Below the pieces are notes generated by a model. That model was not told the DNA's origin, made no database searches, and worked only from the letters and a program-made list of their open reading frames with translations. From an uncultured Actinomycetota bacterium (lineage in GTDB: Bacteria > Actinomycetota > Actinomycetes > JAHEKZ01): a stretch of 64,000 nt of DNA. The stretch lies in contig CAWHIJ010000003.1 in the NCBI GenBank assembly GCA_963829525.1, positions 288,001 to 352,000 on the forward strand. The letters are read 5' to 3'. Positions 1 to 64,000 of this stretch are shown here, piece after piece (the stretch's first letter is position 1; the number at the start of each line of letters is the position of its first letter). A program made the translations under genes and the position numbers.

Positions 1-84
1 ACCTCGAGGCGGTGACGCGTTCAGCGGGGTTAGCCCCCGTCGTTGCGCCGAGTTAGGCCAGCGGGCGTTGGGGTGCTCGTCCCG

Positions 85-1788
85 TCACGGGGGGTTGCCG
101 GCGCCGCCGCCGTTGTTGGTCGTGGTATCCGAAGGCGTCGGTGTCGCGGTGTCAGTGGGTGTTGGCGGCGGGGGAGCCTTGGCGATGGTGAGGACCACGG
201 TGGTTGCCAAGCGCGCGAAGGTTCCTCCGGCTGGTGACTGGTCGATCACGCTGCCAGCGGGATCCTGGTCGGTCTCTTCATAGACCGGGGTCACGTTGAA
301 CCCGGCCGCCTTCAGGGTCGCTGTTGCCGCGGCTTCGCTGTCCCCGAGAACGTCTGGTACCTCGACTTCGCCGGTGCTGACCGACAGGACGACTGTCGAC
401 CCGACATCGACGAGGGTGCCGCCGGCGGGGTCGGTGCTGACCACGGTGCCCGCCGCCTGATCTGAGTCGACCGGTTCGGTGTCGACCAGGAGCGCCTTCC
501 CCTGCACCTCGTTGATGGCCACCTGCTGAGACAGCCCGACGACATTCGGGACCTCGACCTGCTCAGGTCCTGCCGAGACGACAAGGGTGACCGTTGACCC
601 CTCGGCTGCCTGGGTGTCCCCGGCTGGGTCCTGGGTCAGGACTGTGTTCTTCTTCTCGTCGCTGGTCTGGGTCTCGACCCGCGTCTCGAAGCCTGCGTCG
701 GTCAGGGTGGCCTCCGCCTTTGCCAACTTGTCGCCAACGACACTCGGGACTGCCACGGTCGTGGTCTCGCCACCAAGCAGAGCCCATGCTCCGATGCCCA
801 GGAGCCCAAGGACTACCAGGACGCCGATGACCAACGCGATGTAGCCACCCTTTCGGCTCTTCTCCTCGGGCTCTGGATCGGTGATGGCGGTGAGCGGTTG
901 GGTCATGGGCTCGGCCATCACCGGCGGCGCCGCAACGGTGGCGCCCTGCAGAGCCCTGTTGATGTCTGCACGCATCTCTGCTGCTGACTGGTACCGGTTG
1001 GCGGGGTTCTTTGTGAGGGCCTTCATCACGATGGCGTCCGCTTCGCCACCTATGTCAGGATTCAGCGTAGACGGCGTAAGCGGGTTCTCCCGCACGTGCT
1101 GGTAGGCGACAGCAACCGGTGACTCCCCCTGGAAGGGTGGCCGTCCGGTGAGCAGCTCGTAGAGCAGGCAGCCGGTCGAGTAGACATCCGAGCGAGCGTC
1201 TACGGTCTCGCCCCTTGCCTGCTCAGGTGAGAGGTACTGGGCCGTTCCGAGGACGTTGGCGGTCTGCGTCATGGTGGCACCGCTGTCGGCGACGGCACGA
1301 GCGATCCCGAAGTCCATCACCTTGACCTCGCCATTGGTCGCCAGCATGACGTTTGCCGGCTTGATGTCGCGGTGAATGATGCCCTGTCGGTGGCTGTACT
1401 CGAGCGCGCCAAGCACGCCAGCTGTGATTTCCATCGCTCGGTTCGGCATCAGCCGTTGGCCTTCGCGCAGCAGCTCGCGCAGGGTTTGACCTTCGACGTA
1501 CTCCATCACGATGTAGGGGACGCGCACGCCGTTGAGCTCGTCCTCGCCGGTGTCGTAGACGGCGACAACTGATGGCGCATTCAGAGATGCCGCCGATTGC
1601 GCCTCGCGACGGAACCGTGCCTGGAACGTCGCGTCACGCGCGAGGTCGGTGCGGAGCATCTTGACGGCGACCGACCGCCCGAGCCTCAGGTCGGTCGCCT
1701 TTCGAACGTCTGCCATGCCGCCGTGGCCGAGCAGCTCGCCGAGCTCGTATCGCCCACCGAGCGTGCCATTGGTCCTGTCGCCGCTCAC
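85..1788 (-). CDS. pknB: PASTA-domain Ser/Thr protein kinase
   Basis: Kinase motifs LGHGGMA, VAVKML, HRDIKPAN, DFGIAR, GTAQYLSPEQ; one TM helix, then three PASTA repeats (VPSVVG, VPNVVG, VPDVLG); canonical cluster position. Confidence 0.96.
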   Translation of the reverse strand: MSGDRTNGTLGGRYELGELLGHGGMADVRKATDLRLGRSVAVKMLRTDLARDATFQARFRREAQSAASLNAPSVVAVYDTGEDELNGVRVPYIVMEYVEGQTLRELLREGQRLMPNRAMEITAGVLGALEYSHRQGIIHRDIKPANVMLATNGEVKVMDFGIARAVADSGATMTQTANVLGTAQYLSPEQARGETVDARSDVYSTGCLLYELLTGRPPFQGESPVAVAYQHVRENPLTPSTLNPDIGGEADAIVMKALTKNPANRYQSAAEMRADINRALQGATVAAPPVMAEPMTQPLTAITDPEPEEKSRKGGYIALVIGVLVVLGLLGIGAWALLGGETTTVAVPSVVGDKLAKAEATLTDAGFETRVETQTSDEKKNTVLTQDPAGDTQAAEGSTVTLVVSAGPEQVEVPNVVGLSQQVAINEVQGKALLVDTEPVDSDQAAGTVVSTDPAGGTLVDVGSTVVLSVSTGEVEVPDVLGDSEAAATATLKAAGFNVTPVYEETDQDPAGSVIDQSPAGGTFARLATTVVLTIAKAPPPPTPTDTATPTPSDTTTNNGGGAGNPP

Positions 1789-3224
1789 TGGAGCACCGCC
1801 TCCATCACCTGTCGTGCGATGGGTCCAGCCACCGCTCCACCCGTTGCGGCGTCGCCAAGACGGCCGCCGTTCTCAACGATCACAGCCACCGCGATCTGCG
1901 GGTCTTCCGCAGGCGCGAAGGCCATGAACCAGACATGTGGCGACCGGTTGCCGTCCTGGGCGGTACCTGTCTTGCCGCCCACGCTCACTCCTGGGATCGC
2001 TGCGCTGCCCCCGGTGCCGCTCGATACCACCGTGACCATCATGTCGCGAAGCTGTCCCGCTACCTCTGACGACACGGCCCGGGACATCGGTTCCGGGTTG
2101 GTTATGTCAAGGGCCGACAGGTCAGGAGCACGCTCCTCAGCCACTAGGTACGGGGTCATCACCACTCCATCATTGGCCACTCCTGCGCCCACCATCGCCA
2201 TCTGCAAAGCCGTCGCCCTGACGTCGTACTGACCGATGGCGCTCTGGGCCGTCTGGGGAGCGTTGAGGTCTCCTGGATAGATGCTCGGAGCCACGGTGAG
2301 TGGGATGTCAATCCGGTCGTTGAAGCCAAACTTCTCGGCCTGGTCGCGCAGCGCGTCATCGCCGAGGTCGAGTCCGATCTTGGCGAAGGCGGTGTTGCAG
2401 GACAAGGCGAGGGCCTCGGTGAGCGTGACCACGCCACTGAGACAAGGTGCATCGTCAAAGTTGCTGATCGTTGCTGAGGTCTCGGGCAGCTCGAGGACGG
2501 CCGGCCCGGGGATCTCGGTGTCCGGCGTGTACTCCCCGCTACTCAGGGCAGCGGCTGAGACCACCACCTTGAAGAGCGAACCCGGAGGGTAGACCTGCTG
2601 AATGGACCGGTTGAGAAGTGGATCGCCGGGATCCTTACGCAACTTGTCGTAGTTCTCACTGACCGCTGTTGGATCGTGGGACGCCAGGAGGTTCGGGTCG
2701 AACGACGGCGATGAAGCCAAGGCAAGGATGGCTCCCGTTTGTGGGTTGAGAGCCACCACAGCCCCTTCCTGACCGTCCAATCCCTCAAAGGCAGCGCGCT
2801 GTGCATCTGCGTCCAGCGTCAACACCACGGTGCCACCCTGCGGTTGCTGACCGGAGAAGAGCGTGGTCAAGCGATCGACGAAGAGGCGGTCGTCCGAACC
2901 GGCGAGTAAGTCGTTCTCTGCCTTCTCGATACCGGTCGCGCCGTAGACGGAGTAGTAGCCGGTGGCTGGGGCGTAGGTCTCGCCGTCGCTGTAGACGCGC
3001 AGATAGCGGAGTCGCTCGTCGGTGGGAACTGACTTAGCCACTTCCTTGCGGCCGACGAGGATTGAACCCCGCTGTTGGTCGTACTCGTCGATGATCTGAC
3101 GACGATTGCCATCCCGGGCCCTCAGCTCGTCGTTCTGGATGACAGCCAAGACATTGGCGTTGATCATCAGGGCAAGGATGAGTAGGCCGAGCGCAACTGT
3201 GGTCCGACGAATGGTGGCATTCAT
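1785..3224 (-). CDS. pbpA: Class B penicillin-binding protein
   Basis: SxxK (GSLFK), SxN (SCN) and KTG motifs; N-terminal TM. Start placed at MNATIRR (3224), overlapping the rodA stop. Confidence 0.93.
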   Translation of the reverse strand: MNATIRRTTVALGLLILALMINANVLAVIQNDELRARDGNRRQIIDEYDQQRGSILVGRKEVAKSVPTDERLRYLRVYSDGETYAPATGYYSVYGATGIEKAENDLLAGSDDRLFVDRLTTLFSGQQPQGGTVVLTLDADAQRAAFEGLDGQEGAVVALNPQTGAILALASSPSFDPNLLASHDPTAVSENYDKLRKDPGDPLLNRSIQQVYPPGSLFKVVVSAAALSSGEYTPDTEIPGPAVLELPETSATISNFDDAPCLSGVVTLTEALALSCNTAFAKIGLDLGDDALRDQAEKFGFNDRIDIPLTVAPSIYPGDLNAPQTAQSAIGQYDVRATALQMAMVGAGVANDGVVMTPYLVAEERAPDLSALDITNPEPMSRAVSSEVAGQLRDMMVTVVSSGTGGSAAIPGVSVGGKTGTAQDGNRSPHVWFMAFAPAEDPQIAVAVIVENGGRLGDAATGGAVAGPIARQVMEAVLQ

Positions 3225-4600
3225 GCGGCCACCTCCCGGCGCGGCGCGTCCGGTGGACGGCGAGCGGCATCGCTGACCCGCAGGAGGAGCGCAACCAAGG
3301 CCCAGTTGGCAATGAGAGATGAACCACCGTAGGAGAGGAACGGGGTCGTCAAGCCGGTCAGCGGGATCAACTTCATGACGCCGCCAATGACGACGAAGAC
3401 TTGGATGCCAACCGCAGTTGAAAGTCCCGCGGCAAGCAGTTTGCCGAACGCGTCGCGGCAAGCCACTGCGGTACGCATGCCCCGCTCGATGATGATTGCG
3501 TAAAGCACCAAAAGAGCCATGACGCCGGTGAGACCTAGCTCTTCACCGAAGGCTGACATGATGAAGTCGGTCTTCGCGAACGGTACGAAGTCAGGGTGAC
3601 CCTGACCCAGTCCGACACCAAGAACGCCGCCGCTTGCGAAGCCGTAGAGGCTCTGCGCGATCTGAAATCCGTCACCTGACTCGTCAGCGAACGGGTGAAG
3701 CCAGATGTCGACTCGCAGTTGGACATGGTCGAAGAGCCAGTACGCGACGAAGGCGCCAGCCGCGAACAGCAAGGCCCCGATGAAGATCCACGAGCGACGC
3801 TCAGTGGCGATGTAGAGCATGGCGACGAAGAGCCCGAAGAAGAGCAGTGATGTTCCAAGGTCACGCTGGAGTACAAGCACGCCCAAGGAGGCGGCCCATG
3901 CCACCAGGATGGGCCCAAGGTCACGGCCGCGTGGCAAGTCGATCCCCATGACGCGGCTACGGGCCAGTGCGAGCACATCGCGCTTGACCACGAGGTAGCC
4001 GGCAAAGAACACGATGAGAACAATCTTGGCAACCTCAGCTGGCTGGAAGCTGAAAGTGCGTCCGCCAAGACTCAGCTGGATCCAGATCCGGGCGCCGTTG
4101 ATCTCGGTTCCGATGAAGGGAAGCAACGGGAGCACCAGGAGCGCCAGACCCAGGAGCATTGCTGTGTACGTGTAGCGCTGAAGCACCCGATGGTCGCGCA
4201 CGAGGAGCAGCACCGCGACGAAGAGCCCGATGCCAAGGACAAACCACCCGATCTGGGCGACATACTCAGGGTCGGTCGGCGTGAGGTCTTCGGCCAGGTC
4301 GAGTCGGTGAATCATCGCCAGGCCCAACCCGTTCAGCAACGAGACGGTCGGGAGCAGGACCGGGTCCGCATAGGGGGCCAACCACCTCAAGCTCACGTGA
4401 GCGACGACCAGCCCGAGGCCAAAGACGACAGCGAAAGCGGTGAAGTCGTTGCTCAGCGCGTCAAGGAGCACAAGGTCGACCTGAGCGAAGGCGGCCAGCG
4501 CGATTGCATAGGCAAAGACCAAGAGGACCAGCTCAGTCCCACGGCGCTGTTTGGGAGTCCGGGTGCTCACTCCGGCCGGGCTTGCGGTAGCGGTACTCAT
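3221..4600 (-). CDS. rodA: SEDS family (RodA/FtsW) peptidoglycan polymerase
   Basis: Polytopic; GARIWI, FQPAEVAK, RDLGT, TDFI, IPLTGLTTPFLSYGGSS motifs. Confidence 0.95.
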   Translation of the reverse strand: MSTATASPAGVSTRTPKQRRGTELVLLVFAYAIALAAFAQVDLVLLDALSNDFTAFAVVFGLGLVVAHVSLRWLAPYADPVLLPTVSLLNGLGLAMIHRLDLAEDLTPTDPEYVAQIGWFVLGIGLFVAVLLLVRDHRVLQRYTYTAMLLGLALLVLPLLPFIGTEINGARIWIQLSLGGRTFSFQPAEVAKIVLIVFFAGYLVVKRDVLALARSRVMGIDLPRGRDLGPILVAWAASLGVLVLQRDLGTSLLFFGLFVAMLYIATERRSWIFIGALLFAAGAFVAYWLFDHVQLRVDIWLHPFADESGDGFQIAQSLYGFASGGVLGVGLGQGHPDFVPFAKTDFIMSAFGEELGLTGVMALLVLYAIIIERGMRTAVACRDAFGKLLAAGLSTAVGIQVFVVIGGVMKLIPLTGLTTPFLSYGGSSLIANWALVALLLRVSDAARRPPDAPRREVAA

Positions 4601-5841
4601 GGTGTGACCGGACAGCCGGCTGGCGGGTTCTTGTCCGCGCAGCGCTGAGCCTCGTCGTCGAGCCGCTGCACGATGTCGCGGGCATCTTCAACGTTCTGAG
4701 CCACGATGGCGTTGGTGACCTGTTCCTGCTCGAACTCGGGCAGTTCGTCGACGCCGACGGTCGAAGTCTCGACCAGGCGGGAAAGGTCGACCCCGAAAAG
4801 GGGGTCGGTGGGGCCGCGGAACACCGCGACAACCTCGCCGGTGGTTCCGGGAGTGGTTGCCACGAAGTACTGTCCCTGCGACCAGGTGTACCAGCCGACC
4901 ACCGAACCGACCACAAGCCCCAGCAGCAGCATGCCAACTGCAGTAGTCACCAAGAGGCGGCGGCGAGAGCGCCTGCTTGCGGGAGCCTCATCCTCATCGT
5001 CGGACCGGGCAAGCCTGGCCGCTCGTCCAGCCGGAGTATCAGGGAGATGCAAACGACGGGAGTTGCGCTGCACACCTACCGCCCCGACTACCAGTGCATC
5101 CCCAGTATCGGGTGCTGTGTCGGCATCGACGACATCACCTACGACACAAGTGATGTTGTCTGGACCTCCGGCCCGCAGCGCGAGATCAACGAGCTCATCT
5201 ACGGCATTCTGAGGCTCGTCGTTGGCGAGCAGGCTGGCTGCGATGGTGTCCGTCGAGACGACGCCTGAGAGTCCGTCGCTGCAGAGAAGAATTCGGTCGC
5301 CGGGCCTGATCTCGCGGATCGACAGGTCGGCCTCGGTGGGGTGGGTTCCGTCGAGCACCCGGGTGAGGACGTTGCGCTGCGGGTGCGTCGCGGCATCGTG
5401 TGCTGACAGCCGACCGGCATCCACCAGCGACTGCACCAGCGTGTGGTCTCTGGTGATCCGTTCGAGCGATCCGCCGCGCATCAGGTAGCCGCGTGAGTCG
5501 CCGACGTGCACCAACCCCAGGCGACCCTCCGCTCGTACTACGGCGGTGAGAGTGGTGCCCATGCCCCGAAGGCGTGGCTCTGCGTCAACCAACCCACCGA
5601 GCTGGTCTTCGATCCGCCGGATCGCATCGGCGAACACCTCGAGCAGGTCACCGCTTGGCTCGTCTTCATCGAGCGAGGCGAGTGCCGCCACCGCGACGGA
5701 GCTGGCGACCTCGCCAGCAGCCGCTCCTCCCATGCCGTCGGCAACGACGAGCAGATGTGGGCTGGCGTAGCCACTGTCCTCGTTGCCTTCGCGAAGGAGC
5801 CCTACGTCAGAACGGGCTGCGTATCGCAGGGTCAGCCCCAC
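4597..5841 (-). CDS. pstP: PP2C-family Ser/Thr phosphatase with TM segment
   Basis: RxxNED, VADGMGG, HVGDSR, CSDGL, GGPDNIT motifs. Confidence 0.95.
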   Translation of the reverse strand: MGLTLRYAARSDVGLLREGNEDSGYASPHLLVVADGMGGAAAGEVASSVAVAALASLDEDEPSGDLLEVFADAIRRIEDQLGGLVDAEPRLRGMGTTLTAVVRAEGRLGLVHVGDSRGYLMRGGSLERITRDHTLVQSLVDAGRLSAHDAATHPQRNVLTRVLDGTHPTEADLSIREIRPGDRILLCSDGLSGVVSTDTIAASLLANDEPQNAVDELVDLALRAGGPDNITCVVGDVVDADTAPDTGDALVVGAVGVQRNSRRLHLPDTPAGRAARLARSDDEDEAPASRRSRRRLLVTTAVGMLLLGLVVGSVVGWYTWSQGQYFVATTPGTTGEVVAVFRGPTDPLFGVDLSRLVETSTVGVDELPEFEQEQVTNAIVAQNVEDARDIVQRLDDEAQRCADKNPPAGCPVTP

Positions 5842-5857
5842 GGCGCATCCTGCCCGC

Positions 5858-6343
5858 TCACTTGCGGAGCTCCATGACGGTCTTGCCGATCCGGATCGGC
5901 GTTCCGATCGGCACAGTCATGGCTCCGGTTACCCGGGTCCTCTGAACGTAAGTCCCATTTGTCGAGCCGAGATCCTCGATGATCCAGCCAGACTGATGTG
6001 GTGAGATGCGAGCATGGTGGTTCGACGCGTAGTCATCATCGATGACCACGGTGCAGTCAGCAGATCGGCCGATCGTGATCGGAGCCGCGCCCAAGGTGAC
6101 GGAGGTACCCGCCAGCGAGCCCTCGAGGACGATGAGCGCGCGCGCATTTCCCTTGCGTCCACTCTTCGGTTTGGTCGGCTTGCTTGGGGTAGGGGCCGTG
6201 CGACCAGCAGACTTGGGTGCTCGACTGCGCGTGACACGAGGTCCGAAGAGGTCTGAGCGCATCACACCAGCCACCGTGAGGACAAACGTCCAAAGGAGCA
6301 CCAGGAAGCCGAGCCGCAGGACGGTGAGCGTGAGTTCGGACAT
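5858..6343 (-). CDS. fhaB: Membrane-anchored FHA domain protein
   Basis: N-terminal TM; FHA motifs IGR, SNHHA, DLGSTNGT. Confidence 0.92.
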   Translation of the reverse strand: MSELTLTVLRLGFLVLLWTFVLTVAGVMRSDLFGPRVTRSRAPKSAGRTAPTPSKPTKPKSGRKGNARALIVLEGSLAGTSVTLGAAPITIGRSADCTVVIDDDYASNHHARISPHQSGWIIEDLGSTNGTYVQRTRVTGAMTVPIGTPIRIGKTVMELRK

Positions 6344-7017
6344 CACCCTCCCTTGGTACGGAAGACGATGCGGGTGCTGCCCAGCGTGATGATCGATCCG
6401 TCACCTAAGTCGGACTGCTCGGCGCGAACGTCATCGACGAGGGTCCCATTGGTCGAACCGAGGTCGACGATGCTCGGAGTTGGTCGAAGGCGGAGCATCG
6501 CGTGGCGTCGGGACGCCCCGGGGTCGGTAATGCGGACATCAGCCTCGCTTCCACGTCCGATGATGTTGACGTCTTGAGTCAGTGGTACCTGCTGACCTGC
6601 GACGTCGAGCCACGCACGAGGCAGTTGCTGATCAACGGGTATCTCTCCAGGTGAGGCCTCACCCAGAACGCGGAAGAGGCCTGTCTCGAGATCGTCGTCC
6701 CGTTTGATGTCAACGGTAAGCGGACCGACGAAGGCGTACCCCTGCTCGCCAGCATGTTCGCGCACCACGTCGGCCAGCTCGCGCGAGAGGGCATCGCGAT
6801 AGACGGTGAGGCGTTCGAAGTCAGTCGGCGCGAGGTCGACGGTGAAGGAGTTGGGAACGATGGTGCGATCACGGGCAACGATGGCCGCCCGGTCATCGCA
6901 CTCTCGTTGCAGGGCGCTGGCAATCTCGACCGGCTGAACCTCTGACTTGAAGGCCCGGGCAAAGGCGCCGTTGACCAGACGATCGAGGCGTCGCTCGAAG
7001 CGGTCGAGGATGCCCAC
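6343..7017 (-). CDS. fhaA: DUF3662 + FHA domain protein
   Basis: GILDRFERRL...EVQPVEIA N-terminus and C-terminal FHA (IGRG, SRRHA, DLGSTNGT); GTG start preceded by GGAGG. Confidence 0.92.
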   Translation of the reverse strand: MGILDRFERRLDRLVNGAFARAFKSEVQPVEIASALQRECDDRAAIVARDRTIVPNSFTVDLAPTDFERLTVYRDALSRELADVVREHAGEQGYAFVGPLTVDIKRDDDLETGLFRVLGEASPGEIPVDQQLPRAWLDVAGQQVPLTQDVNIIGRGSEADVRITDPGASRRHAMLRLRPTPSIVDLGSTNGTLVDDVRAEQSDLGDGSIITLGSTRIVFRTKGG

Positions 7018-7187
7018 CGCACCTCCAAGCATCGTGGCCGCCAGATGACACTGGCCGATCGTCCTGCGGGGACTCGCAGGCGGCTCACTGATCGTATCGG
7101 CGCGGGTCGAGGCTCACCGTCAGGTGCCGGTGGTGATTCTGGGGCCGAGCGTGCCGGTGATAGCCTTTCGGGGCCCTCATTGGGCAT

Positions 7188-7274
7188 GCGCGAGTGGCGG
7201 AATTGGCAGACGCGCACGGTTCAGGTCCGTGTGTCCGAAAGGGCTTGGGGGTTCAAGTCCCCCCTCGCGCACCA
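7188..7274 (+). tRNA. tRNA-Leu (anticodon CAG)
   Basis: Acceptor stem GCGCGAG/CTCGCGC plus ACCA; anticodon arm CACGG-TTCAGGT-CCGTG; long variable arm; T-loop GTTCAAGTC. Confidence 0.96.
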
Positions 7275-7281
7275 CAACGAT

Positions 7282-7311
7282 GGGCCCTCAACCTCAACGT
7301 GGTTGGGGCCC
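7282..7311. terminator. Hairpin between tRNA-Leu and the convergent gene
   Basis: GGGCCCTCAACC...GGTTGGGGCCC inverted repeat with one bulge. Confidence 0.6.
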
Positions 7312-7324
7312 TGATTCTTGGTTC

Positions 7325-8383
7325 TCAGGCCTTCTCGGAGGACTTTGCGTTGCGCTGAATCAGTCCGACGAGCGTGGTGATGGCAGCGTCGCGCTCGTCC
7401 TGGGCTGCTGGTTGGTCTGGATCTTCGTACGGGGTCGCCGTGGGTGCTGGCGCTGGCCGCATCTCGTCAAGGTCTCCCACGAGGTCGTATCCAAGAGTGC
7501 TCAGTTCGTCGGCGACTCGCACCGATTCTGCCGCCGCCCACTGTGATTGTTCAGTAGTGAGATGGATCGGCCTGCGCGCTCCGGGGAACTGGAGAACGCC
7601 GTTAGCCACCGGTGTCTTGACGAAGCGGATGTAGTCACCGGCGCTCATCGGATCGTGGCCCGACATGAGCTCCTGATTGATACGACGCAACACGTTGGTC
7701 TCAACGTTGCCGAGAGAGACGTTTGGTCGCACGGCTGTCGGGTCAACCTGTGCAGGATCGATGCCGAGGACGGCGGCGAAGCGTTGCCACAGCAAGTCGG
7801 ACGGCGCCCCCCGCTGTGGCACTGTCACAACGTGGACGTGGTTCTGTGAAACGGCCTGACTCCACTTGGCGAGAATTTGCCTTGCATCCTGCGCCCGCCA
7901 AAGACGCCGTTCCTTGTCTTCGTCGCCCTGGGAGTCAGGGGTGGAAACGAGGTTCACGTAGTCGGCAAACCCCAGCGTAGAGCCGTTCTTCACCGCCTCT
8001 TGCCATGCGGCGGGAAGCTGCCGCAGCAGGTCACGCACGGTGAAGATAATGTGCAGCTCTCGGCCCGCGAAGTCCGCTGTCAGGTGCGCCAGGTGGCGAT
8101 CAGTCAATCTCGCGCCGAACGTCTCATTGGAAATCACCGCCGGCCCCTCCCATCCACGCACCTCGGCGACGAGATCACCCCACGGACCCTGATCTGATTT
8201 CCACCGGGAGCTACCACCGTGTTGGACGAAGTCGCGTGCGGCCTGCTTCTGCCTTCCCTTAGGTCCAGGAACAAGCATGCCAATGTTGCGCAGCTGCATG
8301 CGTTGCTCGCGCATCAGGGACTGCAGGTAGGTGGTCCCCGTCTTGGGAGCTCCGATGTGCAGGAACAGCGGCGGCATGGTCAT
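7325..8383 (-). CDS. Sulfotransferase-fold (P-loop) protein
   Basis: N-terminal LFLHIGAPKTGTTYLQ PAPS-loop-like motif; ISNE and VRDLLRQLPAAWQE segments typical of the family. Confidence 0.75.
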   Translation of the reverse strand: MTMPPLFLHIGAPKTGTTYLQSLMREQRMQLRNIGMLVPGPKGRQKQAARDFVQHGGSSRWKSDQGPWGDLVAEVRGWEGPAVISNETFGARLTDRHLAHLTADFAGRELHIIFTVRDLLRQLPAAWQEAVKNGSTLGFADYVNLVSTPDSQGDEDKERRLWRAQDARQILAKWSQAVSQNHVHVVTVPQRGAPSDLLWQRFAAVLGIDPAQVDPTAVRPNVSLGNVETNVLRRINQELMSGHDPMSAGDYIRFVKTPVANGVLQFPGARRPIHLTTEQSQWAAAESVRVADELSTLGYDLVGDLDEMRPAPAPTATPYEDPDQPAAQDERDAAITTLVGLIQRNAKSSEKA

Positions 8384-8506
8384 TTTTGGGTCGGTACCCC
8401 TTTCTGGTTTGGAACCCTAGCAACCCTGCAGCGAGACCGATCGCATCCCATAATCACGCAGAATGTGCCGCCATGATCGTCTGCTCTCGTCCGATACCAT
8501 CGGGCC

Positions 8507-10405
8507 ATGGGCTTGAAGGGGCGTGCTGCGCGCAGCGAAACAGATCAGACGACGACAGGATCACCGCAAACCGCGGAGCCCGTTGGCCACGTATTCGTCG
8601 TGACGTATGGACGTTCGGGATCCACACTCCTCCAGGGCCTTCTCAACACGTTGCCAGGCACACTGGTCAGAGGTGAAAGCGACTTCTTCATCCACGGCCT
8701 CTACAAGGGGCACCTGGCCCTAGCCGAGACGCAGAAGCGCTGGTCACGAGCAGCCGAGATGAAGGGCCCTGCGTCCGCTTTCTACGGAGCGGATGTCATA
8801 GACCTCCCGTCCTTCGAGGAGGACCTTCGCCGGTCGGTGAATCGGCAACTCATCGGGCCGACGGACCCCCAAGATGTCCGCTGGCTCGGCTTCAAAGAGG
8901 TGTTGTGGCACCAGGTCACGTCAGAGCAGACCGCGACCTTTCTGGAGTTCATGGATGTCCTCTTCCCGAATGCCCGGTACATCCTTCACCGCCGTGACCA
9001 CGAAAAGGTGCTGGCATCGGGCTTTTGGAAGAAGTGGGACGAGGAGCAGGCTCGCGCGGCAGTGATTCGCGTTGAGGAGTTCCAGGATGCGCTTGCGCAA
9101 GGACGTGCTGATCGAGTCTGTTGGACTTCTTATGAAGAGCTGACGTCCGACGATGAAGAGGAGTCGCGGCTCGTGCTGCAGCGACTCACCCAGTGCCTGG
9201 GGTTCGAACTCACTCCCAAGTTGCTGGGACAGCTCAGAAAGACCCTCACGATCGGACACGGCCCCAACCCGTCGACTGGCATCAAGCCAGCAACGGCCCG
9301 GCCGGGAGGCAAGAAGCGTCAAGCGGGAGCCGGCGCAGTGCTCAAGATCGGGAAGTCCGAGCCGGCGGGGACGCCGCCAGCTACCACCCCGGAGGCCAAG
9401 CCCGCGCAGAAGATCGAACGCAAGTTGGCAGGAAACTGGACGAGGAACAAGCGTGCGCTGAACCTGCGGCAGCGCGCTGCCCAGCACATCCCGAATAGAG
9501 GAGTGATCCGCCGTCCACCTGCACACGACGGTCCACCGCGTGTCGCTGTGATGACGATGGTGCACGACGAGGAGCGCATGTTGCCTCGCTGGATCGAGTA
9601 CTACGGCAAGCAGGTGGGCGTTGACAACCTGCTTGTACTCGATGACAACAGCAGCGACAACTCGACCGAAGGCCTTCCGTGTTCGGTCATCAAACTGCCA
9701 GAACACCCGTGGAAGCAATCATGGGGCATCGCCCGGGTGGGCCTCGGCAATCGAATTGCCGAGGGGTTCTTGACGTTTTACGACGTCGTCATCTTTACCG
9801 ACGTCGACGAGTTTCTCGTGCCAGACCCCGAGAAGTACTCCGGCCTGGTGGACTATCTGGCGGCCAACCCCGACCCCGATGTCATCGCACCCCTTGGCAT
9901 CAACGTGCTGCACAACCCCGCTGTTGAGCCAGAGCTCAACGATAACGAACCGACCCTGCGGCAGCGTACATTCGTCAAGTTCGCGCCGGGGATGTGCAAG
10001 CCGCTGATCAAGCGCGCCAGTGTGAACTGGTCGACAGCGTTCCACGGAGTCACCGTTCCGTTCACCATCGATCCCGACCTGCTGCTGATCCACCTGAAGT
10101 ACTACGACCTGCCGAGCCTGGCTGAGGTTGCGACTCATCGCCACCAGGTGCACCTCGCAGAGGAGCGCGGTAACAAGTTGAGTGCTTGGGCTTTAGATGC
10201 CGACGAGCTGAGCAACCGAATGCTGCGGTGGGTGTCCGTCCCGGAAGGTCAGCAGGTCGCCGACCTTGATCCGGCGACTGTCGATTTCAGTGAGGTCGTT
10301 CGGTTGAGCAAGAAGGGCATTTACCGAGCCTTCGGACCACATCTGGAGGAGATGGACAAGAATCCCCTCCTGCGGCTACCGGATCGTTACCGCTCCGCGT
10401 TCTAG
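8507..10405 (+). CDS. Sulfotransferase + GT-A (family 2-like) glycosyltransferase fusion
   Basis: N-domain VFVVTYGRSGSTLLQGLLN and WLGFKE; K/P/A-rich linker; C-domain TMVHDEERMLPRWIEYY, LDDNSSD, FTDVDEF. Confidence 0.75.
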   Translation: MGLKGRAARSETDQTTTGSPQTAEPVGHVFVVTYGRSGSTLLQGLLNTLPGTLVRGESDFFIHGLYKGHLALAETQKRWSRAAEMKGPASAFYGADVIDLPSFEEDLRRSVNRQLIGPTDPQDVRWLGFKEVLWHQVTSEQTATFLEFMDVLFPNARYILHRRDHEKVLASGFWKKWDEEQARAAVIRVEEFQDALAQGRADRVCWTSYEELTSDDEEESRLVLQRLTQCLGFELTPKLLGQLRKTLTIGHGPNPSTGIKPATARPGGKKRQAGAGAVLKIGKSEPAGTPPATTPEAKPAQKIERKLAGNWTRNKRALNLRQRAAQHIPNRGVIRRPPAHDGPPRVAVMTMVHDEERMLPRWIEYYGKQVGVDNLLVLDDNSSDNSTEGLPCSVIKLPEHPWKQSWGIARVGLGNRIAEGFLTFYDVVIFTDVDEFLVPDPEKYSGLVDYLAANPDPDVIAPLGINVLHNPAVEPELNDNEPTLRQRTFVKFAPGMCKPLIKRASVNWSTAFHGVTVPFTIDPDLLLIHLKYYDLPSLAEVATHRHQVHLAEERGNKLSAWALDADELSNRMLRWVSVPEGQQVADLDPATVDFSEVVRLSKKGIYRAFGPHLEEMDKNPLLRLPDRYRSAF

Positions 10406-10430
10406 CCCAGGAAGCCCAGGAAGCCCAGGA
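10405..10430 (+). repeat. 9-bp tandem repeat GCCCAGGAA, about 3 copies
   Basis: gcccaggaa gcccaggaa gcccagga directly at the stop codon. Confidence 0.8.
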
Positions 10431-10432
10431 CG

Positions 10433-10448
10433 AGGGACCTTTGCCGCT
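10433..10448. promoter_or_regulatory. DosR/OsdR-like box upstream of the agmatine operon
   Basis: AGGGACCTTTGCCGCT; one mismatch to AGGG(A/C)C-N4-GNCCCT. Confidence 0.5.
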
Positions 10449-10500
10449 GTTGCTGGGTCCCGGCCTGGCGTTGCATGGAGGCGACAGGAGGTTGGTCGCC

Positions 10501-11535
10501 ATGACGGCACATGCCACTCACTACCTCGATACCCAGGACCTCGGCCCGGAGGTCCTGCGCCGCCAGATGCACTTGGTACAGCTGCTGAAAGACGCTGACC
10601 GACGCCGGGCTTGTCCAGAACTGCTGCGGGACGCGAGTCTGGGGATGATCTTTGAGGAGGCGTCCACCCGCACCCGGGTGTCTTTCGAGGTCGCGATGAC
10701 CAAGCTTGGGGGGCATGCGCTGTACCTCAAGCCCGGGGAGATTCACCTGGGCCAAAAGGAGAACATCGCCGACACCGCTCGGGTGCTCTCGCGCATGGTG
10801 GACGTCATCGAGATCCGTGCCTTCCACCACGAGACCGTGACGTCGTTCGCCAAGAATGCGAGCGTGCCGGTCATTAATGGGCTCACCGACTACAACCACC
10901 CCACGCAGGCGCTTTGCGACGCCTTCACCATGAGCGAGCACAAGCTGCCGGACAAGACGTTCAGCGACCTGACCGTCGTCTTCATCGGGGACGCGACCAA
11001 CGTCTGTACGTCAACGGCCATGATCGTCACCATGCTCGGTGGCACGTTCATCCATGCTCGCCCTGAGGCATACAGCATCGAACGACAGTGGCCTCAGGTA
11101 GTCGATGAGGTCAAACAGAACGAGTCGCACTACGGAGGGAAATACTTCGCGACAACCGACGTCGAGGACGCCGTGCGCGACGCAGACTTTGTCTACACCG
11201 ACCTTTGGTGGTGGTTTGGTCAGGAGGCAGAGATCCCCGACCGGACAGCCGCCTTCATGCCGCGTTACCAAGTGACATCTGCGCTGTTGGACCGGGCGCC
11301 GGAACATGTGAGGTTCATGCACTGCCTCCCGGCCTCTCGCGGCGTCGAGGTCACCGATGAGGTCATGGACGGGCCGCGCTCGATCATCTACGACCAGTCG
11401 GAGAACCGACTTCACACCGAAAAGGGCCTGTTGGCCTGGTACGTGTACCCGCGACTAGAGCGGGCGACTCCAGCGGTCAGGGCTCACCACGAAGCCAAGG
11501 TGCAGGACTACCTCGCCGAACTGTCGACGGTGTAG
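10501..11535 (+). CDS. aguB: Putrescine carbamoyltransferase (OTCase family)
   Basis: STRT, HPTQ, HCLP motifs; GDATNV and YTDLWW replace the OTCase GD.NN and SMG loop; C-terminal extension as in PtcA; in operon with agmatine deiminase; AGGAGG RBS. Confidence 0.85.
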   Translation: MTAHATHYLDTQDLGPEVLRRQMHLVQLLKDADRRRACPELLRDASLGMIFEEASTRTRVSFEVAMTKLGGHALYLKPGEIHLGQKENIADTARVLSRMVDVIEIRAFHHETVTSFAKNASVPVINGLTDYNHPTQALCDAFTMSEHKLPDKTFSDLTVVFIGDATNVCTSTAMIVTMLGGTFIHARPEAYSIERQWPQVVDEVKQNESHYGGKYFATTDVEDAVRDADFVYTDLWWWFGQEAEIPDRTAAFMPRYQVTSALLDRAPEHVRFMHCLPASRGVEVTDEVMDGPRSIIYDQSENRLHTEKGLLAWYVYPRLERATPAVRAHHEAKVQDYLAELSTV

Positions 11536-11567
11536 CGCGCCACGAGAAGACCTCGAAGGAGGTCACG

Positions 11568-13124
11568 ATGACAACCACAACCACCGACGTCGGGCGGCCG
11601 AGGGCCAAGTCGCTCGGTGCCCTTCGTCGTTTCGACATGATCCTGTTCAGCGTTGCAGCAATCATGCTGCTCACGCAGGTTCCGATCACCGCCAAGGAGG
11701 GCCCGGCCGTCCTGTTCTGGACTGTGATTCTCCTGGTCTTCTTCTTCATCCCCTATGGCCTGATGACAGCCGAGCTCGGCTCAACCTACGCCGATACTGG
11801 CGGCATCTACTCGTGGGTCCAACGGGCCTTCGGTGGCTTCTGGGGTACCCAGGTGTCCTGGTGGTACTGGATCAACGTGGGGATCTGGCTCCCCTCGGTC
11901 TACCTGATGTTCGCCACCCTGCTCGGGCAGACGTTCGACTTCACGGTCGGCTTCTGGTGGACCGTCGCGATGGCAGTTGCCCTGATCTGGATCAACTTCG
12001 CGATCAACGTGATCACGCTGGACACCAGCAAGTGGGTCACCAACATCGCCGCCATCGTCACCGTAGCGATCATGCTGGTCATCGGTGTCGCGGGTCTGGT
12101 GCACTTGATGACCGATGGTTCAGCCACACAGTGGACCTCCACCGACATGCTGCCTGGCTGGGGAAGCATGGTGCTGTTGGGCGTCGTGGTCTACAACTTC
12201 CTGGGGTTCGAGCTCATGAGCTCGGCAAGTGAGGAGATGCAAGATCCCAAAAAGGACGTGCCGCGCTCGATCTTCACCGCGGGCATTCTGATTGCGGTCT
12301 TCTACCTCGTTGCCATTGTCGGCATGCTCTTCCTGCTTCCAACCGACGGTTTCAACCGGACGAACGGTCTCTTCCGTGTTCTGGAGACGGGTATCGGGTC
12401 CTCCGGCATCGCCGGCGTCGTGGTGACAGTTCTCAGCGTTGGCGCGCTGTACTGCTTCTTCGCGGCTCTAGTCCCGTGGACGATTGGTGCGAACCGCGCC
12501 GCTGCAGAGGCTGCTCGTCGCGGCGACTTGCCACCAGTACTGGGCCGTACCAGCAAGCGATTCCGCACCCCTGTGGCCGCTGCCACGGCCACCGCGCTCG
12601 TAGGCACGTTCTTCACCCTGGGTTACGGACTGGTGATGGAGCTCAGTGCGAGCCCGAAGGTGGAGACGCTCTTCTGGAACCTGTTCGCCTTCAGCACCCT
12701 GGTCTTCCTGCTGTCGTACCTGGTAATGGCGGCTGCCTTCCTCAGGCTCCGCTACATCGACCCGGACGCACCGCGTCCGTATCGGATACCAGGCGGCATG
12801 GTGGGTGCCTGGATCACCTCGACTCTCGTGTTTGGGTTCATCGTCGCCGCCATGGTGTTCTTCATGTGGTGGCCCGGTGCATCCCTGGCACGCGAGGGCT
12901 ACCAGAACTACGTGCTGCAGGTGGGTATCGGTATGGCAATCGTGCTGGTGCTCGGCGTCATCCTCGCGCTGATCGCACCGCGTTGGCGTCGTAGCGTTTC
13001 TACGGCTGGCGAGTTCGAGCACCCTGAAGCGACCGCTGACGTGGCACTGGAGGGAATCGCCCCAGATGATGCAGCGTCACTGCATGACGTACACCTCGAC
13101 CAACCAGCTGACGCGAGTCGGTAG
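11568..13124 (+). CDS. aguD: APC-family permease, probable agmatine/putrescine antiporter
   Basis: About 12 TM; [29 protein letters not shown] motifs; lies between aguB and aguA. Confidence 0.8.
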
Positions 13125-13132
13125 GAGGAACG

Positions 13133-14239
13133 ATGTCTGCCCCGCTGACCAGTACGCCACGCTCCGATGGTTACCGGATGCCCGCAGAGTGGGAGCCGCA
13201 CCGCGGAACGTGGCTGATCTGGCCCGAACGTAGTGACAATTGGCGCAATGGTGCCAAGCCCGCGCAGGCGGCCTTTGCCCGAGTCGCCGAGACCATCGCT
13301 GCCGCTGAGCCGGTATCGGTGTGCGTGTCCGCGGGGCAGTACGTCAATGCTCGTCAGCAGCTGTCGGACGCAGTGAGACTAGTGGAGATGTCGTCCAACG
13401 ACTCATGGATCCGCGACTGCGGCCCGACCTTCCTCATCAACGACGCTGGCCGAGTGCGTGGTGTCGATTGGACGTTCAATGCTTGGGGTGGCCTCGAGAT
13501 GGGGCTCTACTTCCCATGGGATGCAGATGACCTGGTGGGCGAGAAGGTGCTTGATCTCGAACGGGACCAGCGCTACGCACCCGAGTTCGTCTTTGAGGGC
13601 GGTTCGATTGACGTTGACGGTCAGGGCACCGTTCTGACAACGGAGGAGTGTCTGCTCCATGGCAACCGCAACCCGCAGATGAGCCGCGAGCAGATCGAGT
13701 GGCATCTGCGGGAGTACCTCAACGTCGAGACAGTCATCTGGCTGCCCCGTGGCGTCCACCTTGATGAGACGAATGGGCACGTGGACAACTTCGCTCGATT
13801 CGTCCACCCCGGACAGGTCATCCTGACCTGGACCGATGACGAGTCCGATCCGCAGTTCGAGATCAGCAACGAGGCGCTGGAGATCCTCCGACGAAGCAAG
13901 GACGCCAGGGGTCGTGAGCTCGAGATCACACTCCTGCATCAGCCTGGTCCGATCTTCATCACCGAAGCGGAAGCTCGGGGTGTCGACCAGGTGCCGGGTG
14001 TTCAGCCAAGGGTCGTGGGCGAACGATTGGCCGGCTCCTATGTGAACTCCTACTACGCCAACGGCCTCGTCGTGCTGCCGGTCTTCGACGACCCGCATGA
14101 CGAGGCTGCCATCAAGACGTACGAACAGCTCTTCCCAGACCGCCGGATCGCGACGGTCCCGGGTCGAGAGATCCTACTCGGCGGCGGGAACGTCCACTGC
14201 ATCACTCAGCAGGAGCCGTTCGGCGAGCACACGCTGTAG
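13133..14239 (+). CDS. aguA: Agmatine deiminase
   Basis: [37 protein letters not shown] motifs. Confidence 0.95.
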
Positions 14240-14320
14240 CTGCCGTGCCGAAGTGCCGGTGCGCCGCTTCGGCTGGCGGCTCCCATACGCGAGGTCGGCA
14301 AGTTCTGACGTACATCATGA

Positions 14321-14340
14321 CTAGGGACCTTCGCCCTTAG
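14321..14340. promoter_or_regulatory. DosR/OsdR-like box upstream of the VKOR gene
   Basis: CTAGGGACCTTCGCCCTTAG imperfect palindrome 32 nt before the ATG. Confidence 0.55.
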
Positions 14341-14372
14341 GCCCGGAGTCGGGTCGCGCCGATCATCGGAGC

Positions 14373-15017
14373 ATGACTGAAGTGACTGCGCCACCACCGA
14401 GCCCTGAGTTCCCTGGACCCGATCTGGACGACGGATCCTTTCCATCGCCTGCTCGCACCTGGTTCGGCGTGGTTTCCGTTGCGGCGATGGTCGGCATGGC
14501 AGCGACCATCATTCAGATTGTTGAGCGGGTCGCTTTGGCCCAGAACGCCGACGCGAATCTGTTGTGCGACATCAACGGCACCTTCTCATGCGGCAACGTC
14601 CTCACCTCGTGGCAGTCCAGTGTCTTCGGCCCAATCCCGAACTCAGCCATCGGACTCAGCGTCTTTGCTCTGACCCTCGGTGTTGCCGGAGCCGGGGTGC
14701 TCGGATCGACACTCTCCAAGGCCGCTTGGGGCGTCGCAACTTTCTTTGCCGGCTTCATGGCCGCCTTCACGGTCTGGTTCCTGGCGCAGACCGCCTTCGT
14801 CATCGGATCGGTCTGCTTGTACTGCCTGGTGATCGGAACGATGGTGCTGCTGGTCAACCTGTCTTGGTGGCGGATCGGCTACCAGCTCGAATATCTCTCC
14901 GGTAACCGGTTGCTCGATGGCGCCGCATGGTTGGTGCGCGGTGGAACCGACGTCATCGTCTGGGTGGGCCTTGGAGTGGTGGTTGCAGCGATGATGGTCG
15001 GTGGGCTCGCCCTCTAG
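14373..15017 (+). CDS. Vitamin K epoxide reductase (VKOR) family protein
   Basis: Cys pair in CDINGTFSC, SVFGPIPNS, CLYC redox motif, several TMs. Confidence 0.9.
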   Translation: MTEVTAPPPSPEFPGPDLDDGSFPSPARTWFGVVSVAAMVGMAATIIQIVERVALAQNADANLLCDINGTFSCGNVLTSWQSSVFGPIPNSAIGLSVFALTLGVAGAGVLGSTLSKAAWGVATFFAGFMAAFTVWFLAQTAFVIGSVCLYCLVIGTMVLLVNLSWWRIGYQLEYLSGNRLLDGAAWLVRGGTDVIVWVGLGVVVAAMMVGGLAL

Positions 15018-15055
15018 GCAGCTCCGAGCGTTCCCCTTGGGACTGGAGTTTGATC

Positions 15056-15880
15056 GTGGAGATCCGCGTGGCGACCATCCTTGACGTGCCGGGGATCGCC
15101 GATATCGCTGCGATCATCGACCCACTTCCAGACGATGACGATGTAGACCGCGGCTACTACACCTACCTCGCGGAGCACGGTCGGTTGCTGGTGGCCGAGA
15201 CGTCAGACGTAGTGATTGGATACGCCGGAACTGTCACAGTCGCCGGGACCTGTCATCTGTCCGACCTCTTCGTCCACCCTGATGCGCACGGCAAAGGCAT
15301 CGGATCCGCTCTGCTGGATGCAGTCTGGGACGCTGACGCCACAACGATTCCGCGCCAGACCTTCTCATCGCTGCATCCTTCGGCGCTGCCGCTCTACCTG
15401 CGAAGTGGCATGACTCCGCGGTGGCCGCTGCTCTATCTGCGCGGTCGACCGGACGCTTTGCCGCCAACGCATCTGAAGGTGCTGCAAATCGACCCCAGTC
15501 GGGCCGTGGCGCACGAGCTGTCCTGGTTGGGCTGGGCGCGACCAGAGCAATACACCTACTTGTCCTCAATTCGCGGCGCGCGAGTGATGGCAGTTCTAGA
15601 CGGGGAAACGCCCGTCGGCGTCGGGGTCGTCACGCGAAGGCGCATGACTCACACGCTGCAACGACTGGTCAGCTGCGACCGCTCGGTGATGCCTGATGCG
15701 CTGATCGCCGTCGCCCGGTGGGTTCGCGAAGAGATGCAAGTGGCCGTTCCGGGGGACCATAGAACTGTTCCGCTGCTGGTGGAGGCGGGCTGGCAGGTCA
15801 TGGGCCATGATCTCTACTGTGCCAGCGCGCCGAATCTGCTGGACGCCGATCGTCTGTTGCCACATCCGGGGCTGTTGTGA
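15056..15880 (+). CDS. GNAT family N-acetyltransferase
   Basis: Motif A LFVHPDAHGKGIGSALL; start approximate. Confidence 0.8.
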   Translation: MEIRVATILDVPGIADIAAIIDPLPDDDDVDRGYYTYLAEHGRLLVAETSDVVIGYAGTVTVAGTCHLSDLFVHPDAHGKGIGSALLDAVWDADATTIPRQTFSSLHPSALPLYLRSGMTPRWPLLYLRGRPDALPPTHLKVLQIDPSRAVAHELSWLGWARPEQYTYLSSIRGARVMAVLDGETPVGVGVVTRRRMTHTLQRLVSCDRSVMPDALIAVARWVREEMQVAVPGDHRTVPLLVEAGWQVMGHDLYCASAPNLLDADRLLPHPGLL

Positions 15881-16024
15881 ACTTCGGTACAACGAGGAAC
15901 GGCGCGGTCGATGCCACCCCCTCGTGTGGCACCGGCCTCGCCGTTCCATGAGTTCATCGGTTCTCCGTCCCCGGATGTGTTCGGCCATGTGGGTGAACTC
16001 TGCGATGAGTCCTAGGGTGAGTCC

Positions 16025-17266
16025 GTGACCTGGGTGAGCGAGACCGTTGCCGCAGAAGCCGTTGCCGCGCTCGGTGGGCGTCCACGCCTCGTCGTCAGCG
16101 GGAACCACGCCACACCCCAAACACTCGTTCACGCGATCGACTCGGTGGTGCCGGAGTACCGGCTCTGGGCACTCAACGCGCAGTTGCAGGTGCCAGACCG
16201 CGATGGCGTGACCCTCGAGACGTCTTTCGTCGGACCCGGGATGCGTAAGAGCCAACGCCTGCGGTACCTCCCTTCGCGACTCTCGCTCGTTCCGGTGCTG
16301 TTCCGGAAGCGGGCAAGGCCCGAGGTGGTGGTGGTGCACACCTCGCGTGTCGTAGACGGCATGGTCTCCCTGGGAGCTGAGGTCAATGTCCTCCCCGCCG
16401 CGATCGAGGAGTGTCGTGCCGCGGGTGGCTTGGTGATCGCCCAGGTGAACCGCCACATGCCCTACACCTTTGGCGACGGGGAGTTCTCCGTCGATGCCTT
16501 CGACTACCTGGTGGAAGCAGACGAACCTCTGGTCGATCTCCCGACCCTGGCTATCGATGACCTCTCGCATTCGATCGGGTCGCGGGTAGCTGACCGAGTA
16601 CCTGACGGTGCCACCCTCCAGCTGGGCATCGGGGCTGTCCCGGATGCTTCGGTCCGGGGAGTCACTGAGCGTCGTGGACTCAAGATCTGGTCGGAGATGG
16701 TCAGTGACGGGGTCTTGACCCTGCACGAGCAAGGCGCGCTCGACTCCGACGAGCCGGTTGTTGCGTCCTTCGTCTTCGGTTCCCAACGGCTCTACGAGTG
16801 GGTCGACCGCAACCCGAACGTGCGGTTGTTGCGCACTGAGACGACCAACGACCCCGCGCTCATTTCCCAGCGACCGATGATGGTGTCGGTGAATGCCGCG
16901 CTGCAGGTGGATCTGTTCGGACAGGCAAACGCGTCGCGCATCAACAACCGCATCTACTCGGGCTTTGGTGGGCAGACCGACTTCATCGTCGGGGCGTTGC
17001 ACTCCAAAGGCGGCCAGGCGCTGATTGCGCTGCGGTCGTGGCATCCGCGGGCGGACGTTTCGACGATCGTTCCCCTCATTGACGAGCCGGTGACGTCGTT
17101 CCAGCACAGCGCAGTCATCACCGAGAACGGCGTCGCGTCCATCTGGGGGTACTCGCAGGAGGAGCAGGCACTCCATCTCATCGACCACGCTGCTCACCCG
17201 GACGTTCGTGATGAGCTCTATGAAGAAGCGGTGGCGCTGTCGCTGGTGACGCCAGGCTCAGGCTAG
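16025..17266 (+). CDS. Acetyl-CoA hydrolase / 4-hydroxybutyrate CoA-transferase family
   Basis: DGATLQLGIG, WSEM, SGFGGQTDF, VITENGVA, AHPDVR motifs. Confidence 0.88.
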   Translation: MTWVSETVAAEAVAALGGRPRLVVSGNHATPQTLVHAIDSVVPEYRLWALNAQLQVPDRDGVTLETSFVGPGMRKSQRLRYLPSRLSLVPVLFRKRARPEVVVVHTSRVVDGMVSLGAEVNVLPAAIEECRAAGGLVIAQVNRHMPYTFGDGEFSVDAFDYLVEADEPLVDLPTLAIDDLSHSIGSRVADRVPDGATLQLGIGAVPDASVRGVTERRGLKIWSEMVSDGVLTLHEQGALDSDEPVVASFVFGSQRLYEWVDRNPNVRLLRTETTNDPALISQRPMMVSVNAALQVDLFGQANASRINNRIYSGFGGQTDFIVGALHSKGGQALIALRSWHPRADVSTIVPLIDEPVTSFQHSAVITENGVASIWGYSQEEQALHLIDHAAHPDVRDELYEEAVALSLVTPGSG

Positions 17267-18745
17267 GACGCTGTCGGGGACGGGATGCTGATCTCGGAGA
17301 GCAGCCACTGCATGACATCGGCGGCCGACCAGCCGTCCGGGAACATCTCGAGCAGCGCGTGCACGGCCTCGAGGTCTTGGCCGAGGGTCAGCAGGGGAGG
17401 CTCGATAGACCCGTCGTGCCGGATCTGCGGCACTCCGGCTGATGCCATGAGGCCGTTGCAGAGGCACTTGCGACCCTCGGTGTCGGCGATTTCCCCGCCC
17501 TTGCGCACGTAGGCGTCGACAGGTTCGGAGGGGCAGCGCTGCCCGATCGTCCCGTCGTCGCGGCGGTAGGGAGTGCGCAGGTACCCGAGGTCGCAGATGC
17601 GGTCACGCGCGGCGGACACCTCTGGATCGGCAACCGTGCCAGCCATCTGAACGACTTTGAACGGGAACCCCGTTGGGCTGGCCAGCGGGTCGGTGCGGAC
17701 CTCTGCGGTGCCGGCATCGAGCGACATCCGGAGTGCAGTACGAAGCGACTCGGTGAGGCCAGACTCGTGACACAGGGCGAAGACGGTGCCGATCTGGACG
17801 CCCTGCGCACCTCCGGCGCGAGCAGCGACCACATGCTTGGGAGAGGCTTGGCCGCCGGCGAGCCAGTAGGGCAGGCCAACCTTCATGAGCTTGTCCAGAT
17901 CGACGACGTCGCGAGGGCCGTAGATCGGCTCGCCACCCTCGTCGAGCTCGTTACGCCGAGGTGGGGCGTTGTGCCCGCCAGCGGTCGGTCCCTCGACGAC
18001 GAAACCATCGGGGCGCGTGCTGTCGTCGCGAGCGAGGTAGGCGCCGAGGATGTGCGAGGAGATGATCGCGAGGAACACCGGACGAGGCAGCGTCGGCGGT
18101 GCCGGGGGGACGACCGGCTTGCGGATCGAGCGAGATGACGAGCTCGTCCGATGACTCAGAACCGGCAACGTCGATCGGCAGCGTGACCGGTCGGCCGTTG
18201 GCAAAGCCGTCGAGCAGCCGTGGGAGGTGTGTGGGGAGTCCGGCACCGACCAGGACGACGTCGACGTTCGCGAGCATCGCGCCGTAGAGGGTGGCCGGCG
18301 TCCAGAGCTGGATCTTCTCGAGCAAGTTGATGCCCACGGGGCCGTCGTGGCCCTGCTTGGCCATCGTGACCTGGACGAAGGCTCCGAGCACGGCCATGCG
18401 TACGGCGTCGAGCCGCTGGTGGTGGTCCAGGCGTGGGATTGGGCGGAACGGCGTCCCTGGCTCGCGTCCTTCGGGTCGGTAGTAGCGCCGCAGGGTTGCG
18501 GCGACGAAGTCCTGGTCGGGGTAGTCGGCCATGGCGGCCTGCACGTGGCCCCCTTGGTCACCGTCCTGCAACCAGCGGGCGACCAGCAGGTCGGAGGCGA
18601 CGCCGCTGATCACGCCGAGCCCGCCGTTCTGCGCCACCTGGCGGGCAAGTCGCCAACTGGAGACACCAACACCCATGCCGCCTTGGATCACCGCAGGGAG
18701 CTGGCGTGCGCGGCTGGCCGGCTCGTGGTCGTCGACGTTCATCAT
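17263..18745 (-). pseudogene. Nitronate monooxygenase/FabK-like flavoprotein, frameshifted near 18115
   Basis: N-half (IQGGMGVGVS, GINLLEK) is in ORF 17951..18751; C-half (VEGPTAGGHN, WLAGG, GVQIGTVF, CLCNGL) is in ORF 17263..18561. One extra base joins them; may be a sequencing error. Confidence 0.8.
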
Positions 18746-18777
18746 CTGCAAGTTACGGTACCGTAGGTTGCCCCCTC

Positions 18778-18793
18778 AGGGCCAAACGTCCCG
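18778..18793. promoter_or_regulatory. DosR/OsdR-like box upstream of the NMO-like gene
   Basis: AGGGCCAAACGTCCCG (reverse complement CGGGACGTTTGGCCCT). Confidence 0.55.
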
Positions 18794-18834
18794 GCGGTGG
18801 CCTCAAATCCGGCACCTGAGGCAAGAATGGCCAC

Positions 18835-19692
18835 GTGCCCGAACTGCCTGAAGTCGAAGCGCTCGCCGGATACCTTCGCGAGCGACTCGGCGGACGCGTC
18901 GTGGCCCGGGTCGACGTCGCCGGCATTGCGGCCTTGAAGACGTATGACCCGCCGGTGACCTCCCTCGGCGGTCTGTCGGTCACCGACGTGCGGCGCCGCG
19001 GCAAGTTCCTTGACATCGATGTCGACGGGCTCCACCTCGTGGTGCACCTCGCCCGCGCCGGATGGGTGCGCTGGAAGGAGAAACTGCCGACCACGCCGCT
19101 CAAACCGGGAAAGGGCCCGATCGTGCTGCGGGTTCATCTCGACGATGAGTCGGGGCTGGACTTCACCGAGGCGGGAACGACCAAGAAGCTGGCGGTCTAT
19201 GTCGTCCGTGATCCAACTGAGGTGCCGGGCATTGCCAGACTGGGGCCAGACCCGCTGACCCTCGACCGTGCCGCTCTGGATGTCGTTCTGGACGAGCAAG
19301 CCCGCACCCAGCTCAAGGGGCTGCTCCGGAGCCAGTCGGTGATCGCTGGAATCGGCAACGCCTACAGCGATGAGATCTTGCACGTGGCCCGGCTCTCTCC
19401 GTTTGCGCTGGCGGGCCGCCTCGACGACGAGGCCAGGGAGCGGCTCTTCGCCGCCATCGGGTCGACGCTCCGTGACGCGGTCGATCGGTCAGCCGGCCTG
19501 CCGGCGTCGGAGCTGAAGGACGACAAGCGGGCAGCCATGCGCGTCCACGGCCGCGCGGGTCAGGACTGCCCCGAGTGCGGCGACGTCGTGCGCGAGGTCT
19601 CGTTTGCCGACTCTTCCCTGCAGTACTGCGCGACCTGTCAGACCGGCGGAAAGCCGTTGGCTGACCGACGCCTTTCCCGTCTCCTGAAATGA
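18835..19692 (+). CDS. Fpg/Nei family DNA glycosylase
   Basis: PELPEVE N-terminus, RRGKFL, H2TH motif IAGIGNAYSDEIL, C-terminal CxxC...CxxC zinc finger. Confidence 0.93.
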   Translation: MPELPEVEALAGYLRERLGGRVVARVDVAGIAALKTYDPPVTSLGGLSVTDVRRRGKFLDIDVDGLHLVVHLARAGWVRWKEKLPTTPLKPGKGPIVLRVHLDDESGLDFTEAGTTKKLAVYVVRDPTEVPGIARLGPDPLTLDRAALDVVLDEQARTQLKGLLRSQSVIAGIGNAYSDEILHVARLSPFALAGRLDDEARERLFAAIGSTLRDAVDRSAGLPASELKDDKRAAMRVHGRAGQDCPECGDVVREVSFADSSLQYCATCQTGGKPLADRRLSRLLK

Positions 19693-19694
19693 CC

Positions 19695-19764
19695 GTGATC
19701 GAAGCGTTCCAGTCACTCAGAGGCCCAATGTCGGACGCCCTGGTGACTGAAACGCTTCGATCAC
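19695..19764. repeat. 22-bp inverted repeat between convergent genes
   Basis: GTGATCGAAGCGTTCCAGTCAC ... GTGACTGAAACGCTTCGATCAC, one mismatch, 26-nt spacer. Confidence 0.8.
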
Positions 19765-19781
19765 AGAGTGGGTGTGGCTGG

Positions 19782-20405
19782 TCAGATCTTGGCGCGCACC
19801 GTGGCGGTTCCGAACGGCAGGCCCGGGGTGAACACCGACGTGCGGAGTGATGCGTTCAGCGCGTCTGCTGCCGCCTTCGTCAGCTCCAGGCGGACACCTG
19901 AGAGCACGGCGAAGCCATCTGAGGTGAGGGTTGGCTGCAGGGTGGTCGGGATGATCTTGAATACGGGCACCTCGGCCGGCTGGTTGTTGATCTTCGTCGC
20001 GTAGAGCAGACCCTCGCCGAGGCGGATGTCGAAGTCACTGACCTTCAGCGCCTTGAAGTTGCGCAGGTTGACGAATCGAACGCCACCGGTGTGCGAGATT
20101 TCGCCGCCGGTGAGGGTGAGGGGGTTACCGGCCGCCGTCACGAAGCTGTCTGAGGTGATCGGGAAGCCGTACCGGACGGTGGGCCCCTGCTTCGTCCACA
20201 CCAGCGAGGTCCTCGCGTCAGTGGCGTACGGAAGGATCCGGTTCTGAAGGAGAGCCTTGGTGACGGCCGGTTTGACGGTCACCGAGGTCACGCCACCAGA
20301 GATGGGAATAGTGGTGTCGGACGTCGCTTGGGCGGGAACGATGCTAATGCCGACGGCAAGGGCACCGGCGGTGGCGACTACCGCAAGTCGTTGGAGGACG
20401 CGCAT
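19782..20405 (-). CDS. Secreted protein of unknown function
   Basis: Sec signal peptide ending PAQA, GAGGAG RBS, beta-rich mature part. Confidence 0.75.
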   Translation of the reverse strand: MRVLQRLAVVATAGALAVGISIVPAQATSDTTIPISGGVTSVTVKPAVTKALLQNRILPYATDARTSLVWTKQGPTVRYGFPITSDSFVTAAGNPLTLTGGEISHTGGVRFVNLRNFKALKVSDFDIRLGEGLLYATKINNQPAEVPVFKIIPTTLQPTLTSDGFAVLSGVRLELTKAAADALNASLRTSVFTPGLPFGTATVRAKI

Positions 20406-20515
20406 GAGGACTCCTCGTGGGCAGAACGGATAGATGTCCCGTCTTCGCCGTGACGGGGGCCCTTGGATGCAGGAACGCCCCTCGACCTCGCCACGTGATC
20501 GCTAGGCTGCAGAGC

Positions 20516-21847
20516 GTGAGCGCGCTCGACCGACTGAGGCATGTCGTTGGCGCCGAGCATCTCCTCACCGACTCACAGGTGACGTATCCGTACGGAACAG
20601 ATTGGACGGGGCGCTGGTCCGTCGCTCCTGCCGCAGTGGTGCGTCCGGCAAACTGCGGCCAGGTCGCGGCCACCATGCAGGTGTGCGCCAGTGAACGGAT
20701 CGCTGTCGTTCCGCAGGGTGGTAACACGGGTTTGGTCGGTGGTTCTGTCCCCGGCTCGTCCAATGCTGTCGTGCTCTCGCTCAGCAGGCTGACGTCGCAT
20801 TCCGCGGTTGACCGAGTGCGCCGACAGGTCACTGTTGGCGCTGGCGTAACGGTTGCTCAGCTGCAGGCGATAGCGGCCGAAAGTGGGCTCACCTACGGCG
20901 TCGACCTTGCTTCACGTGACTCAGCGACCATTGGCGGCACGATCGCGACCAATGCCGGAGGCGTACGTGTGGTCAGGTTCGGCGACACCCGCGCGCAGGT
21001 GGTCGGCGTCGAGGCCGTCTTCGCCGATGGAAGCTTGATGGATCGCACGACCGCTTTGCCAAAGGATTCCGCGGGCTATGACGTCTCGCGTCTGTTGGTC
21101 GGCAGCGAGGGGACGTTGGCTGTGTTGACCGCCGCCCGCCTGCAGCTCCACGATCCGCTCCCGGCGGGCCGGATCACCGCGCTCGTGGGCGTCCGGTCGC
21201 TTCGTGAGGCGGTTTTGCTGCTTGCCGAGGTCACGCCGTCACGAGACGAGTTGTTGGCCGCCGAGTACATCGACGACGTGGGTATGCAGCTGGTCTGTGA
21301 GGTAGCGGGGCTCCCGCACCCGCTCGCGGGTCGATGGCCCTTCTACCTGCTGATGGAGACCACGAAGACTCCGCAGCTTCCCGAGACAGCCGACGCTGCC
21401 GTCGACCGCAGACTGTGGTCCTACCGCGAGCGGCAACCGGAGGCGGCCGCCACTCTCGGCGTAGGACTCTCCCTCGATATCGCGCTACCGGCAGGCGCTC
21501 TCGATGCATTCCTCGTCCGGCTTCCTGCGCTTGTGTCACCACACCACGTATTCACCTTCGGCCACCTCGCCGAGGGCAACGTGCACGTCCAGGTCAACGG
21601 GCCGGAACCGGATGACCATGGGGCTGCCGATGCCGTGCTCGCTGCGGTGGCGAGCGTCGGGGGCAGCATCAGCTCAGAGCACGGCGTCGGTCGCGCGAAG
21701 CCCCAGTACCTTCGGCTCACCCGCGCATCTGCCGAAATCGATGCGATGCGCGGGATCAAACAGGCTCTTGACCCTCAGGGCCTGCTCAACCCCGGCGTGC
21801 TGTTCACCGCAGATCCACCTGGGAATGCGACCATGTCGGCACCATGA
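20516..21847 (+). CDS. FAD-binding oxidoreductase (D-2-hydroxyacid dehydrogenase/GlcD family)
   Basis: PQGGNTGLVGG, TIGGTIATNAGG, GSEGTL, GHLAEGNVH, SEHGVG, DPQGLLNPG; GTG placed after TAGGCT. Confidence 0.9.
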   Translation: MSALDRLRHVVGAEHLLTDSQVTYPYGTDWTGRWSVAPAAVVRPANCGQVAATMQVCASERIAVVPQGGNTGLVGGSVPGSSNAVVLSLSRLTSHSAVDRVRRQVTVGAGVTVAQLQAIAAESGLTYGVDLASRDSATIGGTIATNAGGVRVVRFGDTRAQVVGVEAVFADGSLMDRTTALPKDSAGYDVSRLLVGSEGTLAVLTAARLQLHDPLPAGRITALVGVRSLREAVLLLAEVTPSRDELLAAEYIDDVGMQLVCEVAGLPHPLAGRWPFYLLMETTKTPQLPETADAAVDRRLWSYRERQPEAAATLGVGLSLDIALPAGALDAFLVRLPALVSPHHVFTFGHLAEGNVHVQVNGPEPDDHGAADAVLAAVASVGGSISSEHGVGRAKPQYLRLTRASAEIDAMRGIKQALDPQGLLNPGVLFTADPPGNATMSAP

Positions 21848-22668
21848 GCTCCGCCAAACCGACGCCGAACCGCCCGCTGGTGATTGCTCACCGAGGTGCG
21901 TCCGAGCACGTACCCGAGCACACGCTGGCCGCGTATGTGCAGGCAATCGACGATGGTGCCGACGGCGTTGAAGCCGACGTGCGGCTCACCGCCGACGGCC
22001 ACCTGGTGTGCGTTCACGACCGACGTATCGACCGCACCTCGAACGGAGAGGGCGTGCTCTCCACGCTCGAACTGGCCGATCTCGAGTCGCTTGACTTCGG
22101 AAGCTGGCAGCAAGCCACCGGTGCCGTCGAGCTGCCCGACCAGGTCAGCGCCGACCAATCCCAGGTGCTCACCCTCGAACGCCTTCTTGAGCTGGTGGTG
22201 GACTCGCCCCGACACATCCAGCTCATGGTCGAGACCAAGCACCCGACTCGGTACGCCGGGCTCGTCGAGCGGCGTCTGGTCGAGATGCTCCGCCGGTTTG
22301 GTCTCGATGGGTGGGTGCCGATCGATGAAGCGCAAGTCACCGTGATGAGCTTCAGCGAGGTCGCGCTGCGCCGCGTCCGACGTCTTGCACCGGGGGTGCC
22401 CTTGGTCATGCTGATGGAGCGAGTTCCTGTCGCCTACCGATCCGGCATGCTTCCGAAGGGCGTCCGCGTTGCCGGCCCCGGGCTTCCTGTCGTCAAGACG
22501 CATCCGCACTACGCGCGTCGCGTGCGCAACGCCGGATCTCGAGTGTTCGTCTGGACCGTCGATGATCCCGCAGACGTCGAGCTGGTCTGCGGCATGGGGG
22601 TGGACGCGATCATCACCAACCGGCCACGCGATGTGCGACGGCAGGTCGACCAGCTGTTTGTGTGCTGA
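21844..22668 (+). CDS. Glycerophosphodiester phosphodiesterase
   Basis: IAHRGAS, PEHT, EADVRLTADG..VCVHD, ETK, WTVDD, IITNRP motifs. Confidence 0.92.
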   Translation: MSSAKPTPNRPLVIAHRGASEHVPEHTLAAYVQAIDDGADGVEADVRLTADGHLVCVHDRRIDRTSNGEGVLSTLELADLESLDFGSWQQATGAVELPDQVSADQSQVLTLERLLELVVDSPRHIQLMVETKHPTRYAGLVERRLVEMLRRFGLDGWVPIDEAQVTVMSFSEVALRRVRRLAPGVPLVMLMERVPVAYRSGMLPKGVRVAGPGLPVVKTHPHYARRVRNAGSRVFVWTVDDPADVELVCGMGVDAIITNRPRDVRRQVDQLFVC

Positions 22669-22697
22669 ACCCCGGCCGCGCCGGGTAGCGGGATGGA

Positions 22698-22735
22698 GCG
22701 AAGTGGCCCACCGTCGTGCTGGTGGGCCACTTCGC
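22698..22735. terminator. Probable bidirectional terminator
   Basis: Perfect 15-bp stem GCGAAGTGGCCCACC/GGTGGGCCACTTCGC between convergent genes. Confidence 0.75.
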
Positions 22736-22751
22736 GAGACTGCCGGACGAG

Positions 22752-23525
22752 TCAGACGGGCGCGATGTCCTCCGGAGACTTCTTGAATCCTTTGAAGGTG
22801 AGATAGATGCCGAGGGACAGCTCCCAGATGAATACGGGCACGGTGCACAGGGCGCTAGGGACCGACGACTGCTCCCAGACCCCGAAGATCGTCGCCGTGG
22901 CCGACAGGAACATAAGTGGTGCGCCGATCAGACCGAGGGTGGGGATGAAGCGTGGGACGAGTCGACCCCGGTACATGACGTAGCCCAGGAACAAGGCGTT
23001 GAAGCCGACGATGAGGCCCGGTCCGAGCAGGAAGGTCCATTGCCGCATCGCGACCAGCGTCTCGCCTGCCATATGAAGGGCATCCGCCTCGTTTCCGGTG
23101 GCACCGGCGAAGTTTGCCTTGAGGGTGACGACCGACAAGATGCCAAGAACGCCGACCATGATGAGCGTCGCCTCGACGACACGGGTCGTAACAAATCCAA
23201 TGGCGGCAGTTCGGCTGACTCGTCTTGTCGCCGGATAGAGCGCGACGGCGGTGGCAATGCAGGACGCGGCAGTAATGACCTCAAGCCACGACCCCCACAG
23301 GACCGAGGTGTTGCTGCCCGTGCCGCCGATGAAGCCAGAGGGATCATCGATGAGTCCGGCGAAGAGCTTCAACTGTGGGATTGAGGCAGCGAACGAGACC
23401 AGGTAGGCGATGCCGCCGGCCAGGGCGACCTTGCGCATCGGGCTCATCCGGCCGATGCGACTTCCGGTTACAGGCTGCGTCTTGAGGGTTGCCGTGGTTA
23501 TTGCGGGGGGTGTTGCCGTGGTCAT
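22752..23525 (-). CDS. DUF4386-type membrane protein
   Basis: About 6 TM; AGGIAYL, LYP, RVVEA, RLVPRFIPTLGLIGAPL, WELSLGIYLTFKGFK pattern. Confidence 0.8.
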   Translation of the reverse strand: MTTATPPAITTATLKTQPVTGSRIGRMSPMRKVALAGGIAYLVSFAASIPQLKLFAGLIDDPSGFIGGTGSNTSVLWGSWLEVITAASCIATAVALYPATRRVSRTAAIGFVTTRVVEATLIMVGVLGILSVVTLKANFAGATGNEADALHMAGETLVAMRQWTFLLGPGLIVGFNALFLGYVMYRGRLVPRFIPTLGLIGAPLMFLSATATIFGVWEQSSVPSALCTVPVFIWELSLGIYLTFKGFKKSPEDIAPV

Positions 23526-23545
23526 GACTGTCTCCCTATTGATGG

Positions 23546-23803
23546 TCAGCTGGATGGGTCAGCTGGGTCGGAATTGGCGGGTGTGACTGAGAGGAGCGGC
23601 AGTCCGAGGTCGGCAAGCTTGCGCAGGACGCCGTGCAGTGCCGCCTGGTCGACGATGTAACCCTCGAGGAGGGTGGTGCCATCGCTGGTTGGTGTCAGAG
23701 CGAAACCGTCGAACCAGTCGGTCCAGCGGGCTGTGAGATGGCCCTTGACCCAGATCTTGTACCGGCCGGAGCCTTCGCTGTGGTTGGTCGGTACGTCTGG
23801 CAT
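23546..23803 (-). CDS. Small conserved hypothetical protein (MalT-cassette partner)
   Basis: YKIWVKGHL..RWTDWFDG..TTLLEG..DQAALHGVLRKLADLGLPLLSV; GAGGAGG RBS. Confidence 0.8.
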   Translation of the reverse strand: MPDVPTNHSEGSGRYKIWVKGHLTARWTDWFDGFALTPTSDGTTLLEGYIVDQAALHGVLRKLADLGLPLLSVTPANSDPADPSS

Positions 23804-23902
23804 GCCGCTCGCCTCCTCAGCTGTTCCTCGTCCTCCTGGTGCTCCGCGGGTACGGACCTTCGAGGACGAGTCGAATGTAGGAAGCGATCTGGTGAGGCGT
23901 CG

Positions 23903-23918
23903 TCACCACATGTGGTGA
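23903..23918. promoter_or_regulatory. Perfect 16-bp palindrome, candidate operator
   Basis: TCACCACATGTGGTGA with extra TGGTGA half-sites at about 23890 and 23925. Confidence 0.7.
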
Positions 23919-23930
23919 GAGAAGTGGTGA

Positions 23931-26687
23931 CTAATCGAGAAGGTCCAGTTCTGCCGCTTGCCGAACGGCTGCGCGGCGGCTGCTCACCTGCAGCTTGCGG
24001 AAGATGTTGCGGCTGTGAGTCCTCAGCGTGTTCAGGGATACATACAGCTCGCGGGCGATCTCGGGTCCGCTCAGATCGGTCGCCAGGAGTCGGAGCACAT
24101 CCAGCTCACGCTCCGACAGTGGTTCGATGAGCTGGCCTTGGTCCGCAGCGACGGCCTGGGGAGTCTCGCCCCGTTGGGTTGCCACGAGCACCTTGTCGAC
24201 ATAGGCGGTATCTCCGTCGATGCCTTCCTTCCCGAGGGACCTCAGGATCGGAACGAGCGGCGCTCCCTCGTCAGCGAACACCCGGACATACCCCTCAGGC
24301 TTCGCGAGCGCCAGCGCACGACGCAATGCATCGAGTGCTGCCAATCGCTCGCCCTTTGACTCGTGTGCAAGCGCGAGCACGACGAGGATCTCGATCTCGG
24401 ATCCAACGCGATCCCCTGTTGCAGCCGCCGCTCGCAGTCGGTCGAGCAGAGCGATGGCCCGGTCGAGTGCCGACGCGTCGCCGAGGGCGTTGTGCTGCGC
24501 AAGCAGGACGCGGGCAAGAGTGACGTGTTCGTACTCACGCAGGTAGGACAGCTCGTCGTCATCTCTCAGTCCCGCTGTACCGACCCACGCCTCGGCGTCG
24601 ACGAGCTCACCCCTGTGTAGCTGTAGCCGCGTGCGTACGGCGGGTACCGGTTGGACGTTTGGGGAGTAGTCGCCGTTGTAGGCGCGGTCCGCCTCGTCGA
24701 GCAGCTCGAGGGCGGCGTCGACCTCGCCTCGTGCCTCCCTGAGCCGGGCAGCCACCACACGCCGTCGATAGGGGTTCTGCGGAAGACCGAGGTGGTCACC
24801 CAGACGTTCGCCGAGCGTCAGGTGCTCCGCGGCACCAGCCAGGTCGTCGCGCTCCATCAGCACGCTTGCAATGCCGGTATGCATGTCCGCAGCTCCACGC
24901 ACCGGGGCGTCTCCAGGTTCAGCTGCGGCGAACTCCAAAGCACCTCGATAGTTGCGCAGCGCGTCGCTCAGTCGGCCCTGTGTGCGGCGAAGGTCGCCCA
25001 AGGCGATGCAGAGACCAAGGACATCGGCTACGTGCCCCGCACGACGCAACCCGATGGCTGACCTCTCGTAGGCCCCGACGGCACCAGCAATGTCTCCCAT
25101 GGCCCAGGATGCAAGTCCTGCCAGCGCTCCCGCTGCCGACTGCACGAGATCGTCATCAGGCGGCGCCAACAAGAGCGCCTCGCTGGCACGGGCTACCGTG
25201 GTCGCAAGGTCGCCCGCCACGAGAGCGAGCGCTGCTCGGTACATCTCCACACTCGCCGGCACGGAGCGGTAGCGCTCGGTGTCAACGACGATGACGCCGA
25301 CCGGAGGCGACTCGGGCCAGGGGCCACCGCCCGGTCGCAGGAGGTTCTCGACGTCGTCCAAACGCTGCGCAACAGTCTCGAAGGCTGACACCTGAGCGAG
25401 GGCCCCGATGATGCCGACGGCGAGTACTGGTCTCCGCTGCACGACCGAGTCCGGGAGGGAGTGCACCCAACGGGCCAGTTCGGCTTCTCGCCGGTCGCGC
25501 TGCATGGCGGGCAACGCCAGCTCCATGAGAGCCGCGGCACGATCGAAGTCCCCGCCGGCCAACGAGTGTCGGACCGCTTCTGCCGCATCACCGCTCTGTT
25601 GAAGCCACTCGGCGGCACGTAGGTGAAGGTCGGCGAGCCACTCCGGGCTGCGTTCACTGACGTGCGAACGCAGGACATCAGCGAAGAGGTGGTGATATCG
25701 GTACCACTGCCGGTGGTCATCCAGCGCGATGAGAAACAGGTTGGCGCGCTCGAGCTCAACCAGGGTCGCTGTCCCCCGGGTCTCCCCAGTGACAGCATCG
25801 CAAAGAGGGCCCGTGAGGCGATCGAGCACCGAAGTGGCCAGCAGAAAGTCACAGATGCCAGCTGGCTGACGGTCCAGTACCTCGTCGACCAGGTAGTCGA
25901 CGATGAAACGCTCATCGCCGGCGAATTTGGCGACAGCATCACTGGGATCGACGCGGTCCCGCAGGGACAGCCCCGCTAGCTGAAGGGCGGCGGCCCACCC
26001 TTCAGTACGGTCGGTGAGAGTGGCGATGTCGGAGTCCGTCAACGCCAATCCCATCGTCCCTGTCAGATAGGCGGTCGCCTCGGTGTCGGTGAATCGCAGG
26101 TCTGCGGAACGCACCTCGACCAGTTCACTTCGGGCACGCAGTCGTGCAAGTGGAAGTGGCGGGTCTGAGCGCGTCGCAAGCATCAGGTGCATATGCGGCG
26201 GCTGGTTCTCCAGCAGGAACGTCAGTTCCTTGTGTATGGCGCGCGCCTCGATGACGTGGTAATCGTCAAGGACGAGCAGGATCTCGTCAGGCCACGCCGC
26301 AAGGTCGTTGACCAGGCTGACCAGCGCGTCGTCGACAGACGTCTGTGGTGACGTCAAGAGCTGGAGCGCCTCGGTGCCGACTCCTCCGGAGTGGTCGGTC
26401 GCGTTGCGCAGCGCCGTGAAGACGTATGTCCAGAAAGTGATGGGGTCGTTGTCACGGTCATCGAGAGAAACCCACGCAATCGCCGACCCGCCGATCGGGT
26501 TGGTGGGTTGGGTCTCGGCCAGCCACTGCGTCAGCAGTGTGGTCTTTCCGAACCCAGCGGGCGCGGAGACCAGCGTGAGTCGTGACCGACCTGCCGGCCC
26601 CAGCCGTTCGAGCAGCCGCGGACGCACCACTCCGACTTCTCGGAGGCCCGGGATGTGCAGCTTCGTCGAGACCAGTGGTGCTACCAC
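23931..26687 (-). CDS. MalT-like STAND ATPase / LuxR-HTH regulator
   Basis: TKLHIP, Walker [35 protein letters not shown]-terminal LuxR HTH (LSERELDVL...SLNTLRTH); start approximate. Confidence 0.92.
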
Positions 26688-26889
26688 GGCAGGTCTCGAC
26701 CGCCCTTCGACGGACCACCCTCGCACATCACATCTCCCACAGTCCCATGGTGCGAGTGTTCGGCACGAGTACCCGCAGGATGGCTTCGGCTCGCCCCCTA
26801 GCGAGATCGTCATCTCGTGCCGAACACGTACTGTGGCGTAGCGCCGACGTCGGTCGTAGTAGCTACTCGCGTAGAAGGGTTTCATGCAG

Positions 26890-27837
26890 ATGAGCAAGCG
26901 CCGCGGCAGTCACCGTAGTTCCGCGTCCCCATCGACCGAAGGCGACGTCCCGGTCGTCGGAGGGCGCGAGCCCTGCCCGTGCGGCAGCGGCCGACGGTAC
27001 AAGGCCTGCCACGGCAAGGCGGCCGCGACCCAGCATCGCGTTGTCCGACCATTTGCAGGCATGGCGTCCGAGCCTGACTGGGTGGCGTTGCACGACCTCG
27101 TTCCGGCCGCGACGGCAACGCTGACGCCCAAGGAGGAGGGGCGCTCGGTCACGCTCTGCACACTGCTGCCGATGGCCTGGCCGGCGCTCGTTCGCCAGAA
27201 CGGGGAAGTCTTGCTCGGGGCGCAGACCCAGACCTCGTCAGCGGACGTCGCGCGCGACCTTGGCGACGCCCTGGCCCGAGCATTGGTGGCCGAGCCGGGC
27301 AACCCGGTGCCACCGCGTCCGCTCCCTCCTGACGCGCCGCACCTGGCCGACTTGATCGATGTCGATCGGCCGCTGGAGGTCTTGATCCACACCGGTTTCG
27401 ACTATTGGCTCGAGGACGTGGAGGCAGCCGACGAGAGCGCTCGAGCTGGCCTCGAGCGTGCCAACGAGGTAGCCACCCCCACTGCCCGCCTCGCCTCGGT
27501 CGATGGTGCCTACTGGATGCAGCTCGGTGAACGCCGACAGGTGCGGTGGGTGTTGCCAGAGGATGAAGCACCACTGGTCGATGCGCTGGCAAGGCTGCAG
27601 GTTGCTGCGGGCCTCGAGCTCGCCAGCGGCACCCGGTTCCTGGGATCGTTCCGCGCCAGCGGTTTGGTCGTCCCGGTATGGGATCTGCCTGAGGGCACCG
27701 AGGTGGACGAGGTCGAGGACGCCGCTGCCGAGTTCCGAGCCCGGCTGGACGCTGCACTTGCTGAGGAGGCGCCGCTCTCTGGTGCCGGTCGTCGAGCCCG
27801 CGAGTCGCTCCGGGCCCGACAGCTGACGGTTCACTGA
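26890..27837 (+). CDS. DUF5926 family protein with SEC-C motif
   Basis: [47 protein letters not shown]. Confidence 0.85.
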
Positions 27838-27867
27838 CGGGGGCACTGACGGGTGCACTGACGGTGG
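27832..27867 (+). repeat. 12-bp period tandem repeat, core CACTGACGG, 3 copies
   Basis: Core at 27832, 27844 and 27856; partial copy at 27823. Confidence 0.8.
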
Positions 27868-27958
27868 TCCCGGAGATGCTGAATCGTCATTCGTCAAGGG
27901 TTGGTCAACAACACCAGATGGTCTTGCGAGTGGGCCGGTCATGTGGGCAGAGTGGGGG

Positions 27959-28017
27959 AGGTCCGAACGTCACTGTATCCCCCGTCGGTGGCGTTCGGAC
28001 CTTTATCTTTTCACTTT
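27959..28017 (+). terminator. Intrinsic terminator with C-rich loop (possible sRNA 3' end)
   Basis: AGGTCCGAACGTCAC/GTGGCGTTCGGACCT stem, loop TATCCCCCGT, then TTATCTTTTCACTTT. Confidence 0.7.
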
Positions 28018-28077
28018 CCGGAACGCAACCTGCACATAGTGTGCAACCCCGACGCGAGGCCATGACCCCGTTGAGGG

Positions 28078-28686
28078 CTACCAGATCCCAGCAGCTTCGG
28101 CGAGCGTCACCATGGCGAGCACGGCAAGCAGAGTCCCCGAGATCCGCTGCACGACCGCGAACCGAACCCGAGTCACCAACCACCGTCCCGCCAATGCGGC
28201 GAGCCCGGCTACCAGACTGAGGGCAACCCAGGCGCCGAGCCAGACCTCCACTGGGGAGTTGTACCTGGCCGAAAGACTCGCAGTCGTCAGCTGGGACAGG
28301 TCTCCCCACTCGGCGGCGAAGAGCACAAGGAACGACACGGTGAACGCTCGGGCGTGGCCCTTGCGCACCACGTCCTCCACCGCCTCCGCCTCCTCGACCT
28401 CCTCCCGTTCTGTGTCGATGTGTCCAGCACCCCGGAACATCAGGACAGAGCCCAGAGCAAACAGGGCGGCCGTGACCAGTTGGACGAGGGTCTTGGGCAA
28501 CAGCCCCAGCAGCTGACCGGCTGCCACCGCAATGGTTGTCTGAACCGCGAAGGCCGCACTCACCCCGAGCCAAACCACGACGGGCCGGTAACGGGTCGAG
28601 AGCACGAGCGTGGCGATGAAGGTCTTGTCCGGCAGCTCAGCCGGGATGATCAGTGCCAGCGTGACAAAGAGGGCAGCCAGATCCAC
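28078..28686 (-). CDS. TMEM165/GDT1 (UPF0016) Mn/Ca transporter
   Basis: Two signature repeats ELPDKT and EWGDLSQ; GTG 7 nt after TACAGT. Confidence 0.9.
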   Translation of the reverse strand: MDLAALFVTLALIIPAELPDKTFIATLVLSTRYRPVVVWLGVSAAFAVQTTIAVAAGQLLGLLPKTLVQLVTAALFALGSVLMFRGAGHIDTEREEVEEAEAVEDVVRKGHARAFTVSFLVLFAAEWGDLSQLTTASLSARYNSPVEVWLGAWVALSLVAGLAALAGRWLVTRVRFAVVQRISGTLLAVLAMVTLAEAAGIW

Positions 28687-28768
28687 GAACCGGACTGTAG
28701 CGCCGGCGGTCGGTGGACGGATGGGGGCCGCTAGCCTGGGGTCTCCTCCCCCGACGCATGGGACGCCT

Positions 28769-29275
28769 GTGACTTCGCTCGATGTTGACCCAGACCTGAT
28801 AGCAGTCACTGCGATCGCCGCCGCCGCTGTCGCCCTGCTGGGGCTGCTGCTGTCAGTGGTCGTCGCGCTACGTATCCGACGTATGCGGCGCCAGTACCTC
28901 GCGTTGCAGGACGGTGGTGACGGTGAGTCGTTCCTTGAGGCGGTAACGCGCCAGGGTGAGGCTGTGACGAGTCTGCGTTCTGAGGTCGAGTCACTGAGGA
29001 CGGACGTGCAGCGGCTGCGGGTCGACCTCGCCGACGCGATCCGCCACGTCGCCGTCGTGCGCTACGACGCCTTCAACGACATGGGCGGTCGTATGTCCTT
29101 CTCGGCTGCGCTGCTCGATGATGCCGGGGACGGCGTCGTCATCAGCTCGATCAATGGACGGACCGAGACCCGCACCTATGCCAAGGGAGTCAAGAGCGGG
29201 GTGAGTGAAGCAGAACTGTCGCCCGAAGAGGTGCAGGTGATCGGCTACGCGCGCGCGAGCCATCCTCGCGCGTAG
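28769..29275 (+). CDS. DUF4446 family membrane-anchored protein
   Basis: TM, coiled coil, then VRYDAFNDMGGRMSFSAALLD..G.VISSINGR.ETRTYAK. Confidence 0.82.
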   Translation: MTSLDVDPDLIAVTAIAAAAVALLGLLLSVVVALRIRRMRRQYLALQDGGDGESFLEAVTRQGEAVTSLRSEVESLRTDVQRLRVDLADAIRHVAVVRYDAFNDMGGRMSFSAALLDDAGDGVVISSINGRTETRTYAKGVKSGVSEAELSPEEVQVIGYARASHPRA

Positions 29276-29310
29276 GCCTGACCGCGACGCGTCTGCAATA
29301 GGCTCCCCTG

Positions 29311-30257
29311 GTGTCCTCTGACCTCCGCCTTCAGGTTCGGCCGCCCGCTACGGATTTCTTGGACCAGCGGGCACCTTCACCGAGGCAGCCCTGCTGCAGT
29401 GGCTCGGTGACCGAGCGGTCGAGGTCGTGCCCTACGCCACCGTCGACACGGCTGTGGACGCGGTGCGCGCCGGCGAGGTCGCCGGTGCGATGGTGCCGCT
29501 GGAGAACTCCGTCGAAGGTTCGGTCACTGCGACCATCGACGCCCTCGCCGGCGGACCTGGTCTGGCGATCATCGCTGAGGCGCAGGTTCCCGTCTCGTTT
29601 TCCTTGGTGGCCCGGCCAGGGTGGACGCTCGAGCGGGTGCGCGGAGTCACAACCCACCCGCACGCGCATGCTCAGTGCCGACGCTGGCTTGCCGACCAGC
29701 TGCCTGGCGTCCCGGTCACCTTCGCACCGTCGACGGCGATGGCGGCGTCCATGGTGGCCGATGGTGAGCACGACGCGGCCATCTCCGCTCCCCTCGCCGC
29801 GGCGGTCTACGGGCTGGACCAGCTCGCGTCCAACATCGGCGATCGTCCGGCCGAGACCCGATTCGTCCTGATCAGCACTCCGCAGCCGCCGCAGCCGGCC
29901 ACCGGCGCTGACAAGACGTCGCTCGTTCTCTTCATGGGCCAAGACCACCCTGGCGCGCTGCTGGAGATCCTCACGGAGTTCGCCGTGCGGGGAGTCAACC
30001 TGACCCGGATCGAGAGCCGGCCCACCGGTGGCGGGATCGGCGACTATTTCTTCTCCGTTGACGTCGAGGGACACCTTGACGACGCCCGGGTGGGTGAGGC
30101 GTTGATGGGGCTGCGTCGCGTGTGCGCCGAGGTGCTTTACCTAGGATCCTTTCCCCGACTCGATGGCCAGGCTCCGGCCATCCGGCGCGGTGTCGCCGAC
30201 GAGGAGTTCGCCCAGGCGCAGGCCTGGCTGACCCGGATCCGTGAGGGCCGCGGCTGA
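29311..30257 (+). CDS. pheA: Prephenate dehydratase (apparent 1-nt deletion near 29322)
   Basis: FLGPAGTFTE, PLENSVEG, TRF, ACT domain LTRIESRP. The GTG at 29311 follows TAGGCT but is out of frame with the body, which has TGA at 29319. Confidence 0.9.
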
Positions 30258-30314
30258 TTGGTCAGGAGCGGCGGCGGGCTTAACCTCCCCGGGGGTCCTG
30301 CCGATGGCCCCAGT

Positions 30315-32324
30315 GTGCGCCGTCTGAGCCTTACCGGGACATTCGCTGTGGTCAGCCTGACGACCATGGTGCTGTTGGCGCTGGTCCTGACGTGGCTCGT
30401 CGCGAACACACTCCAGCGCCAGGCTCAACGAGACGGTGAGCAGGTGGCCGAGGTTTTCGTGTCCCAGGGCGTGCAGTCGAAGATCGACACTGAGTCGGTG
30501 GGGTTTTGGAAGAACCCGAACGATGTGTCACCAGCTGTCGTTGGATCCTTGGACAACATCGTGAGGGCCAACAATGTTCAGGTGCTCAACAGTCTCTCGC
30601 TGTACAGCACCGCCGGTGAGCCGCTGTGGACCAGCATGGGGACCACGGCCGATGCCCCTGCCCTCGACATGGACCGGGCGAGCAGAGCTGTAGAAGTCCT
30701 CGAGCCTGTTTCCACAGTTGTGGACGCTCCTCAGGGGCGAAGCCTTGAGGTGACGGTTCCCGTTGTTTACGGTGACCGGCTCGCTGGCGTCTACGGCTTC
30801 GCGCAGGTGAACGTCCCATGGGAGTCGACCGAGTCGACTGTCTGGCGTGCCGTTCTGACCGTCGCAGCCGTGATCAGCGTGATCGCCCTGCTGGCTTGGC
30901 TCCTTCTCTACCGCACGGTGCACCGAGCGAGTGCAACCCTGCGCTCGCAGGCAAGCGAGAACGAACACTTGGCGTTGCACGACGCGCTCACAGGGCTGCC
31001 GAACCGCCGCCTGCTGCAGGACCGGCTCGATCGTGCGATCACGGCGTCGGAACGTTCTGGCAAGAATCTTGCACTCATGATCTTGGACGTTGACCGGTTC
31101 AAGGAGGTTAACGACACGCTCGGCCACGACCGCGGGGACGCTTTGCTGATCGAGGTTGCCAAGCGGCTGAGCGAAGTGGTCCGGGACGCTGACACCGTTG
31201 CACGCCTCGGCGGTGATGAGTTCGCCGTGCTGGCTCCGGAAGTCGGTGGACTGCTCTACGCCGAGCGGCTCGCGAGCCGGGTGCACTCCGCATTCGACGA
31301 GCCGTTCCAGGTCGGAGACTTGCACTTGCACGTCGAGTCGAGCATCGGTATCGCCCTGCTGCCCGACCATGCCGAGAATGCCACCGTGCTCATGCAACGG
31401 GCAGATACGGCGATGTACGCGGCCAAGTCCACCCATCTTGGTGCGCTCCTCTACCGTCCCGGCGAAGGAGGGAACTCGACGGAGCGACTGCAGCTTCTCG
31501 GCGACCTTCGAAATGCGTTGGGCACGCAGCAGCTGTCGATCAACTACCAGCCCAAGATCGATCTCGGCTCCGGCGAGGTAATGGGTACTGAGGCCCTGCT
31601 GCGATGGAACCACCCCGAGCGCGGCAACATCCCGCCCAACGACTTCATCCCGCTTGCCGAAAACACCGGGCTGATCCAGGGGCTCACCCGCTATGTGCTT
31701 GAGATGGTCTGCGCACAGATGGCGGAGTGGGACCGAGTGGACACCGACTTTGCCCACTTGCCGGTCGCGGTGAACCTTTCGGCACGCAACTTGTTGGAGC
31801 CCAACTTCGATGAGTTCCTCGAGGACATCTTGGCGAGTCATCTGATCGAGCCGGAACGCCTCGAGCTCGAGGTCACCGAGAGCGCTCTGATCGAGGACCC
31901 GATTCGCAGCCACCAGATGCTGCACAAGATTGCTGCTCTCGGCGTCACCCTTGCTGTTGACGACTTCGGCACCGGCTACACCTCGATGTCTCAGCTGGAG
32001 CAGATGCCGCTCTCGACCTTGAAGATCGACCGCTCCTTCACCTCACGACTCGCCGACGACCCCGCTGGGGCCACTCTGGTCAAGGCCATGGTCGACCTCG
32101 CCCACGAGTTCGGCCTCGAGGTCGTGGCCGAGGGTGTCGAGGACGCCGAGGTCACGGCTCGGCTGCGTGAGCTCGGTTGCGACATCGGTCAGGGCTTCCT
32201 GTGGTCACGCCCGGTCACATCCGATGACCTGCCCGACGTCCTCCTCCAGCTCTCGTTCCAGCGACGGCCCCCGAAGGGCAGCAGCTCGACTGCCGAAGTC
32301 GAGCCAGCCCACTCGCCCAGCTGA
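30315..32324 (+). CDS. Membrane diguanylate cyclase/phosphodiesterase (GGDEF-EAL)
   Basis: Two TMs around an extracellular domain; intact GGDEF with RxxD (RDAD); EAL and DDFGTG intact; start approximate. Confidence 0.93.
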   Translation: MRRLSLTGTFAVVSLTTMVLLALVLTWLVANTLQRQAQRDGEQVAEVFVSQGVQSKIDTESVGFWKNPNDVSPAVVGSLDNIVRANNVQVLNSLSLYSTAGEPLWTSMGTTADAPALDMDRASRAVEVLEPVSTVVDAPQGRSLEVTVPVVYGDRLAGVYGFAQVNVPWESTESTVWRAVLTVAAVISVIALLAWLLLYRTVHRASATLRSQASENEHLALHDALTGLPNRRLLQDRLDRAITASERSGKNLALMILDVDRFKEVNDTLGHDRGDALLIEVAKRLSEVVRDADTVARLGGDEFAVLAPEVGGLLYAERLASRVHSAFDEPFQVGDLHLHVESSIGIALLPDHAENATVLMQRADTAMYAAKSTHLGALLYRPGEGGNSTERLQLLGDLRNALGTQQLSINYQPKIDLGSGEVMGTEALLRWNHPERGNIPPNDFIPLAENTGLIQGLTRYVLEMVCAQMAEWDRVDTDFAHLPVAVNLSARNLLEPNFDEFLEDILASHLIEPERLELEVTESALIEDPIRSHQMLHKIAALGVTLAVDDFGTGYTSMSQLEQMPLSTLKIDRSFTSRLADDPAGATLVKAMVDLAHEFGLEVVAEGVEDAEVTARLRELGCDIGQGFLWSRPVTSDDLPDVLLQLSFQRRPPKGSSSTAEVEPAHSPS

Positions 32325-32334
32325 CCCCCACTAC

Positions 32335-32410
32335 CGCCGAGTGCACAGCAGGTCGACACCCCAGCCCACCGAGTGCGCATCAGGTTGACGGATTTCTCTG
32401 TCGAGTGCGA
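32335..32410 (+). repeat. Dispersed 32-bp period repeat, copy A
   Basis: CGAGTGC at 32338, 32370, 32402 with GGT(C/T)GAC between; aligns with the reverse complement of 40770..40846. Confidence 0.7.
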
Positions 32411-32435
32411 ACCGAGGTGTCGGTAGGCTCCCCTC

Positions 32436-33704
32436 GTGCTCGATCTCAAGATTCTTCGTGATGACCCGGACGCCGTGCGTCGCTCGCAGACGGCCCGCGG
32501 TGAGGATCCCTCGCTCGTCGACGCCGCTCTTGCTGCTGACGAGCAGCGTAGGGCAGCCATTGCCGGTTACGAGCAGCTCCGCTCGGAACAAAAGGCGCTC
32601 GGCAAGCAGGTGGCTACCGCGCAGGGTGAAGCCAAGCAAGTGTTGCTCGCGCGGACGAAGGAGCTCTCCGGTCAGGTGAAACTGGCCGAGGCTTCGGCGC
32701 GTGAGGCTGAGGATGCGCTGACCGGCGTTCAGCTGCAACTCTCGAACGTCGTTGAACCCGACGCTCCGGTCGGCGGTGAAGATGACTTCACCGTCCTCGA
32801 TCACGTGGGCGCTCCGCGAGACTTCGCGGCAGAAGGGTTCGAGCCGCGCGATCACGTCGACCTCGGCAAGCTGCTCGGCGCCATCGACGTCGAGCGCGGA
32901 GCGAAGGTGTCGGGCAGCCGATTCTTCTATCTCACCGGACCTGGTGCACTTCTCGAGCTCGCGCTCATCAATCTCGCGGTGAAGCAGGCGGTAACAGCTG
33001 GGTTCACCCCGATGGTGACGCCGGTCCTGGTCAAGCCACCGGCGATGGAAGGCACCGGATTCCTTGGGCAGGCGGCGGAGAACGTCTTCCATCTCGAACA
33101 GGACGACTTCTACCTCGTGGGCACCTCCGAGGTTTCCCTCGCCGCGTACCACTCCGACGAGATCCTGGACGCGAGCTCATTACCGCTGCGCTACGCAGGA
33201 ATCTCAACGTGCTTCCGCCGCGAGGCCGGCACCTACGGCAAAGATACCCGCGGAATCATTCGCGTCCACCAGTTCGACAAGATCGAGATGTTCACGTTCT
33301 GCAAGCCCGAGGACGCGGTCGCCGAGCACCAGCGGTTGCTTGCGTGGGAGAAGCAGTTCCTGGATCAACTCGAGCTGCCTTACCGCGTGATCGACGTTGC
33401 TACGGGCGACCTCGGTTCAAGTGCCGCGCGGAAGTTCGACATCGAGGCGTGGATTCCGACCCAGGGCAAGTACCGCGAGGTCACCTCGACATCCAACTGC
33501 ACCGAGTTCCAGGCCCGACGGCTTGGCGTCCGGATGCGCGACGGCGACAGGACCAGCCCGGTTGCCACGTTGAACGGAACACTCGTGGCGATCCCGCGGG
33601 TGATTGTCGCAATCCTCGAGAACCACCAGCAGGAGGATGGGTCGGTACGCGTGCCCGCTCCGCTGCAGGCCACTCTCGGCACCGAGGTCATCCCACCCAG
33701 GTGA
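32436..33704 (+). CDS. serS: Serine--tRNA ligase
   Basis: MLDLK N-terminal coiled coil, [33 protein letters not shown]. Confidence 0.97.
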
Positions 33705-33767
33705 GGGCACCTTGTGTCAACCCGTGACACTCTTGCCGGGTGACGTCGCGAACCGAGGGGCGCTGAG

Positions 33768-35538
33768 GTGGCGACGAGTGTGAAGGGGCCACGCGCTGGC
33801 CGCGCAGAACGACTGCTCGGCTACGTCCCGGGGATTGCCGCCGTCACGTCCTACGAACGGTCCTGGCTCGGCAAGGACATCGTGGCTGGGCTCGTGCTCT
33901 CCGCGCTGCTGGTGCCGCAGGGCATGGCCTATGCCGAGCTGGCGGGGCTGCCGGCGATCACCGGTCTGTACACATCGATCCTCTGCCTTGTCGGCTACGC
34001 GATCTTCGGCCCCTCCCGGGTGCTCGTCCTTGGCCCGGACTCGTCTCTCGGTCCGATGATCGCGGCAACGATCGCCCCCCTACTGCTGGCCGACGGTGAC
34101 CCAGCACGGGCTGTGGCGCTGGCCTCGTTCCTTGGCATCCTCGTCGGCGTCATCATGACGGTCGCCGGTGTTGCCAAGTTCGGCTTCGTCGCCGACCTGC
34201 TCTCCAAGCCGACACAGATCGGCTACCTCAACGGCCTAGCCCTGACGATCATCGTCGGGCAGCTCCCCAAGCTGCTCGGGTTCTCGGTGGATGCCGATGG
34301 GCTCATCGACGAGTTCCGTGGATTCGTGCAGGGAGTGGCAGATGGTGCCACGAACAGCATCGCGGCCCTTATCGGCATCTCGTCGCTGGTCGGCATCCTG
34401 CTTCTGCAGCGCCTGATGCCGAGGGTTCCTGCCGTTCTCGTCGCGGTGGTGCTCGCGTCCATTGCGGTCAATGTACTCAACCTCGAGGACGACGGCGTCG
34501 ACACCATCGGTGTTCTCCCTCAGGGATTCCCCCCGTTCACGATTCCGGACGTCAGCCTGTCCGACATCTCCATGCTGCTGGTTGGCGCGGTGTCCATCGC
34601 GCTCATCGCACTTGCCGACACGATGTCGACCGCATCGTCATTCGCGGCACGGCATGGTGCAGCGAGTGCGGGGCAACCAGGAGATGATCGGGATAGGTGC
34701 CGCCAATATCGCGGCTGGATTCTTCCAGGGGTTCCCGGTCAGCACGAGCGGATCGCGTACAGCGGTAGCCGATAGTGCCGGGTCTCGGTCGCAGGTGACC
34801 GGTCTCGTCGGGGCGGCCGTCATCACGATCGTCATCGTCTTCGCCACCGAGGTGATGCAGTACGTCCCACAGCCGACGCTCGGCGCGGTCGTGATTGCGG
34901 CTGCGTTTTCTCTGGCAGACATCCCTGCGACGCGTCGGCTCTGGCATCAGCGGCGGGTGGAGTTCATCCTGTCGATGATCGCGCTGCTTGGAGTTGCGCT
35001 TCTCGGGGTGCTTCCCGGCATCGTGATCGCTGTGGGCCTGTCCATCCTCAACGTTTTTCGACAGGTGTGGTGGCCGCATCAAGCAGAACTGGGACGGGTC
35101 GATGGCATCGCTGGGATGCACGACACCGCGAGCTATCCGGGCGCCGACCAGCTCCCCGGTTTGATCATCTACCGGTTCGACGCGCCCCTCATCTTCGCGA
35201 ACTCCCGGATGTTCGCCGAAGAGATGCGTGCTATCGCCGAAGAACGTGTGGACGTGAAGTGGATCCTGATCGCTGCAGAGCCGATCACCGACGTCGACAC
35301 GACGGCCTCGGACATGTTGGCAGACCTCGATAAGTGGCTGAATGAGCGGGGCGTCTCGCTGGTGTTCGCCGAAATGAAGGATCCGGTACGAGAGAAGATC
35401 GAGAGGTATGAGCTGACGCGTACCATCGATCCCGCTCACTTCTTCCCCACCCTGGATGACGCTGTCGCCCGCTATCGCAAGGAGACTGGAGCATCCTGGG
35501 AACGACCGGAGGCACCACATGACCCACAGTCGCGCTGA
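33768..35538 (+). pseudogene. SulP family anion transporter with STAS domain, frameshifted near 34659
   Basis: DIVAGL, VPQGMAYAELAGLP in ORF 33768..34775; NQEMIGIGAANI, SGSRT and STAS in ORF 34462..35538. One extra G (cat ggt G cag cga); may be a sequencing error. Confidence 0.85.
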
Positions 35539-36877
35539 ACACCCTCCACCGAGACAGCGCCTGGCGGCAGTGGTGGCGCTGGCAGCTCTGGCCGTCACGG
35601 TGGCCGTTCTCGTTGGCGCGCTGTCTCACCGCTGGGAGGTGCTTGTTGCCAGCGTGCTCTCGTTGGGCGTCGCTGTGTTCGGTTCTTGGTTCGTGCTGAC
35701 GCGAAGGGGCGCCAAGCGAATCGCCGCGATTGTCGTGGTCGTTGCGGGACTGGCTGTCTTTGTCGGTGTTCTGGTCGCTAGCAAGAGCGTGTGGGTCCTT
35801 GTCGTTGCCCTCGCACTTGCTGCTCTCTCGGTCGCCGCCACTGGTGTGGCTTTCTCGGCGGCCGACGCCGCCGTGAAGGGTGTTGAAGCGGGCGCACCAC
35901 GTCCCCAGCGTCCGGTGCTGCTGATGAACCCCCGGTCAGGGGGAGGGAAGGCGGAGAGGTTCGACCTGCCCGCCCGGTGTCGTGAGCGCGGAATCGAACC
36001 GATTGTTCTGCAGCCAGGTGACGACCTTCTCGCGCTCGCTGAGGATACGATCGCCCGAGGGGCTGATGTCATCGGCATGGCCGGAGGCGATGGGTCGCAG
36101 GCACTTGTTGCCTCCGTTGCGAGCAAACATGGCGTTCCCCACGTTGTGATTCCCGCCGGAACCCGCAACCACTTTGCCCGTGACCTCGGCCTCGACCGTG
36201 ACGACGTAGTCGGGGCGATGGGTGCCTTCGTGGACGGCGTCGAGCAAGTGATCGATCTCGCCGAGGTCAACGGACGTGTCTTCGTCAATAACGCTTCGAT
36301 GGGTGTCTACGCGAAGGTCGTGCAGTCGGCTGAGTACCGGGATGCGAAAGTGAAGACGGCGGCGAAGGAACTGCCCGAAATCCTCGGACCAGATGCCACA
36401 CCGCTGGACGTGCGGTTCACCCTGCCCTCCGGAGAGGAAGCCGAGACTGCCCAGCTCATCCTGGTGTCGAACAACACGTACGAGCTGAGTCACCTGTACG
36501 GCGTAGGCACGCGAGCGCGTATGGATGCCGGCCAGCTGGGAGTCGTGACCGTCCAGGTGAACGGCGCTGTCGACGCTGAGAAGCTCGTGGCACTCGAGGC
36601 GGTCGGTCAGGTCCAGCGGTTCGGCGGCTGGCAGCAGTGGGGGGCACCGGAATTCGAGGTGCGCTCCAGTGGACCGGTGGAGATCGGTGTGGACGGTGAG
36701 GCACTGAGCATGGATGCTCCGCTGCGCTTCACGATTCGCGCCGGGGCTTTGCGGGTTCGCCTCCCCCGAAACGCCCCGGGATTACCTCCGGCGGTGCAGG
36801 TGGCGGCGCGTTCAACGGGAAACACCTTGTCCGACCTCTTCAAGGTTGCCCTCGGCCATCCCGTGGGATCAGCGTGA
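35519..36877 (+). CDS. Diacylglycerol kinase (YegS/DAGK-like) with N-terminal TMs
   Basis: NPRSGGG, AGGDGS, IPAGTRNHFA, VDGE motifs. Confidence 0.88.
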   Translation: MTHSRAEHPPPRQRLAAVVALAALAVTVAVLVGALSHRWEVLVASVLSLGVAVFGSWFVLTRRGAKRIAAIVVVVAGLAVFVGVLVASKSVWVLVVALALAALSVAATGVAFSAADAAVKGVEAGAPRPQRPVLLMNPRSGGGKAERFDLPARCRERGIEPIVLQPGDDLLALAEDTIARGADVIGMAGGDGSQALVASVASKHGVPHVVIPAGTRNHFARDLGLDRDDVVGAMGAFVDGVEQVIDLAEVNGRVFVNNASMGVYAKVVQSAEYRDAKVKTAAKELPEILGPDATPLDVRFTLPSGEEAETAQLILVSNNTYELSHLYGVGTRARMDAGQLGVVTVQVNGAVDAEKLVALEAVGQVQRFGGWQQWGAPEFEVRSSGPVEIGVDGEALSMDAPLRFTIRAGALRVRLPRNAPGLPPAVQVAARSTGNTLSDLFKVALGHPVGSA

Positions 36878-37542
36878 CGGCCGACACAACACAGCCACCT
36901 GAGGATCGCCTCGCTGATCACATCGAGGCGCGCATCGACGCTGGACTGGCCGCGACAACCCCGGTCCGCGCGTCGACGGCCCGCCTTCTGCGCCGGTTGG
37001 GTCGCTGGGACCTGGCGGTTTACCGCGTTGTCGCCGCGACGTCGACGCCGGTTCTCGACGCTCCCCTGCGCAGGCTGTCGGACTTCGCCAACCACTCCAA
37101 ACCCTGGTTCGTGGTGGCTGCAGGTCTCGGGGTGGCCGGAGGACCACGGGGCCGTCAGGCCGCTGCGACCGGCGTTGCCGCGATCGGGATCACGTCCTTG
37201 GTGGTAAACCAGCCGATGAAGCTGGCTGGAGATCGTCCCCGCCCGGACCGTGAAGGGATGGGAGTTCCTGAGGAGCGGTGGGTGCACATGCCTACCTCCA
37301 GCTCGTTCCCGTCGGGGCACTCGGCGTCTGCTGTGGCTTTCGCCGTCGCCGTTGGCGACGTGATGCCATCGTTGCGGCTTCCGTTGCGGTTGGCGGGAGG
37401 GGTTGTCGCCTTCTCCCGCGTGTATACCGGAGTCCACTACCCGGGAGACGTGGTCGCCGGCGTCGTGTCGGGTGTGCTGATCGGAAAGTCGACGGTACGA
37501 GTGGGGCGTCGCATTGCGGCTCGCCGAGCCACCCTCAGATAG
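36874..37542 (+). CDS. PAP2 family phosphatase
   Basis: K....RPRP, FPSGH, SRVYTGVHYPGDV motifs. Confidence 0.92.
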   Translation: MTADTTQPPEDRLADHIEARIDAGLAATTPVRASTARLLRRLGRWDLAVYRVVAATSTPVLDAPLRRLSDFANHSKPWFVVAAGLGVAGGPRGRQAAATGVAAIGITSLVVNQPMKLAGDRPRPDREGMGVPEERWVHMPTSSSFPSGHSASAVAFAVAVGDVMPSLRLPLRLAGGVVAFSRVYTGVHYPGDVVAGVVSGVLIGKSTVRVGRRIAARRATLR

Positions 37543-37803
37543 CGACAACCACCTTGCCGCGGGCGTGCCCCTGCTGAACGTGACGGACGGCGTCCGCCGC
37601 TTGTTCGATTGGATAGACGGCGTCAATGACTGGTGACAATTTGCCGGACTCCACCAACTCGACGATCGCCTCGAGGTCTGCCAACCTGCGGCCGGCCAAC
37701 ATCGGTTTGAGTGTCTGGGAAACGAACGGTGACGTCGCAACCACCCGCACCTGCCGACCCATGCCGAGCCATTTGCCGGTCGACGCAGCACCGACCAAGA
37801 CCC
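37535..37803 (-). pseudogene. C-terminal remnant of an NAD(P)-dependent MDR/quinone oxidoreductase
   Basis: SPFVSQ..LVESGKLSPVIDAVYPIEQAADAVRHVQQGHARGKVVV is an MDR C-terminus; similarity stops where the repeats begin. Confidence 0.75.
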
Positions 37804-37804
37804 G

Positions 37805-37995
37805 GACCGCACTTCCTCTATGCCAGGACCGCAGCAGACCCACGAGACCGCACTTCTTATGCCAGACCGCACTTCCCTTATGCCAGACGCAATGCCAGAC
37901 CGCACTTCCCCTTGTGGAGGATTCCGTGCGGTTTCGGGCTTGAAAATGGTCCGTCACCGCACGCGATCCCCCAGTGGAGGATTTCGTGCGGTGAC
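37805..37995. repeat. Degenerate GACCGCACTTCC(C)TTATGCCA tandem repeats plus two ACCGCAC...GTGCGGT hairpins
   Basis: GACCGCACTTC at 37805, 37846, 37865, 37898; GTGGAGGATT(C/T)CGTGCGGT at 37914 and 37974. Confidence 0.75.
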
Positions 37996-38013
37996 AGGGG
38001 TCGTGACGGCGCC

Positions 38014-39378
38014 CTAGACGGCGGGGACGGTGGCCAATGCTGCGGCGAATCGCTCCTCGGACACCGGTTCGTCGGTCATCCGGCCGTCGAGGTAGGCGTC
38101 GTAGGCGGCCAGGTCGAAGTGGCCGTGGCCGCAGAGCGCGGTGAGGATCACCTTCTCTTCACCGGTCTCCTTGCAGCGCAGCGCTTCACGCACCGTCTCG
38201 GCGAGCGCATGGGTCGGCTCAGGTGCCGGCACGATGCCTTCAGTCCGGGCGAACTGGAGCCCGGCGGCGAAGCACTCGCTCTGGCCGATCGCCACGGCGT
38301 CCATCAGCCCGAGCTCGTAGACGTGTGAGATCAGCGGGGCCATGCCGTGGTAGCGCAGCCCACCGGCGTGAATCGGGTCTGGCACGAAGTCGTGGCCGAG
38401 GGTATGCATCTTCATAAGTGGCGTCATGCCGGCGGCGTCACCGAAGTCGTACGCGTATCTGCCGTGCGTGAGGGAGGGGCATGACGCCGGTTCGACGGCG
38501 CGGATGTGCGGGTTGATCTTGCCGGCCAGCTTCTCACGCAGGAAGGGGAACGAGAGGCCGGCAAAGTTGGATCCGCCACCGGTGCATCCGACGATGACGT
38601 CCGGCGTCTCGCCAATCTTGGCGAACTGCAGCAGCGCCTCTTCACCGATGATTGTCTGGTGCATGAGGACGTGGTTGAGCACCGAGCCGAGCGCATACCG
38701 CGTCTCTGGTTCGGTCACGGCGACCTCGACGGCCTCACTGATAGCGATGCCGAGGGAACCGGTGTGGTTCGGGTCGGCGGCAAGGTAGGCGCGTCCGGCC
38801 TGCGTCAGCTCAGATGGTGAACGGTGCACCTTGGCGCCGAACGTCTCGATCATCATGCGGCGGTAGGGCTTCTGGTCGTAAGACGCCCCGACCTGCCAGA
38901 CGTCACACTCGATGCCGAACATTGAGCACGCAAGCGCAAGCGCCGTTCCCCACTGTCCGGCCCCCGTCTCGGTGGTGAGCTTGGTGACGCCTGCCTTGGC
39001 GTTGTAGAACGCCTGCGGCACGGCGGTGTTGGGCTTGTGCGATCCAGCCGGTGAAACACCCTCGTACTTGTAGTAGATCCGCGCGGGAGTACCGAGCGCT
39101 TCCTCGAGGCGGTGCGCACGGAACAGGGGGGACGGACGCCAGAGGCGGTAGATGTCCTGTACTTCATCGGGGATGTCAATGAACCGCTCCGACGAAACCT
39201 CTTGCAGGATGAGGTCCATCGGGAAGAGTGGTGCGAGGTCATCAGGGCCGACGGGCTCGTGCGTTCCGGGGTGCAGCGGAGGCGGTGGAGGAGCCGGCAG
39301 GTCGGGCACGATGTTGTACCACTGTGTAGGCATCTCGGACTCATCGAGAACGATCTTGTGCTGCTTCGGCGCTGACAT
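38014..39378 (-). CDS. trpB2: TrpB2-type PLP enzyme (stand-alone tryptophan synthase beta)
   Basis: [49 protein letters not shown]. Confidence 0.92.
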
Positions 39379-39431
39379 GTGCTGCCCCTCTCGTCACTCG
39401 AACCCTAGCGAGGGGAGGACACAATGGTCGG

Positions 39432-40232
39432 GTGGACCTCCGACCTCGGCTCATCGCCACGGACCTCGACGGCACCATCGTTAACCACGACGGGTCGGTG
39501 TCGGCGCGGGTCGTGGATGTCCTGGCTGCGGCAATGGACGCCGGTATCCGCGTCGTCTTCGTCACCGGGCGGCCACCCCGATGGATGCACGAGGTGGCCG
39601 AAACGACTGGCCACAGCGGCGTGGGGATCTGCGGAAACGGTGCGTTTGTGTACGACATGAAGACCGAGCGCGTACTCGAGCTGTTCGGCATGTCTCGTGA
39701 GGTGGCGGTCGAAGCGGTCGAACGGGTCCAGGAGGTGCTACCCAGCTCGGCCTTCGCGGTTGAGTCGCTGTCGGGGTTCAGCTATGAGCCCGCCTACAAG
39801 CCGCGCTGGGACGTCCACGAGCCAACGACCACGGGTCCGATCCATGGACTGCTGACAGGTGAGGTGGCCAAGCTGCTGGTACGGGACGAGGTCATACCCG
39901 GTGACGCGATGCTCGAGGTCGCCGCCCCCGTCCTTGTTGGTGTGGTTGAGGTGACCCACTCGAATGTCAACGACTCCCTGCTGGAGTTGAGCGCGCTCGG
40001 AGTCACGAAGGGAACGACGCTGGCCAAGCTCGCGGCCGACTGGGGAATCGCGCAGGACGAGGTCGTCGCCTTTGGTGACATGCCGAACGACGTCGACATG
40101 CTGCGTTGGGCCGGGCGTGGATATGCGGTGGGCAATGCACATCCGTCCGTGCTTTCGGTGGCCGACGAACGCGCGCCATCGATCGATGAGGACGGCGTAG
40201 CCCAGGTGCTGGAACGGCTGCTTGCCCTCTAG
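39432..40232 (+). CDS. Cof-type HAD-IIB hydrolase
   Basis: DLDGT, VTGR, NGA, KG, FGDMPND motifs. Confidence 0.92.
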   Translation: MDLRPRLIATDLDGTIVNHDGSVSARVVDVLAAAMDAGIRVVFVTGRPPRWMHEVAETTGHSGVGICGNGAFVYDMKTERVLELFGMSREVAVEAVERVQEVLPSSAFAVESLSGFSYEPAYKPRWDVHEPTTTGPIHGLLTGEVAKLLVRDEVIPGDAMLEVAAPVLVGVVEVTHSNVNDSLLELSALGVTKGTTLAKLAADWGIAQDEVVAFGDMPNDVDMLRWAGRGYAVGNAHPSVLSVADERAPSIDEDGVAQVLERLLAL

Positions 40233-40714
40233 TGCGCCTTGACGCGCAGCGTCTCGACGTTGAAGTGGCGGCGGATCTTGGCCGCGAGGTCGGTCGCCGT
40301 GAGTTCGTTGAGGTGGCGGTGACGGACCATCACGACGACCTCGTCTGGGTTGTGGTGGGCCACCAGGTCACCGATCGAGTCCAGTGGGTGGTTCGGGGTG
40401 ACGACGCCTTCAGCGGTGGCGCCAGCATCGGTGAGTGCCTGGACGGAGGCTGCGAGCACCTTCTCCGCATCATGTTGAGCGATCGCACCGGGGTTGTACT
40501 CAGCGTCCGCCAGTGACCTCGTACCAACCCCACGACCAGCGGCGACGCCGAGTTCCCAGTCGTTGACGACTGCGCCCATCGAAGACGACGTCGGTTCTTC
40601 GGGAACCGCGACGTAGAAACTCACCTTTGCGGCATCTCCGCCAGCGATGTCGACGAGCCCGCCAGCATCCTCGGCGGTGAGCGGGTGTGTGGTGACGACT
40701 ACGACGGTACTCAT
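40229..40714 (-). CDS. Conserved hypothetical protein, USP-like fold suspected
   Basis: GGAGG RBS; AEKVLAASVQAL..AGATAEG...PL......DEVVV pattern resembles USP-like alpha/beta proteins. Confidence 0.65.
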   Translation of the reverse strand: MSTVVVVTTHPLTAEDAGGLVDIAGGDAAKVSFYVAVPEEPTSSSMGAVVNDWELGVAAGRGVGTRSLADAEYNPGAIAQHDAEKVLAASVQALTDAGATAEGVVTPNHPLDSIGDLVAHHNPDEVVVMVRHRHLNELTATDLAAKIRRHFNVETLRVKAH

Positions 40715-40769
40715 GAATCCTCCACGACTCAGGTGACTGCGGAAGTCAAGCACACTAGGGAAGGCCCCG

Positions 40770-40846
40770 GTGCACTCGGCGCCGAAAGACGTCAATCTGG
40801 CTGAACACTCGGCAGGCCTTGGCGTCAACCCGGTGTGCACTCGGCG
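40770..40846 (-). repeat. Dispersed 32-33 bp period repeat, copy B
   Basis: CACTCGGC three times on + with CGTCAA between; reverse complement aligns with 32335..32410. Confidence 0.7.
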
Positions 40847-40875
40847 AGCTTGGTGGTTGGCCCCGACGCGGGTCC

Positions 40876-41280
40876 TCAGGCGTCGGGCTGCTTGCGGATG
40901 TGCTCCTTGGGGATGACCGTGGTGCCCGTGGCACGGCAGACCACGATCGGCTCCTTGAGCACATCGGCGGCGCTGGGGGTCAGGTCGTAGCGGGACGCGA
41001 TGATCTTTCGAGCTTCGAACTCGACCGTACGGCTGGTGTTGCCGATCTTCGTGACGCGTCCGGTGGCCTCGATGAAGTCGCCAGCGTAGACAGGCGCCGT
41101 GAACTCGATGTTCGAGTAGCCGACGAACAGCCCCTCGTCGCCGTCGGTGATCACGGCGATCTCGGTGATGACGTCGCCGAAGAGCTTGAGCATGCGAGCA
41201 CCCTCGACGAGGTTGCCCCCGTAGTGCGCCTCCTCCTGGCCGATGCGGACGCGGAGGGTTGAGGTGATCTCGCTGGTCAC
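40876..41280 (-). CDS. Hotdog-fold aminoacyl-CoA ammonia-lyase (Kal 3-aminobutyryl-CoA / Acl beta-alanyl-CoA family)
   Basis: [57 protein letters not shown] match the Kal/Acl family as I recall it. Confidence 0.88.
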
Positions 41281-43439
41281 TGTGGTGCTCCTTCGATGGT
41301 GGCGTGTGCCGGGGTGTGCGAGTCGAGGGTGATCGACTCGGGGTTTGGGGCGGTAGCCCGCTCGATGACTGCGTCGACGGCGACCGCGCGGTCGCGGCCG
41401 ACGATGATCGGGTTCACGTCGATGGCGACGACTTCGGGGTGCGCGATGCCGAGGTCAGTCACCGCAACCAGGGCGCGCGCGACGGCGTCAACGTCGAGGG
41501 CTCCCCCGCGTGCCTCGGCCATCATGCGGCCCACGTGGCTGGCGGCGAGCAGCCGATGCGCGCCGTCGAGGTCGAGAGCACCGACGTGAACGCTGACCGA
41601 GTCGAGCATCTCGGCCCAGACACCGCCGAGACCGACGATCGTTGTCGGACCGAACTGCGGGTCGCGCTTGTAGCCGACCACTACGTCCAGCGAGCCGGTG
41701 ATCTGCTCGACGACGAGCAGCTCGACGACGAGCCCAGCGGTTGACGCCGCGCACAACACTTCACGGGCGGCAAGCTGGACGGCGTCGGCACCGACGACGT
41801 TGGTCACGACCAGTCCGAGGTCGCTCTTGTGCAGCAGACCGTCGGCCACCGCCTTGATGACGACGGGACCACCAAAGCCGGCAGCGGCTTTAACGGCCTC
41901 GGCAGCCGTCGTGACGCGCTCCTGGCGTGGCGTCTGGATGCCGCACTCTCCGAGGATCTGCAGGGCGACGTCCTCGGTGAGCTCGACCGTCTCGGTGACA
42001 GCCGCGATGCGTGCGGGGTTCCGCTCGACTGCTGAGGCAGGTGGCGCCCGGTGTGCGAGTGCGCCGAGTGCGCGGAGCGCTCCACGCGCGCCGCGAAGCA
42101 ACGCGATGTCGTTGTCGTGGCAGAACGACGTGAGGCGCGGGTCCGGGTCTTGGCTCGTGGGGCTGAGCAGGACCGGCACGACGTTGCGGTCTCGAGTTGC
42201 GTCCGCGAGGTACCGGGCGAGGTCGAGGCCTAGCTGCCGCTCGTACTCGCCGGCAGTCACCTGCTGGTCCTGCGAGACGATGACGTTGTCGCCGCCTTCT
42301 CGGGCAACGGCGTCGATCGCGAGCGGGTAGACCGCGGTGTAGTCGTCGACACCCCACGGGTCGAGTGGGTTCGCGGTGTGGAACGCCGGCCACCGCTCGG
42401 CAAGCGGAGCAGTCGCAGCGTCGGTGAGGTCGGGCAGCTCGAGGCCCGCGTCCTCGGCGAGGTCGCTGAGCAGGTTCGCTTCTCCACCGGAGTTGGTGAC
42501 GATGTGCGTGCGCGAGCCGAGCACCCTGCGTCCGGTGCCCAGGATCTCACCCATAGTGATGAGCTCGTCGAGGTCGTCGGCGAGCACGACGCCGGCCTGC
42601 TGCAACGCGGCCGCGGTGACGCGCGCGCTCGGTGCGAGCTTTCCGGAGTGCGCGAGGATTCCATCGCGCGCCTTGGCCGACCGGCCAACGAAACAGGCAG
42701 CGACGGTCTTGCCGGCCTCGGCCACTTCGCGTGCTGCCGCAAGAACGTCGGGTGCGTCGACGAAGCCCTCGATGAAGACGAGCACCGCGTTGGTCTCGGG
42801 GTCGCTGGCAAAGAAACGCAGATAGTCGCCCGCGGTGGTGACGGCCTCGGTGCCGCTGCTGACAAGCGTGGAGAACGGGATGCGTCCACCGCAGTTGACG
42901 AAGGCCTCGATCACGGCGCCGCTCTGCGCGATGGCAGCGACGCCCCCGCGTCGCACCTGGCCGGGGACGGTGCCGACGTAGGGCATCGCGCCGGTGACGA
43001 GGTCGACGACCCCCATGCAGTTCGGTCCTACCACCGAGATGCCCGTGACGTTGGAGAGCGTGGCCAGCGATGCGGCGAGGTCGGTCGCGGCGCCGCCGGA
43101 GTCGGTGAAGCCGCCGCCCGGAACGATCACGGCGCCGGCCCCGATCGCGGCTGCCTCCTCGGCGATCGCTTGGACGCGCGCGGTTCCGACGAGAGCGACG
43201 ACCGCGTCCGGTGCGGTGTCGAGGTCAGAGAGAGTGGCAACCGTTGGGACACCGGCAACCTCGGAGTACTTGCCGTTCACCGGGACGATGAGCCCACCGA
43301 AGCGGTGATCGGCGCAGTTGCGCTGCACGATCTGTCCGGCGAACGAGCGTGGGCTTGCGCCGACGACGGCGATCGAGCGCGGGCGCAGGGTGGCTGCGAG
43401 TGCCGCCTGCGTCGGCTGGTGGGTGCGGCTGGCGTCCAT
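41277..43439 (-). CDS. ADP-forming acyl-CoA ligase (ACD superfamily, fused alpha-beta)
   Basis: [19 protein letters not shown], catalytic-His loop AHSGKLA, NSGG, NPLD; ATP-grasp HKSD, RDPQFGP, DVNP. Stop overlaps the lyase start. Confidence 0.9.
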
Positions 43440-43476
43440 GTACCAAGCGTCGAGAGTCGGCGAGCTAGCGGCTAGC

Positions 43477-43519
43477 GGCAGAGTGTTCTGACTGAGACCC
43501 GATGACGCGACACTCTGCC
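43477..43519. promoter_or_regulatory. 10-bp inverted repeat in the divergent promoter region
   Basis: GGCAGAGTGT-N23-ACACTCTGCC. Confidence 0.45.
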
Positions 43520-43580
43520 TCTTGGTGCGAGAGTGCCTCTGCAGAAGACTGGTCGTGTTCCCGAGTCTTGGAGTCTCTTG

Positions 43581-44579
43581 ATGTCGAGCATTCCCGCCAC
43601 ATTCGCTGCCTTTGTCGCGGAGAAGGACGGCGACGCCGTCGTCCGCGAGGTACGCCAGATCTCCGTCAACGACCTCGGCGAGGGTGACTCCGTCATTCGC
43701 GTCACGTGGTCGTGCGTCAACTACAAGGACGGCCTCGCCACGTTGGCGAACGGCAAGGTGGCCCGCATCAACCCAATCATCCCCGGCGTCGACATGGCCG
43801 GAGAGATCGTCGAGCCAGGGGACTCCGGGCTCGCGGTCGGCACCGAGGTGATCGCGCACGGGTACGACCTCGGCGTCGCGCACCATGGCGGCTACACCGA
43901 GTGCGCCCGCGTGCCGTCGCAGTGGCTCGTGCCGCTGCCGGACGGGTTGACCGCCAAGCAGGCAATGGCCATTGGCACCGCGGGCTTCACGGCTGCGCTG
44001 TCGGTGCACGCACTCGAGCGCCATGGTCTCAAGCCCGGCACCGGGCCCGTACTGGTGACCGGCGCGACTGGCGGCGTTGGTTCGGTGGCTGTCGGCATCC
44101 TCGCCGACCGCGGGTACGAGGTGGCAGCGTCCACCGGCAAGCCGGACGCCGAAGGGTTCCTGAAGGGGCTCGGCGCCAGCGAGATCGTCAGCCGCGACAA
44201 GACGTCCGGCCCAGGCAAGCCGCTCGAGCGTGAGCGTTGGGCCGGAGCCGTTGACTGCGTCGGTGCTTCAACGCTTCCGTACATCTTGCGCACGTTGAAG
44301 TACGGCGGTGCCGTTGCGGCGTCCGGCAACACCAGTGGCATCGGGCTGGAGACGACGGTCTTCCCGTTCATCCTGCGCGGCATCGCGCTGCTCGGGATCG
44401 ACTCTGTTGCGATGCCGATCGAGGAGCGTCGCGCCGTGTGGCAGCGGATCGCCACTGACCTGCGTCCGCGTAGCCTTGACGACATCGGCTCGCGCGAGGT
44501 GTCGCTCGCCGAGCTGCCGAGCGCGCTCGACGACGTCCTGGCTGGTGCCAACACCGGGCGCACGCTCGTCCGCCTCTGA
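43581..44579 (+). CDS. acuI: YhdH/YhfP-family MDR, acryloyl-CoA reductase-like
   Basis: VNYKDGLA, IPGVDMAG, AMAIGTAGFTAAL, VTGATGGVGS, TVFPFILRGIALLGIDSV. Confidence 0.85.
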   Translation: MSSIPATFAAFVAEKDGDAVVREVRQISVNDLGEGDSVIRVTWSCVNYKDGLATLANGKVARINPIIPGVDMAGEIVEPGDSGLAVGTEVIAHGYDLGVAHHGGYTECARVPSQWLVPLPDGLTAKQAMAIGTAGFTAALSVHALERHGLKPGTGPVLVTGATGGVGSVAVGILADRGYEVAASTGKPDAEGFLKGLGASEIVSRDKTSGPGKPLERERWAGAVDCVGASTLPYILRTLKYGGAVAASGNTSGIGLETTVFPFILRGIALLGIDSVAMPIEERRAVWQRIATDLRPRSLDDIGSREVSLAELPSALDDVLAGANTGRTLVRL

Positions 44580-44761
44580 CGCCAAGGACGCATCGCGCGG
44601 GTCGCTTGAGCCGCATCGCTGTGTTCCGCTGTTCCCCCCAGCCGCGCTGAAGACTTACCGCATTTCTTTTCGCCCGCGGAGAGGGCGTTCAGCTGGGGGT
44701 AACTCTTCAGGGCGGAAATCTCGCTTGCCCTCCTGTCGGGGGATCCGGTTAGGGTCGCCTA

Positions 44762-45604
44762 ATGACTCCCCCCACGGAATCTTCTGCCCCTGCTCCCACC
44801 CACGGCGTCCCGGCCATCTCCGCGCGCGGCCTCGTCAAGACCTTCACCGGTCGCTCCGGCACGGTCGAGGCGGTGCGCGGTGTCGACCTGACCGTGCAGC
44901 CGGGTGAGGTGTTCGGCTTCCTCGGCCCCAACGGCGCTGGCAAGTCGACGACCGTCCGGATGCTCACGACCCTGACCGGAATCACCGGTGGGTCTGCCTC
45001 GGTGGCCGGTGTCGACGTCGCCTCCGACCCCGATGGCGTCCGGCACAAGATCGGTGTCGCCTTGCAAGAGGCTGGCCTCGACATGCGCCAGACCGGTCGC
45101 GAGTTGGTCGTATTGCAGGCCAGGCTCTTCGGCCTCTCGCGCGCTGATGCCGGAAAGCGCGCAGAAGAGCTGCTCGAGCTCGTCGAGCTCAGCGACGCGG
45201 CCGACCGTTTGATCAAGGGCTACTCCGGCGGCATGAAGCGACGCCTCGACCTCGCGTCAGCGCTGGTGCACCGGCCCGACGTCCTCTTCCTGGACGAGCC
45301 AACGACAGGCCTTGACCCGTCGAGCCGGCTCGTGGTCTGGGACGAGGTGCGGCGCATCAACGCGAAAGGCACCACTGTGTTCTTGACGACCCAGTACCTC
45401 GAAGAGGCCGACCAGCTCTGTGAGCGGTTGGCCATCATCGACGACGGAAAGATCGTGACCGAGGGCACGCCCGCCAGCCTCAAGGCTGAGCTGAAGGCTC
45501 GTCGCGGTCTGGAGGCCGACCCGACCCTCGACGACGTATTCCTCGACGTCACCGGTCGCCGGCGAGAACGCGGCGCCGGCGAGGTCAGCGAGGTGGCGTC
45601 ATGA
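44762..45604 (+). CDS. ABC-2 exporter ATP-binding protein (DrrA-like)
   Basis: GPNGAGKST, YSGGMKRR, LDEPTTGLDP, TTQYLEEAD. Confidence 0.92.
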   Translation: MTPPTESSAPAPTHGVPAISARGLVKTFTGRSGTVEAVRGVDLTVQPGEVFGFLGPNGAGKSTTVRMLTTLTGITGGSASVAGVDVASDPDGVRHKIGVALQEAGLDMRQTGRELVVLQARLFGLSRADAGKRAEELLELVELSDAADRLIKGYSGGMKRRLDLASALVHRPDVLFLDEPTTGLDPSSRLVVWDEVRRINAKGTTVFLTTQYLEEADQLCERLAIIDDGKIVTEGTPASLKAELKARRGLEADPTLDDVFLDVTGRRRERGAGEVSEVAS

Positions 45605-46356
45605 GAACTGTTCTCGTCCTCGGAGAGCGTGCCGTCCGCGAAGCCAAGCGGACGCCGGACGCGCTGCTGCCGACGCTGCTCATCCCGATCTTCTTCCTCA
45701 TCGTCAATACCGGCCAAGCGGCGAAGATCTTTCCAACCGGCAGCACTCCCTGGCTGGAAGGACAGAGCTACGCGGCCTTTCAGTTGCCAGCAACGCTGTT
45801 GTTGGCGGCTTCGTTCGGTACTGCGGCCCTCTACCTGGTGGAAGAGATCGAGAACGGCTACTTCGACAAGCTGCGCGCAACGCCGATTTCGCGAGGGTCG
45901 TTGGCGCTGGGGCGGCTCTCGGCCGAGGCGCTGAAGTCCACGCTGATGACGATCGTGATCCTCGCGATCGCCTTTCCGTTCGGGATCCGCATTGCCAGCG
46001 GCGTGGTCGGGGTGGTGCTGCTGATCCTGCTGACTGCCGGTTGGGCCGTTGGTTACTCCGGCTTCCTGCAGTTCGTGGCGCTGAAGACCCGCAACGCCGC
46101 CGCCACCAACTCCGCGGGGCTGATCTTCTTCCCGCTGCTCTTCCTGACACCGAACTTCGTCCCACGTGGGTTGCTTGCGCGGCCAATGGAGATTGCAGCG
46201 ACGTTCAACCCCGTCACCTATGTGATGGAGGCGTTGCGTTCGCTGATCCTGGTCGACCTCGACTGGGCCGTGATCGGTGTGGGATTCCTGGTCACTGGGG
46301 GCTTTGTGGCGCTGACCCTGTGGATGAACATCCGGACGATGGCGAAGTACGACTGA
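45601..46356 (+). CDS. ABC-2 exporter permease
   Basis: About 6 TM; GYFDKLRATP, NPVTYVMEALR. Confidence 0.9.
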   Translation: MRTVLVLGERAVREAKRTPDALLPTLLIPIFFLIVNTGQAAKIFPTGSTPWLEGQSYAAFQLPATLLLAASFGTAALYLVEEIENGYFDKLRATPISRGSLALGRLSAEALKSTLMTIVILAIAFPFGIRIASGVVGVVLLILLTAGWAVGYSGFLQFVALKTRNAAATNSAGLIFFPLLFLTPNFVPRGLLARPMEIAATFNPVTYVMEALRSLILVDLDWAVIGVGFLVTGGFVALTLWMNIRTMAKYD

Positions 46357-46527
46357 CAGTTCGGGGGTCGCGGTGCGCCTACACGCTCAGGCAGCCGGGC
46401 GCGGAAGGCCTGGTCAGCCACAACTGATGTCTGGCTAAGACCGTCTTATGAAACCGCTGTTCCACAGGGTGGATCCTCTGCGTTTGGAGCGTGGTATTTC
46501 GACGTCAAGAGGCTTACCCTCGGAGAA

Positions 46528-47052
46528 ATGACTGAACGGTCGCTCAGTGAAATGCCGGGCGGCGCGTCTTACGACGCCGCCGACCCCGATGCCGCGCGCG
46601 TACGGGCGATCGCGGTGGCCCGCAGCGGCGAGCTCGGGCCGCTGATGGAGATCCTGCACGACATCCAGCACACCGTCGGTTACCTGCCTGCGAGCACGGT
46701 GCCTGTGCTCGCGGATGTCCTTAACCTCAGCCGCGCCGAGGTCCACGGCGTCGTGTCGTTCTACTCCGACTTCCGTACCAGCCCTCCCGCTGCCACCACT
46801 GTTGCCATCTGCCGTGGCGAGGCGTGCCAGGCGGTGGGCGCCGAAGCCCTTGTGGACCATGCGAAGACCAAGCTTGGGGTCGGTGTCGGCGAGCAGAGTG
46901 CCGATGGCTCGGTCGGTCTCGAGCAGATCTTCTGCTTCGGCAACTGTGCGCTGGGACCGACCGCCACCGTCGCTGGTCGGCTCCGCGGCAGGCTCACCCC
47001 AGCCTCGCTCGACGCGCTCATCGATGAGGCAACGCCAGGAGCACACCAGTGA
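46528..47052 (+). CDS. fdsG: NAD-dependent formate dehydrogenase gamma subunit (NuoE-like)
   Basis: LNLSRAEVHGVVSFY, CRGEAC, CFGNC. Confidence 0.88.
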   Translation: MTERSLSEMPGGASYDAADPDAARVRAIAVARSGELGPLMEILHDIQHTVGYLPASTVPVLADVLNLSRAEVHGVVSFYSDFRTSPPAATTVAICRGEACQAVGAEALVDHAKTKLGVGVGEQSADGSVGLEQIFCFGNCALGPTATVAGRLRGRLTPASLDALIDEATPGAHQ

Positions 47053-48602
47053 CCGTCACCGTCTACGTCCCTCGCGACTCCTCGGCGCGTGCTGTCGGCG
47101 CCGACGAGGTCGCCGTTGCCCTGACGGCTGAGGCGGCCAGACGCGGTGACGACATCTGCATCGTGCGAAACGGGTCACGCGGCATGCTCTGGCTCGAACC
47201 GTTCGTCGAGGTTGACGTCGACGGCACTCGCATCGGTTACGGTCCGGTCCAAGCGGCCGACGTCGCTGACTTGCTGGACGCGGGGCTGCTCACAGGTGGT
47301 GACCATGCGCTGAAGCACGGGGTGGTTGACGAGCTCTCCTGGCTTTCCCGCCAGGACCGCCTCATGTATGCGCGGATGGGCGTCATCGACCCGATCGACC
47401 TCAGCGACTACCAGGCGCACGGCGGGCTTGTTGGCCTTCGCAAGGCCGTTGCGATGGCGCCGCAAGACGTCGTTGACGTGGTCACGGCGTCCGGGCTTCG
47501 CGGCCGTGGTGGCGCCGGCTTCCCGGCTGGCCGCAAGTGGCAGACCGTACTCGGCGCACCGGGCGACACCAAGTACATCTGCTGTAACGCCGACGAGGGC
47601 GACAGCGGCACGTACGCCGACCGCATGCTCATGGAGGGTGACCCGTTCACCCTTCTCGAAGGCATGACGATCGCCGGACTCGCCGTTGGCGCAACACAGG
47701 GCTACATCTACCTGCGTTCGGAGTACCCGGACGCTCGCGACATCCTCAACGCCGCGATCGAAGCCGCACGAGAGTTTGGCTGGCTCGGCGCCGACGTCCT
47801 CGGCAGTGGGCGAGCCTTCGACATCAAGGTCCGTATGGGCGCCGGTGCCTACATCTGCGGCGAAGAGACGTCGATGCTCGACAGCCTCGAGGGCAAGCGC
47901 GGCATGGTGCGCGCCAAGCCGCCGCTGCCGGCACTCGAAGGCCTCTTCGGCAAGCCAACAGTCGTCAACAACGTACTCACCCTGGGCAGCGTCCCGTTCG
48001 TGCTGGCCGAGGGTGCGGACGCGTATGCGTCCCGCGGGCTTGACCGCTCGCTCGGTACGCAGGTCTTCCAGCTCGCCGGCAACATCAAGCAGGGCGGCGT
48101 CGTCGAGCTCGGGTTCGGCGTGACGCTGCGCGAGCTGGTTGAAGACTTCGGTGGCGGCACCGCGTCCGGGCGCCCTATCCGCGCGATCCAGGTGGGTGGC
48201 CCGCTCGGCTCCTACCTGACTGCCGACCAGCTCGACCTGCCGCTCGAGTACGAAACCTTCGCTGCGGCCGGCGCCATGGTGGGCCACGGCGGAATCGTGG
48301 TGCACGATGACACGGTGGACATGGCGCAGATGGCGCGGTTCGCCATGGAGTTCTGCTCCGAAGAGTCGTGCGGCAAGTGCACGCCCTGTCGCGTGGGTTC
48401 GACGCGAGGTGTCGAGGTCATCGACAAGATAACCGCTGGCGACGACCGCACCGGCAACCTCACGCTGCTGCTCGACCTCTGCGACGTCATGACCGACGGC
48501 TCGCTCTGCGCGATGGGCGGACTCACCCCAATGCCCGTTCGCAGCGCACTCACCAAGTTCCCCGAAGACTTTGGCCTGACGGCTCAGGAGGTCACCCCAT
48601 GA
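47049..48602 (+). CDS. fdsB: Formate dehydrogenase beta subunit (NuoF-like)
   Basis: RNGSRGMLWLEP, GLRGRGGAGFP, NADEGD, YICGEET, SCGKCTPCR. Confidence 0.92.
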   Translation: MTVTVYVPRDSSARAVGADEVAVALTAEAARRGDDICIVRNGSRGMLWLEPFVEVDVDGTRIGYGPVQAADVADLLDAGLLTGGDHALKHGVVDELSWLSRQDRLMYARMGVIDPIDLSDYQAHGGLVGLRKAVAMAPQDVVDVVTASGLRGRGGAGFPAGRKWQTVLGAPGDTKYICCNADEGDSGTYADRMLMEGDPFTLLEGMTIAGLAVGATQGYIYLRSEYPDARDILNAAIEAAREFGWLGADVLGSGRAFDIKVRMGAGAYICGEETSMLDSLEGKRGMVRAKPPLPALEGLFGKPTVVNNVLTLGSVPFVLAEGADAYASRGLDRSLGTQVFQLAGNIKQGGVVELGFGVTLRELVEDFGGGTASGRPIRAIQVGGPLGSYLTADQLDLPLEYETFAAAGAMVGHGGIVVHDDTVDMAQMARFAMEFCSEESCGKCTPCRVGSTRGVEVIDKITAGDDRTGNLTLLLDLCDVMTDGSLCAMGGLTPMPVRSALTKFPEDFGLTAQEVTP

Positions 48603-51404
48603 CACTGCTTCACGAGCCTGTCGGACGCGTGCTGTCTGACATGGGCACGCCCGAAGTTCCGGGTGAGTCAACCATCGAGGTTGAGATCGACGGCGTCGCT
48701 GTCACCGTGCCCGAGGGCACCTCGATCATGCGGGCCGCCGCTGAGGCTGGCATCGACGTCCCCAAGCTCTGCGCCACTGACACGTTGAAGTCGTTCGGCT
48801 CGTGCCGGGTCTGCCTGGTCGAGATCGAAGGACGCCCGGGCACGCCTGCGTCCTGCACAACGCCCGTTGCTCCTGGCATGAAGGTCGCAACGAGCACACC
48901 GAAGGTCGACAAGCTGCGCCAAAGCGTCGTTGAGCTCTACCTCTCCGACCACCCTGCTGACACTTGCGTCGAGGGTGCCTGCGAGCTGCACGCGATGGCA
49001 GAGACCGTCGGGCTCACCGACGTCCGGTATGGCCAGGAGGGCCACAACCACCTCGACATCGAGGTGGATGCCTCCAACCCCTACTTCACCTTCGACCCGA
49101 AGGCGTGCATCGTCTGCTCCCGTTGTGTGCGTGCGTGCGACGAGGTGCAGGGCACCTTGGCGCTCACGGTTGAGGGACGTGGCTTCGAGTCGCTGATCTC
49201 GGCGTCCGGCACGTCATTCATGGAGTCGGAGTGCGTCTCCTGCGGTGCCTGCGTTCAGGCCTGCCCGACGACTGCACTTCAGGAGAAGAGCATCATCGAG
49301 CTCGGTATGCCGACGCGAACGGTGAAGACCACCTGCGCCTATTGCGGAGTCGGTTGCTCGTTTGACGCTGAGATGCGTGGCGACGAGCTGGTGCGCATGA
49401 CGCCATCGAAAGAGGGCGGCGCTAACGAGGGTCACTCCTGCGTCAAGGGTCGCTTCGCGTGGGGCTACGCAACTCACCGCGAGCGCGTCACCGTCCCCAT
49501 GGTGCGCGAGTCGATCACCGACGATTGGCGTGAGGTGTCGTGGGACGAGGCGATCAGCTTCACCGCTCAGCGCTTCACGGCACTGCAGCAGAAGTACGGT
49601 GCGGACTCTATCGGTGGGATCACATCGTCGCGCTGCACGAACGAAGAGGTCTTCGTCGTGCAAAAGATGGTGCGGGCTGCGTTCGGCAACAACAACGTCG
49701 ATACGTGTGCGCGGGTCTGTCACTCCCCCACTGGGTATGGCCTGAAGCAGACGTTTGGAACCTCGGCGGGAACTCAAGACTTCAAGTCGGTGGAACAGGC
49801 CGACATGATTCTGCTGATCGGCGCCAACCCCACCGACGCGCACCCGGTCTTCGGCTCTCGCATGAAGAAGAGGTTGCGCGAAGGGGCCCAACTCGTCGTG
49901 GTTGACCCGCGCCGCATCGATCTCGTGCGGACGCCGCACGTCGAAGCTGAACACCACCTGCAGCTGCGTCCAGGAACCAACGTTGCGGTCGTCAATGCAT
50001 TTGCGCACGTCGTCGTCACCGAGGGGCTCGTCGACCGCGAGTTTGTGGCCGCCCGCTGCGAGGACGACTCGTTCGCGTCGTGGGAGGCGTTCATCGCCCA
50101 GCCGGAGAACAGTCCGGAGGCGACCGAGTCAGCCACCGGCGTTCCCGCGTCAGAGATCCGCGAGGCCGCCCGGCTCTATGCGAAAGCGCCAAACGCAGCG
50201 ATCTACTACGGACTGGGTGTCACCGAGCACAGCCAAGGTTCGACGATGGTCATGGGCATGGCCAACCTTGCGATGGCCACGGGCAACATCGGTCGCGACG
50301 GCGTTGGCGTCAACCCACTGCGCGGGCAGAACAACGTGCAAGGTTCGTGCGACATGGGTTCGTTCCCCCACGAGTTCAGCGGCTACCGGCACGTCTCCGA
50401 CGACACCGTTCGCGTGCTCTTCGAGGACGTGTGGGGCCGGGAGATGCGCGCCGAACCAGGGCTTCGCATCCCGAACATGTTCGATGCCGCGGTCGCTGGA
50501 ACGTTCCGGGGCCTCTTCGTCCAGGGCGAGGACGTTGCGCAGTCCGATCCGAACATCACGCATGTCACTGCTGCCCTGACGGCACTCGACACGTTGGTCG
50601 TTCAGGACCTCTTCCTCAACGAGACGGCGAAGTTCGCCCACGTATTCTTGCCGGGAACGTCGTTCCTCGAGAAGGACGGCACCTTCACCAACGCCGAGCG
50701 TCGGATCAACCGGGTACGCCCAGTGATGGAGCCGAAGACCGGCAAGCAGGAGTGGCAGGTGGCCTGCGACATCTCCGCCGCAATGGGCTACTCGATGCAC
50801 TACGACGATGCCTCGCAGATCATGGACGAGATCGCCCGCGTCACACCAACGTTCGCCGGCGTCTCGTTCGCGCACCTAGATGCCGTTGGCAGCCTGCAGT
50901 GGCCGTGCAACGACGCCGCGCCAGAGGGTACGCCGATCATGCACGTCGACGGCTTCGTCCGGGGCAAAGGACACTTCGTGCAGACGCCGTACGTCCCCAC
51001 CGACGAGAAGACGAACCGCAAGTTCCCACTCATCCTGACGACCGGCCGCATCCTGTCGCAGTACAACGTCGGTGCGCAGACGCGTCGAACTTCCAACGTC
51101 GAGTGGCACCCCGAGGACCTGCTCGAGATGCACGAGGCCGACGCCGCCGAGCGCGGGATCAGCGAAGGTGACTGGGTTGCCCTCAACAGTCGGGTTGGTG
51201 AGACGCACATGCGCGCGCACATCACCGATCGTGTGCCACAGGGTGTCGTCTACACAACGTTCCACCACCCCGAGAGCGGGGCGAACGTCGTCACCACCGA
51301 GCACTCCGACTGGGCGACGAACTGCCCCGAGTACAAGGTGACCGCGGTGCAGATCCGTCCGGCGAACGCTGCTGATCCCAGCGCGGGCCGGTGCCGGAGT
51401 ATGA
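48599..51404 (+). CDS. fdsA: Formate dehydrogenase alpha subunit (Mo-bisPGD, Cys ligand)
   Basis: 2Fe-2S and 4Fe-4S Cys motifs, CAYCGVGC, CARVCH, PLRGQNNVQG, CPEYKVTAV. Reads through into fdsD as given; removing one G at 51385-51387 restores a TGA at 51402-51404. Confidence 0.93.
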
Positions 51405-51613
51405 GCAACACCGACCTCGTGCGGATGGTCAACCAGATCGCCATCAATCAGGGTCATCTGCCCGAAGATGAGGCGGCGGCGCTGGTGGCACAGCACCTGA
51501 AGATGTTCTGGGCGCCGGCCATGCAGCGTGACCTGTTCGCTGCCGTCGATGCAGGTGAAGCAGACCTCAACGAGGTTGCGCTGCGCGCGGTGCGGCAGCT
51601 TCAGCCAGCCTGA
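51401..51613 (+). CDS. fdsD: Formate dehydrogenase delta subunit
   Basis: LVRMVNQIA, VAQHLKMFWAPAMQ signature. Confidence 0.85.
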   Translation: MSNTDLVRMVNQIAINQGHLPEDEAAALVAQHLKMFWAPAMQRDLFAAVDAGEADLNEVALRAVRQLQPA

Positions 51614-51646
51614 TCCGTTCGACGCCCGCGTAGCAGTTGAACGAGC

Positions 51647-52390
51647 TCATTGCGCGAGAATCCGACAAGCGTCAAGCCCGGACTCTCGAGCGAGGTCGAC
51701 GGCGAGCGTCGACGGCGCAGACACCGCAGCCAGCATCGGAATGCCAGCCATCACTGCCTTCTGCGTCAGCTCGAAGGACGCGCGAGCACTCACCTGAAGC
51801 AGCCATTCCGAGGCTGGAAGCGCCTCGTGCTGCAGCGCCCAGCCGACGACCTTGTCGACGGCGTTGTGGCGTCCGACATCTTCGCGGATGCAGACCGGGT
51901 CGCCGTTGAAGGTGAAGAGGCCAGCTGCGTGCAAGCCACCGGTGCGGTCGAACGCCGACTGCGCAGCGCGGAGTCGGTCGGGCAGCGCTGCGATCACCGT
52001 TGGCGAGATGGTGGCGGCGTTGCCGAGCACGGCGCCCCGGCGCGTGACGACCTCGGTGATGCTGTCGGCGCCACAGATGCCGCAGGCGCTGCTGGTCATG
52101 GTCAGCCGCGGTGCCGGTGGGATGAGTCTGTTGGCCAGGCGCACCTCAACGGTGTTCTCGTCACAAGCGATCGCGCCGATGACGTCTTGCGGGGTGTGCA
52201 CCGTTCCTTCGGAGACGAGCCACCCGAGCGCAAGCTCGATGTCGTGCCCCGGCGTCCGCATCGTCGTCGCGGTGTCGACCCCGTTGACCCGGATCGTGAG
52301 GGGCTCCTCGACCGCGAGCTGGTCGACGACCTCGGTGGCTACACCGTCGCGAAGCCGGGTCATCCGGCGTCGGTCTACGAGGCGTCCCAT
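51647..52390 (-). CDS. fdhD: Formate dehydrogenase accessory sulfurtransferase (C-terminus frameshifted)
   Basis: EEPL, TMRTPG, SACGICG, TGGLHAA, EDVGRHNAVDK, VSAPS. The expected tail GLTLVGF and SFNCYAG lies in two other frames. Confidence 0.9.
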   Translation of the reverse strand: MGRLVDRRRMTRLRDGVATEVVDQLAVEEPLTIRVNGVDTATTMRTPGHDIELALGWLVSEGTVHTPQDVIGAIACDENTVEVRLANRLIPPAPRLTMTSSACGICGADSITEVVTRRGAVLGNAATISPTVIAALPDRLRAAQSAFDRTGGLHAAGLFTFNGDPVCIREDVGRHNAVDKVVGWALQHEALPASEWLLQVSARASFELTQKAVMAGIPMLAAVSAPSTLAVDLARESGLDACRILAQ

Positions 52391-52436
52391 GGAACAACGG
52401 TGCCACAGGATGGGACAGATGGCGTCGCGCGTTCCA

Positions 52437-53162
52437 TCAGATGACCCGTTTGAAGGCGTTCGCGCAGGGCGGTCCCTCGGCATGGTCGTAGCGGACGCCG
52501 CCCGAGGTGACGACGACGGTGGCGCTCGAGACGGTGCCGTAGCGCTCGGCGTGGATGCAGGCGGGTGATCCGGCGTCTGAGGTCTCGTGCGACCGCAAGA
52601 TGTCGCCGAGGAGCAGGACGAGGTCGTCGGGGCTTGCTGCTGACGCGAGCGCGGCCTGCGCCTGGCCGCGGATGCGGGTGGCCTTGGGGTCGGCCGGGTC
52701 GTCAAGGTCCTGCTCGGTGAGCACATGGATGCCGGGTGTGAGCTGAGCGGTGACGCGTCCGCGTCCGTCGTCCAGCGACGTCCAGAACGCGGCCTGGCGC
52801 GAGGCGTAGAGCACGTTGACGGGGTTGAAGTCGCCCGGTTGCAGCGACTCCATCCAGGCCAACGCGTCGGTGTCAGAGCCAGCGAGGACCTCCAGCGGCA
52901 GCGTGCCGCGAGTTCGACGGGAGGGGTCTGGGGCTGCGAAGACTCCGCCGGGATGCCGGTTCGTCACCGCACCGATCCGCCCCTCGGGGTCGACGGCCAA
53001 CCAGGTGCCGCCCGCCAGCCGGTCACGCCCGCCCCATCTGGGTGGCTCCGACGTGAGGAGCAACGGCGGGTCGCTTGGGCGTCCCAAGAGCTCATCGCGG
53101 TTGGCGGCGACGACCAAGGGAACTTCGGGGTAGCACTGCGACGCGACGATGACGGTGCACAC
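52437..53162 (-). CDS. NRDE/TANGO2 family protein
   Basis: N-terminal MC, ANRDE, RDRLAGGTWL, YGTVS. Confidence 0.9.
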   Translation of the reverse strand: MCTVIVASQCYPEVPLVVAANRDELLGRPSDPPLLLTSEPPRWGGRDRLAGGTWLAVDPEGRIGAVTNRHPGGVFAAPDPSRRTRGTLPLEVLAGSDTDALAWMESLQPGDFNPVNVLYASRQAAFWTSLDDGRGRVTAQLTPGIHVLTEQDLDDPADPKATRIRGQAQAALASAASPDDLVLLLGDILRSHETSDAGSPACIHAERYGTVSSATVVVTSGGVRYDHAEGPPCANAFKRVI

Positions 53163-53205
53163 CCGATCACTCTAAGTGGACGAGCCCCTTTGCAGCTGAT
53201 GTGCG

Positions 53206-53234
53206 TGCATCATATACGGTGATGGTATGATGCA
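53206..53234. promoter_or_regulatory. vapBC operator overlapping a -10 TATGAT
   Basis: TGCATCATA-N11-TATGATGCA perfect inverted repeat; ATG 7 nt after TATGAT. Confidence 0.7.
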
Positions 53235-53238
53235 TGTC

Positions 53239-53487
53239 ATGCGTACCACGGTCACGCTGGATGACGACACGACCAATCTCGTGCGACGGCGCATGGCCGA
53301 ACGTGGGGTGGGCTTCAAACAGGCTCTGAACGACCTCATCCGTGAGACCGCCGAGCGCGGACGCCAACCTTTCCGAACCCCGACCTTCGCCATGGGTCAG
53401 CCAACGGTTGACCTCACGAAGGCGCTCCAGCTAGCAGCCCAACTCGAGGACGACGAGATCCAGCGCAAGCTGCACCGCGGCGTATGA
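53239..53487 (+). CDS. vapB: VapB antitoxin (RHH type)
   Basis: MRTTVTLDDD, FKQALNDLIR, LEDDE tail; overlaps the PIN gene. Confidence 0.88.
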   Translation: MRTTVTLDDDTTNLVRRRMAERGVGFKQALNDLIRETAERGRQPFRTPTFAMGQPTVDLTKALQLAAQLEDDEIQRKLHRGV

Positions 53488-53915
53488 ACTTCCCGGACGC
53501 AAATGTCTTGGTCTACGCGGTCAACACCAAGGCAGCCCAGCACCTGGTGGCTCGTGACTGGCTCGACAGGGCGCTCAACGGTGATCGAACGGTCGGGTTC
53601 GCCTGGTCAGTCCTGCTCGCCTTCGTCCGGGTGTCGACCAACCCCGCAATCTTCCCCACCCCGCTGTCGGTCGGCGATTCGATGGACGTTGTTGACGGCT
53701 GGACGAGCCAACCCTCGGCGGTCATCGTGAATCCTGGTAAGGGTCACGGGGCCGTTCTCGGTGACCTCCTGCGAACAGCGCAGCAGGGTGGGAACTTGGT
53801 TTCGGACGCCCATCTCGCGGCGTTGGCTTTGGAGAACAAAGGAACGGTCGTGTCGTTCGACCGTGACTTCGGGAGGTTCGCCGGGGTCAAGTGGTTGATT
53901 CCCGGCAGCGTCTAG
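53484..53915 (+). CDS. vapC: VapC PIN-domain toxin
   Basis: DANVLVYA, NLVSDAHLAALALE, SFDRDF. Confidence 0.92.
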   Translation: MNFPDANVLVYAVNTKAAQHLVARDWLDRALNGDRTVGFAWSVLLAFVRVSTNPAIFPTPLSVGDSMDVVDGWTSQPSAVIVNPGKGHGAVLGDLLRTAQQGGNLVSDAHLAALALENKGTVVSFDRDFGRFAGVKWLIPGSV

Positions 53916-55552
53916 GGGCGAAGGGCTTCGTAGGCCATGACGGCGGCGTGGAGTGACGTGCAGGCCTCGGCGGAGTCGAGGTCCACCGAGAGCACCTTCT
54001 CGATCGTGGTCAGCCGTTGGTAGAAGGCTTGCCGCGACAGGTGTGCGGCGTCGGCCGCTGCCGACTTGTTGCGTCCATGCGTGAGATAGATCTGCAGCGC
54101 GCCGACGAGATCGGTGCCGTTCTTGGCGTCGTGGTCGAGAAGCGGTCCGAGGGTTCGCTCGACGAAGGCCTGCAGTCGCGGGTCTGCCCCGAGCACGTAC
54201 AACAGCCCGCGCAACTGAACGTCCGGCAGTTCGTAGTACGGCTTCACCTCCGGTGACCCCTGCGCCGCCTCCGCTGCGTGGGCCGCCTCCGCGAACGAGC
54301 GCCGCACGGCGTCGAGGTCACGCACCCACGAGCCGACGCCGATCACCGGCCGGCTGACGTTGGCCGAGTCGGCCTTCGCCAGGACGTGCTGCGCCACCCG
54401 GGTCAGCAGCACGGATGCGTCGGCGCCGTCAGGCAGTGGCAACAGGACTCCGACGCGTCCAGGTCGCAGCGAGCCAACCAGCGCCTTGACGTCTGCCGAT
54501 CGCAGTGCGGACGCCACGAGCTCGGCCTCGAGGTCGCGCGGTCTGGCGTGCGGCTGGTGGGCTCGGTCGGCGCTCAGCTCGACGACGACCGCGACCAGCT
54601 CACGTCGAGCCGTGGGGACTCCGAGCGCCGCCGTACGCGCATGAACGTCGTCTGACGACTCAAAGCGGCGGTCGATGATGTCGGCCAGCGTGGTGCGATG
54701 CGCCTGCAGCTCCATCGGGTCCTGCTGCTGCTCAAGGAGCCGGTTGAGAGTGAGTGCCGTCGCAGCCCGTTCCAGCACCATCAGCTGCAAGGGACCGGGT
54801 TCGCCATCCGGCAAGAGCACGAGACGCCCCCACACCTCACCGCGCGCCTCGACCATCGCCACGACCCACCCCTCCGGCCCGCAGACGTCACTGTGCGCTG
54901 ACGTCTGCGCGGCGCGCGAGCGCGTGCTCCAGTCGCGCAGCACCTCGTCCGTCGACCGCGCCGCTGGTGCATGAGCCACGACCTGGTGCACGAGGTTCTC
55001 GAACACGACGGCGCAACCGGAGAGCCGAGCGGCCTCGTGCACGATCGAAGAGGCCGACGCGCCCTCGACGCAGAGCCGGGTGAAGACGCGGTGCGCCGAC
55101 TCAGAGGCGTGCAGGGCGCTGATCTGTTCCTCGACGATCAACGAATGCACCGCCTGGGTGACCTTGACGAAGCGCAGCTCGCGCTGCAGCGAGATCAGCG
55201 GCAGCCGGTGTCCTTCACAGGCCCTGACGAGGGCGCGCGGCAGCTCGGAGTAACGTCGCCCCAGCTCGACCACGAGGGCCACAGCGCCAGCTGTCGCGAG
55301 TGCGTCGGCGTAGGTGCGAAGCGCCTCGTCCGTCTCCGGAAGAGCGATTCCGGTAGTCAGGATCACCTCGCCGCCCGACAGCAGCCCAGCGATGTCCGGC
55401 AGCTCGCTGACGTGGACCCAGCGCACCTTGGCGTCGAGCCCTCGGGCACCAGCGTCGACGCGCGGCAGGCCAACGGCGACATCCGGCAGCCTGAGGATGT
55501 CGCGAACACGCGGAAGCGCCGCCTGGGCGGTGAGGGCTGCGCGATCGGACAT
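53912..55552 (-). CDS. PucR family transcriptional regulator
   Basis: N-terminal RWVHVSE..LSGGEVILTTG and C-terminal HTH (NKSAAADAAHLSRQAFYQRL). Confidence 0.92.
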   Translation of the reverse strand: MSDRAALTAQAALPRVRDILRLPDVAVGLPRVDAGARGLDAKVRWVHVSELPDIAGLLSGGEVILTTGIALPETDEALRTYADALATAGAVALVVELGRRYSELPRALVRACEGHRLPLISLQRELRFVKVTQAVHSLIVEEQISALHASESAHRVFTRLCVEGASASSIVHEAARLSGCAVVFENLVHQVVAHAPAARSTDEVLRDWSTRSRAAQTSAHSDVCGPEGWVVAMVEARGEVWGRLVLLPDGEPGPLQLMVLERAATALTLNRLLEQQQDPMELQAHRTTLADIIDRRFESSDDVHARTAALGVPTARRELVAVVVELSADRAHQPHARPRDLEAELVASALRSADVKALVGSLRPGRVGVLLPLPDGADASVLLTRVAQHVLAKADSANVSRPVIGVGSWVRDLDAVRRSFAEAAHAAEAAQGSPEVKPYYELPDVQLRGLLYVLGADPRLQAFVERTLGPLLDHDAKNGTDLVGALQIYLTHGRNKSAAADAAHLSRQAFYQRLTTIEKVLSVDLDSAEACTSLHAAVMAYEALRP

Positions 55553-55891
55553 GGCACCCCTCGTGGCTCGTCTCCCGGCTGGTTCGGCCGCCGTCTCCGG
55601 TGTCCGCGAGAGTAGCGACTGAGCGAAGTGCTTCGTTTCCGAAGTCGATTTTCGGGCGCGCACGCCCAGGGCCATCTGTTCCGGCCAACACGGTTCGATT
55701 ACAAACGCTAGACGCGTCCGGATTGAGCGGTTAGGTTCGGCCCACGCAGCAGGCACTGCTGGGTCGAGTGTGTGTGGAGTCCGGCGATTGTGCGGTCTGA
55801 GGGGGCGCAAGCCGGAGATCTTCCCGTCACACGTGGGTGAGGTTCACGAGAGGCCGGTGGCCGCACGGTGCGGCGCCAGGAGGGATTGGGC

Positions 55892-57751
55892 ATGTTGATG
55901 ACGCGGAGGGCTCTTCGATGGAGCGCCCTGGCGACCACGGCCGTGGTGGCAGGGATACTGCCATTGGCAGCGGCAGGGGGTTCGGCCCAGGCCGCTGAGC
56001 AGAGCGGCAAGAACATCTTCGTCGTCGGAATGCTGCAGGACGTCGACAATCTCAATCCCTTCAAAGGCATCACGGTTGCCGCCTACGAGTCGTGGGCGCT
56101 GACCTACGGTTACCTCACCGGCTACAGCGCCGAGGACTTCTCGCCGGTACCGGCACTGGCCGAGAGTTGGTCTGCTTCGGACGACGAGCTCACGTGGACC
56201 TACAACCTGCGCAAGGACGCGGTCTTCTCTGACGGGGTGCCGCTGACCTCGGCCGACGTCGCCTACTCGTTCAATCGGGTAATGGCCGGTGAGTCGATCG
56301 AGAAGACGAACTACGGCAGCTACGTGAAGAACATCGCCAGCGTCAAGGCGGTCGATGACTACACGGTCGAGATGACCGTCAAAAAGCCATCAGCAATCAT
56401 GAACAACTTGGCAGTCCCGATCTTGCCCGAGCACATCTGGAGCAAGATCAGTGCTGATGAGCTGAAGACTTACACCAATGAACCTGGTTCGGACCCCCCG
56501 GGCATGGTGGGTTCTGGCCCGTTCGTGATGACTGATGCGGTCAAAGGTCAGTACTACCGGTACACCACAAACCCGGATTGGTACGGCCAGACACCGAACA
56601 TCGACGGTATCGAGTTCAAGATCTACCAGAACGACAACGGACTGGTGACCGCGCTTGAGAACGGTGAGGTCGACTTCGCCGATGACATCGAGGCATCGTT
56701 GTTCAACACCCTTGAGGGCAAGGACAACATCACAGCGAAGTCGTCGCAGTACTCCGGCTTCAACTACCTGACGTTCAACGGTGGGGCGCAGACTGTCGAC
56801 GGAACCCCGATCGGGACGGGTCACCCGTCGCTGAAGGATCCGATCGTTCGTGAGGCGATCCACTACGCCATCGATGAGAACGCATTAGTTGATCGCACCT
56901 TGCAGGGCCGTGGGGCGCCGGGTGACACGTTTATCCCGCCGATCTACAGCGATTTCCACCTGAGCATCGCGGATCCGATCAGCTATGACCCCGATAAGGC
57001 CAACCAGTTGCTCGACGACGCCGGGTATACGAAAGGGTCGGACGGCATTCGCACCATGCCGGATGGCTCGGATCCGCTCGTCTACCAGCTGTACTCGCGG
57101 CAGAACTCCAAGACGTCGCAGACGACGATCCAGTTGCTGCAGGGCTTCCTGAAGGACATCGGTATCGACTCGAACGCGGAGTCGGTGTCGGAGGGTCGCC
57201 TGTACGGCATCGCTGGGGATGGCACCTTTGACATGTACGAGTGGGGGTGGGTGGTTGAGCCCGATCCTGACTACCAGTCCTCGGTCTTCACCTGCGGCCA
57301 GATGAGCTACGAAACCGGCAGTGGGCAGATCTACGCCGGACTCAACGACAGTTTCTACTGCAACAAGGAGTACGACAAGCTCTACCAAGAGCAGAGCACC
57401 GAGACCGACCGCACTGCCCGGGCTGACATCGTCAAGCAGATGCAGCAGATGGTCTACGACGCGAATGCGTACGTCATCTACGAGGTGTACGACTACCTGC
57501 AGGCGTACCGCAGTGACCGTTACACCGGTTTTGTCGAGCAACCCTCTGACAACGGCGCGATCTTGTTCCAGTACGGCATCTACTCGTACTTGAACATCGA
57601 ACCGGTCACCGCCGGTGCTGGCTCGGCAAGTTCGAATGAGACGAACACCGCCCTGATCGTCGGTGGTGTGGCTGCGGCTGCGGTGCTGGTTGGCTTGATC
57701 GTGTGGTTGGCGACTCGTGGGCGTCGCGGTAGCGGCGCCGACGTGGAGTAG
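55892..57751 (+). CDS. ABC substrate-binding protein, family 5 (Opp/Dpp type), C-terminal TM anchor
   Basis: LAESW, FSDGVPLTSADVAYSF, VGSGPF, VREAIHYAID; signal peptide ending AQA, no lipobox Cys; hydrophobic C-terminal helix. Confidence 0.92.
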   Translation: MLMTRRALRWSALATTAVVAGILPLAAAGGSAQAAEQSGKNIFVVGMLQDVDNLNPFKGITVAAYESWALTYGYLTGYSAEDFSPVPALAESWSASDDELTWTYNLRKDAVFSDGVPLTSADVAYSFNRVMAGESIEKTNYGSYVKNIASVKAVDDYTVEMTVKKPSAIMNNLAVPILPEHIWSKISADELKTYTNEPGSDPPGMVGSGPFVMTDAVKGQYYRYTTNPDWYGQTPNIDGIEFKIYQNDNGLVTALENGEVDFADDIEASLFNTLEGKDNITAKSSQYSGFNYLTFNGGAQTVDGTPIGTGHPSLKDPIVREAIHYAIDENALVDRTLQGRGAPGDTFIPPIYSDFHLSIADPISYDPDKANQLLDDAGYTKGSDGIRTMPDGSDPLVYQLYSRQNSKTSQTTIQLLQGFLKDIGIDSNAESVSEGRLYGIAGDGTFDMYEWGWVVEPDPDYQSSVFTCGQMSYETGSGQIYAGLNDSFYCNKEYDKLYQEQSTETDRTARADIVKQMQQMVYDANAYVIYEVYDYLQAYRSDRYTGFVEQPSDNGAILFQYGIYSYLNIEPVTAGAGSASSNETNTALIVGGVAAAAVLVGLIVWLATRGRRGSGADVE

Positions 57752-57755
57752 CTGA

Positions 57756-58835
57756 GTGGCTCAGCTTGAACCCGCAGGTGGGTCTGCGGCAGCAGTGGAT
57801 CCGACCGGTGACGGAGCGCTGGACTCGACCTCAGAGGGTCGGGTCCAGCGCGGCTCACGGGTATCTGGGTTGTGGCGGTTCACCGGTCGTCGGCTGCTGA
57901 CGGGGCTGGGCACGCTGATCTTCGTGCTTTTCGTCAACTTCTTCATGTTCCAGATGCTCCCGGGCGACCCGCTCGCACGCTACAAGGGCGCGCGCGAAAT
58001 CTCTGCGGCAGACCTTGCCAAGCTTCGGGCTGAGCTCGACGCGCCTCTGTGGCAGCAGTTCTTCAACTACCTCAAAGATCCCCTGCAGCTGGACTCGTAT
58101 TCCACGATCCAGGGAAAGCCGGTGTGGGACGTCATTGCTGCCTCGACAACGCCCACGCTGATCTTGTTGGGAACGTCCACACTGATCGCCACGATTGCCG
58201 GAATCTGGATCGGCATCCGGGCTGGTTGGAACCGGGGAAGCCGCTTCGACAAGAACTCCACGGCAGTCACTCTCTTCCTTTATGCGACCCCGGAGTTCTG
58301 GCTTGGTCTCATCCTGATCCTGGTGTTCTCGACGGGTATTGGGCCTTTTCCTGGGATCTTCCCCAGCGGGTCGTTCATTGGGTCAGGGCTCGATCCATGG
58401 TCGATTGAAGGAGCGATCAGCATCGCGTTCCATACGGTGCTGCCTGCGTCAGCGTTGGCAGCGGTCTATCTGGCTGACTATTCGTTGATCATGCGGGCCT
58501 CCATGGTCGATGAGTTGGGCCAGGACTACCTCATGACTGCACGTGCGAAGGGTTTGATGGACCGAGCCATTCGGCGTGGTCACTGCGTTCCGAATGCATC
58601 GCTGCCGACGATCACGTTGATCTTCCTCAACATCGGATTCATCATCGGTGGAGCCATCACCGTGGAGACGGTGTTTTCCTATCCGGGGCTCGGTCTGCTC
58701 ACCTGGAACGCGATCACCTTCCAAGATCTACCGCTTCTGCAGGCGCTCTTCCTGCTCTTCAGTGTCTCGGTGATCGTGTTCAACCTCATTGCCGACATCG
58801 TGATCGCTGCGGTTGACCCGAGGATTCGTCTGTGA
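57756..58835 (+). CDS. ABC permease (OppB/DppB-like)
   Basis: PGDP, DYLMTARAKGL, ITVETVFSYPGLG, DPRIR. Confidence 0.92.
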   Translation: MAQLEPAGGSAAAVDPTGDGALDSTSEGRVQRGSRVSGLWRFTGRRLLTGLGTLIFVLFVNFFMFQMLPGDPLARYKGAREISAADLAKLRAELDAPLWQQFFNYLKDPLQLDSYSTIQGKPVWDVIAASTTPTLILLGTSTLIATIAGIWIGIRAGWNRGSRFDKNSTAVTLFLYATPEFWLGLILILVFSTGIGPFPGIFPSGSFIGSGLDPWSIEGAISIAFHTVLPASALAAVYLADYSLIMRASMVDELGQDYLMTARAKGLMDRAIRRGHCVPNASLPTITLIFLNIGFIIGGAITVETVFSYPGLGLLTWNAITFQDLPLLQALFLLFSVSVIVFNLIADIVIAAVDPRIRL

Positions 58836-59764
58836 GTACCGACACCGCTCCGCAACGCATACCGCAGTCAGTGAGGGCGATCCGCTGGCAGCGTCGGCGG
58901 GTCTCGACCACACGCTTCGTCAAGACGTTCGTCAAGCATCGGTCGGGTATGGCGGGGATCGGCATCCTTGTCTTCTTCGTGGTCGTGGCATTGACTGCAC
59001 CGCTGGTCTTTCCCGCCTATTTGCTTGACCCGAACCAGAACCTGCAGAACGGTCAGCTTGAGGCGCCGTCCTCGAGTTTCTACTACTGGTTGGGCACCGA
59101 CGAGCTCGGCCGATCGGTGATGGCAGAGCTGGCATGGGGGACGCGTCCGTCGTTGGTGGTGGGGATTCTTGCCTCGATCATCGCAATGGTCATCGGCACC
59201 CTCGTCGGTATCGCCAGCGGCCACTTCAGAGGTTTGTTCGGTGGTGCCATGGAACGGCTCACCGACTGGTTTCTGGTACTGCCGTTCGTGCCGCTGGTCA
59301 TTGTGCTGCAGGCGGTGCTGGGGCAGACGTCGATCTGGATCACGGTCGTCGTGCTCGGTATCACCTCGTGGCCGGGGACCTCCCGTCTAGTGCGAGCACA
59401 GACTCTGAGTGTGGAGGCGCGGCCCTATATCGAACGAGCCAAAGTACTGGGCAACAGCGACTGGATGCAGATGGTTCATCACGTGCTGCCCAATGTGATG
59501 CCGCTGGTAATTGCCAACACCACACTGACCGTCGCAATCGTGATTCTGTCGATGACGACGCTTGCATTCTTGGGGTTGCTGGACCCGAACATGATCTCGT
59601 GGGGTGGCATGCTCGACTCCGCCGACAACTCTGGTGCGGCACTGCAGGGTGCCTGGTGGTTCCTGCTCCCGCCAGGGCTTTGCGTGATCTTCGTGGTGCT
59701 CGCGTTCACCCTGATCGGGCGCACGCTCGAAGTCGTTCTGAACCCGCGCTTGGGGAGCAACTGA
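58832..59764 (+). CDS. ABC permease (OppC/DppC-like)
   Basis: LGTDELGR, YIERAKVLG, HVLPN, SWGGML. Confidence 0.92.
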   Translation: MSTDTAPQRIPQSVRAIRWQRRRVSTTRFVKTFVKHRSGMAGIGILVFFVVVALTAPLVFPAYLLDPNQNLQNGQLEAPSSSFYYWLGTDELGRSVMAELAWGTRPSLVVGILASIIAMVIGTLVGIASGHFRGLFGGAMERLTDWFLVLPFVPLVIVLQAVLGQTSIWITVVVLGITSWPGTSRLVRAQTLSVEARPYIERAKVLGNSDWMQMVHHVLPNVMPLVIANTTLTVAIVILSMTTLAFLGLLDPNMISWGGMLDSADNSGAALQGAWWFLLPPGLCVIFVVLAFTLIGRTLEVVLNPRLGSN

Positions 59765-59765
59765 A

Positions 59766-60743
59766 ATGGCAGTCCTCGAGATGCGGGACGTCTCATTGAC
59801 CTACCACCCCGCAGAGGGTCCCGTCCCGGCGGTTCGCGGTGTGAACCTGTCGGTCGCGGCGGGTGAAGTGGTGGGCGTGGCCGGTGAGTCCGGATGCGGT
59901 AAGTCGACGCTGATCTCGACGGTGCTGCGCCTGTACCCCAAGAACGCCACCGTAGAGGGTGAAGTGCTCGTCGACGGCGAGAACGTGTTCGACATGAAGT
60001 GGAATCGGATGCGCGCGGTCCGGTGGGGTGAAGCGGCCGTCGTCTTCCAGGGCGCACTGCACTCACTCAATCCCATTCAGAAGATCGGCAAGCAGCTGTC
60101 TGAACCGATCCTGGTGCACGAAAAGGGCGCCACCGAGGCGTCAGCTATGAAGAAGGTACGTGAGCTGCTTGATCAGGTCGGGCTTCCCACGCGGCACGCG
60201 GACGCCTACCCGCATCAACTCTCAGGCGGGCAGAAGCAACGCATCATGATCGCCCTCGCCCTCACCTGCGACCCGTCGGTCTTGCTCTGCGACGAGCCGA
60301 CCACCGCCCTCGACGTCATGGTGCAGGCACAGATCCTCGATTTGCTCAAGGGGATCGCCCGCGAACGCTCAATGGGCATGGTGATCATCAGCCACGATCT
60401 CTCCGTGCTGGCGTCCAACTGCGACCGGATCGCCATCATGTACGCGGGACGCGTCGTCGAGCAAGGCGTCGCCCAAGACCTCTTCAGCAGCCCGGCGCAT
60501 CCCTACACCCGAGCCCTGATGGGAGCATTCCCCACGATCGGCGATGACCAGTCGCGCTACTCACCGAGCGGGCTACCCGGTGACCCTCCCTTCCCCGGCG
60601 ACCTGCCCAGCGGTTGCGCCTTCCACCCGCGTTGCCCGATAGCCACCGACGAATGCGCCACCGCTGTGGTCGACCTCAAAGTGGTCGGCCCCCGACGCGA
60701 GGCCGCCTGCATCCACATCACCCAGGGGGCATCGACACCGTGA
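59766..60743 (+). CDS. ABC ATP-binding protein (OppD-like)
   Basis: GESGCGKST, YPHQLSGGQKQR, DEPTTALD, HPYT, GCAFHPRC. Confidence 0.93.
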   Translation: MAVLEMRDVSLTYHPAEGPVPAVRGVNLSVAAGEVVGVAGESGCGKSTLISTVLRLYPKNATVEGEVLVDGENVFDMKWNRMRAVRWGEAAVVFQGALHSLNPIQKIGKQLSEPILVHEKGATEASAMKKVRELLDQVGLPTRHADAYPHQLSGGQKQRIMIALALTCDPSVLLCDEPTTALDVMVQAQILDLLKGIARERSMGMVIISHDLSVLASNCDRIAIMYAGRVVEQGVAQDLFSSPAHPYTRALMGAFPTIGDDQSRYSPSGLPGDPPFPGDLPSGCAFHPRCPIATDECATAVVDLKVVGPRREAACIHITQGASTP

Positions 60744-61771
60744 GCAGCGCAGCCGAGCAGTTCCCACTGTCAGCCGACAGCGCCATTGAGGTCGACGACC
60801 TCCACGTCACCTTTGCTGGTCGCGACGGCGGAATCGCCAAGGCCGTGGACGGCGTCAACCTCGACATTCGCAAGGGCGAGATCATCGCCATGGTCGGAGA
60901 GTCTGGCTGTGGCAAGACCACGCTGGCTCGCACCATCTTGGGCCTGGAAAAGCCAGCATCTGGCCAGGTCCGGTTCCACGGCGACCCGCTGGAGTACAGC
61001 GGGCGGGCGCTGAAGCGCTACCGCAAGCACGTCCAACTGGTGCTGCAAGACCCCACCGGATCGCTCAACCCGCGCCACTCTGTGTACGAAGCAGTTGCCG
61101 AAGGACCCAGGACACACGGCATGGACGACGAGATCGGACGCGTCACCCGAGCCATGTCGATGGCCGGGCTCCGTCCGCCCGAGCGCTTCTTCCTGCGCTA
61201 CCCCCACGAGCTCTCCGGCGGCCAGCGTCAACGAGTCGTTATCGCAGGTGCCCTCGCACTGGACCCCGAGATCATCATCGCCGACGAACCAGTCAGCAGC
61301 CTCGACGCGTCCGTGCGCGGCGAAATCCTTGCCCTGATGCTCAAACTGCGCGAAGAGCTTGGCCTCACACTGCTCGTCGTCACCCACGACCTCGGCCTCG
61401 CCTGGAACATCGCCGACCGCATCGTCGTGATGTATCTCGGACGTGTCGTCGAACAGGGCCCGACCGAGCAAGTACTGAACAACCCGCAACACCCCTACAC
61501 CCGAGCGCTGCTGTCAGTAGTCCCCGAGATGCACGGCATGGAGCAGATCGTCCTGTCCGGCGAAGCACCGGACCCCACGAAGATTCCTTCCGGCTGCCGC
61601 TTCCATCCCCGCTGCCAAGAAGTCCGCGATGGCGGCGCCGAAGCCGCCGGCGTTCTCGGAGCCTGCACCACCATCAGCCCCACGATCCTGTCGGCGCACA
61701 TTCCGGTTGGTGCTGCCGCCCTCGGACATGACTCCGCCTGCCACCTGGTCGTACCCCCACCGTCTGCCTGA
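60740..61771 (+). CDS. ABC ATP-binding protein (OppF-like)
   Basis: GESGCGKTT, YPHELSGGQRQR, DEPVSSLD, GCRFHPRC; GTG overlaps the previous stop. Confidence 0.93.
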   Translation: MSSAAEQFPLSADSAIEVDDLHVTFAGRDGGIAKAVDGVNLDIRKGEIIAMVGESGCGKTTLARTILGLEKPASGQVRFHGDPLEYSGRALKRYRKHVQLVLQDPTGSLNPRHSVYEAVAEGPRTHGMDDEIGRVTRAMSMAGLRPPERFFLRYPHELSGGQRQRVVIAGALALDPEIIIADEPVSSLDASVRGEILALMLKLREELGLTLLVVTHDLGLAWNIADRIVVMYLGRVVEQGPTEQVLNNPQHPYTRALLSVVPEMHGMEQIVLSGEAPDPTKIPSGCRFHPRCQEVRDGGAEAAGVLGACTTISPTILSAHIPVGAAALGHDSACHLVVPPPSA

Positions 61772-61822
61772 CGCGCCCCGCGGCCGTCCCTTGCACTGCG
61801 CCGTGATGAGCGGGTGAGTCGT

Positions 61823-62374
61823 CTACAGGTAGGGGCCGCTGGTGCGCTGGCTCTGGTCGAGCTCGCCGGGGACGCCGCCGCCGTCACGCCCTGCCGGGAG
61901 CGCTGCACGCCGCCGCATCTCTTCAAACTGCGCTCGCGCGGCAACCTGTTGGGCGAACAGAGCCGTTTGGATGCCGTGGAAGAGCCCTTCGAGCCACCCA
62001 ACCAGCTGGGCTTGCGCGATACGTAGCTCGGCCTCACTTGGGATGCTGTCATCGGTGAACGGAAGTGAGATGCGCTCCAGCTCGTCGACCAGCTCGGGTG
62101 CGAGCCCGTCCTCAAGCTCAGCGATCGACCTGCGGTGGATCTCCTTCAGGCGCGCGCGTCCTGCTTCATCCAGCGGCGCACTTCGCACCTCGTCCAGGAG
62201 CTGCTTGATCATCGTGCCGATCCTCATCACCTTGGCTGGCTGTTCCACCAGCTCGGTGATCGGTGGCTGGCCGTCGCCGCCCTCGGCGCCGGGGTCTGGG
62301 ACCTCCCCGACGGGCTGACCATCGGGGCCGACGATCACGATTCGGTTCGGTGTCTCGTCCTGCGGCTGCGTCAT
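61823..62374 (-). CDS. bpa: Bacterial proteasome activator Bpa/PafE
   Basis: VEQPAKVMRIGTMIKQLL, ELRIAQAQLVGWLEGLFHGIQ, C-terminal GPYL docking tail. Confidence 0.93.
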   Translation of the reverse strand: MTQPQDETPNRIVIVGPDGQPVGEVPDPGAEGGDGQPPITELVEQPAKVMRIGTMIKQLLDEVRSAPLDEAGRARLKEIHRRSIAELEDGLAPELVDELERISLPFTDDSIPSEAELRIAQAQLVGWLEGLFHGIQTALFAQQVAARAQFEEMRRRAALPAGRDGGGVPGELDQSQRTSGPYL

Positions 62375-62435
62375 GGGTCCATCTTGGCGTAGAAACCTTG
62401 TGGACGAAGAACCGGTCCTCCGACAGGGTGAGCGC

Positions 62436-63431
62436 ATGGAATTCGCTGCCCTGGAGAAGGCGCTCCCAGACCACGAGATCCGGCCCATCAGCCTGGACGA
62501 CGTTCCCGCTTTGGCCAACCTGGTGGGGCGGCTCACCACCGTGGTTCTCGGTGAGCCGGACGTCAGTGAGGCCGAGCTTCGGGACGACCTGATCGGCCCG
62601 CACTTCGAGTTGAGCACCGACACTTTCGTTGCAGTCGCACCCGATGGGGGGGTGACCGCATACGGGCAGGGCTACGACGAACGCGATGGCTCAGGATGGA
62701 TCGATGTCTGTATCGACCCCGCGCTCGACGAGGCACGGCAGGACGCTGTCGCTGACGCTGGAATCGCTGCATGTGCTGCCCGAATCATCGAGTCGGCAAA
62801 AGCGCGGGGAGCGTCGGAGATCCATCTGACGGCTAACCTCTACGAGTCCGAGACCCTGATGCGCGATGCGTATGCGCGTGCTGGTCTGCCGGTCGAGACG
62901 ATCTACTGGCGCATGCAGCGCGAGTTCTCCGCGGCCGAAGCGCTCGAAACGCCGGTGGTGCCAGACGGCTTCCGGATCGGCAAGGTCGACCCACGCGACG
63001 ACGTCGTGATCGAGCAGGGCTACCACCTCATCAACGACACCTTCAGCGAGCACCACGGGTTCGGGGGTGAGGTGAAGTCGCTCTCTGACTACATCGAATA
63101 CGTGCGCAGCGCCGAAGCGTTCGACCCGGACGCATGGTGGTTCGCCTGGCAGGGGGACACGCCTGTCGGTTTGCTCATCGGCGACAACCGGCGCGAGGAA
63201 CAGGGCTTCGGTTACGTGCCCTCCGTTGGTGTCCAGAAGCGGCTCAGGGGACGCGGGATCGCGCGGGCGCTCCTGCTCGCTGCCTTCGCTGACTACCAGC
63301 AGCGCGGACGCGCCGGCGTGCAGCTCGGCGTCGATACTCAGAACTCCACAGGTGCGACACGTCTCTACGAGTCGGTGGGTATGACGTCGCTGCACTCCGC
63401 GCTTGCGATGGGCCGCAAAGTCACCCTCTGA
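62436..63431 (+). CDS. Tandem GNAT family acetyltransferase
   Basis: C-terminal motif A VGVQKRLRGRGIARALL and LGVDTQNSTGATRLYESVG; degenerate N-terminal GNAT. Confidence 0.85.
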   Translation: MEFAALEKALPDHEIRPISLDDVPALANLVGRLTTVVLGEPDVSEAELRDDLIGPHFELSTDTFVAVAPDGGVTAYGQGYDERDGSGWIDVCIDPALDEARQDAVADAGIAACAARIIESAKARGASEIHLTANLYESETLMRDAYARAGLPVETIYWRMQREFSAAEALETPVVPDGFRIGKVDPRDDVVIEQGYHLINDTFSEHHGFGGEVKSLSDYIEYVRSAEAFDPDAWWFAWQGDTPVGLLIGDNRREEQGFGYVPSVGVQKRLRGRGIARALLLAAFADYQQRGRAGVQLGVDTQNSTGATRLYESVGMTSLHSALAMGRKVTL

Positions 63432-63461
63432 CTCCCTCCACGCCGTTACGGCCACCTTGGC

Positions 63462-64000
63462 TCAGGGGAAGGCGACCGTGTCGAGGAAGGCGTCTATCAG
63501 GTCGTAGCAGCGCTGACGGTTCTGCTCGGCAAGTTGCTCGGTCTGTTGGTAGACCTTCTCCAAGTCGACGCCATACGCGTCGGCGTCATCGGCGGCATCC
63601 TTGCCCCAGCGACGAATGATCTCGGTGGAAACTTCAGGGTGGAACTGCAGCGCGAGCATGCGACCCAGACGATAGGCCTGGGGGCCGGCATCGGTCGACG
63701 CGAACACCTGAGCGCCGAGTGGCGGGGTGAACTTGTCAACGTGGTACTCAAACCACGGTCCGGGTGGAGCAAGCTGGGGGTTTTGCGTCGTGATCTCATA
63801 CCAGCCGAGCTCACTGCGGTGTGCGCGCTCAACCGAACCACCAAGAGCGTGCGACATCAGTTGTCCGCCGTAACAGATCCCGAGGACGGGCGTGTCGGAG
63901 TCCGCCGCGGCGCGCACGAGGGCTGACTCACGGTCGACGTGGTTGGCGACCTTCTCCCAGTAGACCGACCAGTCCGACCCCAGCATCACCAAGAGGTCAA
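63462..64000 (-). CDS. Class I glutamine amidotransferase-like protein (5' end outside the window)
   Basis: PVLGICYGGQL nucleophile elbow and QFHPE. Confidence 0.85.
   Translation of the reverse strand, partial: DLLVMLGSDWSVYWEKVANHVDRESALVRAAADSDTPVLGICYGGQLMSHALGGSVERAHRSELGWYEITTQNPQLAPPGPWFEYHVDKFTPPLGAQVFASTDAGPQAYRLGRMLALQFHPEVSTEIIRRWGKDAADDADAYGVDLEKVYQQTEQLAEQNRQRCYDLIDAFLDTVAFP

What the first reader, a model, noticed from the sequence alone, without database searches (positions are those of the whole stretch)
40876..44579. Candidate new pathway: ADP-forming CoA ligase + aminoacyl-CoA ammonia-lyase + acryloyl-CoA reductase
Seen: an ACD-family ligase with intact catalytic His is translationally coupled to a Kal/Acl hotdog lyase, and both are divergent from an AcuI/YhdH reductase across 141 bp. 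No lysine-fermentation genes (kamA, kamDE, kdd, kce) are in the window. Known: Acl converts beta-alanyl-CoA to acryloyl-CoA + NH3 in Clostridium propionicum, where a CoA-transferase activates the substrate; Kal does the same for 3-aminobutyryl-CoA; AcuI reduces toxic acryloyl-CoA to propionyl-CoA; the DMSP lyase DddX is an ACD-family ligase that yields acryloyl-CoA. Inference: a three-step ATP-driven route beta-alanine -> beta-alanyl-CoA -> acryloyl-CoA -> propionyl-CoA that I do not know to be described in actinomycetes. Alternatives: 3-aminobutyrate or 3-aminoisobutyrate, beta-alanine betaine or DMSP (a split DddX-like system), or the reverse direction for acrylate detoxification. The lyase segment [15 protein letters not shown] looks Acl-like while its ends look Kal-like (from memory).
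Basis: partly seen in the sequence, partly recalled or inferred. Interest (0 to 1): 0.85.

Follow-up and report, generated by a model that had tools for sequence, protein, structure and literature searches.

The report
Mobile beta-amino acid breakdown gene cassette
Three neighbouring genes, plus a regulator 9 kb away, form a conserved and horizontally spread cassette in actinomycetes that most likely breaks down beta-alanine or a close analogue by an undescribed ATP- and CoA-dependent route to propionyl-CoA.

Summary
A Kal/Acl-family hotdog lyase (40876-41280, -) starts in a 4-base GTGA overlap with the stop of an ADP-forming CoA ligase (41277-43439, -). Both lie 141 bp from a divergent YhdH/AcuI-family reductase (43581-44579, +).

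The trio is not explained by lysine fermentation. The genome has a separate lysine cluster with its own, only 46-49% identical, Kal. Four of five other trio-bearing genomes searched showed no KamD.

The lyase clade was found next to the ligase ortholog at 9 of 9 loci outside the genus, and next to the reductase at 7 of 9. In 121 Geodermatophilaceae genomes the three genes occur together in four, and almost nowhere else. A PucR-type regulator ortholog also travels with them (window 53912-55810).

The ligase's closest solved relative is the DMSP lyase DddX. It keeps DddX's His, Trp, Glu and Tyr substrate-site residues, which its own paralogs lack.

Best reading, at about 0.5: beta-alanine to beta-alanyl-CoA to acryloyl-CoA to propionyl-CoA. 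The substrate is inferred, not shown. It is a new variant of known CoA-dependent beta-amino acid lyase pathways. I found no description of it in the paper library that I searched.

The parts
40876..41280 (-). Kal1: Kal/Acl-family hotdog aminoacyl-CoA ammonia-lyase, 134 aa, GTG start
   Evidence: NF052388 179 bits, above the 160 cut-off. Matches Acl2 structure 4mtu at E 2.9e-28. Belongs to a clade of 15 rows (SH-aLRT 93) in which every row of known context with upstream DNA is ligase-linked.
41277..43439 (-). ADP-forming (NDP-forming, ACD-superfamily) CoA ligase, fused alpha-beta, 720 aa, related to DddX
   Evidence: Three ACD domains. Best solved relative is DddX 7cm9 at 280 bits, against 193 and 186 for the 3HP- and 4HB-CoA ligases. 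Residues matching DddX Tyr181, Asp208 (as Glu), His292, Trp391 and Glu432 are invariant in 12 of 12 orthologs. The ATG at 43439 was read.
41277..41280 (-). GTGA overlap of the ligase stop codon and the lyase start codon (translational coupling), with GAAGGAG upstream
   Evidence: Sequence read directly.
43440..43580 (.). 141-bp divergent intergenic region, presumed to hold both promoters and an operator
   Evidence: Sequence read directly. The sigma-70 consensus scan found no promoter-like site.
43581..44579 (+). YhdH/AcuI-family NADPH-dependent enoyl-CoA (acryloyl-CoA) reductase, 332 aa
   Evidence: TIGR02823 420.7 bits, above the 297 cut-off; NF051456 358.6, below 440. Solved AcuI 5gxf at E 2e-88 and YhdH 1o89 at E 6e-82. 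Co-occurs with the ligase-lyase pair.
53912..55810 (-). PucR-family regulator, probable regulator of the cassette. The ORF is 632 aa as listed; orthologs of about 530 aa suggest a later start.
   Evidence: PucR, GGDEF_2 and HTH_30 domains. It is the only homolog in this genome of the regulators that flank the trio elsewhere, 45% identical over full length to the one in the Sinomonas island. Orthologs lie near the trio in L060, L062-L066 and L156, and in none of the Kal2 or classical Kal loci.

Best explanation
This is a self-contained, horizontally spread catabolic cassette with four genes: a PucR-type regulator, a YhdH/AcuI-type reductase and, divergent from the reductase, a DddX-related ADP-forming CoA ligase translationally coupled to a Kal/Acl-family lyase.

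Proposed mechanism:
1. The ligase converts a small acid carrying a cationic group on C3, most likely beta-alanine, into its CoA thioester, using ATP and giving ADP + Pi by way of a phosphohistidine.
2. The hotdog lyase eliminates ammonia from beta-alanyl-CoA, giving acryloyl-CoA.
3. The reductase uses NADPH to reduce acryloyl-CoA to propionyl-CoA. This pulls the two reversible steps forward and removes a toxic electrophile.

The net result is free NH3 plus propionyl-CoA.

Shown here: the gene identities, their order and coupling, co-inheritance of the genes, independence from lysine fermentation, and a DddX-like substrate site in the ligase.

Inferred: the substrate, the direction of flux, the cofactor and the role of the regulator.
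For: Family assignments come, and the coupling and spacing.

Conservation of the trio:
- At 9 of 9 loci outside the genus that carry a lyase at least 74% identical (L059-L066, L156), the ligase ortholog lies directly upstream. In L059 only its C-terminal end is left at the contig edge. In L060 it is split over three frames.
- The reductase is adjacent at 7 of those 9 loci.
- Among 133 locus-derived Kal copies, 83 sit beside KamD/KamE/Kdd, 17 beside the ligase and 33 beside neither. None sits beside both. Four own-genus loci were fetched twice, so they count twice in these figures.

Family sample of 121 Geodermatophilaceae genomes:
- The Kal1-type lyase occurs in 5 genomes.
- The ligase ortholog (53-56% identity) occurs in 4, each time next to the lyase. 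The next best ligase matches are only 33-34% identical.
- The reductase ortholog occurs in 5: the same 4, adjacent each time, plus one genome where it stands alone.

Independence from lysine genes. Four of 5 trio genomes have no KamD match and a single Kal.

The ligase resembles DddX:
- DddX is its top solved relative at 280 bits, against 193 and 186 for the next two. A paralog from the same genome ranks DddX third instead (215 against 256 and 251).
- Equivalents of DddX Tyr181, Asp208, His292, Trp391 and Glu432 are invariant in 12 of 12 orthologs. In the 4 own-genome paralogs the Tyr and both acidic residues are absent in all 4, and the Trp is kept in only 2. The residue roles come from passages of PMC8163506.
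- DddX's substrate is 3-dimethylsulfoniopropionate and its product is acryloyl-CoA.

The case for a C3 substrate. Characterised members of the reductase family reduce acryloyl-CoA; this is the family description and in passages of PMC5663086. An aerobe has no need for a reductase to dispose of crotonyl-CoA or methacrylyl-CoA; that point is my inference from standard beta-oxidation and valine catabolism.

Context elsewhere:
- Aminobutyraldehyde-dehydrogenase-subfamily genes (676 and 701 bits, cut-off 615) sit between the regulator and the trio in Blastococcus and Modestobacter.
- In Sinomonas the regulator and the trio form a low-GC island (0.61-0.64, against 0.68-0.71 in the flanks). The island lies between a methylmalonate-semialdehyde dehydrogenase gene and PrpD plus a citrate-synthase-family gene.
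- A phage-integrase-family gene lies beside the lyase in L156.
- Nineteen exact contig lengths are shared between the top-120 lyase list and the top-120 ligase list, among them Rhodococcus koreensis, Rhodococcus sp. B10 and Mycolicibacterium wolinskyi. This is only a proxy for the two genes lying on the same contig.
Against: - No enzyme activity, expression or phenotype was measured.
- The lyase passes the curated model for 3-aminobutyryl-CoA lyase. It is more similar to Kam-linked Kals (60-69%) than to the one solved beta-alanyl-CoA lyase (about 51%).
- The reductase falls below the AcuI equivalog cut-off (358.6, below 440). Its closest solved relatives are uncharacterised Bacillus-type proteins.
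- No ACD-family enzyme is known to me to activate an amino acid (recalled).
- DddX Phe435 is Leu in 11 of 12 orthologs.
- My mapping of DddX residue numbers was counted by hand from one pairwise alignment. The DddX residue roles rest partly on docking.
- The pair looks broken in two genomes of the window's own genus (G007, G010), though this could be assembly error.
- One genome has the Kal1-type domain fused to a DAO oxidoreductase, with no ligase or reductase nearby.
- The window has no transporter for beta-alanine next to the trio.
- In some searches only part of the first-look candidates were scored, so some orthologs may have been missed.
Confidence: 0.5

Rival explanations
1. Same three-step logic, but the substrate is 3-aminobutyrate, or 3-aminobutyryl-CoA made by a Kce/BKACE enzyme. 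The ligase forms 3-aminobutyryl-CoA, the lyase acts as a true Kal and gives crotonyl-CoA, and the reductase gives butyryl-CoA.
For: The lyase scores above the curated Kal equivalog cut-off. It is 60-69% identical to Kals that sit in kdd-kamA-kamDE clusters, but only about 51% identical to Acl2. The window's genome also has a lysine cluster and two BKACE genes.
Against: - Four of 5 other trio genomes have no KamD match and only this one Kal.
- The lysine cluster brings its own Kal2.
- Reducing crotonyl-CoA is pointless for an aerobe with beta-oxidation (inference), yet the reductase is co-inherited with the pair.
- The ligase's nearest relative and its conserved site point to a propionate skeleton.
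Confidence: 0.17
2. A split DddX-like system for onium propionates: DMSP, beta-alanine betaine or N-methylated beta-alanines. The ligase forms the CoA ester. Elimination of DMS or an amine, by the ligase's own Glu or by the hotdog lyase, gives acryloyl-CoA, which the reductase then detoxifies.
For: DddX is the closest solved relative, aligned end to end, and His292, Trp391, Glu432 and Tyr181 are conserved. A DddX-like enzyme only about 23% identical to DddX, and lacking Trp391 and Glu432, still cleaves DMSP (PMC13543886, passages). Actinobacteria that release DMS from DMSP lack known ddd genes (PMC6309047 and PMC8163506, passages).
Against: - DddX needs no separate lyase.
- The partner is a member of an ammonia-lyase family.
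- The named carriers are Sinomonas, Blastococcus, Modestobacter, Geodermatophilus, Rhodococcus, Nonomuraea and Mycolicibacterium, not the marine Ddd+ genera listed.
- No BCCT-type or dddB/dddC-like genes were among the neighbours scanned.
- DddX Phe435 is Leu here.
Confidence: 0.1
3. The ligase runs in reverse as the ATP-yielding last step. An aminoacyl-CoA made elsewhere is deaminated and reduced, and the ACD then converts propionyl- or butyryl-CoA plus ADP and Pi into the free acid plus ATP.
For: ACDs run in the ATP-forming direction in fermenting archaea and protists (recalled). The window's genome has five ACD paralogs and a lysine cluster.
Against: - The ligase's conserved acidic and aromatic site is shared with an enzyme that binds a cationic substrate, and it is missing from the paralogs.
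- The ligase gene precedes the lyase gene and is translationally coupled to it, as expected for consecutive steps.
- Most named carriers are aerobic actinomycetes (recalled) that lack a source of aminoacyl-CoA.
Confidence: 0.08
4. The genes are neighbours by descent only and have unrelated functions.
For: Within the window's own genus the whole region is simply syntenic, flanking TrpB-like, HAD and ABC genes included.
Against: The same genes are adjacent in distant lineages with different flanks, in two different orientations, and inside a low-GC island. Presence and absence of the genes agree across the 121 genomes.
Confidence: 0.03

Closest known systems
Beta-alanine fermentation of Clostridium propionicum (beta-alanine CoA-transferase, Acl1/Acl2, acryloyl-CoA reduction)
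   Same: Chemistry of steps 2 and 3: beta-alanyl-CoA goes to acryloyl-CoA + NH3 through a hotdog lyase homologous to the one here (4mtu, E 2.9e-28), and then to propionyl-CoA.
   Different: There the substrate is activated by a CoA-transferase (passage in PMC4619459), not by an ATP-dependent ACD ligase. That organism is a strict anaerobe, and its reductase is an unrelated flavoprotein complex (recalled). The lyase here is only about 51% identical to Acl2.
[quoted passage not shown]
   Same: Same protein family, above the curated cut-off, and 60-69% identical to Kam-linked Kals.
   Different: It is never beside kdd, kamDE or kce. It forms its own ligase-linked clade. It occurs in genomes with no KamD match. 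The genome's true lysine-cluster Kal2 is only 46-49% identical to it.
DddX, ATP-dependent DMSP lyase of the ACD superfamily (PDB 7cm9)
   Same: It is the closest solved relative and aligns end to end. The phosphohistidine is shared, as are residues matching Tyr181, Asp208 (as Glu), Trp391 and Glu432. The predicted product of the module is the same, acryloyl-CoA.
   Different: Identity is roughly one third (my estimate from the alignment; not computed). Phe435 is Leu here. DddX carries out the elimination itself and sits with dddT/dddB/dddC-like genes. Here a separate ammonia-lyase is translationally coupled to the ligase.
AcuI/YhdH acryloyl-CoA reductases
   Same: Same MDR subfamily: TIGR02823 at 420.7 bits, and solved AcuI at E 2e-88. 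The predicted role, removing acryloyl-CoA, is the same.
   Different: It falls below the AcuI equivalog cut-off. It is coupled to a ligase-lyase pair rather than to DMSP, acrylate or 3-hydroxypropionate genes.
Beta-valine pathway of Pseudomonas sp. SBV1 (BvaA ligase with BvaB1/BvaB2 lyases), PMC4619459
   Same: [quoted passage not shown] BvaA has weak side activity on 3-aminobutyrate and beta-alanine (passages).
   Different: Both enzymes belong to unrelated families: an AMP-forming PaaK-like ligase and crotonase-fold lyases. That pathway has no dedicated reductase.

Membership tests
[quoted passage not shown] | Score above the curated equivalog cut-off | tested here: met
   179 bits against a cut-off of 160.
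[quoted passage not shown] | Lies in a lysine-fermentation context (kce, kdd, kamDE) | tested here: not met
   No such genes lie in the window. The ligase-linked clade is never beside Kam or Kdd genes. Four of 5 trio genomes show no KamD match.
[quoted passage not shown] | Deaminates L-3-aminobutyryl-CoA to crotonyl-CoA | not testable with these tools
   Needs an enzyme assay.
Acl (beta-alanyl-CoA:ammonia lyase) | Homology to the solved Acl2 hotdog fold | tested here: met
   4mtu at E 2.9e-28, aligned over residues 13-129.
Acl (beta-alanyl-CoA:ammonia lyase) | Closer to Acl than to Kal | tested here: not met
   About 51% identity to Acl2 (hand count), against 60-69% to Kam-linked Kals. No Acl sequence could be put into the tree.
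NDP-forming acyl-CoA synthetase (ACD) superfamily | CoA-binding, CoA-ligase flavodoxin-like and ATP-grasp domains, plus the phosphohistidine | tested here: met
   PF13380, PF13607 and PF13549. The His aligns with DddX His292 and is kept in 12 of 12 orthologs and 4 of 4 paralogs.
DddX (ATP-dependent DMSP lyase) | Key residues His292, Trp391 and Glu432 | tested here: met
   All three are conserved in 12 of 12 orthologs, by my hand mapping. The residue list comes from passages of PMC8163506.
DddX (ATP-dependent DMSP lyase) | Second cation-pi residue, Phe435 | tested here: not met
   Leu in 11 of 12 orthologs and Phe in 1.
DddX (ATP-dependent DMSP lyase) | Clustered with BCCT transporter and dddB/dddC-like genes | tested here: not met
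   None was found among the neighbours scanned in the window or the related loci.
DddX (ATP-dependent DMSP lyase) | Releases DMS and acryloyl-CoA from DMSP | not testable with these tools
   Needs an assay.
YhdH/AcuI acryloyl-CoA reductase family | Score above the TIGR02823 subfamily cut-off | tested here: met
   420.7 bits against 297.25.
YhdH/AcuI acryloyl-CoA reductase family | Score above the AcuI equivalog (NF051456) cut-off | tested here: not met
   358.6 bits against 440.
Complete lysine-fermentation pathway as the explanation for the lyase | The pathway needs this lyase copy | tested here: not met
   The cluster at about 1.75 Mb carries its own Kal2. The same Kal2 cluster, without the trio, is found in other genera and families of the class.
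PucR-family regulators | PucR N-terminal domain with a C-terminal HTH_30 | tested here: met
   PF07905 at 122.9 bits, plus PF13556 and PF17853.

The most novel reading that the evidence does not exclude
The ligase is an actinomycete DddX-type enzyme that accepts 3-onium-propionates in general: beta-alanine, its N-methylated forms including beta-alanine betaine, and DMSP. On this reading the mobile cassette would be two things at once. It would be the first pathway built on an amino-acid-activating NDP-forming CoA ligase. It would also be the unidentified route by which actinobacteria without known ddd genes release DMS from DMSP.
Probability: 0.1. Interest if true: 0.85.

Novelty: new variant of a known kind. 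Interest (0 to 1): 0.62.

Why it matters
If it is confirmed, four things follow.

- It would add a third, non-homologous solution to CoA-dependent deamination of beta-amino acids, alongside the C. propionicum transferase/Acl route and the BvaA/BvaB route.
- To my knowledge it would give the ACD superfamily its first amino acid substrate.
- It would provide the closest non-DMSP relative of DddX, and so a handle on how that DMSP lyase evolved.
- It would give the widespread YhdH/AcuI reductases a physiological source of acryloyl-CoA, something the literature says is lacking (PMC4029986, passage).

It would also correct a systematic database label. These lyases are currently named as lysine-fermentation enzymes. 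The enzymes are of practical interest for beta-alanine, acrylate and 3-hydroxypropionate engineering.

Tried and rejected
- Rejected: 'the lyase belongs to a lysine pathway elsewhere'. The genome's cluster has its own Kal2, and other carriers show no KamD match.
- Rejected: 'the segment is Acl-like'.
- Natural ligase-lyase fusions. Only one 281-aa protein joins an ATP-grasp_5 piece to the lyase (P0124), and it may be a miscalled overlap. The common fusions are Kal-Kce. Others are DAO-Kal and, in Streptomyces, a phosphopantetheinyl transferase fused to a Kal-like domain.
- Orphan Kals in another family of the phylum. They lie between branched-chain 2-oxoacid dehydrogenase genes and purine genes and say nothing about this module.
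- The sigma-70 promoter scan of the locus found 0 sites.
- I could not place Acl1/Acl2 or DddX in trees, because no tool gave me their sequences as usable records. The lyase tree is therefore unrooted with respect to Acl, and closeness to DddX rests on PDB scores plus one paralog control. A second paralog control failed on a stop codon and was not repeated.
- The specificity of AcuI for acryloyl-CoA over crotonyl-CoA could not be checked in the papers I reached.
- The lyase tree used the quick method on 131 columns, so only 10 of 80 branches are starred.
- Structure prediction, complex prediction, the sequencing-run tools and the search of protein representatives were not used.

Full report
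**1. The observation**

ORF listing and translation, together with the profile scans, confirm three genes at the stated coordinates.

- The 134-aa protein at 40876-41280 (-) scores 179 bits on the curated model for 3-aminobutyryl-CoA ammonia lyase (cut-off 160). It matches the solved beta-alanyl-CoA:ammonia lyase 2 of Clostridium propionicum (4mtu) at E 2.9e-28.
- The upstream gene encodes a fused ADP-forming acyl-CoA synthetase with CoA_binding_2, Succ_CoA_lig and ATP-grasp_5 domains.
- The divergent gene at 43581-44579 (+) scores 420.7 bits on the YhdH acrylyl-CoA reductase family model (cut-off 297), but falls below the AcuI equivalog cut-off (358.6 against 440).

Reading the DNA shows that the ligase stop and the lyase GTG start overlap as GTGA, behind a GAAGGAG. 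The ligase starts at the ATG at 43439, so the divergent spacer is exactly 141 bp.

I ran all ligase searches on 41277-43409, which lacks the first 10 residues. Residue numbers therefore need +10 to give full-length numbering.

**2. Is the lyase explained by lysine fermentation?**

The genome (2.96 Mb; the window is contig 3, 288001-352000) holds a second Kal at about 1.75 Mb. That copy lies in a cluster of a KamA-family gene, Kdd, Amidohydro_3, KamD, KamE, Kal2 and Lnt. BKACE (Kce-family) matches lie at 1.39 and 2.90 Mb.

The two Kals are only 46-49% identical.

I examined 37 loci around Kal genes in 40 relatives. Two unpublished genomes, G025 and G033, were not fetched.

- Twenty-seven loci were of the Kal2 lysine-cluster type. 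They were found in the window's genus and also in other genera and families of the class.
- Ten loci were of the window's type, and all ten came from the window's own genus.

So the lysine cluster brings its own lyase, and the window's copy is an extra.

**3. Is the trio conserved?**

A scan of species-representative genomes returned 80 loci. Four of them repeat own-genus loci.

The eight other loci whose lyase is 74-86% identical come from the following sources:

- Sinomonas gamaensis;
- Geodermatophilus;
- two Blastococcus;
- Modestobacter;
- MAGs labelled Nocardioidaceae and Anaerolineaceae;
- one Actinomycetota MAG.

All eight have the ligase ortholog (48-55% identity) directly upstream. 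In L059 only its last 56 residues remain at the contig edge, and in L060 it lies in three frames. Six of the eight also have the reductase (61-65% identity).

A ninth locus, L156, has the window's divergent layout.

The other 68 loci, with lyases 60-69% identical, are mostly Bacteroidales and Clostridia clusters of Kal, Kdd, KamA, KamD and KamE.

Over all fetched loci, 83 Kal copies sit by Kam or Kdd genes, 17 by the ligase and 33 by neither. None sits by both.

In a quick maximum-likelihood tree the ligase-linked lyases form one group of 15 rows (SH-aLRT 93, not starred). That group is separate from the Kal2 group (22 rows, 100) and from the classical Kam-linked Kals.

**4. Presence and absence**

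In an even sample of 401 genomes of the phylum, only the window's genome has this lyase type; the next best match is 61% identical.

In 121 Geodermatophilaceae genomes:

- The lyase type occurs in 5, whereas the Kal2 type occurs in about 70.
- The ligase ortholog occurs in 4, always next to the lyase.
- The reductase ortholog occurs in 5: those same 4, adjacent, plus one genome where it stands alone.
- The fifth lyase is fused to a DAO-family oxidoreductase domain, with no ligase or reductase within 10 kb.

These tallies include the unpublished genomes G451 and G463 in their denominators, and those include G046, G062, G092, G283 and G435. No specific claim rests on any of them.

The sample is centred on a carrier, kin are not independent, and only part of the first-look candidates were scored.

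Four of 5 carriers searched have no KamD match and a single Kal.

**5. The ligase**

Against solved structures the best match is DddX, the ATP-dependent DMSP lyase (7cm9). It scores 280 bits, with residues 9-686 of the query aligned to 47-728 of DddX. The 3-hydroxypropionate- and 4-hydroxybutyrate-CoA ligases follow at 193 and 186 bits. A paralog from the same genome ranks those two first (251 and 256) and DddX third (215).

Passages of the DddX paper (PMC8163506) assign these residue roles:

- His292 is the phosphohistidine.
- Trp391 and Phe435 act as cation-pi partners of the sulfonium group.
- Glu432 is the likely base.
- Tyr181 and Asp208 lie near the substrate.

Counting along the alignment by hand, these correspond to His264, Trp362, Leu403, Glu400, Tyr154 and Glu178 of the full-length window protein.

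One search aligned the window protein with 11 database orthologs (39-68% identical) and with the four paralogs of the same genome.

- Tyr, Glu, His, Trp and Glu are invariant in all 12 orthologs.
- The paralogs keep the His (4 of 4). They keep the Trp in 2 of 4, and none of the Tyr or the two acidic residues.

The ligase clade therefore shares a substrate-site signature with an enzyme whose substrate is a propionate carrying a cationic group on C3.

A later paper shows that a DddX-like enzyme about 23% identical to DddX, and lacking Trp391 and Glu432, still cleaves DMSP (PMC13543886, passages). The signature is therefore not required for DMSP chemistry.

**6. The wider cassette**

A PucR-family regulator ortholog lies within about 6 kb of the trio in L060, L062, L063, L064, L065, L066 and L156. 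It is found in none of the Kal2 or classical Kal loci.

The window's genome has exactly one homolog of these regulators, at window 53912-55810 (-), 9.3 kb from the reductase. It is 45% identical over its full length to the Sinomonas copy.

In Sinomonas the regulator, reductase, ligase and lyase fill a low-GC island (0.61-0.64, against 0.68-0.71 in the flanks). The island lies between a CoA-acylating methylmalonate-semialdehyde dehydrogenase gene and PrpD plus a citrate-synthase-family gene.

In L156 a phage-integrase-family gene lies beside the lyase.

In Blastococcus and Modestobacter an aminobutyraldehyde-dehydrogenase-subfamily gene sits between the regulator and the trio. Amidohydro_3 genes flank the trio in both Blastococcus loci.

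Protein searches add named carriers in Rhodococcus, Nonomuraea, Mycolicibacterium, Pseudonocardia and Aeromicrobium. Nineteen exact contig lengths are shared by the top-120 lyase and ligase lists, which is a proxy for linkage.

**7. Mechanism**

The shown facts fit a route in which the ligase activates a small 3-ammonio acid, the coupled lyase eliminates ammonia, and the reductase removes the enoyl-CoA.

I favour beta-alanine, and so acryloyl-CoA, for four reasons:

- The characterised relatives of the reductase act on acryloyl-CoA.
- Reducing crotonyl- or methacrylyl-CoA would be pointless for aerobes (inference).
- The ligase resembles an enzyme that works on a C3 skeleton.
- omega-Aminoaldehyde dehydrogenase genes and genes for propionyl-CoA oxidation lie nearby in some carriers.

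Against this, the lyase looks more like Kal than like Acl by overall sequence, and nothing was assayed.

My confidences are:

| Reading | Confidence |
|---|---|
| Beta-alanine | 0.5 |
| 3-Aminobutyrate | 0.17 |
| Onium propionates, DMSP included | 0.1 |
| ATP-yielding reverse direction | 0.08 |
| No functional link | 0.03 |

**8. Literature**

No paper in the searchable library holds both '3-aminobutyryl-CoA' and 'ADP-forming'. Searches combining beta-alanyl-CoA with acryloyl-CoA reductase, ligase or ammonia-lyase terms gave no description of this cassette.

The nearest precedent in logic is the beta-valine pathway, an AMP-forming ligase plus crotonase-type lyases (PMC4619459, passages).

I saw Herrmann 2005 and Kreimeyer 2007 only as citations. 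Heine 2014 and Asao and Alber 2013 are recalled and were not read. Supplementary files were not opened.

**9. Verdict**

The finding is real and conserved, and the cassette appears to be horizontally mobile. As far as my searches reach it is undescribed. It is a new variant of CoA-dependent beta-amino acid deamination, built from a DddX-related ligase, a Kal-family lyase, an AcuI-family reductase and a PucR-type regulator. The substrate remains to be shown.

Noticed in passing
L004 (own genome, contig 3, 1744000-1763999): An actinobacterial lysine-type cluster runs KamA-family (+), then Kdd, Amidohydro_3, KamD, KamE, Kal2 and Lnt (-), with no Kce/BKACE gene in it. The same order recurs across genera and families of the class. 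The Amidohydro_3 gene sits where classical clusters carry other genes, and its role is unknown.
   Followed up: partly
L155:8167-10080 (+), and protein P0125: A Kal1-type lyase domain (74-75% identical) is fused to the C-terminus of a DAO-family FAD oxidoreductase. It lies next to a second DAO gene and an MmyB-like regulator, with no ligase or reductase nearby.
   Followed up: partly
Proteins P0163, P0192, P0206 and others: Streptomyces proteins named holo-ACP synthase (4'-phosphopantetheinyl transferase domains) carry a Kal-like domain 55-64% identical to the window's lyase.
   Followed up: no
L137-L143, L145-L147, L151: In another family of the phylum, a Kal 55-60% identical stands alone between branched-chain 2-oxoacid dehydrogenase genes and purine-synthesis genes, with neither Kam genes nor the ligase.
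   Followed up: partly
L053 (G007) and L054 (G010): In two genomes of the window's genus the pair looks damaged. The ligase is in four pieces with residues 54-162 missing and the lyase lacks its first 17 residues (G007), or the lyase is split by a frameshift (G010). The reductase is intact in both. Assembly error is not excluded.
   Followed up: partly
window 40229-40840 (-): An ORF lies 35 bp downstream of the lyase on the same strand. It has no Pfam or NCBIfam match, probably starts at an internal Met (about 161 aa), and is conserved only within the genus, at a lower identity (62-73%) than its neighbours.
   Followed up: no
window 47049-52726: A soluble NAD-dependent formate dehydrogenase set: a NuoF-like subunit, a 1081-aa molybdopterin subunit with fused 2Fe-2S/4Fe-4S and FdsD domains, and FdhD. 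It lies between the trio and the PucR gene.
   Followed up: no
window 55868-61771: A lower-GC stretch (0.60, against about 0.65) encodes an SBP_bac_5 peptide-type ABC importer, divergent from the PucR regulator. It could be the uptake system of the cassette, but this was not tested.
   Followed up: no
own genome, contig 3: about 2.04, 2.40, 2.65 and 2.81 Mb: There are four further ACD-family paralogs in a 2.96-Mb genome, only 28-31% identical to the window's ligase. The one at 2.65 Mb has its ATP-grasp match split over two frames.
   Followed up: no
L062:4001-11000: In Sinomonas gamaensis the regulator and the trio form a low-GC island inserted between a methylmalonate-semialdehyde dehydrogenase gene and prpD/citrate-synthase-like genes.
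   Followed up: yes
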